Assembly (NCBI GenBank): GCA_963663865.1
Contig: OY760686.1
Coordinates: 224,001-288,000, forward strand
DNA: 64,000 nucleotides
Reading direction: 5' to 3'
DNA from: Spirochaetota bacterium
GTDB lineage: Bacteria > Spirochaetota > UBA4802 > UBA5550
Part shown: positions 1 through 64,000 of the stretch, piece by piece
Position numbering within the stretch: position 1 is the first letter of the stretch
Layout of the letters: each line of letters opens with the position of its first letter
The notes under the pieces: generated by a model
Databases searched by the model: none
Told to the model about the DNA's origin: nothing
The model's input: the letters and a program-made list of their open reading frames with translations, nothing else
Made by a program: the position numbers and the translations under genes

Positions 1-300
1 GAGAAGATGTTCGGAAGAATGCTTCCGCGCGGTTCTAAAAAGCTCATTCTTTCTCAAATGCACATGCACGGAATGGGCACATCCATGATAAAGGGCATCA
101 TGAAGAAGAAAAACGTCGACAGCCTTCCTATTATGATAGACGCGGCTATTAAGGCCGGCGTCAACATAGTCGCCTGCCAGATGAGCATGGACCTCATGGG
201 CGTGAAGAAAGAGGAGCTGCTTGACGGCGTTCAGATAGGCGGAGTCGCCGCGTTCCTCGAAGCCGCTGAGCATTCAGATACGAGTTTGTTTGTGGGGTAA
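1..300 (+). CDS. DsrE/DsrF/DrsH-like domain, 3' end of a gene running off the window (often the C-terminus of CoA-disulfide reductase/rhodanese fusions)
   Basis: Frame open from base 1; motifs LSQMHMHGMG, IVACQMSMDLMG and GGVAAFL typical of DrsE_2 domains. Confidence 0.75.
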   Translation, partial: EKMFGRMLPRGSKKLILSQMHMHGMGTSMIKGIMKKKNVDSLPIMIDAAIKAGVNIVACQMSMDLMGVKKEELLDGVQIGGVAAFLEAAEHSDTSLFVG

Positions 301-308
301 AATACAGT

Positions 309-337
309 AGGGGGCGGCTCTGGCTGCCCCTTTTTTT
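309..337 (+). terminator. Rho-independent terminator
   Basis: GGGGCGGC-tctg-GCTGCCCC stem followed by T7 just after the stop at 300. Confidence 0.8.
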
Positions 338-524
338 CTGTACCGTAAGATTAGCCCTACCCCGCTTCTGTGCAATTAATGAATATGCGGATATGGTTCC
401 CTGTAAAACCTTGATAAAGCTTTAAAAAAGCAATTGCTCAAAAAGCTTCTTCATAATACCATAATTCAGCTTCCTTACAGTTTTTCTCCAACTACAATAT
501 AAACTTACATCAGAGGCTATCTAC

Positions 525-2003
525 ATGTTCAGAAATATAAGCAATCACCATAATCAGTACATGAACCTCGCGGACGGTACATGGGCCGAAAGTCGTACCG
601 GTAAATATCTTACCATAAATTCGCCTGTTGATGATTCAGTGATTGGAGGCGTGCCGGCGATGACGTCGGATGAGGTTGACTTCGCCGTTGCATCGGCAAA
701 AGCCGCTCAGAAATTGTGGAAGAAAAATACCATAGATAAAAAGGCCGCAATACTTTACCGTGCGGCCGATATACTGCTGCAGCATAAAACAGAGATAGCT
801 GAGCTTATGATGAGGGAAATTGCCAAGGACCGCAAAGGCAGCCTCTCCGAAATCGAGCGGACAGCTGACTTAATCCGTTTCACAGCGGACACCGGGAAAA
901 ACATTTCCGGAGAAACCCTTCCGGGCGACAGTTTCCCCGGCGGCAAGAGCACAAAGATATCAATAGTCAAACGGGAGCCGCTTGGTGTCGTCCTTGCCAT
1001 ATCTCCGTTCAACTATCCGGTAAACCTTGCTGCGTCAAAAATTGCCCCGGCACTCATGGCTGGCAATTCTGTTGTCTTCAAGCCGGCGTCGCAGGGAAGT
1101 CTTTGCGGCCTCTATCTGGCGAGGGTCTTTCAGGAGGCCGGTGTGCCTGCCGGAGTTCTGAATACCGTAACAGGAAAAGGAAGCGAAATCGGAGACTATA
1201 TCACAACCCATAAAAACATCAACTTTATCAACTTTACCGGAAGCACCCCGGTCGGCACGCATATTTCCAGAATTACCAGTATGGTTCCCCTGCTGATGGA
1301 ACTCGGCGGGAAAGACGCGGCCATTGTCCTGGCTGATGCCGATCTGGATCTGGCGGCAGAGAATATTGTTGCCGGAGGATTCTCCTACTCGGGACAGCGC
1401 TGTACAGCTCTCAAGCGTGTGCTTGTTGTAAACGAAGCAGCAGACCGCCTCGTGGAAAAAATCAGCGCTAAAGTACGGAGTCTCACCGCCGGCAACCCGT
1501 TAGAGAGGGATGTCGATATCGTCCCATTGATTAATACAAAGGCAGCCGATTTTGTTATGGAGCTGATTGAAGATGCCAGAGCCAGAGGCGCGAAGTTAAT
1601 AACAGGCGGCACCCGTACCGGCAACCTGATTGAAGCCACATTGTTTGATAATGTCACAACAGAGATGCGGCTAGCCTGGGAGGAACCCTTCGGCCCGGTG
1701 CTTCCGGTTATTAGGGTAAAGGATAAGGATGAGGCTATAGAAATTGCCAATGCTTCTGAGTACGGCCTTCAGTCAGCCGTATTTACTGAAAATATTAACG
1801 GGGCCTTTTACGTTGCCGATAAACTTGAAGTCGGCACAGTGCAGGTTAACAACAAGACAGAAAGAGGACCGGACCACTTTCCGTTCCTTGGAGTAAAATC
1901 CTCAGGGATAGGGACTCAGGGAATAAGATATTCTATAGAGTCGATGTCGAGGCCGAAGGCGACAGTTATAAATCTGGCACATCAGGAAACAGACAAAGAA
2001 TAA
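525..2003 (+). CDS. gapN: NADP-dependent non-phosphorylating glyceraldehyde-3-phosphate dehydrogenase
   Basis: ALDH motifs ISPFNYPVNL, FTGST, MELGGKD, YSGQRCTA, EEPFGPV; GapN-type tail RGPDHFPFLGVK.SG.GTQGIRYSIE. Confidence 0.9.
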   Translation: MFRNISNHHNQYMNLADGTWAESRTGKYLTINSPVDDSVIGGVPAMTSDEVDFAVASAKAAQKLWKKNTIDKKAAILYRAADILLQHKTEIAELMMREIAKDRKGSLSEIERTADLIRFTADTGKNISGETLPGDSFPGGKSTKISIVKREPLGVVLAISPFNYPVNLAASKIAPALMAGNSVVFKPASQGSLCGLYLARVFQEAGVPAGVLNTVTGKGSEIGDYITTHKNINFINFTGSTPVGTHISRITSMVPLLMELGGKDAAIVLADADLDLAAENIVAGGFSYSGQRCTALKRVLVVNEAADRLVEKISAKVRSLTAGNPLERDVDIVPLINTKAADFVMELIEDARARGAKLITGGTRTGNLIEATLFDNVTTEMRLAWEEPFGPVLPVIRVKDKDEAIEIANASEYGLQSAVFTENINGAFYVADKLEVGTVQVNNKTERGPDHFPFLGVKSSGIGTQGIRYSIESMSRPKATVINLAHQETDKE

Positions 2004-2086
2004 ATGTCCAACATCAGCACTGAACTTCTACGTTAATGAAGTCTTAAATGATACTCTCCATGTTATCTACTTATCAGGAGTTTACC

Positions 2087-2437
2087 ATGGCCAGTAAGTA
2101 CTGTGTAAATTGCGACCGCGTTGTTGAAGCAAAAAGGATTGTTGGAGCCGGGTCATTAATCATGGTTCTCTGTACTCTCGGCTGGTGGATTCTGGCTATA
2201 CCGTTTTACTCGAAAAGATGTCCTATCTGTAAAGGGACGTCTTTTGGAGAAAAGACGATACAGCAGGTTGAAGCCGAAGCGACTTTGCCGCAAGCAGTCA
2301 CTGCTTCGACAGAGCCTGATCCGCTGGAGAAGCTTCAAAAACTTCAGGAACTTAAAAATGCCGGGACTATAACAACCGATGAGTTTAACGAGTACAAAAA
2401 CAGAATTCTGGCATCGGTTAAAGTGAACACGCTTTGA
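2087..2437 (+). CDS. Zinc-ribbon membrane protein with C-terminal SHOCT domain
   Basis: CxxC...hydrophobic segment...CPxC; C-terminal LEKLQKLQELKNAGTITTDEFNEYKNRIL; AGGAG RBS before ATG 2087. Confidence 0.7.
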   Translation: MASKYCVNCDRVVEAKRIVGAGSLIMVLCTLGWWILAIPFYSKRCPICKGTSFGEKTIQQVEAEATLPQAVTASTEPDPLEKLQKLQELKNAGTITTDEFNEYKNRILASVKVNTL

Positions 2438-2575
2438 GCCGGCGGAACGCTGAAGAGCTTACATAAACAACCAGCGGATAATAGCTTAAAAAAACAAAAC
2501 TTTAAAGTCTAACTTCAAAATAAATTTTTTAATTAATTATCAATCATACCATGACAGATTCTGTCTGGGGGGATT

Positions 2576-3259
2576 ATGAACAGGCAAGCAAGTAAAGCAT
2601 CAACAGTAATTGAGATGAGAAGACAAATCAACTCGGATTACATGGACATGCTTATAGACCTTAACAGGGAACTCCAGAGCTGCCAAAACGAAATAAAGAA
2701 ACTCGTTGCTAAATCCATTGAATATGAAATGGGTATAGAAGCAAGTGACCGATGGCTGGCGGCAGACAGACGCAATGACACAGAGGGCTTTGAGTCCGCC
2801 TCAAGAACGATTGGCAACCTGAATAAACTTGAAAAAGATTTTACCTGTCTCCTCAAAAATTCGCGCAGCAGCTTTTCAGGCTTTACCCTTAAGAAAAGAA
2901 CAAAGCCATGTAACTATCTTCTTGCCGCAAAAACAAGTCCACTTCCCAAAAAAGATACTGCCAGACCCAAAAGAGGCAAGGTAATTGCCGTAGATTTCAA
3001 AGGTAGAGAGAGCGCCATCATAGACCTGACACGCAATTATCTGAATGACATAGAATCCCGCATATACATGTCAGCGATAAATCTTGCCTGTTCAAGTGCA
3101 TGGCGTGAGTGGAACGAAAGCATGCCTGCCGGATCTATAGTTGACTTTGCTCCGGAGGCCCTATTTAATACCGGAGATGAGAATGTTACCTGTCTGATGA
3201 AACTCTGGGAGATTGTAACTGCCTGCATTGACAATTTTGACCACCGGACTGATTTGTGA
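2576..3259 (+). CDS. Hypothetical protein
   Basis: 227-aa ORF with G-rich RBS and N-terminal coiled coil; no recognised motif. Confidence 0.55.
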   Translation: MNRQASKASTVIEMRRQINSDYMDMLIDLNRELQSCQNEIKKLVAKSIEYEMGIEASDRWLAADRRNDTEGFESASRTIGNLNKLEKDFTCLLKNSRSSFSGFTLKKRTKPCNYLLAAKTSPLPKKDTARPKRGKVIAVDFKGRESAIIDLTRNYLNDIESRIYMSAINLACSSAWREWNESMPAGSIVDFAPEALFNTGDENVTCLMKLWEIVTACIDNFDHRTDL

Positions 3260-3340
3260 TAATACAGAAACCGGCAGTTGAGCAATATGAGCATCTGAGA
3301 CACCATTCTAAACCATATGGGAAATGAGTGACATCAACAC

Positions 3341-3742
3341 ATGAGATACCTGGGCTTAATACAATGCAAAAAATGCAACTACAGGAAGATGTTCACTCTC
3401 GGCATTGGCTTTATGGATTCAAGTATTGAGAACATCCTTGATTCGACTATAAGATCCAGGCAATCACGTGAATGCATCAAAAGAATTCTGAAAGATGAAA
3501 CAGTAAATAACATAGACTATTCCCGTGTGATTATGCGCTGTGAAAGATGCAACAGGCTTTACGCGCGGTTATCTCTCAAAATTGAGCATCAGAGTGGAAC
3601 ATATATCCAGCTGTACAGATGTCCAAAATGCAAAGGACAGTTGAATGAGCTTCCAGAGTGTAAAAATAATACAAAAGAAGTACCTTGCCCTGATTGCGGC
3701 AAACCAGCCCTTGTGATAGAGGATTGCGGGTTTTGGGATTAG
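3341..3742 (+). CDS. Hypothetical multi-CxxC zinc-binding protein
   Basis: Four CxxC pairs (CKKC, CERC, CPKC, CPDC) and terminal GFWD. Confidence 0.65.
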   Translation: MRYLGLIQCKKCNYRKMFTLGIGFMDSSIENILDSTIRSRQSRECIKRILKDETVNNIDYSRVIMRCERCNRLYARLSLKIEHQSGTYIQLYRCPKCKGQLNELPECKNNTKEVPCPDCGKPALVIEDCGFWD

Positions 3743-4199
3743 GTTAAATAAAATGCTTTCCTTTTACTGCCGGTGAGATATGAGTTTGTTAACATCCGCA
3801 TTCGTGGCATGATGGAGCGGAGAAGAGTATTCTACAGCTGATGAACTGAATAGGAAGGAAGAAGTCGTTTATTGACGTAAATCTTGAGAGCTATTCTGTA
3901 TCTGTCGGCATTGAGAATGACTGCAATACCTGTGCAATTCTTGATGTCAAACGCGAACCGGGATTAAGTTCATGTTGATCTGTCAGTCTAAGCTGTATCG
4001 GAAAAGTGTTCCTGATATTGATCTGAGATTTAATGGTGATAGGGATATTGAGCTTTTGAATCTAGGGAGCTTTTCGGAGAAGTATGAGGTTGGGAATGTG
4101 GCAGAAAGTTAGAAGAATAAAATGTTAATCCAGGATTAGTAATATGCCATTGCCCCGCCCCCTGTGGGAATAAAAATTCATTTTTAAAGGAGGAAAGGT

Positions 4200-4679
4200 A
4201 TGTTGAAAAAAATCGCTATGGTCGTTTTGCTAATTACGTTTTCGGGGCTCTCAATTGCAGCAGATACCGTTAAGAAAGATAACGGCAATCAGCCATGGGT
4301 GGTCGACATCGAAAATCTGACAGTAAAAAATGAAAATTTCCGCTCCTCGCAGTGGACGGGTAGCAACCTTCAGATGACCGTCATGTCGCTTAAGCCAGGT
4401 GAGGAGATAGGATTAGAGAAGCATGACAAGAACGATCAGTTCATCCGTGTTGAAAAAGGGAATGCCCGTGTTGTGATGGGCGTTTCGAAAGATAAAATGA
4501 CTTTCGACAAAAAAGTTTCAGATGATTGGGCCATTTTTATCCCAGCCGGTTTCTGGCACAATATTATCAACGAAGGGGATAAACCGCTCAAGGTTTACGT
4601 TATTTATGCTCCTCCGGAGCACCCCGCTGGAACATTGCACAAAACTTTCAAGGAATCGGAAGCCGCTCATGGTCATTGA
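4200..4679 (+). CDS. Secreted cupin-domain protein
   Basis: Signal peptide; cupin motifs GLEKH..DQFIRVE.G and IPAG.WHN.IN; YAPPEH; AAGGAGG RBS. Confidence 0.85.
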   Translation: MLKKIAMVVLLITFSGLSIAADTVKKDNGNQPWVVDIENLTVKNENFRSSQWTGSNLQMTVMSLKPGEEIGLEKHDKNDQFIRVEKGNARVVMGVSKDKMTFDKKVSDDWAIFIPAGFWHNIINEGDKPLKVYVIYAPPEHPAGTLHKTFKESEAAHGH

Positions 4680-4808
4680 CCGGAGAGGAGAGGACAGCCA
4701 TTGAGGAAAAGCACAGGCAGTATTCTTAATTTTTTTGCTGAGATGTCATAAATATTAATCTGAGGGTAATAACTGTTCAAATATTCGAATTTCCATGAGG
4801 CCACATCT

Positions 4809-5219
4809 ATGAGCAAAAACTCAATATTTAAGATGATCTGTTACATGAACGATTACACCCTGTGGGATGAGACGATTCATGATAACGTGCTCAGGTTTCA
4901 TAAATCGTATTCGATCTATCCCAACATCATGCTTGCATCAAAGAATACATGGGATAAAATAGATGAATTCGCCAATCTCCTTCATCCGGATTCCATTATA
5001 GATTCTGATGATTATATCTTCGACGAAGACATGGACGACCACGCGATTAAGCCCATCTCTTCCTTTGAGTCAGATGACTATACTCTTCATTTCTGTGTCG
5101 ATGAAAAGGCGAATGAGAATTACTTTTTTCTGGTCTTCGATGAAACTCCAATTTTTGACGGTGAACCATACGAATATGATGACGGAGAAGATGCAGTGAT
5201 TTATAGAAGAATAGCCTGA
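4809..5219 (+). CDS. Acidic hypothetical protein
   Basis: 136-aa ORF with GAGG RBS. Confidence 0.55.
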   Translation: MSKNSIFKMICYMNDYTLWDETIHDNVLRFHKSYSIYPNIMLASKNTWDKIDEFANLLHPDSIIDSDDYIFDEDMDDHAIKPISSFESDDYTLHFCVDEKANENYFFLVFDETPIFDGEPYEYDDGEDAVIYRRIA

Positions 5220-5267
5220 GTTGTTCTTGTAGCCTTTTTTAATAGATTTTTATTTAACGGAGATGAT

Positions 5268-5660
5268 ATGAAACTAGAAGGATTTGGGATATTTGTAAAG
5301 GATATGCCCGTGATGGTTCGTTTTTACAGAGACGTGTTAGGATTTGATATTAAAGAAGATGAAAATACAACCAATGTTTATTTGGTAAAAGACGGAACGC
5401 TGTTCCTGCTTTATAGAAGAACTGATTTCGAAAAAATGGTAAATCATGGTTTTGAGTATGTGAAAAACCTAAACGGTCATTCTGAAATAGCTTTAAGTGT
5501 TGAAAATTATAGTGCTGTCGATAGAACATTTAATGAAGTAATTGGGAAAGGGGCTGTATCAGTTCTGGAACCAACAACAGAATCCTGGGGTCAACGGACA
5601 TGCTATATCGCAGACCCTGAAGGGAATTTAATTGAAATAGGATCATTCCAAAAGGATTGA
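5268..5660 (+). CDS. VOC/glyoxalase family protein
   Basis: FYRDVLGF and WGQRTCYIADPEGNLIEI motifs. Confidence 0.9.
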   Translation: MKLEGFGIFVKDMPVMVRFYRDVLGFDIKEDENTTNVYLVKDGTLFLLYRRTDFEKMVNHGFEYVKNLNGHSEIALSVENYSAVDRTFNEVIGKGAVSVLEPTTESWGQRTCYIADPEGNLIEIGSFQKD

Positions 5661-5669
5661 ACGATTAAA

Positions 5670-5834
5670 ATGGGAACGACGCCTCAGTTTATAGAATTTG
5701 TTATCGATCAGATTGATCATCGTTGGAACAAAAGATACAGAAAGATGTTCGGTGAATATATGGTTTATGTAAATGATAAGCCAATACTGCTTGTATGTGA
5801 TAATACCGTTTATGCAAAAAGGGCTTCTCTGTAG
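5670..5834 (+). pseudogene. Truncated TfoX/Sxy N-terminal-domain gene
   Basis: Hand translation MGTTPQFIEFVIDQIDHRWNKRYRKMFGEYMVYVNDKPILLVCDNTVYAKRASL*; RKMFGEY..Y...K....CDN is the TfoX_N pattern; stops after 54 aa. Confidence 0.65.
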
Positions 5835-5953
5835 AGAGTTTTGAAACTGAACCTTCTACGGAAGGCAATGGATCAAAAAACGGGGATATGTTTCTGATTT
5901 TTGGAAAACTAAGATTTGGGAAAATTCTGGGTGATTAACCAGTCGAGCAATAT

Positions 5954-6568
5954 CTATGAACTTTTTAATCCGTTTTCGATAATTTTATGTAATTTCGTTG
6001 AATCTGCTAATTGGACGCAGTCAATTGATGCCTGGATATATTCATTAGGAGCTGCAACTGAATAATCAATAAATTCATACCCATTATATGTTGAAATCAT
6101 ATCAAAGAAAAGCCGTGTTATTCTCCCATTTAGTTCATAAAATGGATGGAGTGCAATTAACTCGCCTTGATAATATGCTAACTTTTTTGAAAATTCAATT
6201 CTATTTCGAGAATTAAAACTACGTAAATAGTTATCTTTTTCAAGATTCGAAAATATTATTTGAGAATTCCTTTTTACAAATGCCCCCTGACAAAATCGGC
6301 TATTCCCTTTAGTCATATTGAAGGTTCTGTATTCCCCTGCCCATTCATACAGAGATTCAAATGTTCTTTTATGCATCGATTTGAAATAATTTTCATCGAA
6401 GATGGTGTCTTCTTCAAGTTCATCATAAAATATCAGATACGCATCTTCCAGAAGAGTGCGTTCTAATTCATGAATTTCGTCAGGATCGGTTATGTCTAAT
6501 TTATTTTTGGGAATGCTTGTGCCGGGGAGGTAGATTGAACTACTTACCAGATGATACTTTGATTCCAT
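5954..6568 (-). CDS. Fic-domain protein (putative adenylyltransferase toxin)
   Basis: HPFYELNGRITR Fic motif variant; LYEWAGEYR; NKLDITD as in class I Fic toxins. Confidence 0.85.
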   Translation of the reverse strand: MESKYHLVSSSIYLPGTSIPKNKLDITDPDEIHELERTLLEDAYLIFYDELEEDTIFDENYFKSMHKRTFESLYEWAGEYRTFNMTKGNSRFCQGAFVKRNSQIIFSNLEKDNYLRSFNSRNRIEFSKKLAYYQGELIALHPFYELNGRITRLFFDMISTYNGYEFIDYSVAAPNEYIQASIDCVQLADSTKLHKIIENGLKSS

Positions 6569-6692
6569 GCTCTTTTTTTAATTTTATAATTTTATCTTGA
6601 ACCGGTTTGTCAGCAACAATATACCCTTCAATTGCTTGAGTTGTCCTTATAGTCTTTTTTAATAATTTTTTATTAATTGGTTTTTTATTCAT
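6540..6692 (-). CDS. Putative Fic antitoxin (VbhA/FicA-like), 50 aa, missing from the ORF track
   Basis: Hand translation MNKKPINKKLLKKTIRTTQAIEGYIVADKPVQDKIIKLKKEHGIKVSSGK*; TQAIEG fits the (S/T)xxxE(G/N) inhibitory motif; overlaps the Fic start. Confidence 0.75.
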   Translation of the reverse strand: MNKKPINKKLLKKTIRTTQAIEGYIVADKPVQDKIIKLKKEHGIKVSSGK

Positions 6693-6730
6693 ATTTTCTA
6701 ACCCACTTATATCTCAATAATAAGCAGCAT

Positions 6731-6744
6731 TTGACAATTGTCAA
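6731..6744. promoter_or_regulatory. Perfect palindrome TTGACAATTGTCAA providing a -35 hexamer upstream of the Fic TA operon
   Basis: 14-bp palindrome ~40 bp upstream of the antitoxin ATG. Confidence 0.45.
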
Positions 6745-6774
6745 GATATAATCATATTCTGGAAAAATTGGTGT

Positions 6775-7707
6775 TCACTCCCCATATACCGCGGCAAGCT
6801 CACTAATTCTGCGCTTCATTTCAGTGCGGACATGCAGCGGTTCCAGACACTCGCATCTGCTCCCGAAGCTGAGAAGAATATTGTAGTAGTAGTCGTTCTC
6901 TATAAAAGGGAAATTAACAATGTAGTGCCCGTCACCATCCTGCGAAAAATCTTCATAGGAACAGTAATCGAGAACGGTATCCATGACAGAGCGGTGAATA
7001 CGGATCTTGATGGTGGTCTGCATGCTTGTCAGAACATCAGAGATGTCGAGCTGGGGTTTCTGATATTCACGCGGACTAAAGGATTCCTCTTCTATTTGCA
7101 GGTTTGATATGCGGGAGAGCTTGAAGAGGCGGAAGTCGTTTCGCGTACGGCAGTATCCCTGCCAGTACCAGTGACTGCTTTTCAGTACAAGCTGATACGG
7201 CTCGGCAGTACGAGAGGTCCTGTTCCCGTGGCGGTCGGTATAGTCGAATGAAAGAAGCCGATATCCCCCCAAAGCCGTTTTGATAATTTCCAGATACGGC
7301 TGAATGTTCCTGTTGCCCATCCATGGATGCAGATCAATATGTATCTGGTTCACCTTCAGTTCAATGTCATTGGACCTCTCGGCGGGGATGAGACTCTTAA
7401 CCTTCGCGAGGGCGTTTGCCAGCTCGTCGCCACGCATAACGCTGGATAGGCCGGAAAGCCCTGTCAGGATAGCGGAGAGGTCGGCGGATGAAAAGACATT
7501 CCTGTCAATCTTGTATCCCGGCATGATCTCAAAGCCGCCGCCGACTCCCGGAGTTGAACGGACGGGAATCCCGGCCATGTTGATGGAGTCAATGTCGCGG
7601 TAGATGGTCCGCGGTGAAACCTCAAACTTATCCGCCAGCTCATGCGCGCTGATACGCTTTTTGTCGAGAAGTATCATGATGATGCTGACAAGCCTGTCGA
7701 TCTTCAT
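6775..7707 (-). CDS. YafY-family HTH-WYL-WCX transcriptional regulator
   Basis: MKIDRL..I...LL, ELA.KFEVS.RTIYRDI, G.GGGF, EPYQL....WYW.GYC..R.DFRLFKLSRI. Confidence 0.9.
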   Translation of the reverse strand: MKIDRLVSIIMILLDKKRISAHELADKFEVSPRTIYRDIDSINMAGIPVRSTPGVGGGFEIMPGYKIDRNVFSSADLSAILTGLSGLSSVMRGDELANALAKVKSLIPAERSNDIELKVNQIHIDLHPWMGNRNIQPYLEIIKTALGGYRLLSFDYTDRHGNRTSRTAEPYQLVLKSSHWYWQGYCRTRNDFRLFKLSRISNLQIEEESFSPREYQKPQLDISDVLTSMQTTIKIRIHRSVMDTVLDYCSYEDFSQDGDGHYIVNFPFIENDYYYNILLSFGSRCECLEPLHVRTEMKRRISELAAVYGE

Positions 7708-7763
7708 GTTATACCCCCCGTGTGAAATTGCTGCCGCTGCGCTGGAGGCTCCTTCAGCCTGCA

Positions 7764-9035
7764 TTAAAGAAAGCTGGCGAAGAGATAAATATTCAATACG
7801 GTAACCAGTGCTCCTGTCAGATACAGAACTGCTGCGTTGGCCTTTGAATTTTTGTACTCTCCCATTACCCTTCCGGAGGATGTCAGATAAACCTGCAGAA
7901 ACACGGTAAAGGGCAGCTGAATACTGAGCATCATCTGGGATATTATCAGTCCCCTGAACGGGTCAGTTATGAGAAAGATTATGCCCAGTGCCGCCACAAA
8001 CGACAGAAGGATTCCGGTTTTTGAGTGTACATCCTTTATGTCATACGGCTCTTTAAATATTCCGGAAAATATTGAGCCTGCCGCCATTCCTGATGTAATG
8101 GTCGACGCCACGCCAGCGAAAAGAAGCGCAATTGCGAATATAAACGCGGAATGGCCGCCAAGAAGGGGAGAGAGAAGACCCTGCGCCTGCTGAAGCTCGG
8201 TTACCTTAACCCCGGCGGCGTAAAAGCCGGATGCTGCAAGCAGAATCATGGCGCTGTTTATCCCCCAGCCGATCAGCATTGAAAAGAGGGTGTCAAAGAA
8301 TTCATACCTGAGTTTTTTTCTGATGACATCCTTATTCTCAAGGTTCCACTGACGGCTTTGAATTATCTCTGAATGAAGAAACAGGTTGTGGGGCATTACG
8401 ACAGCTCCGAGAACGCTCATTACAACCACTATGGAACCCTCAGGCATTGACGGTGTAACCCAGGCTTTTCCGGCCGCGGCCCAGTCTATTTTTACAAGCG
8501 AGAGCTCATATAGAAACGACAGTCCTATGACCGACACAAAGGCTATTATCCACTTTTCAATCATGCGGTATGAGTTGGTAAAGAGCATGATGATAACAAA
8601 GACTGTCACGAGAACTGCTCCTGCTCTTATGGGAATATTGAAGAGCATGTTCAGGGCGATTGCCCCGCCAAGAATCTCGGCAAGCGAGGTCGAAACCGAA
8701 GCCAGAACGGCTGATCCGAGAAGCGGCACCGACCAGCGCCTTTTCAGGTAGGTTGTCGCTGCTTCGGCCAGGCACAGGCCGGTTACTATTCCGAGGTGGG
8801 CAACATTGTGCTGAAGCAGAATGAGCATTACAGTTGAAAGGGTAACCACCCAGAGAAGGGCGTATCCGTAATCGGCTCCTGAGGCAAGGTTTGATGCCCA
8901 GTTGCCCGGGTCTATGAAGCCCACCGTAACGAGAAGACCCGGTCCCAGATATTTGAGAATCTCAAGGCCGCCCAACCGGGGATTGTGATGGGCTGAATCA
9001 TATCTCTTTTTGATATAGCCGAATAATCTGATCAT
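7764..9035 (-). CDS. mntH: Nramp-family divalent metal (Mn2+/Fe2+) transporter
   Basis: GPGLLVTVGFIDPGNW and GAVVMPHNLFLHS signature motifs; many TM segments. Confidence 0.9.
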   Translation of the reverse strand: MIRLFGYIKKRYDSAHHNPRLGGLEILKYLGPGLLVTVGFIDPGNWASNLASGADYGYALLWVVTLSTVMLILLQHNVAHLGIVTGLCLAEAATTYLKRRWSVPLLGSAVLASVSTSLAEILGGAIALNMLFNIPIRAGAVLVTVFVIIMLFTNSYRMIEKWIIAFVSVIGLSFLYELSLVKIDWAAAGKAWVTPSMPEGSIVVVMSVLGAVVMPHNLFLHSEIIQSRQWNLENKDVIRKKLRYEFFDTLFSMLIGWGINSAMILLAASGFYAAGVKVTELQQAQGLLSPLLGGHSAFIFAIALLFAGVASTITSGMAAGSIFSGIFKEPYDIKDVHSKTGILLSFVAALGIIFLITDPFRGLIISQMMLSIQLPFTVFLQVYLTSSGRVMGEYKNSKANAAVLYLTGALVTVLNIYLFASFL

Positions 9036-9110
9036 CAAACACCTCTTACTGGTATAACTCCAAATAATTCACATTATAAAAACTTCTCATAATTTTCTGA
9101 GATGATTTTG

Positions 9111-9138
9111 AATTGTTGCCATGCAGATGTCAACAATT
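9111..9138. promoter_or_regulatory. Inverted-repeat operator AATTGTTGCCAT-gcag-ATGTCAACAATT
   Basis: 12-bp arms with 1 mismatch between divergent mntH-yafY and hydrolase genes. Confidence 0.6.
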
Positions 9139-9190
9139 ACAGGATATATTAAACACGTAAATAAAGCAATCTGCCGGATAGGAGGAACAT

Positions 9191-9682
9191 ATGCAGGATA
9201 AAGCGCTGGTCGTTATCGATATACAAAACGACATCACAAAGAATTACAGGGATATTATCAGCAATATCAATAAGGCTATTGATTGGGCTGTTAATGAGAA
9301 TATTCATGTTGTTTACATAAGGCATGAAAATCTGTCAGCCGGTACGAGGACTTTCAAACCCGGAACGCGCGGGGCAGAACTGGTACCGGAGTTGAAAATT
9401 GTATCAAAGAATGTCTTCACCAAGTACAAGGGAAACGCATTAACCAGCGATGGCTTTGCCGAGTTTCTCGCAAAAAACAGGATACGTGAGTTCTACATAG
9501 CCGGGGCAGATGCTGTTGCCTGTGTAAAATCAACCTGCTTCAATCTGCGTAAGACGGATTACAGCGTCAGCGTTCTGTCGGACTGCATCACCAGTTATGA
9601 CAAGAGGAAAATCGACGAGATGCTCAGGTATTATGAGAGCAAGGGGTGTGAGGTAGTGTGTTTGGAGGAGCTGGGAGTGTGA
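9191..9682 (+). CDS. Isochorismatase-family cysteine hydrolase
   Basis: ALVVIDIQND, FTKY, GADAVACVKST (Asp-Lys-Cys triad); GGAGG RBS. Confidence 0.88.
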   Translation: MQDKALVVIDIQNDITKNYRDIISNINKAIDWAVNENIHVVYIRHENLSAGTRTFKPGTRGAELVPELKIVSKNVFTKYKGNALTSDGFAEFLAKNRIREFYIAGADAVACVKSTCFNLRKTDYSVSVLSDCITSYDKRKIDEMLRYYESKGCEVVCLEELGV

Positions 9683-10145
9683 GGAGTTTTTATGATGGGC
9701 TGTTAAACGGAGGGGATGTGCCTCGTCGTTTTTTTGTTGGGGAGAATGGGGCTGGAAGGATTGAATTGAAGATGAAGGAATTGGACGAGACGGGAAGATG
9801 AAAAAAGTGAATTGCTGATAAAAAAGCAGACGAACTGAAAGTGAGGAAGATTGCATTGAATACCAAGGATGGGAGGAACTAAAAATTTGGGAAGATTGGA
9901 ACAGGAAAAAATTTCTTGCAAAAGTGGAAGATATGGTGGAGGGATTGGGGTAAAATGAAATGATTTATCGGGCAGCAGATGAGTTAGATGCTGGATTAAT
10001 CGGAATTGGCTTTTTGCCGGAGCTGCCAATGTGATTTTTGATGTCAGTGATTGTTGGAGTGTTGCTGGGAAGTATGTTGTGGGGAAGGATATTATATTAT
10101 ATTCGTAAAATGATAGTTATGTGCAATTTTAATACTAGGTAACTT

Positions 10146-11279
10146 ATGAATTCTTCAACAGATATTCTTGAATTTAAAAATATTGTAAATCTTATACTTC
10201 ATTATTTTGATCATGGAATTATAAAAAAGGATCAAATTGCCAAGAGACATATAATAGAAAAATTATCACTTCCTTATCTTGACGATGAATTAATTTTAAA
10301 TCCAATTGTCATGTGCCAATTTTTGGTTACTCAGTTTATAGGTCTTTACTCTTCTCTTGATGCGGAAACAAGGAGTCTATTTGATAGCGTCTATTCTCGA
10401 TTTAACAGTTATGAGTTATTTCTTAGAATACGATCCTTTGATCCTAACCATGGTCTTTATTACCCACATAAATTTGAAACATCAGATTGTTCATATTTTA
10501 TAGACCGAAACAAGCCTTATTTGATAACAATTACTTCCAAAAAATGGCTTGAAGAGGAAAAACTAGGTGGTAATGAACTGGGTTGGATTATTAGACCTGA
10601 GATCAAAGCATTGTCAGCAATGTCATTTTCTTTAAAAAGGTTTTATTGTGTGTTTTGTTTAAATAATAATCCTATAGATATACCACTAAATTTTATAACT
10701 GACCAAAATAAGCTATCTCCTGAAATAACAGAAAAAATGAAATCAATTCTATATGTTTTACATTTAATTGATTTCAAAAATAATTATGACAAAGAGATAC
10801 ATGATGATATTAGATTTAATTTTCGTAGCTATCAATTTGTTGATATCGATAGGTCATATGAGCTTTACAATAATTTTAATATCAATGACAGCCTTACTTT
10901 AAGAACATCATTTTTATTCTTATAAGCTGCAATGCTTTTTCATCAGAGTAGAATTTTTGGTGAAGAAGCTTTGCAGAACTTTTATTTTGGTATTGAAGGT
11001 TGTTTACGAGTTATTTATTATAAGCATCATACTAATGGTAATTTTAAAATAAATGAAGTTGAAAAAATAATTGATGAAATTTTTCCATTAGATGGATATT
11101 CTGAATCACTAAGTTCATTTTATGAAAATCGGATTAAGTTAGTTCATCCAGAATCAAGGTTCGACTCAGATTGGAGCCCAAAGTTTTCTGCAGATGAATT
11201 TATGGATAATTATGAGTGGATTTTAAAATTACTTTATTATGCAATATCTGGTATTGTTTATGAGGATAAGCTAATGTAG
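10146..11279 (+). pseudogene. HEPN-motif protein interrupted by a single in-frame TAA at 10923-10925
   Basis: ORFs 10146-10925 and 10932-11279 share a frame (FLFL*AAMLFH); second half has the Rx4H motif YENRIKLVHP; very AT-rich. Confidence 0.65.
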
Positions 11280-11294
11280 TTATTTTAAAACTGC

Positions 11295-11427
11295 GCCCAA
11301 CAAAGATTGGCTGCTCCGGGCGCTCCTCGCAAGCTTTGGCGCGTCCTCGGCCCTTTGGGCACATTGCATTCTTTCACGTTTTTTGCATGTGAAAAAATGC
11401 AATTTCAGACACGCTGTGATGTTATAG
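11295..11427 (+). repeat. Degenerate attC-like recombination site
   Basis: GC-rich imperfect palindromic island in AT-rich DNA; begins GCCCAAC (RYYYAAC) 16 bp after the stop and ends at GTTATAG. Confidence 0.6.
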
Positions 11428-11480
11428 ACAATACCTAACGAACATTGGTTGAGAATGTGATGTAAATAAACAATAAGCGG

Positions 11481-11522
11481 TCTTCAAATCCCCGTGCCCA
11501 AGAGAGCCCTACGACCGTGTGG
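11481..11522 (+). repeat. Left arm of imperfect inverted repeat bracketing the STAND gene
   Basis: TCTTCAAATCCCCGTGC matches the reverse complement of 15766-15782 at 15/17; inner CGTGTGG vs CGTGCGG. Confidence 0.6.
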
Positions 11523-11531
11523 CACAAATAA

Positions 11532-14500
11532 ATGGAAAGGGAATATATGAATATTAACTGGCATAACATAAGACCAATAAACGGTGATCAAAAAGAAGGT
11601 TTTGAAGAATTTATTACACAATTAGCACGTAAAGAGTTAATTCCAAATCAATTTAAATTTATACGTAAAGGAAAACCAGATGCTGGTGTCGAATGCTTTT
11701 GGATTCTGGAAGATAATTCAGAATGGGCTTGGCAAGCAAAATATTTCACATCAAGTTTTGGTGATAGTCAATGGAATCAATTAGATGAATCAATAAAGAC
11801 TATAATTGAAAAACATACAAATGTAGTTAAATATTTTATTGCTATACCAATAGATCCGCCTGATGCGAGAATCGATGGTCAAAAATCACTGCTTCAACGA
11901 TGGGATGAACATGTACAAAAGTGGAAAGATTGGTCAAATAATAAGATCGATTTTGTTCCATGGTGGCACTCTGACTTAATAGAACGAATACAAAAACCAG
12001 AAAATTCCGGTTTTTTACTGTTTTGGTTTGATAAAGAACAATTTACCAATGATTGGTTTAAACAAAAAATCCAACTATCTATCGCTAACTTAGGGAATAG
12101 ATATACCCCGGAAATTAACTTTGAATTAGATATTGTAAAAATATTTGATGGAATTGCTCGTGACAGTAAGTATTCTAAACAATTATACGAAAAGTTTGAT
12201 GATCTTCTTATCAATCTAAAGAAATCTATACCAAGATATGAGGACAGTGAATTATCAAAGCAAATAGAAAAAATAAATCATTGTTGTAATTTTCTTAGCC
12301 AAGAGTATAATGATATAATTTCAATCGATGATAAAGAATATGATTTTGATAAATTAGAATCTAAAGTAACTGAAGTATCCACAATTATTAATAATATTGA
12401 AAACCGAATTGATGAATTAATCAAGATAGTTGATAAGGAAGAAAAAGAAAGACTCAATCACACTAAATACTATATAAGAAATACTTATGCACCTATAAGA
12501 AATTTTCAATCTTTTATTAATAACACAACAATAAAATTATTTAATAAACCATATCTTCTATTGGATGGCGAAGCGGGGATTGGCAAATCACATCTCCTTG
12601 CAGATATTGCTAATATCCGAATTAAAGAAGATAAATATTCATTATTGCTCCTGGGACAACATTTCAATAATACTGAAAGTCCTCAGAAACAAATATTAGA
12701 TCAATTAGATTTAAATTGCAAGTTTGAAGAATTTCTTGAAGCATTAAATTGTAAAGCCCAAATATCAGGAACAAGAATAATAATATTCATTGACGCAATC
12801 AATGAAGGTGCTGGTAAATTCTTTTGGCCAGATTACTTCAACGGTTTTATTATTAATATTTCCAAGTTCAGCTGGTTAGGTTTAGTTTTTTCAATTCGGA
12901 CATCGTATCTCAAACTTCTTGATAATAATATAAATCATTTGTCGAATGAACTAATTAAACACACTCATTATGGATTTAGAAATGTTGAGTATGAAGCATC
13001 AAAATTATTCTTTAAAAATTACAACATTGAATTACCAAGTGTTCCGCTGTTACATCCTGAATTTCAGAACCCACTGTTTTTAAAGCTTTTCTGTGATGGC
13101 CTGGATAAGGCAGGATATACAAAAATCCCAGATGGAATCAACGGTATCACCAAGATTTTTGATTTTTTTATTGATAGCATTAACATAAAACTATCTTCAC
13201 CAAAATTTTTTAATTATTCATCTGGTGTTAATATTGTTGAGAAAGTAATACATCAGCTAACAAAGTATAAATTAATTAACGATTTATATTATATACCAAT
13301 TGATATTGCAGTAAAAAATGTAAGTGACATTCAAAATACCTATAATATTTCAGGAAATTTAACTGATGCTTTGATTTCTGAAGGGATTCTTTCGAAGAAT
13401 TTATTCTGGAAAGAAAAAGAAAATTCTGAAGAAGGTATATATATATCATATGAACGTTTTGAAGATCATTTAGTTGTTTCGGAAATTTTAGATGATATTT
13501 CAAGTGATAAAATCCGCAAGGAATTTGAAGATGAAGGTGCTTTATTTAAATTTATTAAAGATGAATATGCAATCAATTGGCATAAAGGTATCATCGAAGC
13601 ACTTTCAATTCAATTGCCTGAAAAATACAGCATTGAATTATATCAATTATTAGATGATAAAAATAATTATGAGATAGCAGAAGCATTTGTTAGCAGTTTG
13701 TTGTGGAGGAGAAACGACTTAGAAATTGATGAACAAGTGATTGAATATATAAATAGTACAGTTCTTAAATTTCAAGGGACACATGATTATTTTTGGGATA
13801 TAGTAATTGCGGTTTCTAGTAACCCGAATCACTTTTTTAATGGAAATAAAACTCATGAAATACTCAGCAAGTATTCATTATCTGACCGTGATGCATGGTG
13901 GACTCAATTAATTCATTATTGGTATAATGATGAAACTTCAGTAAAAAGATTGATAGACTGGGCTTGGTCAATAGAAGATAAAAGGCATATATCTGATGAT
14001 TCTATTGAGCTTGCTTCAATAATGTTATCATGGTTTCTTGCTAGCACAAATCGTAGATTAAGAGACTCTGCGACAAAAGCACTAATATGTTTACTTGAAA
14101 ATAGAATACATATTTTGAAAAAATTGCTAATAAAATTTGAAAACGTAAATGATCCATATATATATGAACGTGTATTTGCTGTGGCATATGGGTGCACTTT
14201 GCGAACTAAAATAACTGGAAGTCTGCCAGAGTTAAGTCAATACATCTATGACAGAATATTCAATAAAGATAAAGTATATCCGCATGTCTTATTAAGAGAT
14301 TATGCACGTGGTGTTATTGAATACACGCTGCATTTAGGTTTTGATTTACCTTTGGATATTACTAAGGTTAGACCTCCATACAAAAGCGATTTTCCTCCTA
14401 CACCTACAGATGCAGAGATAAATAAATACAAAATTGACTACAATAGCCGGGATTCTCATGATCATGATTGGAGTGTTAATTCAATACTCAGATCAATGGA

Positions 14501-15734
14501 AATTGAATATACCAGAAATGGTAGAGCAGCTGGATATGGTGATTTTGGAAGATATGTCTTTCAAAGTAATTTTTATGACTGGGATAATATTAGTCCAGTT
14601 GATCTAAAAAATATTGCAATAAAAAGAATTTTTGATTTAGGATATGATTCAAAAAAACATGGTGATTTTGATAAAATGATTCCATACCATGGACGTCATT
14701 ATCATACGCAAGAAAGAATAGGGAAAAAATATCAATGGATAGCTATGCACGAATTATTAGCACAAGTTTCAGATAATTACAAAATGAAAGCATCTTGGCG
14801 AAACTGGGGAGAAGACAATACTATGGTTGATTTCTGTGGTCCATGGGAACCCTTTTTAAGAGATATTGACCCATCAACTATTCAAAGAAACAATAAACTT
14901 GCTATTGTTAATATTCAGCCAAAAATAACATATATGAATTGGGATATGGATAACAATCAATGGTTAAATGATATTTCCGATCTTCCAGAACCTAAGATTA
15001 TTATTGAAGATGAGACCAAGGAATGGGTAATGCTTGAAGGACATTATGATTTAAATGAGGAAAAAATATTAGGTAATGAGATATATTCAATTCCTCAAAA
15101 ACAATTTTGGTACCTTATTAAAAGTTATTTCGTTCCGTCAGATCAATACGATGTAATATATAAATGGTTGTCAGATAAAAATTTCATGAACAGGTGGATG
15201 CCAGAGTCACATAATAGTTATGAGATGTTTAATAGAGAATATTACTGGTCACCAGCTTATAATTATTTTAAAAAGGAATATTATGGCGGAGAGCAAATTA
15301 GCAAAATTTATGACCGTGAAAATGATAACGAAATTGGTGATGTAATAGTTACTACTGAATCATACTCGTGGGAAGCAGAATATGATTTATCAAAAGAAGA
15401 AACATTTAGATTTTACAAACCATGCTCAAAGCTTGTTAAGGAATTAAGGCTTTTCTATGGAAATAATGAGAGTTATATGTATTCGGATAATGGGGAACTA
15501 ATATGCTTTGATAACTCAGAAGGAAACTCAGGTTATCCATGCTTGTTTTTTAAAAAATCAGTTTTAAAAGAATTTTTAGAAAAGCATAATTTTAAAATGA
15601 TTTGGACTGTTCTAGGTGAGAAAAACATAATAGGTGGGCATGGTCGTGATAATTATGGGAGATGGCCAATTGTTTCAGGTATATATTCAATGATAAACGA
15701 TGAAATATCAGGTAATATAAAACTGTATGAATAA
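11532..15734 (+). CDS. avs2: AVAST type 2-like STAND NTPase anti-phage protein with N-terminal PD-(D/E)xK/Mrr-like nuclease
   Basis: FEE..QLA and PDAGVEC...WQAKYF nuclease-like motif; Walker A GEAGIGKS; Walker B IFIDAINE; NPLFLKLFC; RDSATKAL; ERIGKKYQWIA; WTVLGEK. Confidence 0.78.
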   Translation: MEREYMNINWHNIRPINGDQKEGFEEFITQLARKELIPNQFKFIRKGKPDAGVECFWILEDNSEWAWQAKYFTSSFGDSQWNQLDESIKTIIEKHTNVVKYFIAIPIDPPDARIDGQKSLLQRWDEHVQKWKDWSNNKIDFVPWWHSDLIERIQKPENSGFLLFWFDKEQFTNDWFKQKIQLSIANLGNRYTPEINFELDIVKIFDGIARDSKYSKQLYEKFDDLLINLKKSIPRYEDSELSKQIEKINHCCNFLSQEYNDIISIDDKEYDFDKLESKVTEVSTIINNIENRIDELIKIVDKEEKERLNHTKYYIRNTYAPIRNFQSFINNTTIKLFNKPYLLLDGEAGIGKSHLLADIANIRIKEDKYSLLLLGQHFNNTESPQKQILDQLDLNCKFEEFLEALNCKAQISGTRIIIFIDAINEGAGKFFWPDYFNGFIINISKFSWLGLVFSIRTSYLKLLDNNINHLSNELIKHTHYGFRNVEYEASKLFFKNYNIELPSVPLLHPEFQNPLFLKLFCDGLDKAGYTKIPDGINGITKIFDFFIDSINIKLSSPKFFNYSSGVNIVEKVIHQLTKYKLINDLYYIPIDIAVKNVSDIQNTYNISGNLTDALISEGILSKNLFWKEKENSEEGIYISYERFEDHLVVSEILDDISSDKIRKEFEDEGALFKFIKDEYAINWHKGIIEALSIQLPEKYSIELYQLLDDKNNYEIAEAFVSSLLWRRNDLEIDEQVIEYINSTVLKFQGTHDYFWDIVIAVSSNPNHFFNGNKTHEILSKYSLSDRDAWWTQLIHYWYNDETSVKRLIDWAWSIEDKRHISDDSIELASIMLSWFLASTNRRLRDSATKALICLLENRIHILKKLLIKFENVNDPYIYERVFAVAYGCTLRTKITGSLPELSQYIYDRIFNKDKVYPHVLLRDYARGVIEYTLHLGFDLPLDITKVRPPYKSDFPPTPTDAEINKYKIDYNSRDSHDHDWSVNSILRSMEIEYTRNGRAAGYGDFGRYVFQSNFYDWDNISPVDLKNIAIKRIFDLGYDSKKHGDFDKMIPYHGRHYHTQERIGKKYQWIAMHELLAQVSDNYKMKASWRNWGEDNTMVDFCGPWEPFLRDIDPSTIQRNNKLAIVNIQPKITYMNWDMDNNQWLNDISDLPEPKIIIEDETKEWVMLEGHYDLNEEKILGNEIYSIPQKQFWYLIKSYFVPSDQYDVIYKWLSDKNFMNRWMPESHNSYEMFNREYYWSPAYNYFKKEYYGGEQISKIYDRENDNEIGDVIVTTESYSWEAEYDLSKEETFRFYKPCSKLVKELRLFYGNNESYMYSDNGELICFDNSEGNSGYPCLFFKKSVLKEFLEKHNFKMIWTVLGEKNIIGGHGRDNYGRWPIVSGIYSMINDEISGNIKLYE

Positions 15735-15740
15735 CCGCCT

Positions 15741-15782
15741 CCGCACGTCCTGTGCTGCGGCGGGTGCGCGGGGATTTTAAGA
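15741..15782 (-). repeat. Right arm of imperfect inverted repeat bracketing the STAND gene
   Basis: CCGCACG...GCGCGGGGATTTTAAGA begins 7 bp after the stop codon. Confidence 0.6.
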
Positions 15783-15803
15783 AACTGGTAACCGTGAGAG
15801 TGT

Positions 15804-15862
15804 GGTATTGCCTATAACAAGAAAAATATAGTTGCGAACGATATCGGGACAATATTTTTCTT
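15804..15862 (+). repeat. Second attC-like site (R'' core plus hairpin), 3' end degenerate
   Basis: GGTATTGCCTATAAC is the reverse complement of 11421-11435 at 14/15; followed by AAGAAAAATAT...ATATTTTTCTT stem; no clean terminal GTT. Confidence 0.55.
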
Positions 15863-15931
15863 AAGCAAGGAGTAATTACAAAATGTGAGATTGGCCCTGT
15901 TCCACGTGCCCCCTCCGGGGGGCAGAAAAGA

Positions 15932-16147
15932 TCAGTTCACATAATACCAGTAAAAATCATTCATCGCCTTTTGCAGTGATTCTGAATTAACTTTTTCCTG
16001 TTCTATATAATTTGATAATGTCAAATATGCTTCACGGAAGTTTCCATTATCAAACTGTTTCCTAAAAACTTCCAAATTATCTTTATGTTTAAAATCTAAG
16101 TTGTTAAGTTCTTTTACAAGATTATTGTAATATTCTTTATTTATCAT
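15932..16147 (-). CDS. Putative immunity protein for the RHS toxin
   Basis: 71-aa AT-rich ORF whose ATG overlaps the toxin stop (ATGA). Confidence 0.7.
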   Translation of the reverse strand: MINKEYYNNLVKELNNLDFKHKDNLEVFRKQFDNGNFREAYLTLSNYIEQEKVNSESLQKAMNDFYWYYVN

Positions 16148-19100
16148 TTTTTTAACTCAAAAAGTTGAAAGTTATTAATAAATTTAGACGTAACAGCTTG
16201 AGTACCACCACCTTTTCCCCATTGAGGCATGGTTTTGCATATTGGTTCAAGATTAAATCCGGTTCCCCATTTACCTTTCGGAATAGTGATATTATTAATT
16301 ATTTGTAGGGTATCAAATTTGCCATAGTGAGAAGGAGAGCTAGGCAGTTGAAGTAAATTTTTAACTTCATTCCTATTAAATCTACTTAAATCATTAAATG
16401 TGAAGTATGTAGTTTCACCTTTTGACATTATATTCCCTTTTAATGCACTATCAATCGCAGGTTGATTTAATGCCCTATACCCAGTCGACGGCACAACATC
16501 CCCATTAGGTTTAACATAAAAGTCTGCTTTAGGTTTTGCAATACTTTTATTGTGTTTTATACCCTTGCCACCACCTCTCCCGGCCCGACTCCAGCTAATC
16601 CCTCCAACAAACATCATCTCCCGGAATTCGCTGAGGTTCTTCGGAGCCACAAGAAGAGCAGCTTTGGAAACGCCGGCACTGGCCGCGTGATAAATGGTCT
16701 TCAGACAGTTCGAAGTCTTAAACGAATTAATGGTCTGCTCGGAGTGGTACCTGTCGTTGTACTCCAAAGCCTCCCTTACAGTCATAATCGACCGGTCAGC
16801 GATTTGCTCAACGTCTATATTCCCGCTCGGATCCCCGAATCCCACCGGATTATTCCGGCAGTACGAGTAACGGTTCCAGCTCTGGGTGTCGTCCTCGTAG
16901 GGAACAACCGAGTCAGCGGTCACAAAGCGGCACAGGCCGGCGTCGTAGTGGCGCGCGTTGAAAAAGATCAGGCCGCTTTCGCGGTCGGTTTCCTGCGAAT
17001 TGAACTTAGGCCGGTATTTCGCAGCGCCTTCAGAGAACCAGCTGCCTCCGAAGGGCAGGTATTCGGTCTTCGAAACGGGCAGGCCGTTATCATCTACTAC
17101 AAGTTTAACAGAATCGAGATGATCAGTCAAATAAAACCGTGCGTCCCCGTTGGCGGCAACTGCAGCAATGCGGATGCCGTTCAGATATAGGTGGTTCACG
17201 GAACACATCGTTCCCGGCGAGTCGTGAAGTCCGTCCGGAACGCTCTGTTCAAGCGCGAAGTACATTGACGGGCTGAGCACTTCCATGTGCGGAGACTTTC
17301 CGGCGGTGTCCGTTATCAGTTTCCTGATACGGAAGCCCTGCTCGTCGTAATGGTATTCACCCGCGGCGATGCCCGATGAGTCGTCTATGACCTTCCGTAT
17401 CCGGCTGGACGCGTCGTACTCAAGACGCCTGGTCCCATCCCCCGCAGATGACTGGTAGACCATGTTGCCGGAGGCGTCGTAGCGCATAACGCTCCCGCCC
17501 GTAGCGGAGGATATTTCCGTCAGAGCGTGGCCGCCTCCCGAATAGCTGCAGGTCATCTCTTCATGCCGGGTGCCTTCCGGCCCGCTTGCCGAGGCGCTCC
17601 GCGAGATCATGTTTCCGTTGGCCGTATAGCCGTAGCTGTGCGAGTATTTTCGAGCCTCAAGGCTATCGGATGATTTTAGAACACCCTCGCCCGCGACGAG
17701 CCGGTTCAGTCCGTCGTATGAGTAGCGGTGTGAGACTTGAGTGCCGGCAGCTCCGCCCGGCCGGAGCTCCGAGAAGTTTACTATTGAGGCGACGCTGTTG
17801 TCGTTCCTGAGCGTGTAGTTCACGTCCTCGAGTTTCCGTGTCATGCCGTTCGATTCTGTCGTGCTCAATATGCCGGTCAGCCTTCCGCGCGCGTCGTATG
17901 AGTATGTGCTTTCGGTGCCGTTGCCGCGTTCTATCGATTCGAGCTGACCGTCTTCGCTGTACGCTATGCGTTCAATCACGTCTCTTTTTTTACCGGAGGA
18001 TATTACTCTCACCGACTCGGCGCCCGCCGATCCGAGAGTGTACTCGGCGCGTATTCCCGAGGCAGTGCGCGGGTCTCGCGGATAGTCAACTGCCGTGAGC
18101 CGGCCCTGCAGGTCATACTCAAAGCGGGTGGTGAAACTCAATCCAGGCTGGTCGCCTGATAACGGGTCGGTGAAGGTGCGCGTCTCGCGGATGACCCTGC
18201 CTGTTTCGTCGTAGCAGAAGTCCTTTCTCTGGAAGGGGCCTATGATTGCAGCGAGGCGCCCGGCCGTGTTCCCCGGACTCTCAGCTCCGCCGTAGATGAA
18301 TCGGGTAGTCTCAATAACGTCAGTCCCTGCGTGAGAAGGCGCGCGGCTTTCTGTTACGCGCCCAAGGCAGTCGTAGTCCATCTCGCTGCGAAGGCCGCGT
18401 GCGTCTATTACAGCCGAGTTCTCTCCGTAGGCGTTGTACTCGAAGCGTGTATATCCGGTGTCAGGACAGCTCGTCTCAACGGGCCGTCCGAATCCGTCGT
18501 ATCTCCACTGGGAGATGCAGTTCCCTGAGCTGTCCCGCGCGCCCGCGGCAAAGAGCGATGGTTCAACTTGAGCACTCATCGCCGCACCGTTCAGGTCCAT
18601 TCTCTTTATGCGCCGTCCAGCCTGATCGTAAGCAAATCCCATTGAGGCCTCGACAAACCTTCCGTCGTCGCCCGTTCCCGAATCGGTGACGTATAGCAGA
18701 AGGCCGCGGCTGTTCGTAACGGTTTTGCGGGTGCGCCTTCCGGTGCGTTCGGTGACAGCCCACGGATTGCCGTAGATGTACTCAAATGAGGTGACGGCCG
18801 GGCCATCTTCGGGTGATGTCTCCGGAAGGGTGATCTTCACCGCGCGTCCGGCGTAGTCGTATTCTGTAAGCGTAGGGTGCTTTTCGCCTCTATGGGGATG
18901 ATACTCTTCCAGTTCATCTGCGCTGCACCAGTCAGCGCGGCTCCTCCGTGTTACTCGGCCGAGTGCGTCATAGGTAGTAAGTCCGCTTTTCACATGCCGG
19001 CCGTTGCCTGCGCTTTTCACCGAGTGAAGCACTCGTCCGCAGCCGTCACCGTACACGGCCTTTTCTATGTCCGGGTCTCCCGATCCGGTGAAGAGCGTAA

Positions 19101-22100
19101 CGTGAGCTGACAGCGGAAAGGCATCGTGCCGGTAGACAAACTCCGAGAGTCTGCGCTTCTCTTCGGAGATGACCTCGCACTGCGAGCATATCCTCCCCTG
19201 AGAATCATAAGCAGTAAACGACTGCTGAGAGCCCGGCCCGGAGGCGGACATGACCTTTCCGAATGCGCTGCCGTAATCGTACTCGAAGCGGGTAATGAGC
19301 GGCTCGGGTGCAAAGAGCTTTTTTGATGTGACGAACTGGTGAAGCTCACTGTCGTATTCTATCGCAGTTTTTCGTTCAGGGCTGCCGCTCCGGTCTGTCT
19401 CGGAGATCATGTTTCCGTAGATGTCGTACTCCCGGAATATCCGGCGCGGAGCGGGCTCTTGAAGAACGCCGCCGGTGTATTCGGTCTCTTCACTAACCGG
19501 ATTGAAGTTGAAGTCGTATGTGAATCGGGCAGTGGTTTCGTTTTCAGAGCCGGCGTGCTCTTTTCTGAGTTTAACAACTTGAGTGTTGGTCGTCTCATCG
19601 GTCTCAAATTCGGTAATGTTTGTATCAGTACTCTGAGAGCGGACTCCGTCCGCAAAGCGGTCGACACTTCGTTCGGTTTTTGAGATAAGAGCATACCCAG
19701 TCTCAGCGAACTGCATCTCCGATTCGGATGACTCAAAGAGCACCCTGTCGCGGAAGGTGTCGACGCATGAGTTCTCTGCAACGCAGCTTTTCTGATGCTG
19801 TCCGCTCTCTCCGAGCTCGTGTATCCGGTAGCTGTAATCCTGTCTGCGGTACTCAACGCCGTCCGCTCCGGTGAATACTGTCTGTTTAACCGCTCCGGCG
19901 AGGGCACGGTTCCAGAGAAAGTTGCCGTATGGTGTGTTGTGATAGTAAGAAGTCTGCTTCCCGCCCAGGGCATCGGTGACGGTGAAGTTTGAGAACCCGA
20001 AAAAGTCCGTTTCGCGGAAACCGCCGATGAATCGCGAGAAGGCATATCCCCCGCTGTAGCCGTATTTTGTGACAACCTCGTTGCCGGCGCCGTCTGATAC
20101 GGTCATCTTCGTGCAGACCCTGTAGTTTACCGGAAGGTCGGGGACGCCGTCGCCGCCGGTGTTGTCAAAGCCCGATGAGTTTGCGTACTCGAACCGGTAG
20201 ACTCCGCCGGTTCCGTTCGAGACCCTAACAGGCAGGTCGGGCACCGTGCCGGTACTCAGAGCAAAGTGCCACTCGGGGTCGGTGATACTGAAAATTCCGA
20301 TGTCGGTCTTGCCGTCTCCGTTGTAGTCGCCCTGTATCCACTGGTAGGGATAGAACTCCTTGTAGAGACCGGGCCGGCTGAAATCTAGTTCACTTAACAC
20401 TGCAGGCTCAGCGCGGAAGTCTGCAAGCTTCAGAAGCGTGCCGCCGCTATGCAGGATGGGACTCCCCGTGTGATCGAACTCGCCGCGGAACTCCTGCCCG
20501 TCAGAGAGAGTGTATGAGCCGGTGAGGCTGAGCGAGGTGAATCCGAAGCTGTTCCCGATAACGATCTGCCGCAGCGTATCTCCAGCTCTGTACCAGAAAC
20601 CGTCCGTGCACGGATAGTACTCTCCGTCGTAGCTGTAATCGAGACCAGCATCCGATGAACATTGAGAGAAACTTATTCCAGTACTTCCGGCGGAGTAAAT
20701 GCTTTCTTCAATCACGGCCCTGTGCCAGAGCTGTGCGTCCTCCCGGCTGTCACATACGAAAAGTGATGAGATACCGGATGAGCTCTTCGCAGTAAAGAAG
20801 TACAACCCGCCTGACTCGCGGAAATCTTCAGCTGTCAGCGAACCGGTGCTGTCAATCTCAAGGCGGCGGGGCTCTGACTCCGATGAACAGAGGACAAAGG
20901 CGGGCACGTCATCGCTGCCGTTGTCAAGCATCAGAATCTCATTATGCCAATCAGAGTTCCCGTAGAACTTTCCGGTCTGATAAACAGATGAGCCGATTTC
21001 GAAAGAGGGAATCTCTTCCTCAGAAAGCGAGGCGATGTTTTCTTTAATAACCTGCGAGTCACGGACTGACAGGCTCAGAAAGCAGTGTGATTCTCCCGAG
21101 TGTTCGTATAATAAGAGGCAGTCCCCGCCTTCTCCGTGCAGAGCACGCCCGCGGTTTAGTACAGTGAATCTGTCGAGGTCGATGCCGGAGTCTCCGAGAT
21201 AGCGTGCCTCTCCGCCGGAGCTCTGCAAATAGAAGCCTGATTGGAGAGCTCCGGCGGAGTTCCGTCTCCAGCAGAGAATTTCGGGCACTCCTGATGAAGA
21301 AAACGAGCCGGCAAAGGCTCTTTCGCCGCGCCCGGGCCATGTGTTTGAGTCGTAGACATAGTCTACTTTATAAGTCTTTTCCGTGCCTGGAATTACGGCC
21401 GTGCCGCTCCTTATGATAACCTCATCTGCCGGACAGGGCGCGGCGGTGAGCTTTTCTATTCCGGGGCAGTTTGAACCGTCACTGTAGATTCTGTACCTGA
21501 AACCGTCCGGAGCAGCTTCGCCCACCCAGAGCTTGTTGTCGGCCGCGGAAAAGAAGCCTATGTCAGTTCGGCCGTCTCCGTTGAAGTCTCCCTGTACAAA
21601 GCGGGTGATGTCCCTGAACTGAGGCGACCTCGAGAATGTCCTGAAACTGATGCTGCCGTCGCCTGTTTCGCCAAGTGTCCATGTCCCGCTTGAGCGGTCA
21701 AAGAGCAGGAAGTCAGCGCGTCCATCGCTGTTGAAGTCGCCGTAGAAGCGGTCATTTGACAGGAGCATGTTTTCAGGAGCCGTAAATCTTTTGAATAGTT
21801 TCCAGCTCAGAATGAAGCTGCCGTCCGCATCCCTGAACGTTTCACCGACATACCATGATCCGGACCGGCTGTCGTAGATCGAAATGTCAGACCTTCCGCT
21901 GCCGGTGAAATCCCCCTGAAAGAAATGCACTCTGTTTCGGGAAAGACCTGTTTCACTTGAGTCGAATGTCGAATCACAGTTAAGGCCCGGGCCGGGACTG
22001 TAGTCGCTTCTGAAGAGGTTCCTGAAGCAGCGGGCCACTTTGAGAAATTCAAAGCATCCGCCTTTGTTGAGCATCAGCGTCCACTCTCCGGCCGGTTCGT

Positions 22101-23601
22101 AAAACAGCAGTGCGTCTGAGAGCCCGTTGCCGTCATAGTCTCCTGTGAACCACTCGCAGGCCATTATATTTTTAACGGGGGATATCAACCTTCCGTATTT
22201 TTTGAACTCGAAGATCTTTCCGTTATGTTCAGCAACGACGAAATCTCCTGTGCCAGGAAGAAAGAAGGCAATGTCGCTCCGGCCGTCGCCGTTGTAGTCG
22301 CCGGTTACGTTTCCCCTGAAGAACTGTATCTCTGAATCAGTGTCAAAGCCGCGGTAAGCCTCGCCGTAAACAGGAAAGCTGTATCCGCCCCCGCGCCTTG
22401 CCTCGGCTGCTCTCCAGAGCCCGGTGTCCGGGTCAAAGAAAACCATATCGGAAAGGGCGTCACCGTTGAAGTCGCCCTCGAAGTATTTTACCTTCGCGGC
22501 ATTTTCAGGCTGCAGCACAAAGCTGTTTGCCGCCTGCTTCCATAAAAGGCTGTGTTCCGCACTGCTGTATGTGAACTCAGGGGCGGTGTCTGTTCTGTCG
22601 GATTCAACCGTGAGGAGAAGGGGGCGGCACGAGTCTTTGCCTGTTTCGTAGATCATTCTGTAATGCCAGAGGCTTTCATCTCCTGAGAGTCCGTCCCATC
22701 CGACTGAAATTTTATCGAGAAGGCGCGACATCGTCATTGTAAAGCCGGGTGCGCTCGATGTGTAAGGTTCGGTGCGTTCGGTGTAGCTGAAGCGTACCCA
22801 CTGCCGGGGCTCTGTGCCGCTCGGCTCATGACCTGTGTAACGCAGCTCCCTCAGATACAGCACACGGTCAAGTTCGCGGAGTTTGCTGTCGTAGACTGCC
22901 TGAATGTAGTTGCCGTTAAGGTCCTGACTCAAAGAGAAGTTCCAACTGAAGGTCTTCTTTTTATCATGGGGGGGATATATACGGGACGAATGGTCTTTGC
23001 CGAAAATGCTTAAGCACCCGGTAGAGTCACGAAGCTTCCAGACTCCGCCCTCAGCGCTGTCAGAGAGAGTAAAGAGCGACAGGTCATCTCCTGTCTCAAG
23101 GCGGTAATCTCCGTCCTCTCCTTCTCCGGATGTAATCTTTACAAGCCGCTTGCCGTTAAAGCTGAAGATATCGCCGGGTCCGTAAACGGGCTGGCCGCTG
23201 CGTGCTGACCGTGTGATTGCACCTCCGCCGGCAGCCAGCGTCCACCCTACTCCGCAGAGTCCGTCGCCCTTTGCGGAAGAGCACGATAAGGTTACCTGCG
23301 GTGTAAGGCCGGCGCGGCCCTCGGGTATCTCCAGCGGATATGAGAAGCTTACTATTCCGTAGTTGTTTACCGCTGGAGTTTTAATGAAGGCCGCGCCGGC
23401 CCACGGATCTGCCTGCGCATCAGGAGCTTCGGCCCCCGGCTTCCTGTTAGTTGAAGAGGAAAGAGCGTCTCCACCGGACGGGTCCGCGTCTGAAGGAAAG
23501 CCGGGGGCCGTGTTAAAGGACGTGAGGTTTCCGCCGGGACCGCATGAGAAGAGAATTGAGCACAAAAAAATGAAGAAGAATCTGTCAGTGGTTTTCGGCA
23601 T
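16144..23601 (-). CDS. Lipoprotein SpvB/FG-GAP/YD-RHS polymorphic toxin (TcB-TcC-like fusion) with Ntox10-like C-terminal toxin domain
   Basis: Lipobox ILFSC; SpvB-type PLEIPEGRAGLTP..GVGWTL; many GD(F/Y)NGDGRxD repeats; YD repeats; RHS core YLTDHLDS...NARHYD...YSYCRNNPVGFGDPSG; tip FYVKPNGDVVPSTGYR...GKFDTLQ...WGKGGGTQ. Confidence 0.88.
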   Translation of the reverse strand: MPKTTDRFFFIFLCSILFSCGPGGNLTSFNTAPGFPSDADPSGGDALSSSTNRKPGAEAPDAQADPWAGAAFIKTPAVNNYGIVSFSYPLEIPEGRAGLTPQVTLSCSSAKGDGLCGVGWTLAAGGGAITRSARSGQPVYGPGDIFSFNGKRLVKITSGEGEDGDYRLETGDDLSLFTLSDSAEGGVWKLRDSTGCLSIFGKDHSSRIYPPHDKKKTFSWNFSLSQDLNGNYIQAVYDSKLRELDRVLYLRELRYTGHEPSGTEPRQWVRFSYTERTEPYTSSAPGFTMTMSRLLDKISVGWDGLSGDESLWHYRMIYETGKDSCRPLLLTVESDRTDTAPEFTYSSAEHSLLWKQAANSFVLQPENAAKVKYFEGDFNGDALSDMVFFDPDTGLWRAAEARRGGGYSFPVYGEAYRGFDTDSEIQFFRGNVTGDYNGDGRSDIAFFLPGTGDFVVAEHNGKIFEFKKYGRLISPVKNIMACEWFTGDYDGNGLSDALLFYEPAGEWTLMLNKGGCFEFLKVARCFRNLFRSDYSPGPGLNCDSTFDSSETGLSRNRVHFFQGDFTGSGRSDISIYDSRSGSWYVGETFRDADGSFILSWKLFKRFTAPENMLLSNDRFYGDFNSDGRADFLLFDRSSGTWTLGETGDGSISFRTFSRSPQFRDITRFVQGDFNGDGRTDIGFFSAADNKLWVGEAAPDGFRYRIYSDGSNCPGIEKLTAAPCPADEVIIRSGTAVIPGTEKTYKVDYVYDSNTWPGRGERAFAGSFSSSGVPEILCWRRNSAGALQSGFYLQSSGGEARYLGDSGIDLDRFTVLNRGRALHGEGGDCLLLYEHSGESHCFLSLSVRDSQVIKENIASLSEEEIPSFEIGSSVYQTGKFYGNSDWHNEILMLDNGSDDVPAFVLCSSESEPRRLEIDSTGSLTAEDFRESGGLYFFTAKSSSGISSLFVCDSREDAQLWHRAVIEESIYSAGSTGISFSQCSSDAGLDYSYDGEYYPCTDGFWYRAGDTLRQIVIGNSFGFTSLSLTGSYTLSDGQEFRGEFDHTGSPILHSGGTLLKLADFRAEPAVLSELDFSRPGLYKEFYPYQWIQGDYNGDGKTDIGIFSITDPEWHFALSTGTVPDLPVRVSNGTGGVYRFEYANSSGFDNTGGDGVPDLPVNYRVCTKMTVSDGAGNEVVTKYGYSGGYAFSRFIGGFRETDFFGFSNFTVTDALGGKQTSYYHNTPYGNFLWNRALAGAVKQTVFTGADGVEYRRQDYSYRIHELGESGQHQKSCVAENSCVDTFRDRVLFESSESEMQFAETGYALISKTERSVDRFADGVRSQSTDTNITEFETDETTNTQVVKLRKEHAGSENETTARFTYDFNFNPVSEETEYTGGVLQEPAPRRIFREYDIYGNMISETDRSGSPERKTAIEYDSELHQFVTSKKLFAPEPLITRFEYDYGSAFGKVMSASGPGSQQSFTAYDSQGRICSQCEVISEEKRRLSEFVYRHDAFPLSAHVTLFTGSGDPDIEKAVYGDGCGRVLHSVKSAGNGRHVKSGLTTYDALGRVTRRSRADWCSADELEEYHPHRGEKHPTLTEYDYAGRAVKITLPETSPEDGPAVTSFEYIYGNPWAVTERTGRRTRKTVTNSRGLLLYVTDSGTGDDGRFVEASMGFAYDQAGRRIKRMDLNGAAMSAQVEPSLFAAGARDSSGNCISQWRYDGFGRPVETSCPDTGYTRFEYNAYGENSAVIDARGLRSEMDYDCLGRVTESRAPSHAGTDVIETTRFIYGGAESPGNTAGRLAAIIGPFQRKDFCYDETGRVIRETRTFTDPLSGDQPGLSFTTRFEYDLQGRLTAVDYPRDPRTASGIRAEYTLGSAGAESVRVISSGKKRDVIERIAYSEDGQLESIERGNGTESTYSYDARGRLTGILSTTESNGMTRKLEDVNYTLRNDNSVASIVNFSELRPGGAAGTQVSHRYSYDGLNRLVAGEGVLKSSDSLEARKYSHSYGYTANGNMISRSASASGPEGTRHEEMTCSYSGGGHALTEISSATGGSVMRYDASGNMVYQSSAGDGTRRLEYDASSRIRKVIDDSSGIAAGEYHYDEQGFRIRKLITDTAGKSPHMEVLSPSMYFALEQSVPDGLHDSPGTMCSVNHLYLNGIRIAAVAANGDARFYLTDHLDSVKLVVDDNGLPVSKTEYLPFGGSWFSEGAAKYRPKFNSQETDRESGLIFFNARHYDAGLCRFVTADSVVPYEDDTQSWNRYSYCRNNPVGFGDPSGNIDVEQIADRSIMTVREALEYNDRYHSEQTINSFKTSNCLKTIYHAASAGVSKAALLVAPKNLSEFREMMFVGGISWSRAGRGGGKGIKHNKSIAKPKADFYVKPNGDVVPSTGYRALNQPAIDSALKGNIMSKGETTYFTFNDLSRFNRNEVKNLLQLPSSPSHYGKFDTLQIINNITIPKGKWGTGFNLEPICKTMPQWGKGGGTQAVTSKFINNFQLFELKK

Positions 23602-23685
23602 CCCACCCCTCCGCTGTTTCTATGTTTGTAGAATCAACGGACGGGCAGAATAAAAGGTGTGAAATTTTCAGCTATACGCTACAAT

Positions 23686-25167
23686 TCATTCTCCTGTATT
23701 TATACTTTTATTCATCTTTTCCATGAGCTTATTGTACTCTTCGAAAATGTCAGAAGTGTATTCAGTGTAGTATTTTTGAATAATGTTTTGAAAATGGTCA
23801 TACGTGGTTGTTTTATCTATCATTTTATTTAAGGTACAAATCATTTCAGCGTCTCTTATGCAATTTTCATCATCCCCAAGAATCTCAGACATTGTTTTTG
23901 TTATGGTTTCAGTGTTTGTTTCAAGAGATTCAGTATCCTTATATGTTACTGTGAGAGTAAAGGTTGATGATGAATCAACTTCTGAATCAGCATTAAAGAC
24001 TTCATAAAAGTACTGCTTGGTATTATAAGAAAAATTTGTAGAAGAAACTTCGGATTCATCCTGTGAAGACTCTTCACTCGCAGTTGAAATATGAGTCATC
24101 TCTTCAGGAAACTCAAGTTTAAACTTAACATCACGAGCAGCGACCGATAATAGAGAAATAAATCTTTCATTGAAAGCCCTGTTTGCATCGGTTTTTGTAT
24201 ACATCGTAAAATATGCTCCTTTCCCAGCCTCAGTCAAAATATCAAGGAAGGATTCATTATAATCCATGCCGACCCCGATACCGGAAAAATATATCCCTTC
24301 CATGTTATTCAGTTCGGTATGCTGTGATATGTTCTCAGGATCAATCTCACCGGTATTGGCATAAGCATCTGTCAGCAAAACAACTCTGTTCATTTTGTTT
24401 TTATCATAAGATTTAATAGCTTCTTCATATCCAAGCTCAATTCCAGCGTTAAGATTTGTCGAGCCTTCAGTATTGAGATTCCATATTTCAGGTAGTATCT
24501 TTGAATCATATAATGAATATGGTGCCGCACTTAAAACGGTTTTTGCATCTTCAGAGAAGGTAACAAGATTAATAATATCACCTTCTTTAAGGGACTCCTT
24601 CAGGTTGCCAAGTGCGTATTTTACAAGTTCAAGGCGGGATAGTTCAGATTCACTTTCCAAAACCCTTGAATCCATTGAGCCTGATATATCTATGATAAAT
24701 GTTATAACAGCATTTTTGCGTTCTGCTCTGGTTATTACAGGTGATGCAAAGTAGACTCCCAGTCTGTATTCATTTATGGTATCATTTTCAATGGAAGGTC
24801 TTTCCCATAAACCCATTGAATATTTGAAAATACCGATTTCCTCAGTTGATTCCGGAGTAAAAGTCTCATAGTTTAGAAATTCCCATGGACGTGATAAACT
24901 CTCAGGAATGGGTTCCCCGTTATATATATAATATTTTGCAAGCTCAACAGCTGCCGTACTGGCAGAATCGTCATAAGAAAAGTAGAAATAATTTGCCGGA
25001 TCATCCTCATTTGCTTCTGTTTCAGTTGAATATGGAGTACTGTCATCAAAGTCACCATTTGAGGGAACTGAGGCATTCTTATCAGAATATGAATCTGAAC
25101 ACCCGGTGAATAAAAAAACTATACAAGACAGAGAAAAAAGGAATATGATTTTTTTTAAGTAGAACAT
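23686..25167 (-). CDS. vWA-domain lipoprotein
   Basis: Lipobox LFTGC; MIDAS DISGSM, GSTNL.AG, VLLTDA. Confidence 0.85.
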   Translation of the reverse strand: MFYLKKIIFLFSLSCIVFLFTGCSDSYSDKNASVPSNGDFDDSTPYSTETEANEDDPANYFYFSYDDSASTAAVELAKYYIYNGEPIPESLSRPWEFLNYETFTPESTEEIGIFKYSMGLWERPSIENDTINEYRLGVYFASPVITRAERKNAVITFIIDISGSMDSRVLESESELSRLELVKYALGNLKESLKEGDIINLVTFSEDAKTVLSAAPYSLYDSKILPEIWNLNTEGSTNLNAGIELGYEEAIKSYDKNKMNRVVLLTDAYANTGEIDPENISQHTELNNMEGIYFSGIGVGMDYNESFLDILTEAGKGAYFTMYTKTDANRAFNERFISLLSVAARDVKFKLEFPEEMTHISTASEESSQDESEVSSTNFSYNTKQYFYEVFNADSEVDSSSTFTLTVTYKDTESLETNTETITKTMSEILGDDENCIRDAEMICTLNKMIDKTTTYDHFQNIIQKYYTEYTSDIFEEYNKLMEKMNKSINTGE

Positions 25168-25555
25168 CTGGTCCCCCTTTTGCATCATTTAATATCTGCT
25201 GGAATCTTATTAAGCTTCACAACAGAACAATTCAGCACTATGTTAGTACGTGTGAGTTTTCAAATAAAAAAGACACAAAATTTTAGAAAAATAAAAATAA
25301 TCTAATAATTCCCCTTTCTAGAAAAGATAATGAGAAAAACCGAACTTTTTCCCATAAAATATATCTTGATTTATATTAATATATAATTTAGCATATTGTC
25401 ATTCTTTGAATGCAATTTTGTGGATCTGACAACAGTAGAAAGATTCCCCTGTAAGCTTCTCTCGACGAAATATAATCAATTAATAGGTACTAAATTATTA
25501 AGTTGTTATAAGTCAGTTCATAGTTTTGATCTATAGATTAATAGGAGAGGCAGCA

Positions 25556-26281
25556 ATGAAGAAATCTGTCAATGGTTCATATCCATTATTTCTGACATCC
25601 TTATTATTATTTATCAGCGTACCATTTCATATCAATGCAAATGTTGTAGACAAAAGCTTTGGAGTAAAAGCCGACTTCGAAGTTCCCACACCGATAAGAT
25701 ATGGATCAAAACTTGCGGGGATTGCCAGCCACAGCTATTATTTGAGCTTCATGAATGGGGGAAGCAATAAAAGCGTAGATTATATTGAGTTTGGTTTTAA
25801 CGCAACTGCTATAGAATATCAGGGTTCTGGTAGTCTGTCAAGAGGTTATGGGCTGCTTTTCGGGTGGACTCCTTTACCCCTACCGGAAATGGTTTTTTTG
25901 ATAACAAAAAAAAATTACGATATGTATTCTTCTGCTACAATCTTTGTCGCGTTTACACGTATTTATAAAGTTTCAAATATTTTTTCTTATTCATTGTCTG
26001 CAAATATTGGCCCTGAATACGTGAAAAAAATTTCCATTCCGGGAAATGAAGATGAATATGATCCAGATATGAATTATGATGATTTGCTTGAGGCATATTC
26101 CAGTATGCACGATATAGACGGAAATTGGGGATGCAGGGTAAATACAAAGATTAAATTTTTTCTAATTCCTTTATCGGATATGACCCTATGGTCAGTGATT
26201 CTGGGTTATACGCATCATGTATTTCGCAATAATCACTTTAACACATTCGACATAGGTTTAAACTTTTCATTCTTTTTTTAG
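25556..26281 (+). CDS. Exported hypothetical protein, possibly outer-membrane beta-barrel
   Basis: Signal peptide; alternating C-terminal strand ending in F; GGAGAGG RBS. Confidence 0.55.
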   Translation: MKKSVNGSYPLFLTSLLLFISVPFHINANVVDKSFGVKADFEVPTPIRYGSKLAGIASHSYYLSFMNGGSNKSVDYIEFGFNATAIEYQGSGSLSRGYGLLFGWTPLPLPEMVFLITKKNYDMYSSATIFVAFTRIYKVSNIFSYSLSANIGPEYVKKISIPGNEDEYDPDMNYDDLLEAYSSMHDIDGNWGCRVNTKIKFFLIPLSDMTLWSVILGYTHHVFRNNHFNTFDIGLNFSFFF

Positions 26282-26621
26282 GGATTTCTGCTCTACCCCC
26301 CCCTGAAGGTTTTTCTTTGAGAGTTCATCCTTTGCAATTATTGTTATAGTATTTCTGTCATCTTCGATTCCTGCATATTGAAGCTCTCAAGTGCTTTTGG
26401 CCGGGCAGATCTTTGGCAAACTGTTTGAATCCCTTCGTTGTTTCTGTTTATAAAGATTAAGCGGACGGCAGGATTGGAAGGTGTGAAGTTTTTCAGTCTC
26501 TATGTTGCAGGCGGTGTTTGTTTGGGAAATAATTAGAATTTATAAAATTATTTTCCACATTCCCTCAGGAATATCGTATAATATATGGTTTTGAATCAGG
26601 CGGCAAAGCGGAAAAGCCGCC

Positions 26622-26708
26622 AGAGACGCAAGATTTTGCGTCTCTTCAATTGGCTATTATATGCGTCTCTTCAATTCTACGCGTCTCTTCTATTATACGT
26701 GTCTCTTC
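26622..26708 (+). repeat. REP-like palindrome AGAGACGCAA-gatt-TTGCGTCTCT followed by three degenerate tandem units
   Basis: Same 24-bp palindrome recurs at 27566-27589; units TCTCTTC(A/T)ATT..TACG(C/T)G. Confidence 0.75.
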
Positions 26709-27505
26709 TAACTTGCAGGCTTTACAGCCTCAATTGACGCTGAAACAACATAATCGGTAATCGGATTTTGAGGAGCCCATTCCCGTATAAATGCTTTGCT
26801 TTCATCTTTCGGGGCAATTCTAATCTGTTCAAATCCGGCATTTTTCAGCATTAGCTTAATTTCGTCTACATTTGCCGCTCCCGCAATGCAGCCTGTATAG
26901 AGAGCCATATCGCTTTTAACTTCCTCTGGAATCTCAACCATCGCAACAACATCCGAGACTGCCAGCCGTCCTCCCTTTTTTAGAACCCGAAAAGTTTCTG
27001 TAAATACACGCTGCTTGTCAGAGGACAGATTAATAACGCAATTGGATATAATCACATCAACCGATTCATCTTCAACGGGTAAATCCTCAATTTCTCCAGA
27101 GCGGAATTCCACATTGCTATAACCGCCCTTTTTGGCGTTTTCTTTTGCCTTCGAAATCATTTCAGGTGTCATATCCACGCCAATCACATGTCCGGATTGA
27201 CCAGCCTTTTTTGATGCAAGAAAACAGTCGAATCCGCCTCCTGAACCCAGATCAAGTACGGTTTCCCCTTCCCTGATTCCTGCCATAATATGCGGATTAC
27301 CGCAGCCCAGTCCCAGATTTGCACCCTGGGGAACAGCGTTTACATCATCCCCTGAATAACCGAGAATCTCTGCCATCTCAAGAGTATTGTCAGATTTACC
27401 GCAACAGGAAGCTGAACAGGAACAGCCGGCAGCCTTAGACTGCGCTGTTCTGCCGTAAGTTTCACGTACTGCTTTTCTAATTATTTCTGACTCGGAATTA
27501 CCCAC
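26708..27505 (-). CDS. arsM: Arsenite S-adenosylmethionine methyltransferase
   Basis: SCC, NLGLGCGNP, VLDLGSGGGFDC, SNCVINL, GCIAGA; GTG start after GGAGG. Confidence 0.88.
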   Translation of the reverse strand: MGNSESEIIRKAVRETYGRTAQSKAAGCSCSASCCGKSDNTLEMAEILGYSGDDVNAVPQGANLGLGCGNPHIMAGIREGETVLDLGSGGGFDCFLASKKAGQSGHVIGVDMTPEMISKAKENAKKGGYSNVEFRSGEIEDLPVEDESVDVIISNCVINLSSDKQRVFTETFRVLKKGGRLAVSDVVAMVEIPEEVKSDMALYTGCIAGAANVDEIKLMLKNAGFEQIRIAPKDESKAFIREWAPQNPITDYVVSASIEAVKPAS

Positions 27506-27551
27506 TGGAACCTCCATTTCAATTCGGTGTGTTGGCATCGTAAAACACAAA

Positions 27552-27677
27552 ACACGTACAACCGAAGAGACGCAAGATTTTGCGTCTCTTCAGTTGTACG
27601 CGTCTCTTCAATTGTACGTGTCTCTTCAATTGTACGTGTCTCTTCAATTGTACGTGTCTCTTCAATTGTACGTGTCT
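27552..27677 (+). repeat. REP-like hairpin (24-bp arms) plus five 18-bp tandem repeats TCTCTTCAATTGTACGTG
   Basis: Units start at 27585, 27603, 27621, 27639 and 27657; the last four are identical. Confidence 0.9.
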
Positions 27678-28120
27678 ATTGATTCTCCGTACTCTTCCCC
27701 CAGCTCTCTCTCAAGAACAATCATCTGATCAATGAACACAGGGTCTTCGAGATCGTTAGCCCGGAATTCAATATCGAGAGTTTTGTAGCCGGTTAAATAA
27801 AATGACAGCGTCACAGCCCTGATGTAGCAGTTATAGTCTTTATCCCCGAGAATATTCAAGTCATAGGCTGTATCGGCCTCAATGGTCACTCCAAAATTGC
27901 CCTCTGCATCAGTGAACTCAGTATGCCCCACAAAGTCCCATGCGGGGTGATTTTCTGTAGCCTCAACAGCCGTAATGGTTATCTCCACTCCTGGAAGGGG
28001 CAGCCCTTCCTCGTCTGTCACAACGCCTTCCACTACGAAGTTATTGTTAAGCTCTCCTGAGCAGGCGCTACAACAAAGCGCCACGACAGATATCAAAGCA
28101 GATGTAATATAATGTCTCAC
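27662..28120 (-). CDS. Lipoprotein with carboxypeptidase-regulatory-like beta-sandwich domain
   Basis: Lipobox-like CSAC; VEGVVTDEEGLPLPGVEITI and TDAEGNF; probable GTG start. Confidence 0.7.
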   Translation of the reverse strand: MRHYITSALISVVALCCSACSGELNNNFVVEGVVTDEEGLPLPGVEITITAVEATENHPAWDFVGHTEFTDAEGNFGVTIEADTAYDLNILGDKDYNCYIRAVTLSFYLTGYKTLDIEFRANDLEDPVFIDQMIVLERELGEEYGESIDTYN

Positions 28121-28380
28121 TTCGCATATCCCCACAATCCAGGTTTCCGTCTCATCCGGCTGGCCTCTTTTTTTGGAACGCCCGAACAATCCTGCGCAAG
28201 ATCAGGCTTCCATCGAGAATGTTCCTGATAAAAATCAAATAGTCTTCGGATTAAATATAACAAGCTGCTGTCAAACGGCAAGAGCGTGTATGTTAAAATT
28301 TAGTAAAACTTTTATCAGAAATACCTCATAGCAACATAGCAGCGTGCAGGCGCAAATTACGGCTCCCTTTATGACAATAC

Positions 28381-29373
28381 TCACTCTTCTTCAGTGCTTT
28401 CGCCGACGGATGCCTCTCCTTCGGTCCACACAGCGCCGCCGTCTGAGGAAACAAGAAGCCTGCCGGAATAGTCCGCGAGGACGAGCACAGAGCCGTCAGA
28501 GGAACAGGCAATGTCATACCATGCCGAGGTTCCTGCAGCAGTCAATTCGGCCCATGTTGCACCTCCGTCAGCGGAGGTTAAGACAGCTCCATCATAAACA
28601 GCAGCGGCCAGAAAAGAGCCGTCAGCAGATCCCGCTATCGAAGACCAGTACCGCAATTCGGAGGCCGTCTGAATAGTCCATGCCGAGCCTCCGTCGGTTG
28701 AGGTATGAATATACACTCCCCATGGAGCGGAGGCAATGAGCGAACCGTTTGATGATACGTAAATGCTCTTCCAGTTATTTACAAGCTCTCCAGCGGCACC
28801 CGACCTCTCCGTCCAGGTTACACCGGCGTCTGTAGAAGTATATATGTAGCCTGCGGTCACGGCCGCTGCCATAAGCGACCCGTCAGCTGATACCGCGACA
28901 TCGCGCCAGAGCCTTTCCCCCGAGGCAGTCTGCTCTGTCCAGGTACTGCCTCCGTCAGCAGAGGTGTAGATAAAGCCGTTCCGTGCCGCAGCAGCCATAA
29001 TGCCTGCATCGGAGCTCATCGAAACAGCATACCATTGCTTTTCACCCGAGTCGTCCTGCTCCCTCCAGCTGGAGCCTCCGTCGGTGGACGTGTAAATGTA
29101 TCCTCCATTTACAGCTGCCGCCATAATACTTCCGTCAGAGGACACTGCTATGGACGACCAGTATCTCTGTCCCGCAGATTCGCGCTCCTGCCAGGTTGCC
29201 CCTCCGTCATCCGAGATGTATATTGAATTCTTCATGGCAGCGGCGGCAAGAACGGTTCCATCAGCTGAAGAGGCTACAGCTTCCCACATTCTTTCCCCTG
29301 ATTCTGAATCATCGCTACTGCATGAGTAGATCAGAAACACTGCCAGCATTATCGTATAAATTGAATATCTCAT
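28381..29373 (-). CDS. BNR/Asp-box beta-propeller lipoprotein
   Basis: Lipobox LIYSC; about seven repeats of W..IA.S.DG...AA......Y.S.DGG.TW. Confidence 0.85.
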   Translation of the reverse strand: MRYSIYTIMLAVFLIYSCSSDDSESGERMWEAVASSADGTVLAAAAMKNSIYISDDGGATWQERESAGQRYWSSIAVSSDGSIMAAAVNGGYIYTSTDGGSSWREQDDSGEKQWYAVSMSSDAGIMAAAARNGFIYTSADGGSTWTEQTASGERLWRDVAVSADGSLMAAAVTAGYIYTSTDAGVTWTERSGAAGELVNNWKSIYVSSNGSLIASAPWGVYIHTSTDGGSAWTIQTASELRYWSSIAGSADGSFLAAAVYDGAVLTSADGGATWAELTAAGTSAWYDIACSSDGSVLVLADYSGRLLVSSDGGAVWTEGEASVGESTEEE

Positions 29374-29556
29374 AGTTGGTACCCGGCACTCGTGGTAACA
29401 GATTTAATGTTCTTTGGCAAGCCCATTTTAAATACCGGCAAGAAATGATAAACTATTTCTGACTAACTCCGCTGTTTTCTAATCAGCTGTTCAGCTGTTG
29501 CCGGTCTGACACAGAACACCTGCAACATGCCTTGTTCTGCCAATGCATGTCAGCAA

Positions 29557-29955
29557 TCAGGATGCTTTCCCCAATTTCTCAGTAATATAGCTATTAACCA
29601 TCTCAGTAGTCTCAACAAAGAACGGAATTTCTTCCTTGCCGGGAATTGTCCTGCTGTATTGTTCCATTGTACATATTTCCTGAAATCCATTCATGTACAG
29701 CAGCCTTTTCTCAAGTTCAGGGTCCAGCTCTTCTTTTACCTTAATGGACTCAACGAGGTCAACGAGGGTATGGTTGTACGGCATAAAGTTAATTTTAATA
29801 AATAAAGCCATGAAAAACTTCTCAATACTCATTGCACACAGGTTATATATAATCTCAGGGCTGAACTTCTCTGAATTCATACTTCCTTTTGCGGTTCTCA
29901 GAAAATCCGTCCCTTCTTTATAAAAATCCTGCCAGGTGCTTTCTACGTATGCCAT
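29557..29955 (-). CDS. Stand-alone HEPN-domain protein
   Basis: YNLCAMSIEKFFMAL...PYNHTLVDL pattern of HEPN helices; GGAGG RBS. Confidence 0.65.
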   Translation of the reverse strand: MAYVESTWQDFYKEGTDFLRTAKGSMNSEKFSPEIIYNLCAMSIEKFFMALFIKINFMPYNHTLVDLVESIKVKEELDPELEKRLLYMNGFQEICTMEQYSRTIPGKEEIPFFVETTEMVNSYITEKLGKAS

Positions 29956-30089
29956 TATCGGCCTCCGGTTATATTACATAGATTAGGGGAGCAGGAGAAA
30001 TCGTCATTGGCGAGCATTTTATATTCTGAATCGCGAATTTAACATTCAGGAAATATTACGTTAATCCGTCCTGCCTCATGAGGCCTGCT

Positions 30090-30689
30090 TTAACGATGGT
30101 CAGCCCCATTGTCCGGAAGGCTTTCTATTTGCAGGAGATGTTTCTTCAGCGTTGGATCAGGCGAATAATGCCCAGTACTTCCGTCAGCCTTTATTACGCG
30201 GTGGCATGGTACAATTACAGGGAAGCGGTTTCGGGCCATGCAGCTCCCGACAAAACGGGCCGCGCCCTTTAGCCCTGCCCTTTCAGCGAGCCCGCCGTAT
30301 GAAATGGTGGTACCGTACCGGACCTCCATGAGCGAACTGTAAACAGCAAGAGCCGCCGGAGAGAAGCCGGCCATATCCAGCCTCAATTCCATAATACCGT
30401 CTGACTTCGACATATTCCCGAACGAAGCAATGCGCTCATGATTTTTGAAAAACAAAACTCTGAATTCCTTAAGAGGGTCATTCCCCTGGAAAAAAGAGGT
30501 AAGAAAACGGGATACGGCCTCATCATTCGACTGGGCAGAGACAGACAAACTGGAGCCATCGCCCTGAAAAGAGATTCCTTTTATCAGTTGATCACCTAAC
30601 CGAATTGAATACACGCCAAACGGCGTTACACAGTGATGATCAGCAGATGCATTTACTGCCTGATCTTTCTTTTCGTATTCGTAAATCAT
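30090..30689 (-). CDS. ogt: Methylated-DNA--protein-cysteine methyltransferase
   Basis: YG.TISYG.LA, AARFVG, N.FPVIVPCHRV active site. Confidence 0.85.
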   Translation of the reverse strand: MIYEYEKKDQAVNASADHHCVTPFGVYSIRLGDQLIKGISFQGDGSSLSVSAQSNDEAVSRFLTSFFQGNDPLKEFRVLFFKNHERIASFGNMSKSDGIMELRLDMAGFSPAALAVYSSLMEVRYGTTISYGGLAERAGLKGAARFVGSCMARNRFPVIVPCHRVIKADGSTGHYSPDPTLKKHLLQIESLPDNGADHR

Positions 30690-30722
30690 CCGAGAAAACC
30701 TCGTTTGCTTTTTACGCTTTTG

Positions 30723-30759
30723 TCAGCCTGCTGCTGACACATCGGCTGCATCAGGGGAG
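30723..30759 (+). repeat. 37-bp direct repeat, copy 1
   Basis: TCAGCCTGCTGCTGACACATCGGCTGCATCAGGGGAG, identical to 31529-31565. Confidence 0.9.
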
Positions 30760-30772
30760 GATGTTCCCGTAC

Positions 30773-30800
30773 AAAACAGCTTCCCTTTTCAGGGAAGCTG
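30773..30800 (-). terminator. Probable intrinsic terminator downstream of yoeB
   Basis: Minus strand CAGCTTCCCT-gaaa-AGGGAAGCTG followed by TTTT. Confidence 0.6.
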
Positions 30801-30981
30801 CCTGAGGGCGAAGAACTCAGGCTGAGAGGTACATCTATCCCAGCTTGAAGTGAACCGGTTAAAAACAAGCTTGAGAAATTTCACTGTTAAGTTCGGCTCC
30901 GCACTTCGTTTATTGCTCAACGCATCACTCAATGATCACCTCATACGATAAAGCCTTTCTCTTTTATATTAACCAGTCTAA

Positions 30982-31239
30982 TCAATAATGATACTTGCAA
31001 GATGCAATGAGGATAACGTCTTTCTCAACTTTATATACAAGGCGGTGTTGAGAAGTAATTCGTCGAGACCAGTATGAAAAAAGCTCATGCTTTAAGGGTT
31101 CCGGCTTCCCAATACCACGGAAAGGCTCCCTGTCGATCGCTTTAATAATCTCATTTATTTTTGAAAATATCTTTTTATCAGATATTGCCCAATCCTGGTA
31201 ATCTTTAAAAGCGTCAGCATGAAAAGAAATTCTTCTCAT
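30982..31239 (-). CDS. yoeB: Txe/YoeB family addiction-module toxin
   Basis: DY..W, GIGKPEPLKH, WSRRI...HRLVY, terminal YHY. Confidence 0.92.
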   Translation of the reverse strand: MRRISFHADAFKDYQDWAISDKKIFSKINEIIKAIDREPFRGIGKPEPLKHELFSYWSRRITSQHRLVYKVEKDVILIASCKYHY

Positions 31240-31457
31240 CAAGCAATAGAGACCTCAACCCGATTTTTCCCTTCTTCAAGCTCTTTAACCGCCTTAAGGA
31301 GATGATCTCGATTTTGCTGATCTTTGAGCAGGTATTCAGTCTCATCTTCTACAGCAATTACTGTTAACTCAATATCCTTATCATGATACATGTTCTGTAT
31401 TGACTTTATCAAATCAGCATTGAGCTCTTTTGAGTTTAAACGATATATTGTCTGCAT
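31239..31457 (-). CDS. Antitoxin of the YoeB module (YefM-like C-terminus)
   Basis: ETEYLL....NRDHLLKAVKELEEG; TGATG overlap with the toxin; GAGG RBS. Confidence 0.75.
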   Translation of the reverse strand: MQTIYRLNSKELNADLIKSIQNMYHDKDIELTVIAVEDETEYLLKDQQNRDHLLKAVKELEEGKNRVEVSIA

Positions 31458-31528
31458 AACAGCACCTCTTAAATAAGGATATAGAAAAAATAGTATGATT
31501 GTCAAGATTTAAAAAATGTCCCTCTCCC

Positions 31529-31565
31529 TCAGCCTGCTGCTGACACATCGGCTGCATCAGGGGAG
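31529..31565 (+). repeat. 37-bp direct repeat, copy 2
   Basis: Identical to 30723-30759; weaker similarity continues ~40 bp rightward. Confidence 0.9.
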
Positions 31566-31635
31566 TTTCTTCTCGTGCTGAAAAGCTTCCATATCAAGGA
31601 GAGCTGTTCAGCGCAGAGTGAATGAGAGCTACATC

Positions 31636-32574
31636 CTACAAACCGCGGCTTTGCAGAAAGCTCCTTGCCTGAATCTCATCCGCGGCAAGCACCTCTTTCA
31701 GCTCGGAAGGCCCGCTGAATCTGCGCACCGGCCGTATCCAGCCGCAAAACTCCACCTTCAAAACCGTACCGTATATGTCTCTGTTGAAATCGAAGATATT
31801 CACCTCAAGCGTGCGCCCTGGACAGCCGAAAGTAGGGTTGCTGCCGATGCTCATCATCCCCCCGAAGATTTCTCCGCTTTCAAGCACAACCCTTACGGCG
31901 TACACGCCTTCGGGCGGAACCACCTTGTCCCGGTCGACCGGATCAACATTGGCAGTTGGATAGCCGAGAGTCCTTCCCCGTCCCGCGCCCCTGACTACTC
32001 GCCCTTTCAGACTGTAGGGCCTGCCGAGAAGGTGAAGGGCCTCCGAAACATTTCCGGAAAGAATCTCGGCGCGGATCCAGGTCGATGAGACAGTCCTTTC
32101 TCCTTCAAGTTCAGCGGGCACCCTGACAACCCCGATCCCGGTGGATGGGCTCAGCTTTTCCAAAAACTCCGCGTTGCCCCTTCGGTCATGGCCAAAGGCG
32201 TGGTCGTACCCGATTACTATTGACGAGGCTCCGAGCTTGCCTTCAACAAAAGCGTAGTAGAATTCCCCGGCGTCGAGCATCACCGTATCATCTGTAAAGG
32301 CCAAGACCACGACCGAGCTCACTCCCATTTCGAGAAAGAGCTCCGTCTTTTCGTCAGCTGTCGTTAGTATCTTAAGTTCTCTCTCGGGGTGCAGGACCTT
32401 CTGCGGGTGCCTGTCGAGGGTTATAATGACAGAATCCCTGTTGTCGCGCCGGGCTGTTTCAAGCAGAGCACTTATTATCTTCTGGTGCCCGTGATGGACT
32501 CCGTCAAAATTGCCTACCGTAACAACCGGCGATACCGGATTCTGTTTTCCGAAAATATGGTATTCTGGAAGCAT
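31636..32574 (-). CDS. ribF: Bifunctional riboflavin kinase/FAD synthetase
   Basis: GNFDGVHHGH, VSSTWIR, GR.LGYPTAN, GVYAV, G.NPTF, LEVNIFDF. Confidence 0.95.
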   Translation of the reverse strand: MLPEYHIFGKQNPVSPVVTVGNFDGVHHGHQKIISALLETARRDNRDSVIITLDRHPQKVLHPERELKILTTADEKTELFLEMGVSSVVVLAFTDDTVMLDAGEFYYAFVEGKLGASSIVIGYDHAFGHDRRGNAEFLEKLSPSTGIGVVRVPAELEGERTVSSTWIRAEILSGNVSEALHLLGRPYSLKGRVVRGAGRGRTLGYPTANVDPVDRDKVVPPEGVYAVRVVLESGEIFGGMMSIGSNPTFGCPGRTLEVNIFDFNRDIYGTVLKVEFCGWIRPVRRFSGPSELKEVLAADEIQARSFLQSRGL

Positions 32575-32601
32575 TTTATTCCGCGGTCTGGGCCGCTCCT
32601 T

Positions 32602-34194
32602 TTATCTTTTTAAGGCTTCGTTCATGCGGATACAATCCAGCACGACAAGCGCCGCCATCGATTCAATGACCGGTATTATCCTCGGGACAATGCAGGGGTC
32701 ATGCCTCCCTTCGACGATAATTTCCGTATTGTCACCTGAAGCCGTCTGAGTCTTTTGTTCCTTGAGGATTGACGGGGTCGGCTTCACCGCTATCCGCATA
32801 AGAATATCCGCGCCGCTGCTCATCCCGCCGAGGACTCCGCCCGCGTGGTTTGACAGAAAAACACCGTCTGCCATTTCGTCGTTATTTTCACTTCCCCTGA
32901 CACGGGCAGCCTCAAATCCGTCTCCGAACTCAACACCCTTTACCGCGCCGATGGAGACCATTGCCGCCGCCAGCCTTGCGTCGAGCTTTCCGAAAACAGG
33001 ATCGCCTAATCCGGCAGGAGCATTCTTAATAATAAGCCTGACGATCCCTCCAACGGAGTCGTGCTCCATTTTGGCCCTGACAATGGCCTCTTCCATAAGC
33101 GCGGACGCCTTTTGGTCCGCTGCGCGGACGCTGTTCGTCTCAATAATATTGAGATCAACCGTCTCACACTTGATACCGGCAATCTCCTCGGCGTAAGCTG
33201 TTATCATGATCCCGGCATCTTCGAGGATTTTCCTGGCAATTGCACCGGCCATCACCCTTCCGGCAGTCTCACGTCCTGATGAACGCCCGCCCCCCCTGTG
33301 GTCACGAAGCCCGTACTTCTTCCAGAACGTGAGGTCGGCATGTCCCGGCCTGAAAACATCACGCAAATAATCGTACCTCGCCGAGTCCTGGTCTTCGTTA
33401 TATATCAGCATGCATATCGGGGTTCCGGTTGCCTTTCCTTCAAAAACACCCGAAAGAATACGCACTGCGTCCTTCTCGTTGCGTGCCGTCGCTACCTTGC
33501 TCTGCCCCGGACGCCGCCTGTCGAGCTGCCTCTGAATATCCGCCTCATCAACAGGGGTCCCGGGCTTTATCCCGTCGAGAACAGCCCCGACGGCCTTTCC
33601 ATGACTTTCTCCAAAGGTTGTCACTCTGATGATGTTTCCGAATGTGTTGGGGGATGATGATCCAAGCTGGAGATGCGCTTCAACAAGTCCGGCAAGCGTA
33701 TTATGCAGCGATGCTTCATGGTCGCTTTCGACGGTGAGCACTATGTCAGCAAGGTGCTCAACCGCTTCATAAAGCCGCACATTCCTCAGCGCATGTACAG
33801 ACCGGCCGTCCTCTCCCGCTAAAAACGGCGGAAGGCCGCCCTGCTTTATTCTGCCCCATAACAGATCGTCCTCTGCTTTAAACAGCACCAGCAGCGAATT
33901 CTCTCTAAGAGCGGCGCGCGACCCTGGATTGAGCATTGTCGACCCGCCGGTGGAGATAACGCACCAGTCCTTATCCGAAATAGACGCGATTGCTTCCTTT
34001 TCGAGAGTGCGGAAAAAGGCCTCACCCTCGACGGTGTATATTTCACGGCAGCTGAGCTTTTGCCCCTTCCTGCCGGCATATATCTCTTCAATTACTTCAT
34101 CTGTTTCAATAAATGGTATATCGGTCAGACGGGCAAATCTGGCGCCCACAGTGCTCTTGCCCGATCCCTTCGGCCCCGTTATTACTATCCTCAT
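32602..34194 (-). CDS. aroC: Shikimate kinase - chorismate synthase fusion
   Basis: N-terminal ~180 aa: [21 protein letters not shown] (AroK); then [49 protein letters not shown] (AroC). Confidence 0.92.
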
Positions 34195-34330
34195 TTCCTC
34201 TCCGGAATGTGAAGTTGTGCGGAGAACGCTGGAGAAACGCCCCCTTATTTATTAAAACTAAAAGGGTTAAAAGCCGGAATACGTCAAGGTTAAAATCCTG
34301 GCGGGCACAGAGGCAAGCTTACGAAACCAA

Positions 34331-35569
34331 TCACTCGCCCTCAAATTCAATCAGTGTATCAACGTGAAAACCTTCTTCAAGAAGCCTGCTTTTACCGCCA
34401 AGATCGGGAAGATCGACAATGAAAGAACAAGAAACAACCTCGCCGCCGAGGCGCCTGACAAGCTTGCTGGCCGCAACAGCCGTTCCGCCGGTCGCGATAA
34501 GATCATCCACAATGAGCACTCTCTGCCCCGGCGTTATAGCGTCCTCGTGGACCTCAAGCGTCTCAGTTCCATACTCAAGGGTGTAGGACTCAGATATGGT
34601 CTTTGAGGGAAGTTTCCCCGGCTTGCGGATAAGCACAAATCCGGCGCCGAGCTTTTCGGCCAGAAGAGAGCCTGTTATAAATCCGCGCGACTCAATTCCT
34701 GCCACAATATCAATATTGCTTCCCGAGTAGCGTGAAAAAAGAAGCTGAACGGCGTATTTCAGAGCCAGCTTGTCTCTGAACAGTGTCGACACATCGCGAA
34801 ACATTATCCCCTGCTTTGGGAAGTCAGGTATTGTCCTGATGCTGTCCTTTATGTAAGCGAGGCGGTTCCGTGATTCAACCGGCAAAAGAATCAGCATTCC
34901 TGAAACCAGGCGGAAGGAATTAATTGAAGCGGCATGAAGGACCTCGCTGAAGCTTACAGCGGCTTCCTCGTCAGCCCTGTCCGAAATAGTCCTGATGATA
35001 AGGTGAGGCACCGAATTCATCTCACAGACCTGTGCGACTGCAGCGCCCTCCATCTCAACACAGTCGCCGCCCAGAGCTTCATGCAGGTCTTTGACTCTGG
35101 CAGAATCTGAAATAAACTGATCTCCCGAAAGCACGCGTCCCACATAAAAAGGAAGCCCTGCCGATCTGGCGGCCTCCTGAGCGACTTCCCCCAGCATAAT
35201 ATCCGATTCAAATATGTGCAGGTCTGAAAAAGGAATTTGCCCCCTTGAGAATCCAAGCTGTGAGGCGTCAATATCGTGCTGCATGCTGTCCCTGGAAATG
35301 ACAATGTCGAGGACTTTCAACGCAGGGTTCACTCCGCCGGCTACCCCCGTATAGATTATCCTTGTAACATCATAGAGGTTTACCAGCATCTGCGCGCATA
35401 TCGCCGCGTTGACCTTGCCGACACCTGACCTCACAAGCACAACCTCATGTCCGTGCAGAAATCCCCTGTGAAACGTGGTCCTTGAAAACACTCTTGATGA
35501 CTTCTCCTCAAGAACCTCAAGATAGGCTTCCAGCTCCTCATCCATCGCGCTTATGATACCTATTAACAC
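34331..35569 (-). CDS. 5'-methylthioadenosine/SAH nucleosidase - adenine phosphoribosyltransferase fusion (MtnN-Apt)
   Basis: N-half IGIISAMDEE, SGVGKVNAA, TGVAGG, SGDQFI, VEMEGAAVA, IRTISDRAD (MtnN); C-half IPDFPKQGIMFRD, GIESRGF, RKPGKLP, LEYG, VDDLIATGGT (Apt). Confidence 0.92.
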   Translation of the reverse strand: MLIGIISAMDEELEAYLEVLEEKSSRVFSRTTFHRGFLHGHEVVLVRSGVGKVNAAICAQMLVNLYDVTRIIYTGVAGGVNPALKVLDIVISRDSMQHDIDASQLGFSRGQIPFSDLHIFESDIMLGEVAQEAARSAGLPFYVGRVLSGDQFISDSARVKDLHEALGGDCVEMEGAAVAQVCEMNSVPHLIIRTISDRADEEAAVSFSEVLHAASINSFRLVSGMLILLPVESRNRLAYIKDSIRTIPDFPKQGIMFRDVSTLFRDKLALKYAVQLLFSRYSGSNIDIVAGIESRGFITGSLLAEKLGAGFVLIRKPGKLPSKTISESYTLEYGTETLEVHEDAITPGQRVLIVDDLIATGGTAVAASKLVRRLGGEVVSCSFIVDLPDLGGKSRLLEEGFHVDTLIEFEGE

Positions 35570-35746
35570 CTTACAGACCGCCTGTAGTTTTATTTATGCA
35601 CGTCTTCCAGCGCGCCAGAATATCATTTACCTTGACAGAAGGCAGTGTCTACTTCTTTTTAGATAAATGCTGATTTACAGTTTCCTTGCCGTAGCGGCAA
35701 ACCCCCGGCATAATGGTCAGCCTCATCCTTGAAGTGGAGAAGAAAC

Positions 35747-36379
35747 ATGAAAAACATCGACATGGAGAACTGGCCGAGGCGAGACCACTTCGACTTTTTC
35801 ATGAGAGCCGAATATCCTCAATACAATGTATGCTTCAATCTTGACATCACCGAATTTCACGGAAAGATTAGAAAGGCCGGACTCCCTTTTTACCATACGG
35901 TAATCTATTTCACCACGGCCGCCGCAAACTCAATTCCAGAGTTCAGGTATCGCATTCGCGGAGAAAGCGTTGTTGAACACGACATCCTTCACCCCTCATT
36001 TACGCACATGCGCCCGGGCGAAGATATTTTCAGGATGATAACCGTTGACATGACCGGCACTCTTGATGAATTTCTCAAAGCAGCCTCTGAAAAATCATCA
36101 AAGCAGAATATCTTCATTGAGGCAGATAAGCTCGCCGGCAGAGATGACTTTCTGTACATAACATCACTGCCCTGGGTGTCCTTCACCAGCATATCCCACA
36201 CAATACGCCTGAACCGGGACGACGCTGTGCCGCGCCTGTCTTGGGGAAAGTTCTTTGAGCAGGGAGGCCGAATTCTGCTTCCCTACTCCGTCCACGTACA
36301 TCACGGTTTTGTCGACGGGTACCACATAGGGCTTTTTGAAAATCGGCTGGCGGAACTTCTTAACAAAGCAGAAATTTAA
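35747..36379 (+). CDS. CatA-like O-acetyltransferase (chloramphenicol acetyltransferase family)
   Basis: W.R..HF.FF, IPEFRYR, SLPWVSFTS, WGK, VHHGFVDGYH catalytic motif. Confidence 0.85.
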   Translation: MKNIDMENWPRRDHFDFFMRAEYPQYNVCFNLDITEFHGKIRKAGLPFYHTVIYFTTAAANSIPEFRYRIRGESVVEHDILHPSFTHMRPGEDIFRMITVDMTGTLDEFLKAASEKSSKQNIFIEADKLAGRDDFLYITSLPWVSFTSISHTIRLNRDDAVPRLSWGKFFEQGGRILLPYSVHVHHGFVDGYHIGLFENRLAELLNKAEI

Positions 36380-36380
36380 G

Positions 36381-36526
36381 ACCAAAGGATCAGAAACTAT
36401 TGCCAAACTGTGGTCAATAGTTGAAAACTCTGAAAAAGAAGTTACATCGGTTCTGAATGAAAACGAACAGGAAATTTTTTCAACATGCCGCTGAAAATCA
36501 AAAACAAATGTGCCGAGCTGATTTGA
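36381..36526 (+). pseudogene. Remnant resembling the C-terminal half of a MarR regulator
   Basis: TKGSETIAKLWSIVENSEKEVTSVLNENEQEIF then frameshift to FNMPLKIKNKCAELI*; no start codon. Confidence 0.4.
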
Positions 36527-36758
36527 TCGGAAGCCTATGACTGATTCGCATGCTTATCTTCTGTGAATTGTCTTCCTACCTTTTCAACAAATGACATATA
36601 TCGACTTCTGTAATTTTTTTGTTGAATAATCATCCACAATATGGCAAAAAATATAGACACACACAGGGCATTTAACACTACTTGACTGTCAGGCTCTTTC
36701 CCGGTTTTCAACTGAGATTAGCCAGTTGATTATTAATGATTTTTACAAACGGTACAAA

Positions 36759-38234
36759 ATGGATATTACAATAAAGCGGACTAATAAAATAGTCCTTACC
36801 ACTAACTGGATACTCGACACCTTTCTGCTGCTCGGATACATATCAGAGTACATCAAAGGCGGACGCCCGCTTGAATATGTCCTGACCTTCCTTCTGCTTC
36901 TGCTTGTCCCGATGGTATCAGCTCAGGTTATTTACAAAAATAAAAACGACAGCGCGGCAATCAAGTACATCACCATTGTGGGATTCTTCATCCTCTATTC
37001 GTTCGCTCTGTTTACAACTACCAGGGTGCTTGTTTTCGTCTATATCATTCCTATAATACTTAACTATCTTTTGTATTTCAACCTCCGCTTCATAACAGTA
37101 TCCGTTATAACCGTCGTAGTTCTAAACCTTCTGCGAGTTCTGCAAATGTATTTTATTCACGGCATCAATGACAGATCAACGACAACGGACTACACCATTC
37201 AGATGGCCTGTGTCATCCTGGTTGCTATCGCTCTTTATGTAACGACTAAACTCTCAAATCTATTTAATGCGGAAAAGATTTCAAAGATACAGGAAGAAAA
37301 GGAAAACAAGGATCGTGTATCCCGCCAGATACAGGAACAGACCGGGGTACTTTTCAACCTCGTCGACCTTCAGAACAACCTCATCCTTACCTTTAATGAG
37401 AAGCTTCAAAACCAGGCCGCAAGCTTTGTTCTGATGAAGGAGTCCCTTGAAACACTTCTCTTTAAAGCCGAAAATATACGAAATATTTCGGGCGACCAGT
37501 TAGGCAGCAACGAGATAATTGAAAGCTCAATATCCGAGTACACCGGCATTCAGCTCAATACCAAGAAAAGCCTTAACAGCACGCTTGACGAGATGGAAGA
37601 GGCACTCGGCAACTCGGCCGCCATGGAGAAAAAGCTGCTTCAGGTGGAAAACACCGTTTCCGACTTCAGGGAGCAAAGCGAAAGAATTCAGCATACCGTA
37701 ACCATTATCGTAGAAATTGCGGACAAGATAAACCTCCTGTCGCTCAACGCAAGCATTGAAGCGGCAAGGGCCGGCGATGCCGGCCGGGGTTTTGCCGTCG
37801 TAGCAGACGAGATAGGCAAGCTCGCGGTTCAAACATCAGAAAGCATCGGGGAGATAAACTCGGTTTTGACAATAAACGCGCGCTCAACCGAAGAAGGCGT
37901 ATCCGTTATAAAGGACACAGCGTCGATGGTTAAGCAATTGCTGGGGTCAATGCACGAAAGCTCAAAGAAGATCGGAGAACTTCAGGAAAGCATACTTAAC
38001 GAAGAAAAGCACATCAGCCGTATAATTGAGGCCATGAAGAAAAACATGGAGTTGGCCGACATGATCGGCGCGGAAACAGACGAGCAGAAGAGCTCCATCA
38101 ACACCTCATCAGAACTGATACAGCAGCTAAGCTCCGCGCTGCAGGACATGGGCGAACAGATGGAAACGCTTTCCTCCACCTCGCAGGAGATTTACAACAC
38201 GGCCAACGAGGTAATCAGCAACACCCAGGGTTAA
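36759..38234 (+). CDS. Methyl-accepting chemotaxis protein with multi-TM sensor
   Basis: About five N-terminal TM helices; [32 protein letters not shown]. Confidence 0.92.
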
Positions 38235-38255
38235 GCCTTCAGGACAGGGCCTTTT

Positions 38256-38324
38256 TCATTTCATAACAATCTTTCTCTTCATCGTTCCGTAAAGGGCAAC
38301 CGCGTCCTCATGCCTGTAGACTAC
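38256..38324 (-). repeat. Displaced duplicate of the last 69 bp of the dinG-family gene (att-like)
   Basis: 65/69 identical to 43699-43767, including the TGA stop. Confidence 0.9.
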
Positions 38325-38723
38325 GAGGCTTATGGAGTGCAGGACCTTATTGAGAAAAGATGCAGGGTTACTTCATGTCAATCCTTACTGTACAGTGAGG
38401 TGGTACTATTATAACAAACGGATCACGCAAATTGCTCAATTCTGAGCTTATTGCAACATTCCCGTTTGTCTCATTATCTGACGCAAGATCATTTCTGGCT
38501 TTTTTCAAACTCATGCTTTAATGATTAAAGCTTTTATATGTCAAAGAATATGCACATCCTGAGCGAACCTGATTATTATGTATTTTTAAAAATATTGCCG
38601 TATCATGAAGATGGGGCTGCAGGTCACGAAGGGACGGGCCTGGACAAGAAATAAACAATTAAGAGAGCCAAAGTCTTAGAGCATGGACGCCGGAGTCCCG
38701 AAGCTTCATGTATTTGCAGATTT

Positions 38724-41003
38724 TCAATATTTAACTTCAAAACTTCCTATCATCGTATTACTGTCTTCAACATCCGAAGATGGGCCCACATAAAGCTGAT
38801 ACTCAATTTGTTCCACTAGCCAGGAATTTGTGCCAGTATCATAATAGGCCAGATCCTCAACAGATAAAGAGAGTTCCACGCTGACCGTTTCTCCTGGTGC
38901 AAGTGACACTCGTTTAAAATCCTTCAACTCTTTTACTGGCCGGCCTATACCGTCACTCACCAGGGTGTTAGTAAAGCCAACATAGAGCTGCACTATCTCA
39001 TCTCCGGCCATTGCACCGGCATTGGTAATATCAACTGTAACCCAAATGAACCCGCTATCATCAACTATGGGGGGTTCCACAATTAGGTTGGAATATTCAT
39101 AAGTAGTGTAGCTCAACCCGAAACCGAAAGGGTAGCGTGGTTTTATTGCGTACTTGTCCAGATACCGATACCCGTGATAATAATTATATGTTACTTTTGA
39201 GGAAGTGTTATTAAATGCGGGATAATCATTTTCGGAGACAGGAAATGCCTGTGGAAGTTTTCCTGAAGGGTTAACATCCCCAAAAAGAATTTCACCAATA
39301 GCAAGCCCTCCCTGCATACCAGGATACCAGGCCATCAGCACCGCTTTAAGATTTTCATGGTTGGGGTCATCATCAGCCCAGGCTTTCATATCTATAGCGC
39401 CGCCTGACTCAAGCACAACAATGACATTGGAATTACAGGCCATAGCCTCCTGGATGGAAGTGACTTCATCATCGGGCAATGACATACTGCGTCTGTCAAT
39501 GGAAAATGGTTTTCCTTCTCCCTCTTCTCTTTGTCCATAAGCGCATATAACTATTACGCAGTCTGCATCGCTAACCGTTTCAGTGTTTTCGTTAACTGTT
39601 TTCTGAAATTCAACATTGATATCTTCTCCAGCAGCTGATTTAATCCCTTCATAGGGACTGATTCCTGTTGAAGAAACAGACTCACTGCTTCCTAAATCAC
39701 CGGTTCGCACAGTGTCGCCGTACTCACCAATCACAATAATTTTGGAAACCATGGATCTGTTTACAGGCAGAATATTTCCTTCATTTTTCAGAAGTACAAT
39801 ACTTTTTTCAGCTGTTTCAAGAGCAAGCGCAATGTTTCCCGGTGTTTCCAGCATAGTTTTGTCTGTAAGTGGCATTTCCCCTTTTTTCAGATCATAATAG
39901 TCCAGGTTGTACTGCAGTTTCCGCCTTAGTATCCGCTTTGCCGCATCGTCTATCGGAGCCCTGTCGACCTCACCGTTCTCAATATACTTTATAATGTCGT
40001 CATAATAATTATTTTCAAAAAAAACATACGTAGGATTATCAAAAAAACTATAAGGGTGTTCCAGATCAAGCCCGGCAACAATGGAATCAACAGTGGAATG
40101 CATTGCACCAAAATCAGATATCACAAACCCCTGAAAGTCCCATTCATTTTTCAGTATTTCTCTCAATAAATGATAATTCTGACAGCAATAGCTTCCGTTC
40201 AGCTGGGTATAGGCACCCATGACTGCAGCTACATCAGCCTTCTGCACGGCATTTTTAAATGCGGGCAAATACACCTCCCGCAGGGTGCGCTCATCCATCT
40301 GCGCATTCACAAAGAACCTCGTGTCCTCTATATTATTTGCGGCGAAGTGCTTTACGCAGGCCAGTACGGGATTCTCCCCTAATTCAGGAGTCTGCTGCAT
40401 GGACTTGATGTATGCCACACCAAATGCACTTAAAAGGCAGGAATCTTCACCATAGGTTTCCTGCGCTCGCCCCCAGCGTGGATGCATCAGCTGGTTAATA
40501 CAGGGAGAGAAAGTCATATTGTAACCCCAGGCCCGTGCCTCACTAGCGATTACTGCCGCAACCCTAGCTTCTAGGTCAATGTCCCATGAAGCGGCCCGAG
40601 CCATAGCCACAGGAAAGGTTGTTGCATTTTGAGAAGAATAACGGGCAGACATGCCCCTGGTCCCATTACACTGAATAAATCCGGGGATTTGCAAGCGGTC
40701 ATTATTAGGGGTTTTGAAATTAAAATCATCACCCCAAGCATAATTACCACCCTGCATCTGTTCAATTTTTTCTTCGATGGTCATTGAAGCAAGGAGCTCA
40801 TTAAGCCGGTCATCTAAACTGGAATCTCTGGTGTTGCTGCAGGTGGTCACTGAAAGAATACCGAATATATTTATTGCAGAAACAAATAACGCGCTGCTGT
40901 ACCAGCACTTAATAGACCTGAGTACCATGGAAATCAGGTTAAAATATTTGTTTTGCGCTTGTTTGAAAAAAACCGATGATATTCCAAAACAATACTTTTT
41001 CAT
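38724..41003 (-). CDS. GH3 beta-glucosidase with Fn3-like C-terminus, probably exported
   Basis: WGRAQETYGED, CVKHFAAN, ERTLREVYLPAF, GFVISDF, SIVLLKN, WYPG, NPSGKLP, PFGFGLSYT; true start may be downstream. Confidence 0.92.
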   Translation of the reverse strand: MKKYCFGISSVFFKQAQNKYFNLISMVLRSIKCWYSSALFVSAINIFGILSVTTCSNTRDSSLDDRLNELLASMTIEEKIEQMQGGNYAWGDDFNFKTPNNDRLQIPGFIQCNGTRGMSARYSSQNATTFPVAMARAASWDIDLEARVAAVIASEARAWGYNMTFSPCINQLMHPRWGRAQETYGEDSCLLSAFGVAYIKSMQQTPELGENPVLACVKHFAANNIEDTRFFVNAQMDERTLREVYLPAFKNAVQKADVAAVMGAYTQLNGSYCCQNYHLLREILKNEWDFQGFVISDFGAMHSTVDSIVAGLDLEHPYSFFDNPTYVFFENNYYDDIIKYIENGEVDRAPIDDAAKRILRRKLQYNLDYYDLKKGEMPLTDKTMLETPGNIALALETAEKSIVLLKNEGNILPVNRSMVSKIIVIGEYGDTVRTGDLGSSESVSSTGISPYEGIKSAAGEDINVEFQKTVNENTETVSDADCVIVICAYGQREEGEGKPFSIDRRSMSLPDDEVTSIQEAMACNSNVIVVLESGGAIDMKAWADDDPNHENLKAVLMAWYPGMQGGLAIGEILFGDVNPSGKLPQAFPVSENDYPAFNNTSSKVTYNYYHGYRYLDKYAIKPRYPFGFGLSYTTYEYSNLIVEPPIVDDSGFIWVTVDITNAGAMAGDEIVQLYVGFTNTLVSDGIGRPVKELKDFKRVSLAPGETVSVELSLSVEDLAYYDTGTNSWLVEQIEYQLYVGPSSDVEDSNTMIGSFEVKY

Positions 41004-41067
41004 AAAATGACTCCCTGATTGTTTTTATGTTTTGTTTTCAATTTTGCCAGGAATTAAGCTTTTTTAT

Positions 41068-42816
41068 TTAATAGACAAACATATTCTCATAAGTTGGGAT
41101 AGTTATTCCTACCTGCAGCCATGCATTGCGTACCTGAGTGTATTGCCAAATATCTTCAGGATCATAGTAGTCATAGGGATTACCATCCAATTCTACGGCC
41201 GCACATCCCCATGCACACGCAGCATCGTAGAAACCGCTATTTAGTGTCTTATGAATCAGGGTGCCATCCAGTACAACCTTGCCGGCGGCTTCAATGCCAA
41301 GTTGCAGTGTAAGCAAGTAAAAGGCGTGAGAAACTACAGTTGAATTGATATGAGTATAATCACCATCAGTATCAGCCCAGTATGTGCCATGATAATATGA
41401 TGGATTATGAGTTCGATTTGGATCTTTATAGTCTCTTATTGAATAAAAAGATAATGGATTCAAATGTATATCTTCACCCGTCATCCAGTCGGAATAACCA
41501 TGGGTGAAGTTTGGATGCTGGGATAATCCATTAGGTTGTGCCCAGTATTCAACCAGAAAGGAAAATATGTCAGCAAATGCCTCACAATAGGCACCAGATT
41601 CATTTTTTTGTGTTGTAATACCCACATCGGAATATTGGATTGCATGGCCATATTCATGGGCAACACATTCCAAAACATGGTAAGCGGAGTTTCCATCATA
41701 AGCACCCCCAAAATAAAAGCTATGATCATATGTACTAAAAAAAGCTGAACCTGCTTCTGTAAATAACATATTGATAATGATGGGTGAATTTGCGTAATTA
41801 TCATCCCAGCCTTTTCTGCCCATTTCTTTGCCAACATATTCCTGTGTTTTTGATATATTATAGGCAGCAGACATAACATCAGGTCTTGAACTTCCTATAC
41901 TCAGTGGATCGCTCGTGAATAAAAATCTATTCACAACATATGCGTAGTGTGCATCCCATACTTCGAACTTTCCAGTACTCCAACCGCTGTTATTAAAAAT
42001 ATATTTTGCCATAGTATAATGGTCATAATAAGCGCAAACATCATGACAAGGATAATAGTAACCACAGGATGCTTGATCAGTTATCACATTGACGCTTTGC
42101 CCCCCTTCGATGTTCATAATATTCCCTGTAAACACGAACTCACTGTAATTTATGGTTCCATTGTAATAATGGATAATACTGCCATCATTGGCATTAACCA
42201 GAAAATGTAGATTTATTTCCAAATCATTTTCGATATAGCTGATTCTTAATTCATAAATCAGTTGTGAATTAAATATAGCCAGCCTTGGTTCCTCTGTAAC
42301 AGATAAATCCTCTTTATCATCATATTCAGATGAAATTATCTTTTTTACATCTGCAGCTTTTATAACCGGTTTGACTGAAAATTCAGTGTTAGAGAAATAC
42401 TCGCCAGTCAGAGAGTACATATTTCCATTTTGATCAAAATGCTCAATCAACTCGCCATCAAGCACTTTAATCCCTTTAAAGTACTGCTGAAAGCGTTTAT
42501 GAATGTTTCCACTTTTATCTTTTTTGTTTTTCTTTAATTCTAATTCAGAATAAACAGTGTCCATTAAATCTGAAACAAGACTTGGATTGATTTCATTATT
42601 TTGAGTTGATTTATTTGACATAAACCATGTTGAGTCGGAGGTAAGGATCGGAGGGTAGAAAAATCTGTTAATGCGTTTATACCCATCTTTAAAACTTGCT
42701 TCTCTAAATGCTTCTTGATCCTTATCAGTAGTCGAAATATTACTTGTCTGGTTGTGATCATTACAACTCAACAAGACAAAGAATGATAATGCTGAAAAAA
42801 AATATAATCGTTTCAT
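41068..42816 (-). CDS. M4 (thermolysin-like) zinc metalloprotease lipoprotein with FTP/PepSY propeptide
   Basis: Lipobox LLSC; RFQQYFKGIKV and VNANDGSI propeptide; AHEYGHA, ESGAYCEAFADIF, THINS. Confidence 0.88.
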   Translation of the reverse strand: MKRLYFFSALSFFVLLSCNDHNQTSNISTTDKDQEAFREASFKDGYKRINRFFYPPILTSDSTWFMSNKSTQNNEINPSLVSDLMDTVYSELELKKNKKDKSGNIHKRFQQYFKGIKVLDGELIEHFDQNGNMYSLTGEYFSNTEFSVKPVIKAADVKKIISSEYDDKEDLSVTEEPRLAIFNSQLIYELRISYIENDLEINLHFLVNANDGSIIHYYNGTINYSEFVFTGNIMNIEGGQSVNVITDQASCGYYYPCHDVCAYYDHYTMAKYIFNNSGWSTGKFEVWDAHYAYVVNRFLFTSDPLSIGSSRPDVMSAAYNISKTQEYVGKEMGRKGWDDNYANSPIIINMLFTEAGSAFFSTYDHSFYFGGAYDGNSAYHVLECVAHEYGHAIQYSDVGITTQKNESGAYCEAFADIFSFLVEYWAQPNGLSQHPNFTHGYSDWMTGEDIHLNPLSFYSIRDYKDPNRTHNPSYYHGTYWADTDGDYTHINSTVVSHAFYLLTLQLGIEAAGKVVLDGTLIHKTLNSGFYDAACAWGCAAVELDGNPYDYYDPEDIWQYTQVRNAWLQVGITIPTYENMFVY

Positions 42817-43227
42817 TAAACCTCCTTCCCCCAATATAATAGTATTTACAGATGTATTATGTTTTAGCTTTACAAGATACAATTATACTAACTGAAGGAA
42901 GTTAAGAAAATGAACATATAACATGCTCAATGATGAATAATAATAATATTAACTGCCATCTCAATCCAATTACTGGCATGTCAGAAATTGCATTATATAT
43001 TATTCTGGCTATCGGTATATGTGCTGTAATCTATATTTTAGTGAAGTAATAGATGAAGAGATGGTTTTACTCCAAGTTTTTTGGAGAAACATTATTTATA
43101 CAATGTTGATATCGAAAAAAATTGATTAAAAGATGTGAAAAAAATGTTTTTACTGATGCCTCATGGTTTCAGTTAAAATTAAAATGGTATTGATACATAA
43201 AGTGTTTTAAAACTATGAAGTTGGTCC

Positions 43228-43453
43228 GAGAGTGTAAAAAGATTTGTGTAAATAGCTATATTATTACTCAATAGATAAGGAGAAAAAATATGGCTATGGA
43301 CAAAGATGCAATAATTAATGAATTGCTGGAAGATGTGGATTTCATAGCACTGACACTAAACAAATTACCGGGAAAAACGGCCTTATTCAGCAGTTACCCA
43401 AAAGGATTATCGAAACAGCGATGAATGCTGAAATGGGAGAACATCTTAACTAC
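43228..43453 (+). mobile_element. IS256-family relic: left TIR plus frameshifted transposase N-terminus
   Basis: TIR-like GAGAGTGTAAAAAGATTTGTGTAAAT; ATG 43290; after a frameshift GKNGLIQQLPKRIIETAMNAEMGEHLNY. Confidence 0.7.
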
Positions 43454-43698
43454 TTTACTGGTGGAACTTGTACGCTGATTGATGAATATCTGCCAACATG
43501 GCAATATGAAACCATTTTCTGGGCTTTCCCCGGATATCATTGTTTCTCCTATAAACTCAAGGCAATTTGATTATTATCTAAGGAGATTTTTTTAAATGCT
43601 GAGCACCCCGGATACAAATATACAAAAATTGATTACTTCTGTGCTACGCCTTGCACTTATTCATGTCTGTCTATCAATTCCCACTGCATGGGAAAAGA

Positions 43699-45693
43699 TC
43701 ATTTCATAACAATCTCACTCTTCATCGCTCCGTAAAGGGCAACCGCGTCCTCATGCCTGTAGACCACCCGGCATCTGGGGAGTGAACCAATAAACCTTTT
43801 CCCGTAGGGCTTGGAGTACAGCCTTGAGTCAAGCACGGCAACAATCCCCACATCAGTGCTGCTGCGAATAAGACGCCCGAAGCCCTGCTTGAACTTTATC
43901 ACCGCCTCTGGAATCTGGAAGTGAGCGAATGAGTTCAGGCCCTTCGCGGCTATCTGCTCCATCTTTGCCTGAACCGGCGGCGAGTCCGGTACCGCAAAAG
44001 GCAGGCGCATCATTATTACCCCGCGCACAAGGTCGCCGGGAAGGTCGATGCCCTGCCAGAACGAATGAGTGCCCATCAAAACAGAGTTATCATCCGAGAG
44101 ATAGGCCTCAACCGCTTCACCCGGAGTCATATCCCCCTGAGAATAGATACGGTGGTCTACCATGCCGCCAAGCTCGCGCCTGACATCCTCAAGCATTCTG
44201 TATGAGGTAAAGAGGAGCAGGCAGTTCCCGTTAAGACTTTTGATGATGTCCGCCGAAGCCATGGCAGCCTGCTTCGCAAAGCCCGGGACATTCGGCTCCG
44301 GGATATCCTTGCCGATATAAAGGACCGCCTGTTTCATGTAGTCAAACGGAGACGGAAGAGCAATATCCTGATTTCTGTCAATACCGAGCCGGTTTCCGAT
44401 AAAGGTAAAATTTTTATCGACGGCAAGCGTTGCAGAAACAAGCAAAGAGGACTCGTAAGAGTGAAAAACCTCTTTCCTCATTTTTTCAGCTATCGCCACA
44501 GGCTGTGCTCGCAAAGTACAGTCGGTCAAAAGGCCGTCCGGCGCGGACTCAAGCCAGTAGACATAGTCATCCTTTTCCATCTCAGTAAAGATGCCAAGCC
44601 CTTCAAGGAAGCCTCCTATCCGGCTCATCCCCATGTCGTATTCCATTCGCATGTACTCGTCCTGAAAGTCTTCTTCGGTTTTCCTGAGGATATCGACAAA
44701 CTCTGACAACGGGGCAAGCAGCTCCGCGCCGAACTGGAGAGGCCTTCTGAGACGCAGCTGGTTTGTCGCGTTAGGAACAAGCGCGGCAGCCTTTGCGAAA
44801 AACTTCGAGCCCTCCGCAATAATTTTACCTGCCGCCTCAACTGCCCGGACCCTCGTTTTTTCACCGGATATGTTGTTTATGAGATTGTTTTTTCGGTGCT
44901 TTCTGTAAAATCGGTCTATCGCGTCGGTGAGGAGCCTGTTGCTCAGGAAGAAACCCAGCTGAGATGACGCAATATCCTCAATAGAGTGAGCCTCGTCAAA
45001 GATAACTGCGTCGGAGCGCGGCAGATAGGTCTTCGCGGATGCAATATTAGTAAAAAAGAGATAGTGATTCATCACAAGAATATCGGCGGCCGCCCACTGC
45101 CTCTTAGCCTTCTGATAAGGGCACTCTCCCGAATATGGGCACCTGTAGCCTCCGCAAATCTCGGGCTCCCTGTTCACCTGCGCCCACAGCCTGTTTGAAA
45201 TCCGCAAATCGAATCGGGTAAAGAGGCGCTCTGCCTCGAAAAGCTTCGCGAGCGGCCTGAGTGATTTCAGCTCTTCCTGCTCAAACTTGCCCTTCTGTAC
45301 CGCTATTTCAAAGCGCCGGCGGCAGGCATAGTTAGCGCTGCCGAGACACAGGGCGTAGGAGAACCTGTCCTTCATTGTGTTTAGAAAAAAGTCACGGACC
45401 AGAGGAAGGTCCTTATCCATAAGCTGCTTCTGAAGGGCCTTTGTTTCGGTGCTTATCGCTATCTTTTTGCCGGTCTCAAGTGCATAGAGAACAGCTGGAA
45501 TAAGATACGCGAGAGTCTTGCCGGTGCCGGTACCGGCCTCAATCATTCCGTTTTCGGTATCAGCAAGGCGCGCGCTGACAAAGGACGCCATCTGGCCCTG
45601 TTCAGCCCGGAACTCATATCCGGGCACATATCCAGCCAGCATGCCGTCCTTTGAAAAAATCTTGTCTATTAATGAATCCGATTTGTAGTTCAT
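43699..45693 (-). CDS. DinG/YoaA-family ATP-dependent DNA helicase (Fe-S)
   Basis: Q-motif R.EQ, EAGTGTGKT, Cys cluster, DEAH, SATL, LFTSY, WQGID.PG, RLPF, QGFGRLIR. Confidence 0.93.
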   Translation of the reverse strand: MNYKSDSLIDKIFSKDGMLAGYVPGYEFRAEQGQMASFVSARLADTENGMIEAGTGTGKTLAYLIPAVLYALETGKKIAISTETKALQKQLMDKDLPLVRDFFLNTMKDRFSYALCLGSANYACRRRFEIAVQKGKFEQEELKSLRPLAKLFEAERLFTRFDLRISNRLWAQVNREPEICGGYRCPYSGECPYQKAKRQWAAADILVMNHYLFFTNIASAKTYLPRSDAVIFDEAHSIEDIASSQLGFFLSNRLLTDAIDRFYRKHRKNNLINNISGEKTRVRAVEAAGKIIAEGSKFFAKAAALVPNATNQLRLRRPLQFGAELLAPLSEFVDILRKTEEDFQDEYMRMEYDMGMSRIGGFLEGLGIFTEMEKDDYVYWLESAPDGLLTDCTLRAQPVAIAEKMRKEVFHSYESSLLVSATLAVDKNFTFIGNRLGIDRNQDIALPSPFDYMKQAVLYIGKDIPEPNVPGFAKQAAMASADIIKSLNGNCLLLFTSYRMLEDVRRELGGMVDHRIYSQGDMTPGEAVEAYLSDDNSVLMGTHSFWQGIDLPGDLVRGVIMMRLPFAVPDSPPVQAKMEQIAAKGLNSFAHFQIPEAVIKFKQGFGRLIRSSTDVGIVAVLDSRLYSKPYGKRFIGSLPRCRVVYRHEDAVALYGAMKSEIVMK

Positions 45694-45805
45694 TCCGTTA
45701 TCGAAGAAAGCCTTTTTTTAAGTCCTCCTCACCTGCTGACTGGAGAGCCCTTCCTGACAGTCAACCCGCTAAAGAATGTAATTAATATTCCAGCAGGAAT
45801 ACAAG

Positions 45806-46267
45806 TCAATTATTTCTGAAGACTTTCCGGAAGATAAAACGCACAAGAGGCCCCACAAAGAAAATCTGTAGAAATATTGCAAACGGAAAGTTGAATACCA
45901 GCTTATTGAGCCAGTCAGAGAAGAAATTCACCGTAAATCCATTATAGAACACCGTCGCAGCAAAGCTCATGGAAGGACACATAATACAGACAGTCATGCA
46001 TGTTATAGTCAGCATGACAAACACCGGCCTGTCCTTTGCAGGGTCAACTATTCTGAAAGCGAGCTTCTGCGAAAGCCTGAAGGCGATAAGGGCTTCAATC
46101 AGAAAGGCCGTAATAAACTCCAGAGGGACTTCTTTAACAGCAAGCAGAAATACGTCTTTGCTGATTCCCCCGCTGTTGATGGAGACATTATAAACTGTGA
46201 AAGAGGCAACAGAAAAGAAAACGGTAAGCGACATAAAAAAGTACTTCTGAAATACGGTCTTAGGCAT
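45806..46267 (-). CDS. DUF2798-like membrane protein
   Basis: MPKT.FQ start, MCPSMS, NFPFA...Q.FFVGPLVRFIF. Confidence 0.7.
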   Translation of the reverse strand: MPKTVFQKYFFMSLTVFFSVASFTVYNVSINSGGISKDVFLLAVKEVPLEFITAFLIEALIAFRLSQKLAFRIVDPAKDRPVFVMLTITCMTVCIMCPSMSFAATVFYNGFTVNFFSDWLNKLVFNFPFAIFLQIFFVGPLVRFIFRKVFRNN

Positions 46268-46527
46268 ACGGAAAACTCCTTACATGTAATCCTGGTACCG
46301 TAATCAGATTTACTCGCTATGCGATACATGTGTCGTTTTCCAGCTATTGTCATGTTCTGGATTTAAGCGTTTGTAGTCAACTATAATGAAAAAGCATTTC
46401 CCATGAAATCGCATTCTCAAAAAACGAACTTCACAAGATAAGCGATATAATCCTAATTCATACGATAATAATCTTGACTCATACACTTTATATCTTATAG
46501 ACATAAAAAAAGATTTCTTGAGACCCA

Positions 46528-46911
46528 ATGCGAATAACAGTCTTTATAATACTATCATCATTTGCCCTTCTCTCGTGCGGGAGAGAATGTCTCTTTCCGC
46601 TTTGTTCAGCCAGCCCTGTTTTTATCGGTTCATCAACTTATGGTTTTAAAATAATTGGCGAATATCCAATTAAGCCTTCAGAGGCATATGAGGCAGCAAA
46701 ACCATACCTTGAACAGTCATACACACTACGCAACAGGGGAAGGAACTTTCCAAAAGACAGACTTAATATGAACGACTACATGCTTTTCAAGGGCGGATAT
46801 TACTATATATCCAGGGATAACTATCCTTACAAATCCTACTGGGCATATTTAAAACACGCGGTAAAAGTCAACGCTGACACAGGAAGGGTAATCCCTCCTG
46901 ACGCTGAATAG
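46528..46911 (+). CDS. Hypothetical lipoprotein
   Basis: Lipobox LLSC; PepSY-like end VKVNADTGRV. Confidence 0.6.
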   Translation: MRITVFIILSSFALLSCGRECLFPLCSASPVFIGSSTYGFKIIGEYPIKPSEAYEAAKPYLEQSYTLRNRGRNFPKDRLNMNDYMLFKGGYYYISRDNYPYKSYWAYLKHAVKVNADTGRVIPPDAE

Positions 46912-46919
46912 CCTGGATT

Positions 46920-47501
46920 CTATCTAAGAAGCCCGGCGAGTCGCTCTTTTTCAAGACCGTCATTCAGTGAATACACAATTTCTCCTTCTTTTATGCTGTA
47001 AAGCTCCGTTATCGGTGAAGGAGGAATATTGTTTTCTTTCTGAAATTCATTAATTACCGGATAAACTTTCATCAGGCCAATAATAATTGATATTTTCGAT
47101 ACATACGGGAAACGGACTATATGAGATTCATTTTCAGGAATTTCGGCAATCTTGTAATTCTTCCCCTTAAGATCTTCAACTTTGCTGTAATCATTGGGCT
47201 CAATCACACAGCCAAGAACTGCCCTCAGTTTGCTCTTTTCAACGTTTTCAGGATCATCAAAGTAGATACCTATACCTCTGAAAGTCTCAATCTTCTCGCT
47301 TTCAAGAAGAGAATAATACAGTTTGTTCATAACCTTTCCAGATTCAGAGTAATCTCCTGTATGCACAGCATAAACAATTTTCATTTCCTCAAGTTTGTGT
47401 TTTTCGACGGTTATTGTTGAAAAGGCCCCATGGAAGGCTGCAACTGAAACAATACCCGCCAGAATAAGCAGTGAAACAATCAATATGACCTTTTTGTTCA
47501 T
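46920..47501 (-). CDS. GyrI-like small-molecule-binding protein with N-terminal anchor
   Basis: H.GDY, GIYFDDP..V...LRA..G, KVYP, ELY. Confidence 0.7.
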   Translation of the reverse strand: MNKKVILIVSLLILAGIVSVAAFHGAFSTITVEKHKLEEMKIVYAVHTGDYSESGKVMNKLYYSLLESEKIETFRGIGIYFDDPENVEKSKLRAVLGCVIEPNDYSKVEDLKGKNYKIAEIPENESHIVRFPYVSKISIIIGLMKVYPVINEFQKENNIPPSPITELYSIKEGEIVYSLNDGLEKERLAGLLR

Positions 47502-47646
47502 TTTCTTTGCTCCCTAATATCAGTTTCTGATAAACAAATAACATGTTATAGTTAAGGTGATTAAAGCGGAAAAAGCAATTATTTTTCTTAAGGCGCTCAT
47601 ATATCCCTCCCAAATAGAAAAAGGAGGAGAGATTTCTGCATATTTA

Positions 47647-47690
47647 GTTGACACGGAAACCATTTCTCTGCATATTGTTTCCATGGAAAC
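47647..47690 (+). promoter_or_regulatory. Sigma70-like promoter with two MarR operator boxes
   Basis: TTGACA (47648)-17 bp-CATATT (47671); palindrome GTTTCCATGGAAAC (47677-47690) and imperfect copy GTTGACACGGAAAC (47647-47660). Confidence 0.65.
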
Positions 47691-48129
47691 TACACACAAA
47701 AACAGTGACATTGCATCTGTAATAATAGGCAAACTGATGAGTATCAGCGGGATTTTAAAGCGCGAATCAAACAGACTTCTTGAACCCTTTGGCCTCAATC
47801 ATCAGCAATTTTCAATACTATTTGAAATCGCAAAAGCTGGAAGAATCCGCCAGAAAGATACTACCAATCGTCTTTCACTTGAGAAGGCTCACGTCTCAAA
47901 GGTTGTCAGCAAACTCAATTCCATGGGACTCATCAGCATTAATTCATCCGAAGAGGATAAAAGGTCGGCCTACCTTTCGGTCACAGAGAAAGGAGAGCAA
48001 ACTGTTAAACGATGCCGGAAAGTAATCAACAGCTGGAAAACAAACAAACTGGGACATCTTAATGAAGCTGATCTTTCTGCAGTTTTAGACAGCATCAGCC
48101 TTCTGCAAAATGCCTTTCTGAATCAATAA
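47683..48129 (+). CDS. MarR-family transcriptional regulator
   Basis: L.PFGL...QFSIL, VSKVVSKL...GLI, EDKR....VTEKG. Confidence 0.88.
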   Translation: METTHKNSDIASVIIGKLMSISGILKRESNRLLEPFGLNHQQFSILFEIAKAGRIRQKDTTNRLSLEKAHVSKVVSKLNSMGLISINSSEEDKRSAYLSVTEKGEQTVKRCRKVINSWKTNKLGHLNEADLSAVLDSISLLQNAFLNQ

Positions 48130-48164
48130 AAGCTTAAAATTTCCAGCTTCAAAATAAATTAAGG

Positions 48165-48974
48165 ATGGCTTATGACATGAAAATTGAACAAGTGACTACC
48201 GTTTTTTTCTCACCGACAGGAACTACAGAAGCAATTGTTAAATCTGTTGCGGATGGCTTCGGACATAGCAAGGTCATAAACATCGATATAACAGACAAAA
48301 GCAGGCGAAATGCAGTGCTGCAACTTGAAAGAAATAACATCCTCATCGCCGGAGTCCCGGTGTATATGGGAAGGGTGCCCGCGATAGCGGCTGACTTTCT
48401 TAAAAAGATTCAGGCCGATAATACACCGGCTATTGCAGTAGCCGTTTATGGAAACCGGGCGTATGAAAACTCACTTCTTGAACTCTCCGATATACTTGAA
48501 GAGGCCGGGTGCTTTACTCTTGCAGCTGCATCTTTCATTGGCGAACATTCCTTTTCAAGCGCTGATACACCTATAGCTGAAGGCAGGCCTGATATCTCTG
48601 ACCTGAAAACAGCCGAAGGATTAGGCCGCAGTGCAGCAGAAAAGCTCATATTGACGGAATCTACCTTAGTAAAAAAAGTTTTTATTCCCGGAACACGCCC
48701 CTATGGCGGCGTCACAAAAATCTGGGACGAGGACTTTATTGACATAGATGAATCATGCAGTGCTTGCGGGCTCTGTGCGTCAGTCTGCCCAACAGACGCA
48801 ATCGCCCATAATAACATCAGGAGTATCGACCCGGTTAAATGTATTAGCTGCTGCGCCTGCATCAAAAGCTGTCCGGCAGGGGCAAGGTCGATAAAACCGG
48901 GCAAAGTAAAGGATGCTTCTTTGAGGCTCAATAGTCTCTTCAGCGAACCCAAAATGCCTGAGCTTTACATTTAG
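48165..48974 (+). CDS. EFR1-family flavodoxin-like/4Fe-4S ferredoxin protein
   Basis: FSPTGTT, PVYMGRVP, VYGNRAYE, GEHSF; two CxxCxxCxxxCP motifs. Confidence 0.85.
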   Translation: MAYDMKIEQVTTVFFSPTGTTEAIVKSVADGFGHSKVINIDITDKSRRNAVLQLERNNILIAGVPVYMGRVPAIAADFLKKIQADNTPAIAVAVYGNRAYENSLLELSDILEEAGCFTLAAASFIGEHSFSSADTPIAEGRPDISDLKTAEGLGRSAAEKLILTESTLVKKVFIPGTRPYGGVTKIWDEDFIDIDESCSACGLCASVCPTDAIAHNNIRSIDPVKCISCCACIKSCPAGARSIKPGKVKDASLRLNSLFSEPKMPELYI

Positions 48975-49091
48975 TTCATTTAGTATTTTATTTACTTGGA
49001 ATATCAATTATTTATTGACCGGCATGTTAATTTAATTTTTAATATTCCATAGCATTTGGAATAAATACATAAACAGCTGGAAGTATCGCTT

Positions 49092-51146
49092 ATGCAATTC
49101 TTTAGCAGGAAAACCACCCCATCAAAATCCGATACGGAGACAGTAGATATTAACGAAATAGTAGAACCATCAGCGCCCGTTGAATTCATAAAAACAATCG
49201 TACTAACATCTAATTCCATAGGCGATGACGCTTCAGCAGCACTTCTGAATTTCAAAGGCGAGGAACCCGGTCTTGTAATAGGTTACGTCTCACCTTTTAC
49301 GGATATAAAAAAGGCCTCATCACAGGTTACAGGACTTATCCCTCCTGAGACCCCTCTCCTCATGTGCACGACTGCCGGAGAACTATGCTCGGGGGATGAC
49401 CGAAACGGGATATACATAGACGCCGTTGAAGGCCGCAATACCGTTGTGCTTCAAATCTTCAGCCGTTCACTTATCGCTGGAGTTCACATTGAAGCAGTAC
49501 CGCTTTTCTCCGAAGACGTAAGGTCAGGGAAGCCAATCCTGAACGTTCAGGAACGGATAGCTCGAATAGCGGAGCGTCTTGGAAGAATACGTATACCTTT
49601 TAAGATCCGTCATGAAGACACAATTGCTTTCACAATTATTGACGGACTTTCAAACAGCGAAAGTTTTTTCATGGAGGCAGTTTACCAGTCAGGGCTGTTC
49701 CCCTGCCTTTTCACTGGAGGCTCCGCAGGCGGAAAACTTGATTTCAGGAATACATACATATACACTCAGGGTAAAATATTCGAAAACCATGCAGTCGTTG
49801 CTTTTATCAAGCTGAATCCAGGAATGAAATTTGGCATATTTAAATCACAAAACTTTGAAAAAACCGGCAAGAGCTTTATGATTCTGGAATCAGACATGGT
49901 AATGCGCTATGTTAAAACCGTTTTCGACCCGGATACTCAGGAGATTACGGGGATTGTTGATGAGCTCTGCAAATTTTTCAAGTGCAGACCGGTAGAACTT
50001 GAAAAAAAGCTGAACGACTACACCTTCGGTATTGAAATCAACGGGGAGCTTTACGTCCGCTCCGTTTCGGGGATAGATATTACGAATAACCGTATAAACT
50101 TCTACTGCGACATTTCAAAGGGCGATGAGCTGCTTCTCATTAAAAAAACCGGTTTCACTGATTCGACACTGAGCGGCGTCAACAGCTACCTGAAGTCCAA
50201 AGAAGATTACGCTGTTCCGGTGGGAGCAATCCTGAACGACTGTATTCTCAGAAGGCTTAATAACCTCAACGAAATTAAAACCCTAAACTACTGCAGTTCA
50301 ATACCGGCTGCCGGATTTTCAACATTCGGCGAACTTCTCGGCGTCAACATTAACCAGACTCTGACCGGAGTATTCTTTTTCAAAGAAACGGTACCAGGTA
50401 AATTTTACGACTATTATGTTGATAATTTCGTCCATCACTATTCCGCTTTTAAGGACTACTATAACAGCAGGCGCATAAATCAGATGACGCAGATCAATAA
50501 TCTGAGAAACAAAATGTTTCACGTAGTTGAGAACAGAATGTCTGTTGTTCAGGATACTATGAATAACTTCAGAAGGATTATCGGTTTTTCCCAACAGGTC
50601 AATACCGACCTGCTTAAGGTAAACGACCGATTCAGCGAGTTTATGAACAGAATATCTTCAAGCGCCGGCATGTTCGCTTCACTGAACGAGAATGCAGAGA
50701 AAATGGAAAAATCTGCCGAGGAAATCAAGGCCATTCTTGACGGCATTGACGAACTTGCAGACCAGACAAACATGCTGGCCCTGAACGCGGCGATTGAAGC
50801 CGCGAGAGCCGGAGACCATGGCCGGGGATTCGCTGTAGTCGCAAACGAGGTAAAAAAACTGGCAGACGGCACACAAAACCAGCTTAAGGAGAGCATACAT
50901 ATTGCCGGAGGAATAACCGGACAAATCGGCTCTCTATCTCATAAAATTTCTGATTTAAGAAAAGAGATGAATTCTGTCATCAACGGATCCGGCGAGATTG
51001 ACAGAGCAATAGGTTCAGTTGTGGCCAGCTCTCTTAATGTTCAATCAGACTCGGCCCTCATAGAAAGATTCCTTGACAGTATCCTCAGCCTTATCAGCGA
51101 AATGGAACACATGAAAAGACTTGAGTCAGAGCTTGGGGGTTCTTAA
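49092..51146 (+). CDS. Soluble chemoreceptor: FIST (N+C) domain fused to an MCP signalling domain
   Basis: TTAGELC, DGLS.SE, GGSAG, NDCILRR, GFSTFGE (FIST); [26 protein letters not shown]; no TM segment. Confidence 0.88.
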
Positions 51147-51261
51147 AGAGACTTTTATTGGGAAGAAGACAAATGAGTTTTTGTCTGGACATGAACTAAA
51201 CTCATCTGTTGTCAGCTTGATCTGTTCTAAGCCGCATCAACACTACATCTGGGGCAACGAA

Positions 51262-52155
51262 ATGAAACTGATAGGTGAAATAAGAAAGCGGAATCTGTCT
51301 TTGAGCTTTATTCTTATTATTTCGATCATTTTTCTAATTGGCGTCTATACAATCCACGGTTTATCTGATTTAAGCAGTTATACAAGGACCATTTACAACC
51401 ACCCTCTTGTTGTTTCAAACGGTTCGTTAAAAGCCGCACTTAACATTACTAAAATGCACCGAAACATGAAAGACGTTGTCCTCTCCAATACCGTGAAAGA
51501 GATGAATACTGCGATTGAACTTGTTACGGAGAACGAGATCAAAGTCTACACCCAGCTTGACCTTATTAAGGAAAACATACTTGGAATTGAAGGACAAAAA
51601 CTCCAGGCTGAAACAAGAAATCTTTTTATCAGCTGGAAACCTATAAGGGAGGAGGTCATCAAGCTTTATACAAAAGGCAGGAAAGCTGAAGCAATTAGCA
51701 TAACAAAAGAGAATGGGGCAAGACATGTAAATACACTGGAAGCAAAAATGCTTGAATTGATGAATTACGCAAGAACAAAAGCCACTTCTTTTCTTAAAGA
51801 AGCTGAACAAAAGGAATTATTTCTTGAACATACAATTATTATTCTTATAGCAATAAGTCTCCTGCTTTCCATTTTAGTTGCTGTTATTACAACCAGCAAA
51901 GTTAAAAAATCAGAGAGAACCCTTCAGCAGGAAAAGGAAAAGCTTCAGGAAGCGCTGAGTGAGATTAAAACACTGCAGGGTATTATCCCCATATGCTCCT
52001 ATTGCAAGCAGATAAGAGACGATGAAGGTCTCTGGAATGCTCTGGAAGAATATATTCGCCAGCGTTCAGAAGCTGTATTCTCACACAGTATATGCCCTGA
52101 CTGCCTTAGAAAGCATTTTCCTGAGCTTGCAGAAAAGAAAAAAACAAAGCCCTAA
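51262..52155 (+). CDS. Membrane sensor with four-helix-bundle domain and Cys-rich cytoplasmic domain
   Basis: Two TMs flanking IYNHPLVVS...MHRNMKDVVL; C-terminal IIPICSYCKQIRDDEG.W..LE.YI...FSHSICPDC. Confidence 0.75.
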   Translation: MKLIGEIRKRNLSLSFILIISIIFLIGVYTIHGLSDLSSYTRTIYNHPLVVSNGSLKAALNITKMHRNMKDVVLSNTVKEMNTAIELVTENEIKVYTQLDLIKENILGIEGQKLQAETRNLFISWKPIREEVIKLYTKGRKAEAISITKENGARHVNTLEAKMLELMNYARTKATSFLKEAEQKELFLEHTIIILIAISLLLSILVAVITTSKVKKSERTLQQEKEKLQEALSEIKTLQGIIPICSYCKQIRDDEGLWNALEEYIRQRSEAVFSHSICPDCLRKHFPELAEKKKTKP

Positions 52156-52359
52156 AATTTATACAACCCGCTCAAAAAAACGTCCTGTTTTTCAAAATCA
52201 GGACGCCCCAACAGAGTCTTTTCAATATCATAGTAACAGTACTTCAATCTGCAGACAATATGTCTGAGAAGGAAGTCTGGTTTTGTTTTTTGCCATTTTC
52301 AGATTGATGCTATTATGTATTTTTACATCCAAAATTATAACACTGGAGACACCAAACCA

Positions 52360-55173
52360 ATGAGTAAAATTCTGTCCTTATTTTTCCTTATCATACTTTT
52401 TTTAGGAAGCGGATGCGGAAGCGCATCAGATTCCGGTTCAATTTTTGATCCCGATTCTGAAGAAACATTAGATCCGTCTGACCCGGTACAGGAAGAAGAG
52501 GATGAGTCTGATGACCGAGAAAATATTGTCCGTGAAAATGACGAATCGGGTCTTCCGCAATGGGAAGTGGAAGGCCTTTTTCCGGCAAAAGACTATAGTT
52601 CAACCAGGTACAGTTCTCAAATGCTTAAAAAATCGTCAATACATTCAGGAACTAAAGCCCTTATAGCCGATGCAGAGAGCAACGATAATCCCCTTGGGAG
52701 CACGGAATACCTCATGAAACGGTCGGAATTTTTTATTTCCGGTGTTGAGCTCAAGGAGCAGGATACTGATACAGCCTACATTTCTGAGACAAGGGCCAAG
52801 AACTGGATGTCTGCTGTTTTTCAGGACAAAAGTGCAGATTCCGGTAAATTCTATATTTCAGACAGATACAACGGCGAAGGCAGCGGATGGGACTGCCCGA
52901 AAAAGTCTGTTGGAGCTGACGTAGACGGAGACGGCCGTGAAGAGATTATCATGGCCCTCTTTGACGGAGATCGACGAAAGTTGAGAATGATAAACAGCAA
53001 TGATGAAGATAAAACTGTCTCCTCACATGAGGTCTTGAATATCGCTGCCTACACCGACTGGGAACCGGACAATAAGCTTGTGTACAACGATTCCGACGGC
53101 GAATTCCAGAGAGCGTACATGGCAACAGATATCGCGGCGGGAGATATTGATGATGACGGCAGAGATGAAATAATTTTCTGCTCCGGAAGAGAGCTGTATA
53201 TCCGTAATGACTCGAAAAGAGACTTTAGCAAGATATACGGTAAGAAATTTGACATCTTCGATGACAATGACAGAAGTTACTATTACATGCGTCTCGCTAC
53301 TGCCGACTTCAATCTGGACGGTCATGATGAACTCGTTGTGGTCGTCGGCAACGATAAGCCCAACACTGCAGAGTATTATATCTATGACTTCTCAAAATCA
53401 TCTTCAAACCCTTCTGTGATGAAACACGCTAAAGTCTCAATGTCCTATAATGGAGATACGTATAGCCTGAGAGCGGCAGACATTGCCACAGGAGATTTTG
53501 ACCGTGATGGTTTACCTGAAATAGCCTTTGGGGGCCGCTACAGCGGATCAACACTGCCTGACAATTCAGACTATAAATCTACAGAAAGATGGTTTTTTAT
53601 AGTTCTGAATACTGAGATTGACAATGATGGTGAACCTGAATTCAAATTTTATAGCGCACTGGCTCAAAGCAGTTCCTATGACAGCACAAAAGACAGGACA
53701 AACATTATACCGCCGCTGAATTCAGGCGACATTGACGGCGATGGATATCCGGAAATAGTGGCCGGCAAGCAGATTCTCTACCTTTCAGGAATAACTGCCG
53801 CAGAAAACACTGCCGCTCTTTCCCGGATGTGGTCAGGCGGCAGCCCCAACAGCAATACCCCCAGCACGAATGATGTTATCGTTGATGAAGGAGACGGCAA
53901 AATGGCACTGTACGACATTGTTGCCGTGGGTGACTATACTAAAGACGGCAAGGATGATATCGCCTTTGTAACAAGAGATGAAAAATATATTAACATTCTG
54001 TCCGATAAAAACGGCAAAAGGTCAGCCAGAAGGATTGAACTTAACAGAGCCTACGATGTTGAGGATAATGACACGAGAGACTATTTCCCTGTCATCTCGG
54101 CTGTAGATTTCGACGAAGACAGTCTCAGAGTTAGATATATTCAGCATGAAGTTATTTATTCCAAAGTCGACGTTGTTGCCGTTCTCGATTCACCGCCTTA
54201 CTGGGAAGGCTTTAACGGACCAGACGAGGGTTATGAAGGCGGAACAACCTACGAAGACAGCCACTCAGAAACAGAAGAGATATCCAGGATACATTCAATC
54301 TCGGTCGGAGCCACCGTCGGTTTTAAAGTGGGAGAAGAGGATGTAGCCGATGTTGAAACAAAGATTACCGCAACACACTGCTGGTCATGGGGCTGGTCAA
54401 AGACTACAGAGCTTACAAATGCCTGGGGATTTACAGCAAACCTCGGGGAAGCAAAAGTCTACATGATCCGTGTTCCTTACGATGTATACTACTACGAAAT
54501 ACTGATGTCCAATAACCAAAACGAGATCGGCGATGTTGTTACAATAAGGGTCCCCAGAACAATTGAAAATGCCTTTGTTTCTCTTGATTATTATAATCAA
54601 AGTGTCGAAAATTATAATTCATCTATAACAACTTACAACACCCTGAATAATTCCTTCTATTCGACATTATCCAGGATAGAGATTGGACACGAGTTTGGGG
54701 ATCCTGCAAGCTATTCCTCTTCTTCAGATTTGACCCTGCTTAAAAATAACTGCAATAGCGAGGCCGACGACGCCGGCTACGACCCGGTGTTCCTCTATTC
54801 AACCGCCCAGAACACTGTAGGAAGAGGAGACGGCACGAGTTATCAGTCAATGTCAACCTCATCATCAGAGTTTGACATTCAGGCGAGCACGTGGACAGGA
54901 TCACTTGCTGTTGAAGCTGAAATTGGGTGGGCTATATTGGGATTTGAGGTTTCTTATTCGAATGAATACACGGTTTCGACCGGTTTTACTGACAGTACCA
55001 CAGTCACGGGGGAAGTTCCGGACATCCCAAACAGTTTAGCTCCGTCATACGAATACAACTGGGGCCTCATGATGTATACAAAAGGTGTCGATCGGAGTAT
55101 CCTTTTAAATGATACTACAATAACCGGAAAAGATTCCTACCTGTATGTGACCTACTGGACAGATACAGAGTAA
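52360..55173 (+). CDS. Large FG-GAP/VCBS-repeat lipoprotein
   Basis: Lipobox-like GSGC; about six (G/A)DxDxDGxxE repeats; Ser/Thr-rich beta C-terminus. Confidence 0.8.
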   Translation: MSKILSLFFLIILFLGSGCGSASDSGSIFDPDSEETLDPSDPVQEEEDESDDRENIVRENDESGLPQWEVEGLFPAKDYSSTRYSSQMLKKSSIHSGTKALIADAESNDNPLGSTEYLMKRSEFFISGVELKEQDTDTAYISETRAKNWMSAVFQDKSADSGKFYISDRYNGEGSGWDCPKKSVGADVDGDGREEIIMALFDGDRRKLRMINSNDEDKTVSSHEVLNIAAYTDWEPDNKLVYNDSDGEFQRAYMATDIAAGDIDDDGRDEIIFCSGRELYIRNDSKRDFSKIYGKKFDIFDDNDRSYYYMRLATADFNLDGHDELVVVVGNDKPNTAEYYIYDFSKSSSNPSVMKHAKVSMSYNGDTYSLRAADIATGDFDRDGLPEIAFGGRYSGSTLPDNSDYKSTERWFFIVLNTEIDNDGEPEFKFYSALAQSSSYDSTKDRTNIIPPLNSGDIDGDGYPEIVAGKQILYLSGITAAENTAALSRMWSGGSPNSNTPSTNDVIVDEGDGKMALYDIVAVGDYTKDGKDDIAFVTRDEKYINILSDKNGKRSARRIELNRAYDVEDNDTRDYFPVISAVDFDEDSLRVRYIQHEVIYSKVDVVAVLDSPPYWEGFNGPDEGYEGGTTYEDSHSETEEISRIHSISVGATVGFKVGEEDVADVETKITATHCWSWGWSKTTELTNAWGFTANLGEAKVYMIRVPYDVYYYEILMSNNQNEIGDVVTIRVPRTIENAFVSLDYYNQSVENYNSSITTYNTLNNSFYSTLSRIEIGHEFGDPASYSSSSDLTLLKNNCNSEADDAGYDPVFLYSTAQNTVGRGDGTSYQSMSTSSSEFDIQASTWTGSLAVEAEIGWAILGFEVSYSNEYTVSTGFTDSTTVTGEVPDIPNSLAPSYEYNWGLMMYTKGVDRSILLNDTTITGKDSYLYVTYWTDTE

Positions 55174-55180
55174 TTTCCAC

Positions 55181-55210
55181 GGAGGATTCCGCATAAGACC
55201 GGAATCCTCC
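55181..55210 (+). terminator. Hairpin after the FG-GAP gene
   Basis: GGAGGATTCCG-8 nt-CGGAATCCTCC perfect 11-bp stem; weak U tract. Confidence 0.55.
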
Positions 55211-55374
55211 TCCATCTATACGTAAATAATCCCACATTATTTTCCAGCGATCAGGCTTAAGTACTCCGTGTGTCTCTTTACATTCAAAAATTGCTAAAAT
55301 ATTTCTTGACCTTTTCGGTTAAAGCTCTGGTTTATTATCAATAAAAATTAATATATTTGGTATTTGAATAAATA

Positions 55375-56490
55375 GTGGACGAGATAATTGGCTATACCCT
55401 GTTTGCCCTGGGAGTAATTCTGTTACTCAGCTCCGTTCTTCAGCTGACGACAAGGAATAAAACCCGCATAAATTACCAGATGTCCTTTATGTTCATCCTT
55501 TTTTCATACTTCCTATTCTACGACTGGCTATCTCATATAAATATTCTCGAAAAGTTCCCGAAGCTTATGTATAGCGACATACCTGTTTCCTTAATACTCG
55601 GCCCGGCTATTTATCTTTTTACCAGAAACATAACCGGAGGGGAGCCTTCAGCGAGGGGGAAACTGATACTATTATTCACACCCGGGGTTCTGGTAAGTTT
55701 TTGTCTGCTGCTGTTTAATCCGGGCGGAGATATCCTCAAGGCGGGCTCACTGTTCCCGAATGGGCACAGAACCCATTTAATTATTTTTGTAGTCAGTATG
55801 ATTTCTGACATACAGTTGTTCCTGTATATCCTGGCTTCTACGCTCTCCACCAGGAAAGCAATTACCCTTAAAACACCTGACTATACAGGACTTAAAAGGC
55901 TAATAATCTTTTATTATATTTTACTGAGCAGTTTCCTGCTCTTCTTTTCTGCCTATATCATATATGATGAACGTTTAATCGGCATTGGTCTCATCATAGA
56001 TGGAATAAATGCGGTTTATCTTTTCCTGCTGACCTACCGTTATCCCGAACTCACAAAAGAATCAAGTAAAACTCCGAGGCAAAAGAACCGAAGCCAGATA
56101 AGCGGATCAGTGGAAGTAGCAGAAATTATCGAAAAGCTTAACTACCTGATGGCTACGGAAAAAATATACAGACATCAAGATCTTACCTCGCAGGCCCTCA
56201 GCAATTCGCTTGGGATAAAAAACCACCAGCTCTCAATAATCCTTAACAATTACATGAATACAACTTTCAGAGGGCTTGTAAATTCCCATCGCCTTGACGA
56301 GGCAAAAACCCTTCTGCTTGAGGACCGGACAAAATCAATACTTGAAATCGGATACTGTGTCGGTTTTAATTCCAAATCGGCCTTTAATCACTGCTTTCAG
56401 AAAGAAGCAGGGATGTCGCCGAAGGAATACAGGAACGGAGGAACAAAAACAGTTCCGCCCCTTAATTGCAAGTCAGACGGAACTGAATAA
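55375..56490 (+). CDS. AraC-family regulator with N-terminal membrane domain
   Basis: About seven TM helices, then HQLS..LN....F...VN..RL.EAK..L and I...VGFNSKSAFN.CF.K..GMSP.EYR. Confidence 0.88.
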   Translation: MDEIIGYTLFALGVILLLSSVLQLTTRNKTRINYQMSFMFILFSYFLFYDWLSHINILEKFPKLMYSDIPVSLILGPAIYLFTRNITGGEPSARGKLILLFTPGVLVSFCLLLFNPGGDILKAGSLFPNGHRTHLIIFVVSMISDIQLFLYILASTLSTRKAITLKTPDYTGLKRLIIFYYILLSSFLLFFSAYIIYDERLIGIGLIIDGINAVYLFLLTYRYPELTKESSKTPRQKNRSQISGSVEVAEIIEKLNYLMATEKIYRHQDLTSQALSNSLGIKNHQLSIILNNYMNTTFRGLVNSHRLDEAKTLLLEDRTKSILEIGYCVGFNSKSAFNHCFQKEAGMSPKEYRNGGTKTVPPLNCKSDGTE

Positions 56491-56493
56491 TCT

Positions 56494-57171
56494 CTAATTG
56501 TTCTTTTGAGGCATCAGGCTGTACAGCAATTGCGCGAAACCCTTCAGGTCGCGTGTCTGCAGCCAGACCTTTCCCGGCCCCGAAAACTCGCAGACTAGCC
56601 CCTCACCGGATGCAAGTGATGAGAATATACCCTTCGAAGCTTTTTTGATTTTGTAGGTGACGGATTCTTCAAAAGCTACCATGTTTCCGGTATCAACAAT
56701 ATAAGATTCACCGGCCGCAAGTTCCTTAAGAATAATTGCTCCGTACGAATTAAGAAAAACCTTTCCTGTTCCCGACAATTTCTGGAGAAACAGCCCTTCA
56801 CCTGAAATCATTGCTTTTAGCGATCCCTGTGTTGAAAGCGTTACGCTCCCCTCCCCTGCCAGAAAAGCCCCGCTCTGGGCAAACACCGTGTTACCGGAAA
56901 GATTAAGGTCGATAATATCTCCCGGCGATGAAGGGGCAAGTACTACCTCACCAGGGCCATTCGAAGCGGTGTACTCTGACATGAACAGACCTTCACCGCC
57001 AATGGCAGCTTTGAAAATACCGCCGATCCCTTTCCCCGCAGTTTTTGCCTTCAATTCAATGTTGGGAGACATTGAAATCATTGCTCCGCCTTCAGCCTTA
57101 ATCGTCTCCCCGTTATCCAGCTTCACCCTGAGCGACGTAAATACCGGCTGGTTTTCAATTTTAAAATCCAT
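56494..57171 (-). CDS. AIM24/TIGR00266 family protein
   Basis: AEGGAM, GGEGLF, APSSPGDI, SGEGLFL, VDTGNMVAF, GPGKVWLQTR. Confidence 0.88.
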   Translation of the reverse strand: MDFKIENQPVFTSLRVKLDNGETIKAEGGAMISMSPNIELKAKTAGKGIGGIFKAAIGGEGLFMSEYTASNGPGEVVLAPSSPGDIIDLNLSGNTVFAQSGAFLAGEGSVTLSTQGSLKAMISGEGLFLQKLSGTGKVFLNSYGAIILKELAAGESYIVDTGNMVAFEESVTYKIKKASKGIFSSLASGEGLVCEFSGPGKVWLQTRDLKGFAQLLYSLMPQKNN

Positions 57172-57332
57172 GTTCACCTCCTGAATAATTCAACAGAACC
57201 AATCTGGTCCTTATACATAGAAGTTAAGATAGCTCCATATCTTATATCAAGCAATAAACTGGGAAAGTCGGTATGTCAGAGCCGGTCAATATCAAATGCG
57301 TTGGAGTATCACAGTCTTTAGAAAACCCTGTC

Positions 57333-57372
57333 AAAAAAAAAAGGGACTGCCCTTTGGACAGCCCCCTTTTTC
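57333..57372. terminator. Bidirectional intrinsic terminator
   Basis: A10-GGGACTGCC-cttt-GGACAGCCCCC-T6 imperfect stem with A and T tails. Confidence 0.7.
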
Positions 57373-57430
57373 AAATCAATCTGAAAGCAATATTCTGTTT
57401 TTTATGCTCAGATTTAAATTAATTACAATA

Positions 57431-57721
57431 TCAATAAAGCTCAGAACCGAAATCTTCGGTGTCACCGCCCCCCGAGGAATCGTCCCCATTATCACCCTCA
57501 TCACTGCCTTCTGAACCGCCGTCATCCGGCATTTCATCACCTGATCCTTCATCTCCGGACATGTCGTCTCCAGAGTCGCCATTATCAGTTTCCTCTTCAC
57601 CTGATGTCAGGATGATTGATAAATCCATCTGATTCGAAAGACCTTCCGCGCTGCTGCTGATACTCATAAAAGGCATAATGCTGAGTAAACTTACACCGAT
57701 AAAATACAAGCATCTTCTCAT
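57431..57721 (-). CDS. Small exported acidic low-complexity protein
   Basis: Signal-like N-terminus, G/D/E/S-rich tail, AAGGAG RBS. Confidence 0.65.
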   Translation of the reverse strand: MRRCLYFIGVSLLSIMPFMSISSSAEGLSNQMDLSIILTSGEEETDNGDSGDDMSGDEGSGDEMPDDGGSEGSDEGDNGDDSSGGGDTEDFGSELY

Positions 57722-58106
57722 TGTTTGTTCTCCTTTTCCATTGTGGAAATAAAATTATGTGTGATAAAGCTTTAAAACAATCGTCTCTTTAGGCCTTCCT
57801 CCCGGTTATTAACTCAGATTTAAGTGTATTTCAATTTACACCTGAAAACATCAGCCTTAACGCAATGACGTCGATTCGGAATCGAATTAGTCGATAAGGT
57901 TACATAAAAGTAAATACTAAAATCATGAGCTAAGAATATTTTTTCATTTTTCATTGCTCCGGGCCCTTCATTTCTTTTTTCTGAAGCAGTCTCTATTATT
58001 AAACCGCAAAAAAACAGCAATCCGGCTGAATCCGGCAAAACTTCTTGAAAGCTCGCTTTTTTTATGTAATAATATATGTTGAACATACATGAGGAGGATA
58101 ACAGCC

Positions 58107-58586
58107 ATGAATATACCCCTTCATCAGGATTACATTGACTTCATCTCCCTGCTAAACAGACACAGATGCTCGTACGCCATTATCGGCTCCTATGCCATGG
58201 CCCTATACGGATATCAGAGGATGAGCGGCAACTTCGACATACTCGTTGAACAGAACGAAAAGAATATCAGTTCCGTCTTCAAAGCCCTCCAGGAATTCGG
58301 CGCCCCTCTGCGCGGACTCACCCCCGAAGAGATGATGGAACCTGGCTTTATTTTTCAAATAGGCGTAGCGCCCGTAAGAATCGACATGTACACATCAATC
58401 GACGGAGTAGAAACCACAGACGCCCTCGCAGAGGCTGTCAGAGAAAAAATTGCTGGCCGGCAAATGCCCTTTCTGTCTCTCCAGAACATAATCAAGAGCA
58501 AGAGCTCAACAGGCCGCCCTCGCGACCTTGAAGATGTTAGAGAACTCAACCGTATAATGCAGGAGGACGTGGAGCAGCAGGCCTGA
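58107..58586 (+). CDS. Nucleotidyltransferase-fold protein
   Basis: IIGSYAMALYG..R....FDI, RID, K...GRPRDLED; GAGGAGG RBS. Confidence 0.75.
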   Translation: MNIPLHQDYIDFISLLNRHRCSYAIIGSYAMALYGYQRMSGNFDILVEQNEKNISSVFKALQEFGAPLRGLTPEEMMEPGFIFQIGVAPVRIDMYTSIDGVETTDALAEAVREKIAGRQMPFLSLQNIIKSKSSTGRPRDLEDVRELNRIMQEDVEQQA

Positions 58587-58715
58587 AAATAAATTCTTTA
58601 CAAAAAAGCACCTCAAGACCTCAATCACAGAGGCTTGCCCGTGTTAGAATGCGGATATACCTTCACGTATAACAAAGCCGGTCAAGCCTGGAAATCCCCC
58701 GCGAAATGAGGTGCT

Positions 58716-59879
58716 ATGTTTTTTATCGATAAACCCTACATATCTGAGCTTTTCAAAGAAACGCTTCGCATAAACAAACTTCCTGTTGCCGGAACCGGCC
58801 AGGCTCTGTCAATGCTTAATGACGAGGGCTACAATATTATAGATGAAGCTCGGGCCGTGAATTGGTTAACATCCAATCCCGCGACCCCCATATACCTTAC
58901 ATCCGAAAACGCCCTTGAATGGATTTCCGGCAACCTGGGTTCAACCACGTATCCATCACACATAAAATACTTTAAGGACAAGTCAGAGTTCAGAGAGCTA
59001 ACCTCTTCAATTTTTCCCGGTTTCTTTTTCAGAAGGGTTTCCCTCAATCGGCTTGAGGATATTGACCTTTCGGAGATACCCTTCCCGTGCGTGATAAAGC
59101 CGGCTGTCGGGTTTTTCAGTATCGGAGTGCGGACTGTTCTGTCCGAAGCGGAATGGCAAAAAGCTGTTGAAGAGATATCCTCCGCCATATCTCAAAACCA
59201 CAACTACCCGCCTGAGGTTTGCGACACAGACACATTCATCATTGAAGAATATATTGAGGGAGAAGAGTTCGCAGTCGACGCCTACTTCGACAGTGGCGGC
59301 GAGCCTGTTATTCTCGGTATATACCGCCATGTTTTTTCATCAAAGTCGGATGTAAGCGACAGGGTCTACGTTACATCCAGAGATATCATCCTTCAGAACC
59401 TCGAACAGTTCACCTCCCTTTTGCGGGAGATAGGAAAGCTTTCCGGACTGAAACAGTTCCCGATGCACCTTGAACTCAGAAGGAAGGATGACAGAATCAC
59501 TCCAATAGAAATCAATCCGATGCGTTTCGGAGGATGGTGCACAACCGCCGACATGACGCTAACAGCGTTTGGTGTAAATCCGTACATGGAATACTATAAT
59601 CAGACGGCGCCCGACTGGAGCAGCGTACTTTCAGAGGCGCCGGAAGACTCGTTCTGTATTGTTGTTCTGGACAACTCAACCGGCATTGACAGCCAGAGCA
59701 TCACAGGCTTCGACTACGACAGGCTTCAGTCACATTTTGCAAGTCCCCTTGAGCTGCGCAGGATCGACCACAGAGAGCACAATATATTCGGCTTCTTGTT
59801 CGTCCAAACTGAGTCAGAGCATTCAGAAGAGATTCAGGGAATTTTGAAGTCCGACCTGAGAGATTACATCGAAACATGA
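58716..59879 (+). CDS. ATP-grasp domain protein
   Basis: KDK..FR, VIKPAVGFFSIGV, IIEEYIEGEEFAVD, H.E.R, IEINPMRFGG. Confidence 0.85.
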   Translation: MFFIDKPYISELFKETLRINKLPVAGTGQALSMLNDEGYNIIDEARAVNWLTSNPATPIYLTSENALEWISGNLGSTTYPSHIKYFKDKSEFRELTSSIFPGFFFRRVSLNRLEDIDLSEIPFPCVIKPAVGFFSIGVRTVLSEAEWQKAVEEISSAISQNHNYPPEVCDTDTFIIEEYIEGEEFAVDAYFDSGGEPVILGIYRHVFSSKSDVSDRVYVTSRDIILQNLEQFTSLLREIGKLSGLKQFPMHLELRRKDDRITPIEINPMRFGGWCTTADMTLTAFGVNPYMEYYNQTAPDWSSVLSEAPEDSFCIVVLDNSTGIDSQSITGFDYDRLQSHFASPLELRRIDHREHNIFGFLFVQTESEHSEEIQGILKSDLRDYIET

Positions 59880-60078
59880 GTAAACCCTATCTGTTTGAAT
59901 ACCGCACTTTTTGAAGATAAGTCACATGTTTTAGTAATCTGCATTACGAATTGTACTGTTCCACAGATCAGAATATGTAATGAATATTTCCTTAAAAGTT
60001 TGTTGTTTTTCACTGAGAATTTACTCATAGTATTTATAAATCCCTGATTCATCGGGGCAATAATGGAGGTATCCTGAA

Positions 60079-61401
60079 ATGAGATTCCTTTCTTTACTCC
60101 TTGCCTTTATGTTTTTTTCCTGCAGCGGAGATTCATCCAGCAATGAAACTGCTGATACTCCGGAAGTCTACGATGAATATGACAGAGATATATCAAGCCT
60201 GGTTTCACCTAACGGTGTGACCTTCGACGAAGAGTTCAACAGCTACTGCACGAACATATACAATGAGGTCATGACAGAAAATGGAGAAACGAATTTTATG
60301 TTTTCCCCGTTTTCAGCAGCGGTTGCTCTGGCGATGACGGCAAATGGGGCCGGCGGCGAAACGCTGGACTCTATGCTCAATGTGCTTGGCTTTGGCGGCC
60401 TGTCCCTTGCGGACATGAACGGCTATTTGAGCAGTGTTACTTTATCTCTTTCTGATGAAAACAGCTCGTTTGAAGCCGCGAACAGCATCTGGTGCAGGGA
60501 AGATTTCACTCCGCTCAAGAGGTCATTTTACGAAATAGTAACAGATTACTATCTTGCAGATATCTATCTGCTTCAATCATACGAGCTCATCAATAGCTGG
60601 GTCAACGACAAGACCCACGGGAAAATTCCTGAACTTGTCAAAAAAGATATTGAAGGTGCGGCAATGGCCCTTGTGAACGCAATTTACTTCAAGGGGGATT
60701 GGACTTACCAATTTGAGGAAGACAACACGTCTTCGAAGAGTTTTACAACCCCTGCTGGTGAAGTACTTGTAGACATGATGTATCAGAGTGCTGAACTCCA
60801 ATATAAAAAAGGTGAAAACTATCAAGCTGTCGTGCTCAATTATTACGCTGAATGGAACGGACCAGCTTCAAGATTTTCCATGTACGTCTATCTCCCCGAT
60901 GACGCGGCTTCTCTCAGCGACTTTTACAGGCTGATGAATGGAGGGGAGACCGGTCACTACATGCCAGCGTATGTTGATGAAGCATGGAAATTCAGCTGGG
61001 AGGACAAAGATACAGATATTTTCTCTGACTTCACCAGCGCAACCGTCAGGCTTCATCTGCCGAAGTTTAAATCCGAAACAACAATCGATTTGAAAGAGAT
61101 TTTAACAAATATGGGGATGGGTTCTGCGTTTGACATAAATATCGCAGATTTTACCAACTTCTGGGATGGGAAAGAACTCTATATATCAAATGTTTTACAG
61201 AAAACATTCATTGAAGTAAATGAAACGGGAACAGAAGCCGCGGCAGCAACAGTGATCGTAGGTGACGACTGTGACGCACCTGAAGAGATTCCTCCACTTG
61301 TAGTTGATGTTAATGTCAACCGTCCTTTTTTCTACTGCATACGCGAAAACAAAACCGGGACGAACCTTTTTATGGGACAGGTCCTTAATCCCAATGAATA
61401 A
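60079..61401 (+). CDS. Serpin family lipoprotein
   Basis: Lipobox FFSC; NFMFSPFS, INSWV..KTHGKI, VNAIYFKGDW, LPKF, EVNETGTEAAAAT hinge, NRPF.Y.I.E.....LFMG. Confidence 0.93.
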   Translation: MRFLSLLLAFMFFSCSGDSSSNETADTPEVYDEYDRDISSLVSPNGVTFDEEFNSYCTNIYNEVMTENGETNFMFSPFSAAVALAMTANGAGGETLDSMLNVLGFGGLSLADMNGYLSSVTLSLSDENSSFEAANSIWCREDFTPLKRSFYEIVTDYYLADIYLLQSYELINSWVNDKTHGKIPELVKKDIEGAAMALVNAIYFKGDWTYQFEEDNTSSKSFTTPAGEVLVDMMYQSAELQYKKGENYQAVVLNYYAEWNGPASRFSMYVYLPDDAASLSDFYRLMNGGETGHYMPAYVDEAWKFSWEDKDTDIFSDFTSATVRLHLPKFKSETTIDLKEILTNMGMGSAFDINIADFTNFWDGKELYISNVLQKTFIEVNETGTEAAAATVIVGDDCDAPEEIPPLVVDVNVNRPFFYCIRENKTGTNLFMGQVLNPNE

Positions 61402-61866
61402 TCACATTTAAAACTCACCGACTATGCCGCCAGTTGTGCTGAATTGTGCAGCCGGCGGCTCTTCTTTGTCATCTGTCAATAAGGATGATACTTCTTACAA
61501 TAATTTTACCTGACCTCCTGGAACAAAAAAACTACATATACTTGAATGTATATCAGAACTATAAACCAAATCAGCCATATCACAGCAAGTGCTTACCACT
61601 ATTCTACATAATCTGCACCAGCACAATATTAGCACCGACAAGCTTACATTCGGAATTGGACAAATGTTCAGAATTGACGAAAATCACGTCTTCAATAAGC
61701 TCAGTGACGCCATGATCGGGTTTTTGGAGATTTATTATGACTATCTGGAAGCGTTGCAGAAAAGGATTGTATAGCTATAGATTAACTTCCTTTAGGAGAT
61801 TGAGGAGTTTGTGAAAAAAGATGTGGGAAAACGATAGAAGTAATATTTTCCGCCTACCTTTTTAAG

Positions 61867-61929
61867 TGTGGTCTGTTTTTTACCACATTAAGCTTGACAA
61901 CAACAATCTGTGGTATTATATTAACCACA
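61867..61929 (+). promoter_or_regulatory. Sigma70 promoter with two TGTGGT-N9-ACCACA operators
   Basis: Operators at 61867-61887 and 61909-61929; TTGACA (61894)-17 bp-TATATT (61917). Confidence 0.8.
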
Positions 61930-61972
61930 TTGTTTATTGATACAAATATTGAGGGAGAAGGAGGATAAATTT

Positions 61973-62335
61973 ATGAACGCTTTTTCTGCTTTTTTTAAAG
62001 AAATGCGTCAAAAGAAGGGAATCAGCTTAAGGCAATTTTGTTTGGAAAATCATTTTGACCCAAGCAATACTTCAAAGATGGAGAGGGGACTAATAAATCC
62101 ACCGAATGAAGAATTATTAAAAAAATACGCCTTAGCTCTCGAAATAAGCCTGTCATCACGAGAATGGGAAACAATGAGAGATTTAGCTCATGTTGCTAGA
62201 CAAACAATCCCACCAGAAGTGTTAACAGATGAGCAGGTCGCAGCCAGATTGCCTTTGTTTTTTAGAAGTGCCCGAGGAGAAAAACTTACAGAAGAAGAGT
62301 TAAAAGAATTACTGAGCATTATTAAAAAATCATAA
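61973..62335 (+). CDS. XRE-family HTH transcriptional regulator
   Basis: R.KKGISLRQF.......SN.SKMERG...PP; AAGGAGG RBS. Confidence 0.85.
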   Translation: MNAFSAFFKEMRQKKGISLRQFCLENHFDPSNTSKMERGLINPPNEELLKKYALALEISLSSREWETMRDLAHVARQTIPPEVLTDEQVAARLPLFFRSARGEKLTEEELKELLSIIKKS

Positions 62336-62347
62336 GAGGGATAATCT

Positions 62348-62986
62348 ATGGGTAATTACTATCTAAAATTTCAGCAATTAAAGGACAAAGCAAATGAATT
62401 GATATCAATGAATACAGAGTTATTTTCAAGAATACCCGTTGATATTGATTCTTTTGCTGAATTTTTAGGTTTAACTATTATTCCATCCCCTGGGTTCAAA
62501 AACACTGTAGCGAGGGATGCTTTTTTATCTCCATGCACAAAAGAGATATATGTTGATCAAGATTTACTATTAAACACAAGATTAGAATGTAAATATAGAT
62601 TTGCAATTTCTCACGAAATTGCCCATTATCATTTACACACAGACTATTATAACTCAATTATTACCAAGTCCCACTCTTGTGAAGATTGGATAAGGATTTA
62701 TCAAAATATTCCGGAAGAAAATTTCAGCCTCTTTGAGTATCAGGCAAATGCTGTTGGGGCCTGTATATTAATCCCAGATCATCATCTTGATAATTACTTT
62801 GACGATACATTAAAACTTTTTGAAAAACAGATAACAAATGCCAAAACAGGCGGGATTGATAGAGATTCATATTTAGAATATGTTATAGACGGAATAGCGA
62901 ATAGGATTTCGTCAAAGTTTAATGTGTCTGTGCAAGCAATGACTTTGCGATTTAATGATTATAAGTATAAGAAAAGAATTCCATAA
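62348..62986 (+). CDS. ImmA/IrrE-family metallo-endopeptidase
   Basis: IPVDI, RFAISHEIAHY.LH (HExxH), EYQAN.....ILIP, FNVS..AM..R. Confidence 0.88.
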   Translation: MGNYYLKFQQLKDKANELISMNTELFSRIPVDIDSFAEFLGLTIIPSPGFKNTVARDAFLSPCTKEIYVDQDLLLNTRLECKYRFAISHEIAHYHLHTDYYNSIITKSHSCEDWIRIYQNIPEENFSLFEYQANAVGACILIPDHHLDNYFDDTLKLFEKQITNAKTGGIDRDSYLEYVIDGIANRISSKFNVSVQAMTLRFNDYKYKKRIP

Positions 62987-63343
62987 TCAATGTAATGAAT
63001 CATTTATTTAGGAAGTAACTAATTTTCAAGCATTCTCCTATAATTCTACTGACGCCTTATTGAAAAGGACAGGCCGAAATGAACATTATTGAACTGCGCT
63101 TTTTTTGACATCGTAACAGCTCAAGCCACACCAAACACGCATTATTGCGACTATGGCAAATTGTCAATTACACCATTGTACTGCCATCGATGCCGCAGCC
63201 CCGTACTGCTTTTGTTAGATAATGATTCGACGAGCTTCCGTTAATAATCTCCTGAAGTCCACATGAGCTTCATCGCACTTTGACCATCAATATGCAACGA
63301 AGCTCACTTCGATGTAACATTGCCCGGCAAACCACCCACCCGG

Positions 63344-64000
63344 TTACTTCACCACTATCTGATCGGGATCAAAGGAATCATATTCCTCACCGGCACTACT
63401 GTAATCTATATTCTGCCAGACTTCATTTTTAAAATAGCCCACAGATGCTTTATAGTATGGCATTTCAGTCCAGTCAGTCCACTCGCCTGAATAGCCCAGC
63501 ACGTAGTAATCTTCACCACAGACAGACATTGACGTTATACGAAAGTTCTCTCCGTATGATGTCGAAAGCCCCTTCCACTGTCCGTTCACAAAGCAGCCAG
63601 CCTTTCTAACCTGATCGTACTGTACAGCAGCTACAACTGAACCGCCCTCCGTCACTCCTATACCTTTAATGACGGCATACTCAATTGCCCCCTCTGGCGC
63701 AAGCTCAACCCACTCTCCGTTTTTCCAGTAACCGATAGATGAAATATCATTTTCATCCCAGGCGCTGCCCGCAAAATAAACATCACTGCCCTTTATACAG
63801 CTTGACATGACCTGCCCAGAGGACGCCCCGTTTGGAAGGGATAACTCATGAAGCTCCCCGTTTAGCCAGTATGCAGGTTTAGCATCGACCCAACCTCCAA
63901 TATAAATATTATTGTCATCTATCTGTATTGTACAGGCAAATGTATCTCTGCCCATCAGTCTCACTGCACTCTGATTTTCTCCAACAACATCAATCTGATA
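63344..64000 (-). CDS. Hypothetical beta-propeller-like repeat protein, 5' part outside the window
   Basis: Frame open to the window edge; repeats of D.Y..G......YW.NG. Confidence 0.7.
   Translation of the reverse strand, partial: YQIDVVGENQSAVRLMGRDTFACTIQIDDNNIYIGGWVDAKPAYWLNGELHELSLPNGASSGQVMSSCIKGSDVYFAGSAWDENDISSIGYWKNGEWVELAPEGAIEYAVIKGIGVTEGGSVVAAVQYDQVRKAGCFVNGQWKGLSTSYGENFRITSMSVCGEDYYVLGYSGEWTDWTEMPYYKASVGYFKNEVWQNIDYSSAGEEYDSFDPDQIVVK

Follow-up and report, generated by a model that had tools for sequence, protein, structure and literature searches.

A probable relic array of two integron cassettes, one with an intact Avs2 gene, in a Spirochaetota bacterium

The region from position 10116 to about 15872 is very probably a relic two-cassette array of the host's integron system that has no integrase of its own. 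It lies in the window, a stretch of 64,000 nt of contig OY760686.1 (assembly GCA_963663865.1, Spirochaetota bacterium), 2.05 Mb from the sole integron-type recombinase of the genome. The two genes in it belong to real integron gene cassettes, though both have decayed. The array consists, in this order, of an attI-like junction, cassette 1 (a HEPN-domain gene and an attC) and cassette 2 (a leader, Avs2, a 3' module, an R'' and a short hairpin).

Layout and terminal repeats of the array

The features of the array are the following, all positions being those of the window.

10109-10130, + strand: left junction, where an attI-like remnant (AATGATAG) meets G|TT and cassette 1 starts
10116-10132, + strand: start repeat of cassette 1 (R' core GTT and outward extension), paired with 11285-11301
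10146-11279, + strand: cargo of cassette 1, one ancestral gene of ~375 aa with a C-terminal HEPN-like domain, now split (from homologues, alignment and fold)
11285-11301, + strand: end repeat of cassette 1 (R'' core ...AAC and outward extension), near-identical to the first-cassette end in the genome's own integron
11290-11432, + strand: attC1, from R'' to a hybrid R', with the 3' inner arm L' missing (from a covariance model and homologous sites)
11421-11435, + strand: start repeat of cassette 2 (G|TT crossover, R' and extension), paired with 15804-15818
11436-11531, + strand: 5' leader of the Avs2 cassette (96 nt)
11532-15734, + strand: Avs2 (AVAST type 2 STAND NTPase), 1400 aa, intact (PADLOC, NCBIfam, PDB)
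15735-15818, + strand: conserved 84-nt 3' module (GC-rich hairpin, spacer and end repeat up to AAC), with copies in relatives
15804-15818, + strand: end repeat of cassette 2 (R'' and extension)
15819-15879, + strand: terminal attC remnant, an 11-bp stem (15819-15829/15852-15862), after it 9 unpaired bases, then GTAATTAC (from fold and geometry)

A first-pass annotation of this DNA had proposed an array without integrase at 10116-15862; the start was upheld, while the end is more likely near 15872. A tblastn search of the 64-kb window with the genome's integron-type recombinase gave a best E of 1.8 and no recombinase was found there. There is no integrase gene or pseudogene close by, as in a CALIN, and the array has one attC site recognized by a model and one degenerate hairpin site. 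Both cassette genes lie on the + strand and are AT-rich (GC 0.28-0.34 vs 0.459 in the genome), just as the annotation had it.

Both cassettes start with G|TT, end in ...AAC and show the extended, cassette-specific terminal complementarity of all cassettes in the lineage. Recomputation by script returned the two pairs reported earlier: GTTATGTGCAATTTTAA (10116-10132) is complementary to TTAAAACTGCGCCCAAC (11285-11301) at 13/17 positions, and GTTATAGACAATACC (11421-11435) to GGTATTGCCTATAAC (15804-15818) at 14/15. The sole mismatch of cassette 2, with A at the start and C at the end, leaves the bottom strand paired at 15/15 with one G.T; in cassette 1 the same mismatch falls at position 11, and only the bottom strand can pair it, as a G.T wobble. 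Sixty repeat-bounded cassettes, distributed across 12 loci in 10 genomes, follow the same GTT/AAC end rule; the inverted repeats of the lineage cassettes are 13-26 nt long and the start-A/end-C mismatch is present in 53 of 56 distinct pairs.

By themselves, the repeats exceed chance only slightly. Inverted pairs of at least 12 nt number 587 in the 6.8-kb region, an 11/11 GTT/AAC pair occurs by chance inside the Avs2 coding sequence, and a score-12 repeat barely exceeds the best chance pair (score 11) of the same 6 kb. They become significant because of their position and context. When all 5575 ORFs of at least 80 aa in the genome were scanned, eight, Avs2 included, were flanked by an anchored GTT/AAC pair with a score of at least 12, and the other seven are all integron-type cassettes. 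No second genomic copy of the three intergenic stretches was found by blastn-short (E ≤0.01), while a more sensitive search gave weak copies.

The left junction is identical at 20/22 positions to the junction of attI and the first cassette that adjoins the recombinase (G000:C1:~2284427), and its GATAG|TT motif is common to three more attI-like copies in the genome. Further left, merely ~45 nt of weak attI likeness can be recognized.

Cargo and recombination sites of the two cassettes

One gene per cassette, as first described, holds for Avs2 but not for cassette 1, where an in-frame TAA (10923-10925) separates two ORFs, 10146-10925 (259 aa) and 10932-11279 (115 aa). Homologues of 350-400 aa align across the TAA, and its column is occupied by K in at least 90% of 36 aligned sequences. 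At present the gene is either a split gene or a pseudogene by nonsense mutation, and the nonsense codon suggests relaxed selection. The earlier assignment of this cargo as HEPN was borne out as regards the R-x4-H motif (R329 and H334, invariant in the 36 sequences) and a C-terminal HEPN-like fold, but the gene is broken and neither the protein nor any of its 36 relatives gave a match to a Pfam or PADLOC family. In an AF2 model (pLDDT 88.6), residues 245-372 superpose on HEPN chains with Z scores of 6-8.2, such as can also arise from common helical arrangements; for 1jog, 8xdj, 5yep, 2hsb and 7ae2 the Z scores are 6.7-8.2, with an rmsd of 2.9-3.8 over 112-121 residues. Foldseek returned nothing at E ≤0.001, HEPN toxins appearing only at E 1.6-1.7.

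The attC site of cassette 1 was recognized by R1, an attC covariance model whose 21 underlying sites come from the same bacterial family and do not include any of the window. On both strands of the 64 kb R1 gave a single match, over the full model, at 11290-11432 (36.9 bits, rough E 7.6e-8), with the first AAC core at one end and the second GTT core at the other; non-standard pairs are flagged in both helices. The site shares 84% identity with one in genome G002 and 72% with attC1 of the genome's own integron. It keeps R'', L'' and a GTT, and its deletion sits where the two homologous sites have L'. Sites of this class adjoin unrelated ORFs both in G002 and in the own integron. The style of the cassette ends is likewise shared: together with the attC class, it recurs beside unrelated genes of the own integron and of other genera, as the cassette interpretation had predicted. 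The ends and attC1 of cassette 1 are of the class of the first cassette of the own integron, while the encoded proteins are unrelated (BLASTP E ≥1). Palindromic DNA, claimed to follow each AAC core, is present as a 15-bp stem inside 11290-11432 and as the 11-bp stem of the terminal site. A simple R/L hairpin fold of attC1 was obtained neither for the site as it stands nor for its computed circular form.

The identification of the large gene as Avs2 was corroborated by PADLOC (PDLC02164, 1486.7 bits; PDLC02162, 1370.2 bits over residues 6-1397) and by NCBIfam (NF041813, 1344.4 bits with a cut-off of 1000), and the protein matches EcAvs2 (PDB code: 9o4e) with an E of 9.9e-270. Avs2 was not found in 63 other genomes of the family, which together with the low GC content fits horizontal acquisition. 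Members of the Avs2 family are STAND NTPases that bind the large terminase of tailed phages and form a tetramer, upon which an N-terminal effector aborts infection, as described in bioRxiv 10.64898/2026.04.30.721860. By analogy, the Avs2 of the window most likely acts in the same manner, with a predicted terminase-triggered anti-phage activity. Its expression would depend on its own 96-nt leader or on read-through; a promoter scan was uninformative (37 sites vs 36.4 expected). The cassette, at 4.4 kb, would rank as the largest of 61 lineage cassettes measured, in line with the exceptional size attributed to it.

Copies of the 3' module, 81-87% identical, occur in the relatives G013, G009 and G034, with a partial copy in G010, and all of them end in ...CCTATAAC(A); in G013 and G034 the module comes after ORFs that are unrelated to Avs2. 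In the terminal remnant of the window, GTAATTAC occupies the position expected for R' (GTT...), with GTA in place of GTT. Its geometry is that of the short attC sites, ending in GTT, by which the module is followed in G013, G009 and G034. The bottom strand of the remnant folds at -10.4 kcal/mol (z -4.4), and none of 200 shuffles folded as well. The bottom-strand folding suggested by the first-pass annotation is positive for the terminal site and negative, as to a simple hairpin, for attC1; in the covariance check attC1 is detected and the terminal remnant missed by R1 even at E up to 10. Closing the Avs2 cassette into a circle in silico yields an attC that folds at -19.4 kcal/mol (z -7.9), with an outer stem of 15 bp, an inner one of 11 bp and a 9-nt bulge.

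An Avs2 homologue (79% aa identity over residues 375-1400) is present in a metagenome contig, L079, where it is followed by the same 3' hairpin, by an R1-positive attC that ends in GTT (23.4 bits, E 2.4e-5) and, beyond that attC, by four further small, co-oriented ORFs. The attC of L079 differs from that of the window, hence the two Avs2 cassettes share the gene and the hairpin and not the recombination site.

We propose that the cassettes were formerly cut out as circles and inserted by the integron recombinase, which would have used folded attC sites of the bottom strand as substrates, with a crossover point between G and TT. Decay would have come later, by deletion of L' of attC1, by the change of the last R' to GTA and by erosion of the attI-like part. 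With both attC sites degenerate, the array seems fixed and not mobile, and since the array has decayed in these three places Avs2 is probably fixed in place. Circular or deletion joints at the cassette borders were not found in contigs of public runs, which cannot reveal rare forms.

Alternatively, the array could be a working reservoir from which the 2.284-Mb recombinase mobilizes both cassettes in trans, as proposed for CALINs with a distant integrase. The genome does encode a recombinase that looks catalytically complete, Avs2 is intact, its cassette ends pair at 15/15 in the bottom strand and the computed circular attC folds well. However, excision of cassette 2 requires the R' side of attC1 and the terminal R', and attC1 is without L' while the terminal R' reads GTA. 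The relaxed selection suggested by the nonsense codon in cassette 1 and, weakly, the missing border joints in public contigs also speak against it, and we consider it unlikely.

Far less probable is a reading in which the repeats are chance in AT-rich DNA and the genes an ordinary, horizontally acquired defence islet without an integron past. The number of inverted pairs in the 6.8 kb, the 11/11 pair within Avs2 and the lack of an integrase in the window agree with it, but it is already contradicted by the R1 match that falls exactly between the two claimed cores, by the attC class held in common with the own integron and G002, by the left junction, by the orientation-specific A/C mismatch in both pairs, by the Avs2 homologue within the cassette array of L079 and by the rank of Avs2 among the top 8 of 5575 ORFs. 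Equally hard to credit is a small non-autonomous transposon served by a transposase in trans, with 11421-11435 and 15804-15818 as 15-bp terminal inverted repeats: 14/15 repeats do surround a single gene in a genome rich in IS elements and repeats, but no target-site duplication exists at them, the left one starts exactly at the expected R' of attC1, the right one stops exactly where relatives go on with attC hairpins ending in GTT, both bear the cassette-type GTT/AAC anchors and the A/C mismatch, and the same ends were not found elsewhere in the genome (blastn-short, E ≤0.01).

The integron and recombinase at 2.284 Mb

The relic array, as we read it, has its counterpart in the same genome. The search for intI that the first-pass annotation recommended is positive outside the window: tracing the repeats brought up an integron-type recombinase of the tyrosine type (2283206-2284294, minus strand) that has an attI and an array of some 7-10 cassettes. 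It is followed by ~10 small, AT-rich ORFs in a common orientation, with GC-rich spacers between them; the cassettes are flanked by GTT/AAC repeats that pair, for instance, at 19/20, 20/21 and 18/19 positions. Six of the 11 matches of R1 in the whole genome fall inside this integron. For the attC structure, 85.5% of cells are paired; sliding the partners lowers this to 25.6-33.9%, and both-sided changes occur at 8 pairs. The integron also holds an AbiTii cassette and a weakly HEPN-like one.

The recombinase matches the integron integrase model TIGR02249 with 204.1 bits, below the cut-off of 265, in a split match that leaves positions ~180-215 unmatched. Between the aligned blocks it has 24 residues vs 63 in VchIntIA; the IntI-specific region is absent, and an N-terminal extension of 88 residues is present. 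Canonical IntI proteins of G012 and G008, from the same bacterial family, match TIGR02249 contiguously (1-314, 387-400 bits). In all eight loci examined, a recombinase without the IntI-specific region heads the array and is divergent to attI and the array, the first G|TT lying 140-210 nt from its start.

This recombinase, although a side finding, may be of greater importance than the stranded cassettes. We tentatively raise the possibility that the family has a distinct class of chromosomal integrons, characterized by a Xer-length IntI relative without the IntI-specific (I2) region, arrays of up to at least 17 cassettes, an attC outer stem of 12-26 bp with a conserved mismatch that is paired in the bottom strand alone, and cargo up to a whole Avs2, of which the window would be a stranded fossil. 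The I2 region is thought to be necessary for the recombination of folded attC sites. In the survey of Cury et al. 2016, recombinases without the IntI-specific region never had more than two attC sites next to them and were concluded not to be IntI, and Escudero et al. 2020 note that between Xer and IntI there is a "lack of intermediates". If such a class exists, its recombinase could be a natural intermediate between the two, or a reversal. If the recombinase does move these cassettes, a natural enzyme would make it possible to test how single-strand attC recombination arose, and screens of the IntegronFinder type would be mislabelling whole integrons as CALINs.

Comparison with known systems

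The array resembles CALINs, as described in PMC4889954, in its co-oriented, promoter-poor cassettes with a G|TT start and an AAC-bearing attC end, in the lack of a nearby integrase and in the presence of an integron elsewhere in the genome, IS elements and rearrangements being plausible causes of the separation. Unlike those CALINs, it has cassettes whose end complementarity, marked by a fixed A/C mismatch, reaches 13-26 nt outward of the 7-bp R boxes. In addition, its attC sites are both degenerate, only one of the two being recognized by R1, and the cognate recombinase is without the IntI-specific region.

Defence genes as cassette cargo are shared with the anti-phage integron cassettes of Darracq et al. 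(bioRxiv 10.1101/2024.07.02.601686) and Kieffer et al. (bioRxiv 10.1101/2024.07.02.601719). These surveys describe cassette defence systems as small and "streamlined", with no more than two components and with shorter CDSs, in contrast to the full-length 1400-aa STAND receptor in a 4.4-kb cassette found here; "Avs" as cassette cargo is absent from both main texts, while the supplementary tables may list one. The array extends the view, drawn from Darracq et al. (bioRxiv 10.1101/2024.07.02.601686), of cassettes as holders of small, streamlined defence systems only. A complete 1400-residue STAND receptor moved as a cassette implies that the size limit of cassettes is softer than thought and that large sensors are able to join the integron gene pool. 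It also points to a path from a mobile to a fixed chromosomal defence gene, in which the recombination sites erode and the ORF is kept.

Avs2 itself conforms to AVAST type 2, matching the solved EcAvs2 chain (PDB code: 9o4e) as well as the models of PADLOC and NCBIfam along its full length; it differs from known Avs2 in its vehicle, an integron cassette, and in a host family otherwise without Avs2 (63 other genomes). The recombinase, unlike IntI, scores below the TIGR02249 cut-off, is missing the specific region and carries an N-terminal extension, but it shares with IntI (TIGR02249; VchIntIA, PDB code: 2a3v) a SAM_4 N-domain and a catalytic domain, model matches on either side of the specific region, the divergent orientation from attI and the array, and a C-terminus ...SPL as in VchIntIA.

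End repeats of the array and their chance level

The array holds three open reading frames on the plus strand, the first two of which make up cassette 1.

Open reading frames of the array
10146-10925, plus strand, ORF 1, 259 aa
10932-11279, plus strand, ORF 2, 115 aa
11532-15734, plus strand, ORF 3 (Avs2), 1400 aa

The first-pass annotation had described each gene as lying between a GTT core and a complementary AAC core; its observation was confirmed and its integron-cassette interpretation is supported, a cassette origin of the array being in our judgement very probable. Recomputed by script, the ends of cassette 1 (10116-10132 and 11285-11301) are complementary at 13 of 17 positions and those of cassette 2 (11421-11435 and 15804-15818) at 14 of 15. 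Palindromic DNA is present after both AAC cores, and the GC content over 10-16 kb is 0.28-0.34 as against 0.459 for the genome, a single contig of 3.156 Mb. Inverted repeats alone are weak evidence for cassettes: 587 inverted pairs of at least 12 nt occur within the 6.8-kb region and a chance GTT/AAC pair (11/11) lies inside the Avs2 coding sequence.

The best anchored GTT/AAC repeat between 300 nt before and 300 nt after the ORF was scored for 5575 ORFs of at least 80 aa throughout the genome. Only eight scored at least 12: four reached 18, one reached 16 and one 14, and the remaining two, of which Avs2 is one, have a score of 12. The other seven are all integron-type cassettes: five in the genome's own integron at ~2.284 Mb (one of these rows is spurious, being an ORF antisense to the same cassette) and solitary ones at 979.8 kb and 640.3 kb. 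The same scan of relatives' arrays adjoining homologous recombinases found 60 repeat-bounded cassettes from 12 loci of 10 genomes (L058-L061, L065, L067-L070, L072, L074 and L075), with a median length of 748 nt, five of them of at least 2 kb and two of at least 4 kb. An A on the start side facing a C on the end side is the sole or main mismatch in 53 of 56 distinct repeat pairs, and position 11 from the G of GTT accounts for 53 of all 64 repeat mismatches. In the gene-sense strand this combination gives an A.C mismatch; in the bottom strand, and only there, it becomes a G.T wobble. It is possibly a strand-choice signal. Cassette 1 of the window has the A/C mismatch at position 11, and the Avs2 cassette has one of the same kind at position 8. 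Given the long complementarity of the relatives' 60 cassettes and the shared mismatch, the window repeats therefore fit the cassette style of the lineage: the R'/R'' complementarity pointed out in the first-pass annotation is its general style, in which the outer stem greatly exceeds the canonical 7-bp boxes in length.

The chromosomal integron, its attC sites and the attI-like copies

Used as a query against the relatives, the 8-kb window region gave short matches only, which fell on the two intergenic stretches: 11286-11397 is 84% identical to a site in genome G002, and 15735-15819 is 81-87% identical to sites in G013, G009, G034 and G010, the likeness ending precisely at ...CCTATAAC(A). Around the first GTT, 10109-10130 agrees at 20 of 22 positions with a site that this genome carries upstream of a tyrosine recombinase. 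No second genomic copy of the three intergenic stretches was found by blastn-short; the absence of a repeat family that this had first suggested was overturned by more sensitive searches.

The locus of this recombinase is built like a chromosomal integron.

The genome's own integron
G000:C1:2283206-2292250, recombinase on the minus strand (loci L012 and L074)

The minus-strand recombinase is followed by a 140-nt attI region and ~10 co-oriented AT-rich ORFs of 114-309 aa, mostly spaced by GC-rich stretches of 137-265 nt. Every cassette starts with GTT..., ends with ...AAC and has a cassette-specific inverted repeat (for example 19/20 in the first cassette, 20/21 and 18/19). Among the proteins encoded by these cassettes are a methyltransferase, AbiTii, a weak HEPN-like protein, a GNAT, a flavodoxin-like protein and a cupin. 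Window cassette 1 has almost the same ends as the first cassette here (GTTGTGCGCAATTTTTAAAA / TTTTAAAAACTGCGCACAAC), whose attC shares 72% identity with 11283-11378; the proteins of the two are unrelated (BLASTP E >=1). The first-pass annotation had regarded an absence of copies next to unrelated genes as speaking against cassettes; such copies do exist, since similar ends and attC flank unrelated proteins in the own integron.

A family-specific attC covariance model (R1) was built from 21 attC sites, 18 from relatives, three from the own integron and none from the window, with an imposed structure in which the R boxes form an outer helix and the L boxes an inner one. In its alignment 85.5% of cells are paired, as against 25.6-33.9% with partners slid, and eight pairs have changes on both sides (such as AU 11 / GC 8 at one position). 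Over both strands of the 64-kb window, the sole match is 11290-11432 on the plus strand (36.9 bits, E 7.6e-8 by a rough calibration, full model), which spans the first AAC core to the second GTT core of the first-pass annotation. Genome-wide there are 11 matches: six in the own integron, the window site, one each at 981336 and 640213, and two elsewhere, at 2243 kb (2243244, minus strand) and 1702 kb (1702368). The window match has non-standard pairs in both helices and, aligned with its G002 homologue and the first attC of the own integron, is devoid of the segment bearing the 3' inner arm. Folded in its present form, the bottom strand of this window attC has a z of -2.3 and forms no simple R/L hairpin; the computed circular form is no better. 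Rfam, searched over 9000-17000 at E up to 1, gave only two chance miRNA-model matches, far below the gathering scores.

The left junction of the array retains AATGATAG|TT and ~45 nt of weak attI likeness. Better attI-like copies (72-80% over 120-160 nt) lie elsewhere in the genome, at 638.8, 979.7, 1968.3 and 2870.4 kb.

The attI-like copies, ~120 nt, none with a recombinase
G000:C1:638755-638880
G000:C1:979654-979775
G000:C1:1968241-1968397
G000:C1:2870311-2870432 (minus strand)

Upstream, in place of the recombinase, there is an rve-type transposase fragment in three and a tRNA gene in one (judged by eye). Repeat-bounded cassettes and R1-positive attC sites stand beside the copies at 638.8 and 979.7 kb; none were found beside those at 1968.3 and 2870.4 kb. 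The cassettes at G000:C1:640309 and 981440 differ in the first ~10 nt after GTT and are then identical in leader and ORF start, a pair that, from sequence, looks like a duplicated cassette in two arrays.

The array was claimed to be integrase-less, and indeed no recombinase (intI) remnant is found in the 64-kb window (best tblastn E 1.8). The array is a relic that has decayed and is probably immobile. It lies between an isochorismatase-family gene (9191-9682) and a 71-aa ORF (15932-16147). Its neighbours on the right are this 71-aa ORF, whose 3' end faces it, and a 2485-aa SpvB/TcdB-middle/RHS-repeat ORF, on the minus strand. Within 15932-23601 (minus strand), the 2485-aa protein has SpvB, FG-GAP, TcdB-middle and RHS-repeat domains; the 3' end of its ORF falls to ~41% GC, and there is an overlap between its stop and the start of the 71-aa ORF. 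The pair is laid out like an Rhs-type polymorphic toxin whose tip has been swapped, together with an immunity gene. A Fic/DOC-family gene beside a WYL/HTH/WCX regulator (5954-7764, minus strand), just left of an Nramp transporter, forms a further small pair of accessory appearance, again in DNA of lower GC.

Cargo of the two cassettes

The two small ORFs of cassette 1 share a frame and are split by TAA GCT GCA. When the read-through protein, with X in place of the stop, was used as query in an exhaustive HMMER search, 132 proteins had E <=1e-3 and 22 of these E <=1e-30; most are of 350-400 aa and align across the stop. A word-index protein search found only the protein itself. In an alignment of 36 sequences the stop column is K in at least 90%, and there is no variation at R329 and H334. 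Matches to Pfam and PADLOC families were sought and none was found. The AF2 model, of high confidence (pLDDT 88.6, pTM 0.89), found nothing in the PDB with Foldseek at E <=0.001; in an exhaustive VIA structure search, residues 245-372 aligned to HEPN chains at Z 5.1-8.2 (1jog, 1wwp, 8xdj, 5yep, 2hsb, 7ae2, sacsin HEPN, Csm6 and AbiV). The Z values are middling, but the matches obtained with the predicted structure are consistent and in agreement with the R-x4-H motif. The first-pass designation "HEPN RNase" is therefore fair as regards the domain; RNase activity is putative, and the gene is broken just before the domain.

The large gene is Avs2, as had been annotated: PADLOC (1486.7 bits, and 1370.2 bits for a match spanning residues 6-1397), NCBIfam NF041813 (1344.4 bits, cut-off 1000) and PDB 9o4e, "AVAST type 2 ... 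Avs2" (E 9.9e-270), all agree. According to a preprint (bioRxiv 10.64898/2026.04.30.721860), Avs2 is a sensor of the large terminase of tailed phages, on which EcAvs2 assembles as a tetramer. Its cassette would be the largest of 61 measured. Two other cassettes of at least 4 kb are present in the relatives (L065 4229-8509 in G047 and L067 2192-6508 in G055). Neither of these 4.3-kb cassettes is a single large gene: one is inflated by IS66 and the other consists of a DNA methylase and, on the opposite strand, an 827-aa ORF, possibly a restriction-modification cassette.

The 84 nt 3' of the Avs2 stop form a module of a GC-rich hairpin, a spacer and the end repeat ...GGTATTGCCTATAAC.

Copies of the module 15735-15818, 81-87% identity
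L073 (G013)
L071 (G034)
L005 (G009)
L072 (G010)

In G013, G009 and G034 the module is followed by short attC-type hairpins ending in GTT, for example AAC-A-[11-bp stem]-loop-[stem]-AAGGC-GTTATAC. The ORFs ahead of it in G013 and G034 have no likeness to Avs2, and the notion that the module is an Avs2 C-terminal remnant in the relatives was rejected. Ending in the cassette's AAC, it recurs after unrelated ORFs in other genera, with different attC hairpins following, and has no Rfam match; possible roles are those of a terminator or of an accessory site. The window's own AAC leads into an 11-bp stem (15819-15829 / 15852-15862), after which come 9 unpaired bases and GTAATTAC. The bottom strand here folds with a z of -4.4. 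R1 does not recognise this short AT-rich attC class in the window, G013 or G034. Joined in silico to the terminal site, the start of the Avs2 cassette gives a textbook bulged hairpin with a 15-bp outer stem, a 9-nt bulge and an 11-bp inner stem (-19.4 kcal/mol, z -7.9). We infer that the terminal site is an attC in which R' either changed by mutation from GTT to GTA or was already lost when the cassette inserted.

L079, a 5.6-kb contig from the one metagenome scanned, carries a homologue of Avs2 that is 79% identical in amino acids over residues 375-1400. The same first hairpin of the module lies 3' of its stop, followed by an R1-positive attC at 3162-3269 (23.4 bits, E 2.4e-5), whose inner stem is perfect and which has ...AAAC|GTTAGTA, and then by four more co-oriented ORFs in AT-rich DNA. 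This attC is unlike that of the window; therefore, the gene and hairpin are common to both and the recombination site is not. The contig's sequence offers independent support for the view that Avs2 travels as a cassette. Avs2 was not found in the family's 63 other genomes at E <=1e-20. Among public sequencing runs, a 2016 bioreactor metagenome (X1) contains short Avs2 contigs that differ from the window at ~3-13% of positions and have an additional GT at 15762, inside the 3' module. Runs X5 and X7, labelled as another organism, contain contigs identical to the window. Run X8, with the same species label, contains no contigs matching window 5000-20000, which is no proof of absence. No joins across the cassette borders occur in public-run contigs on window 5000-20000, and contigs cannot show rare circles or deletions. 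A scan of 9600-16200 counted 37 promoter-like sequences (36.4 expected) and three terminator-like ones (2.1 expected), numbers so near expectation that they are uninformative on expression.

The recombinase and comparison with known integrons

The own-integron recombinase is an IntI-like protein of 363 aa (PF13495 and PF00589, with an 88-residue N-terminal extension). It scores 221.3 bits with NF040815 (cut-off 220) and 204.1 bits, in two pieces, with TIGR02249 (cut-off 265). Its residues 93-266 and 291-363 align with residues 11-181 and 245-317 of VchIntIA (2a3v), so that 24 recombinase residues face 63, and GKGKKDR and HSLRHSFAT are as far apart as in Xer. Judged by its sequence, the recombinase appears to lack the IntI-specific region, unlike canonical IntI. 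The I2 domain presumably falls within the segment of VchIntIA/IntI unmatched by the recombinase. Homologues (E <=1e-40) are present in 51 of the 64 family genomes, while canonical IntI (TIGR02249 contiguous and over cut-off) is found in only two of the 64, G012 and G008 (internal TGA). In all eight loci examined (G000, G058, G064, G062, G047, G055, G060 and G024), a recombinase of this type stands at the head of an array, and the first G|TT is 140-210 nt from the recombinase start, in divergent orientation. A pattern search of genome contigs for relatives of the recombinase returned only distant MAG matches of 28-44% identity, uninformative on this bacterial family.

In Cury et al. 2016 (PMC4889954), recombinases that do not match the IntI-specific profile are reported only where fewer than three attC sites adjoin them, and are judged not to be IntI; CALINs are common according to the same source. 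The 20-residue I2 domain is presented in a section of Escudero et al. 2016 as a device accommodating the extrahelical bases of attC, and a passage of Escudero et al. 2020 notes that intermediates are lacking. In a portion of their preprint, Darracq et al. (bioRxiv 10.1101/2024.07.02.601686) describe 783 defence systems in integron cassettes, with a size that "never exceeds 2 components" and shorter CDSs, and phage-defence cassettes in mobile integrons are described in an excerpt of Kieffer et al. (bioRxiv 10.1101/2024.07.02.601719). Defence genes as integron cassettes, as well as CALINs, are thus already known. No prior description of an Avs2 cassette, of the extended outer stem or of such a platform was found in the main texts searched; the supplementary tables of the integron-defence papers may list Avs-type cassettes. 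The new elements are a full-length Avs2 as an integron cassette, an extended outer stem with a strand-specific mismatch, and an integron platform in which the recombinase at the head of the array is related to IntI but has no IntI-specific region; the interest of the window array is raised by the atypical integron lineage that it exposes.
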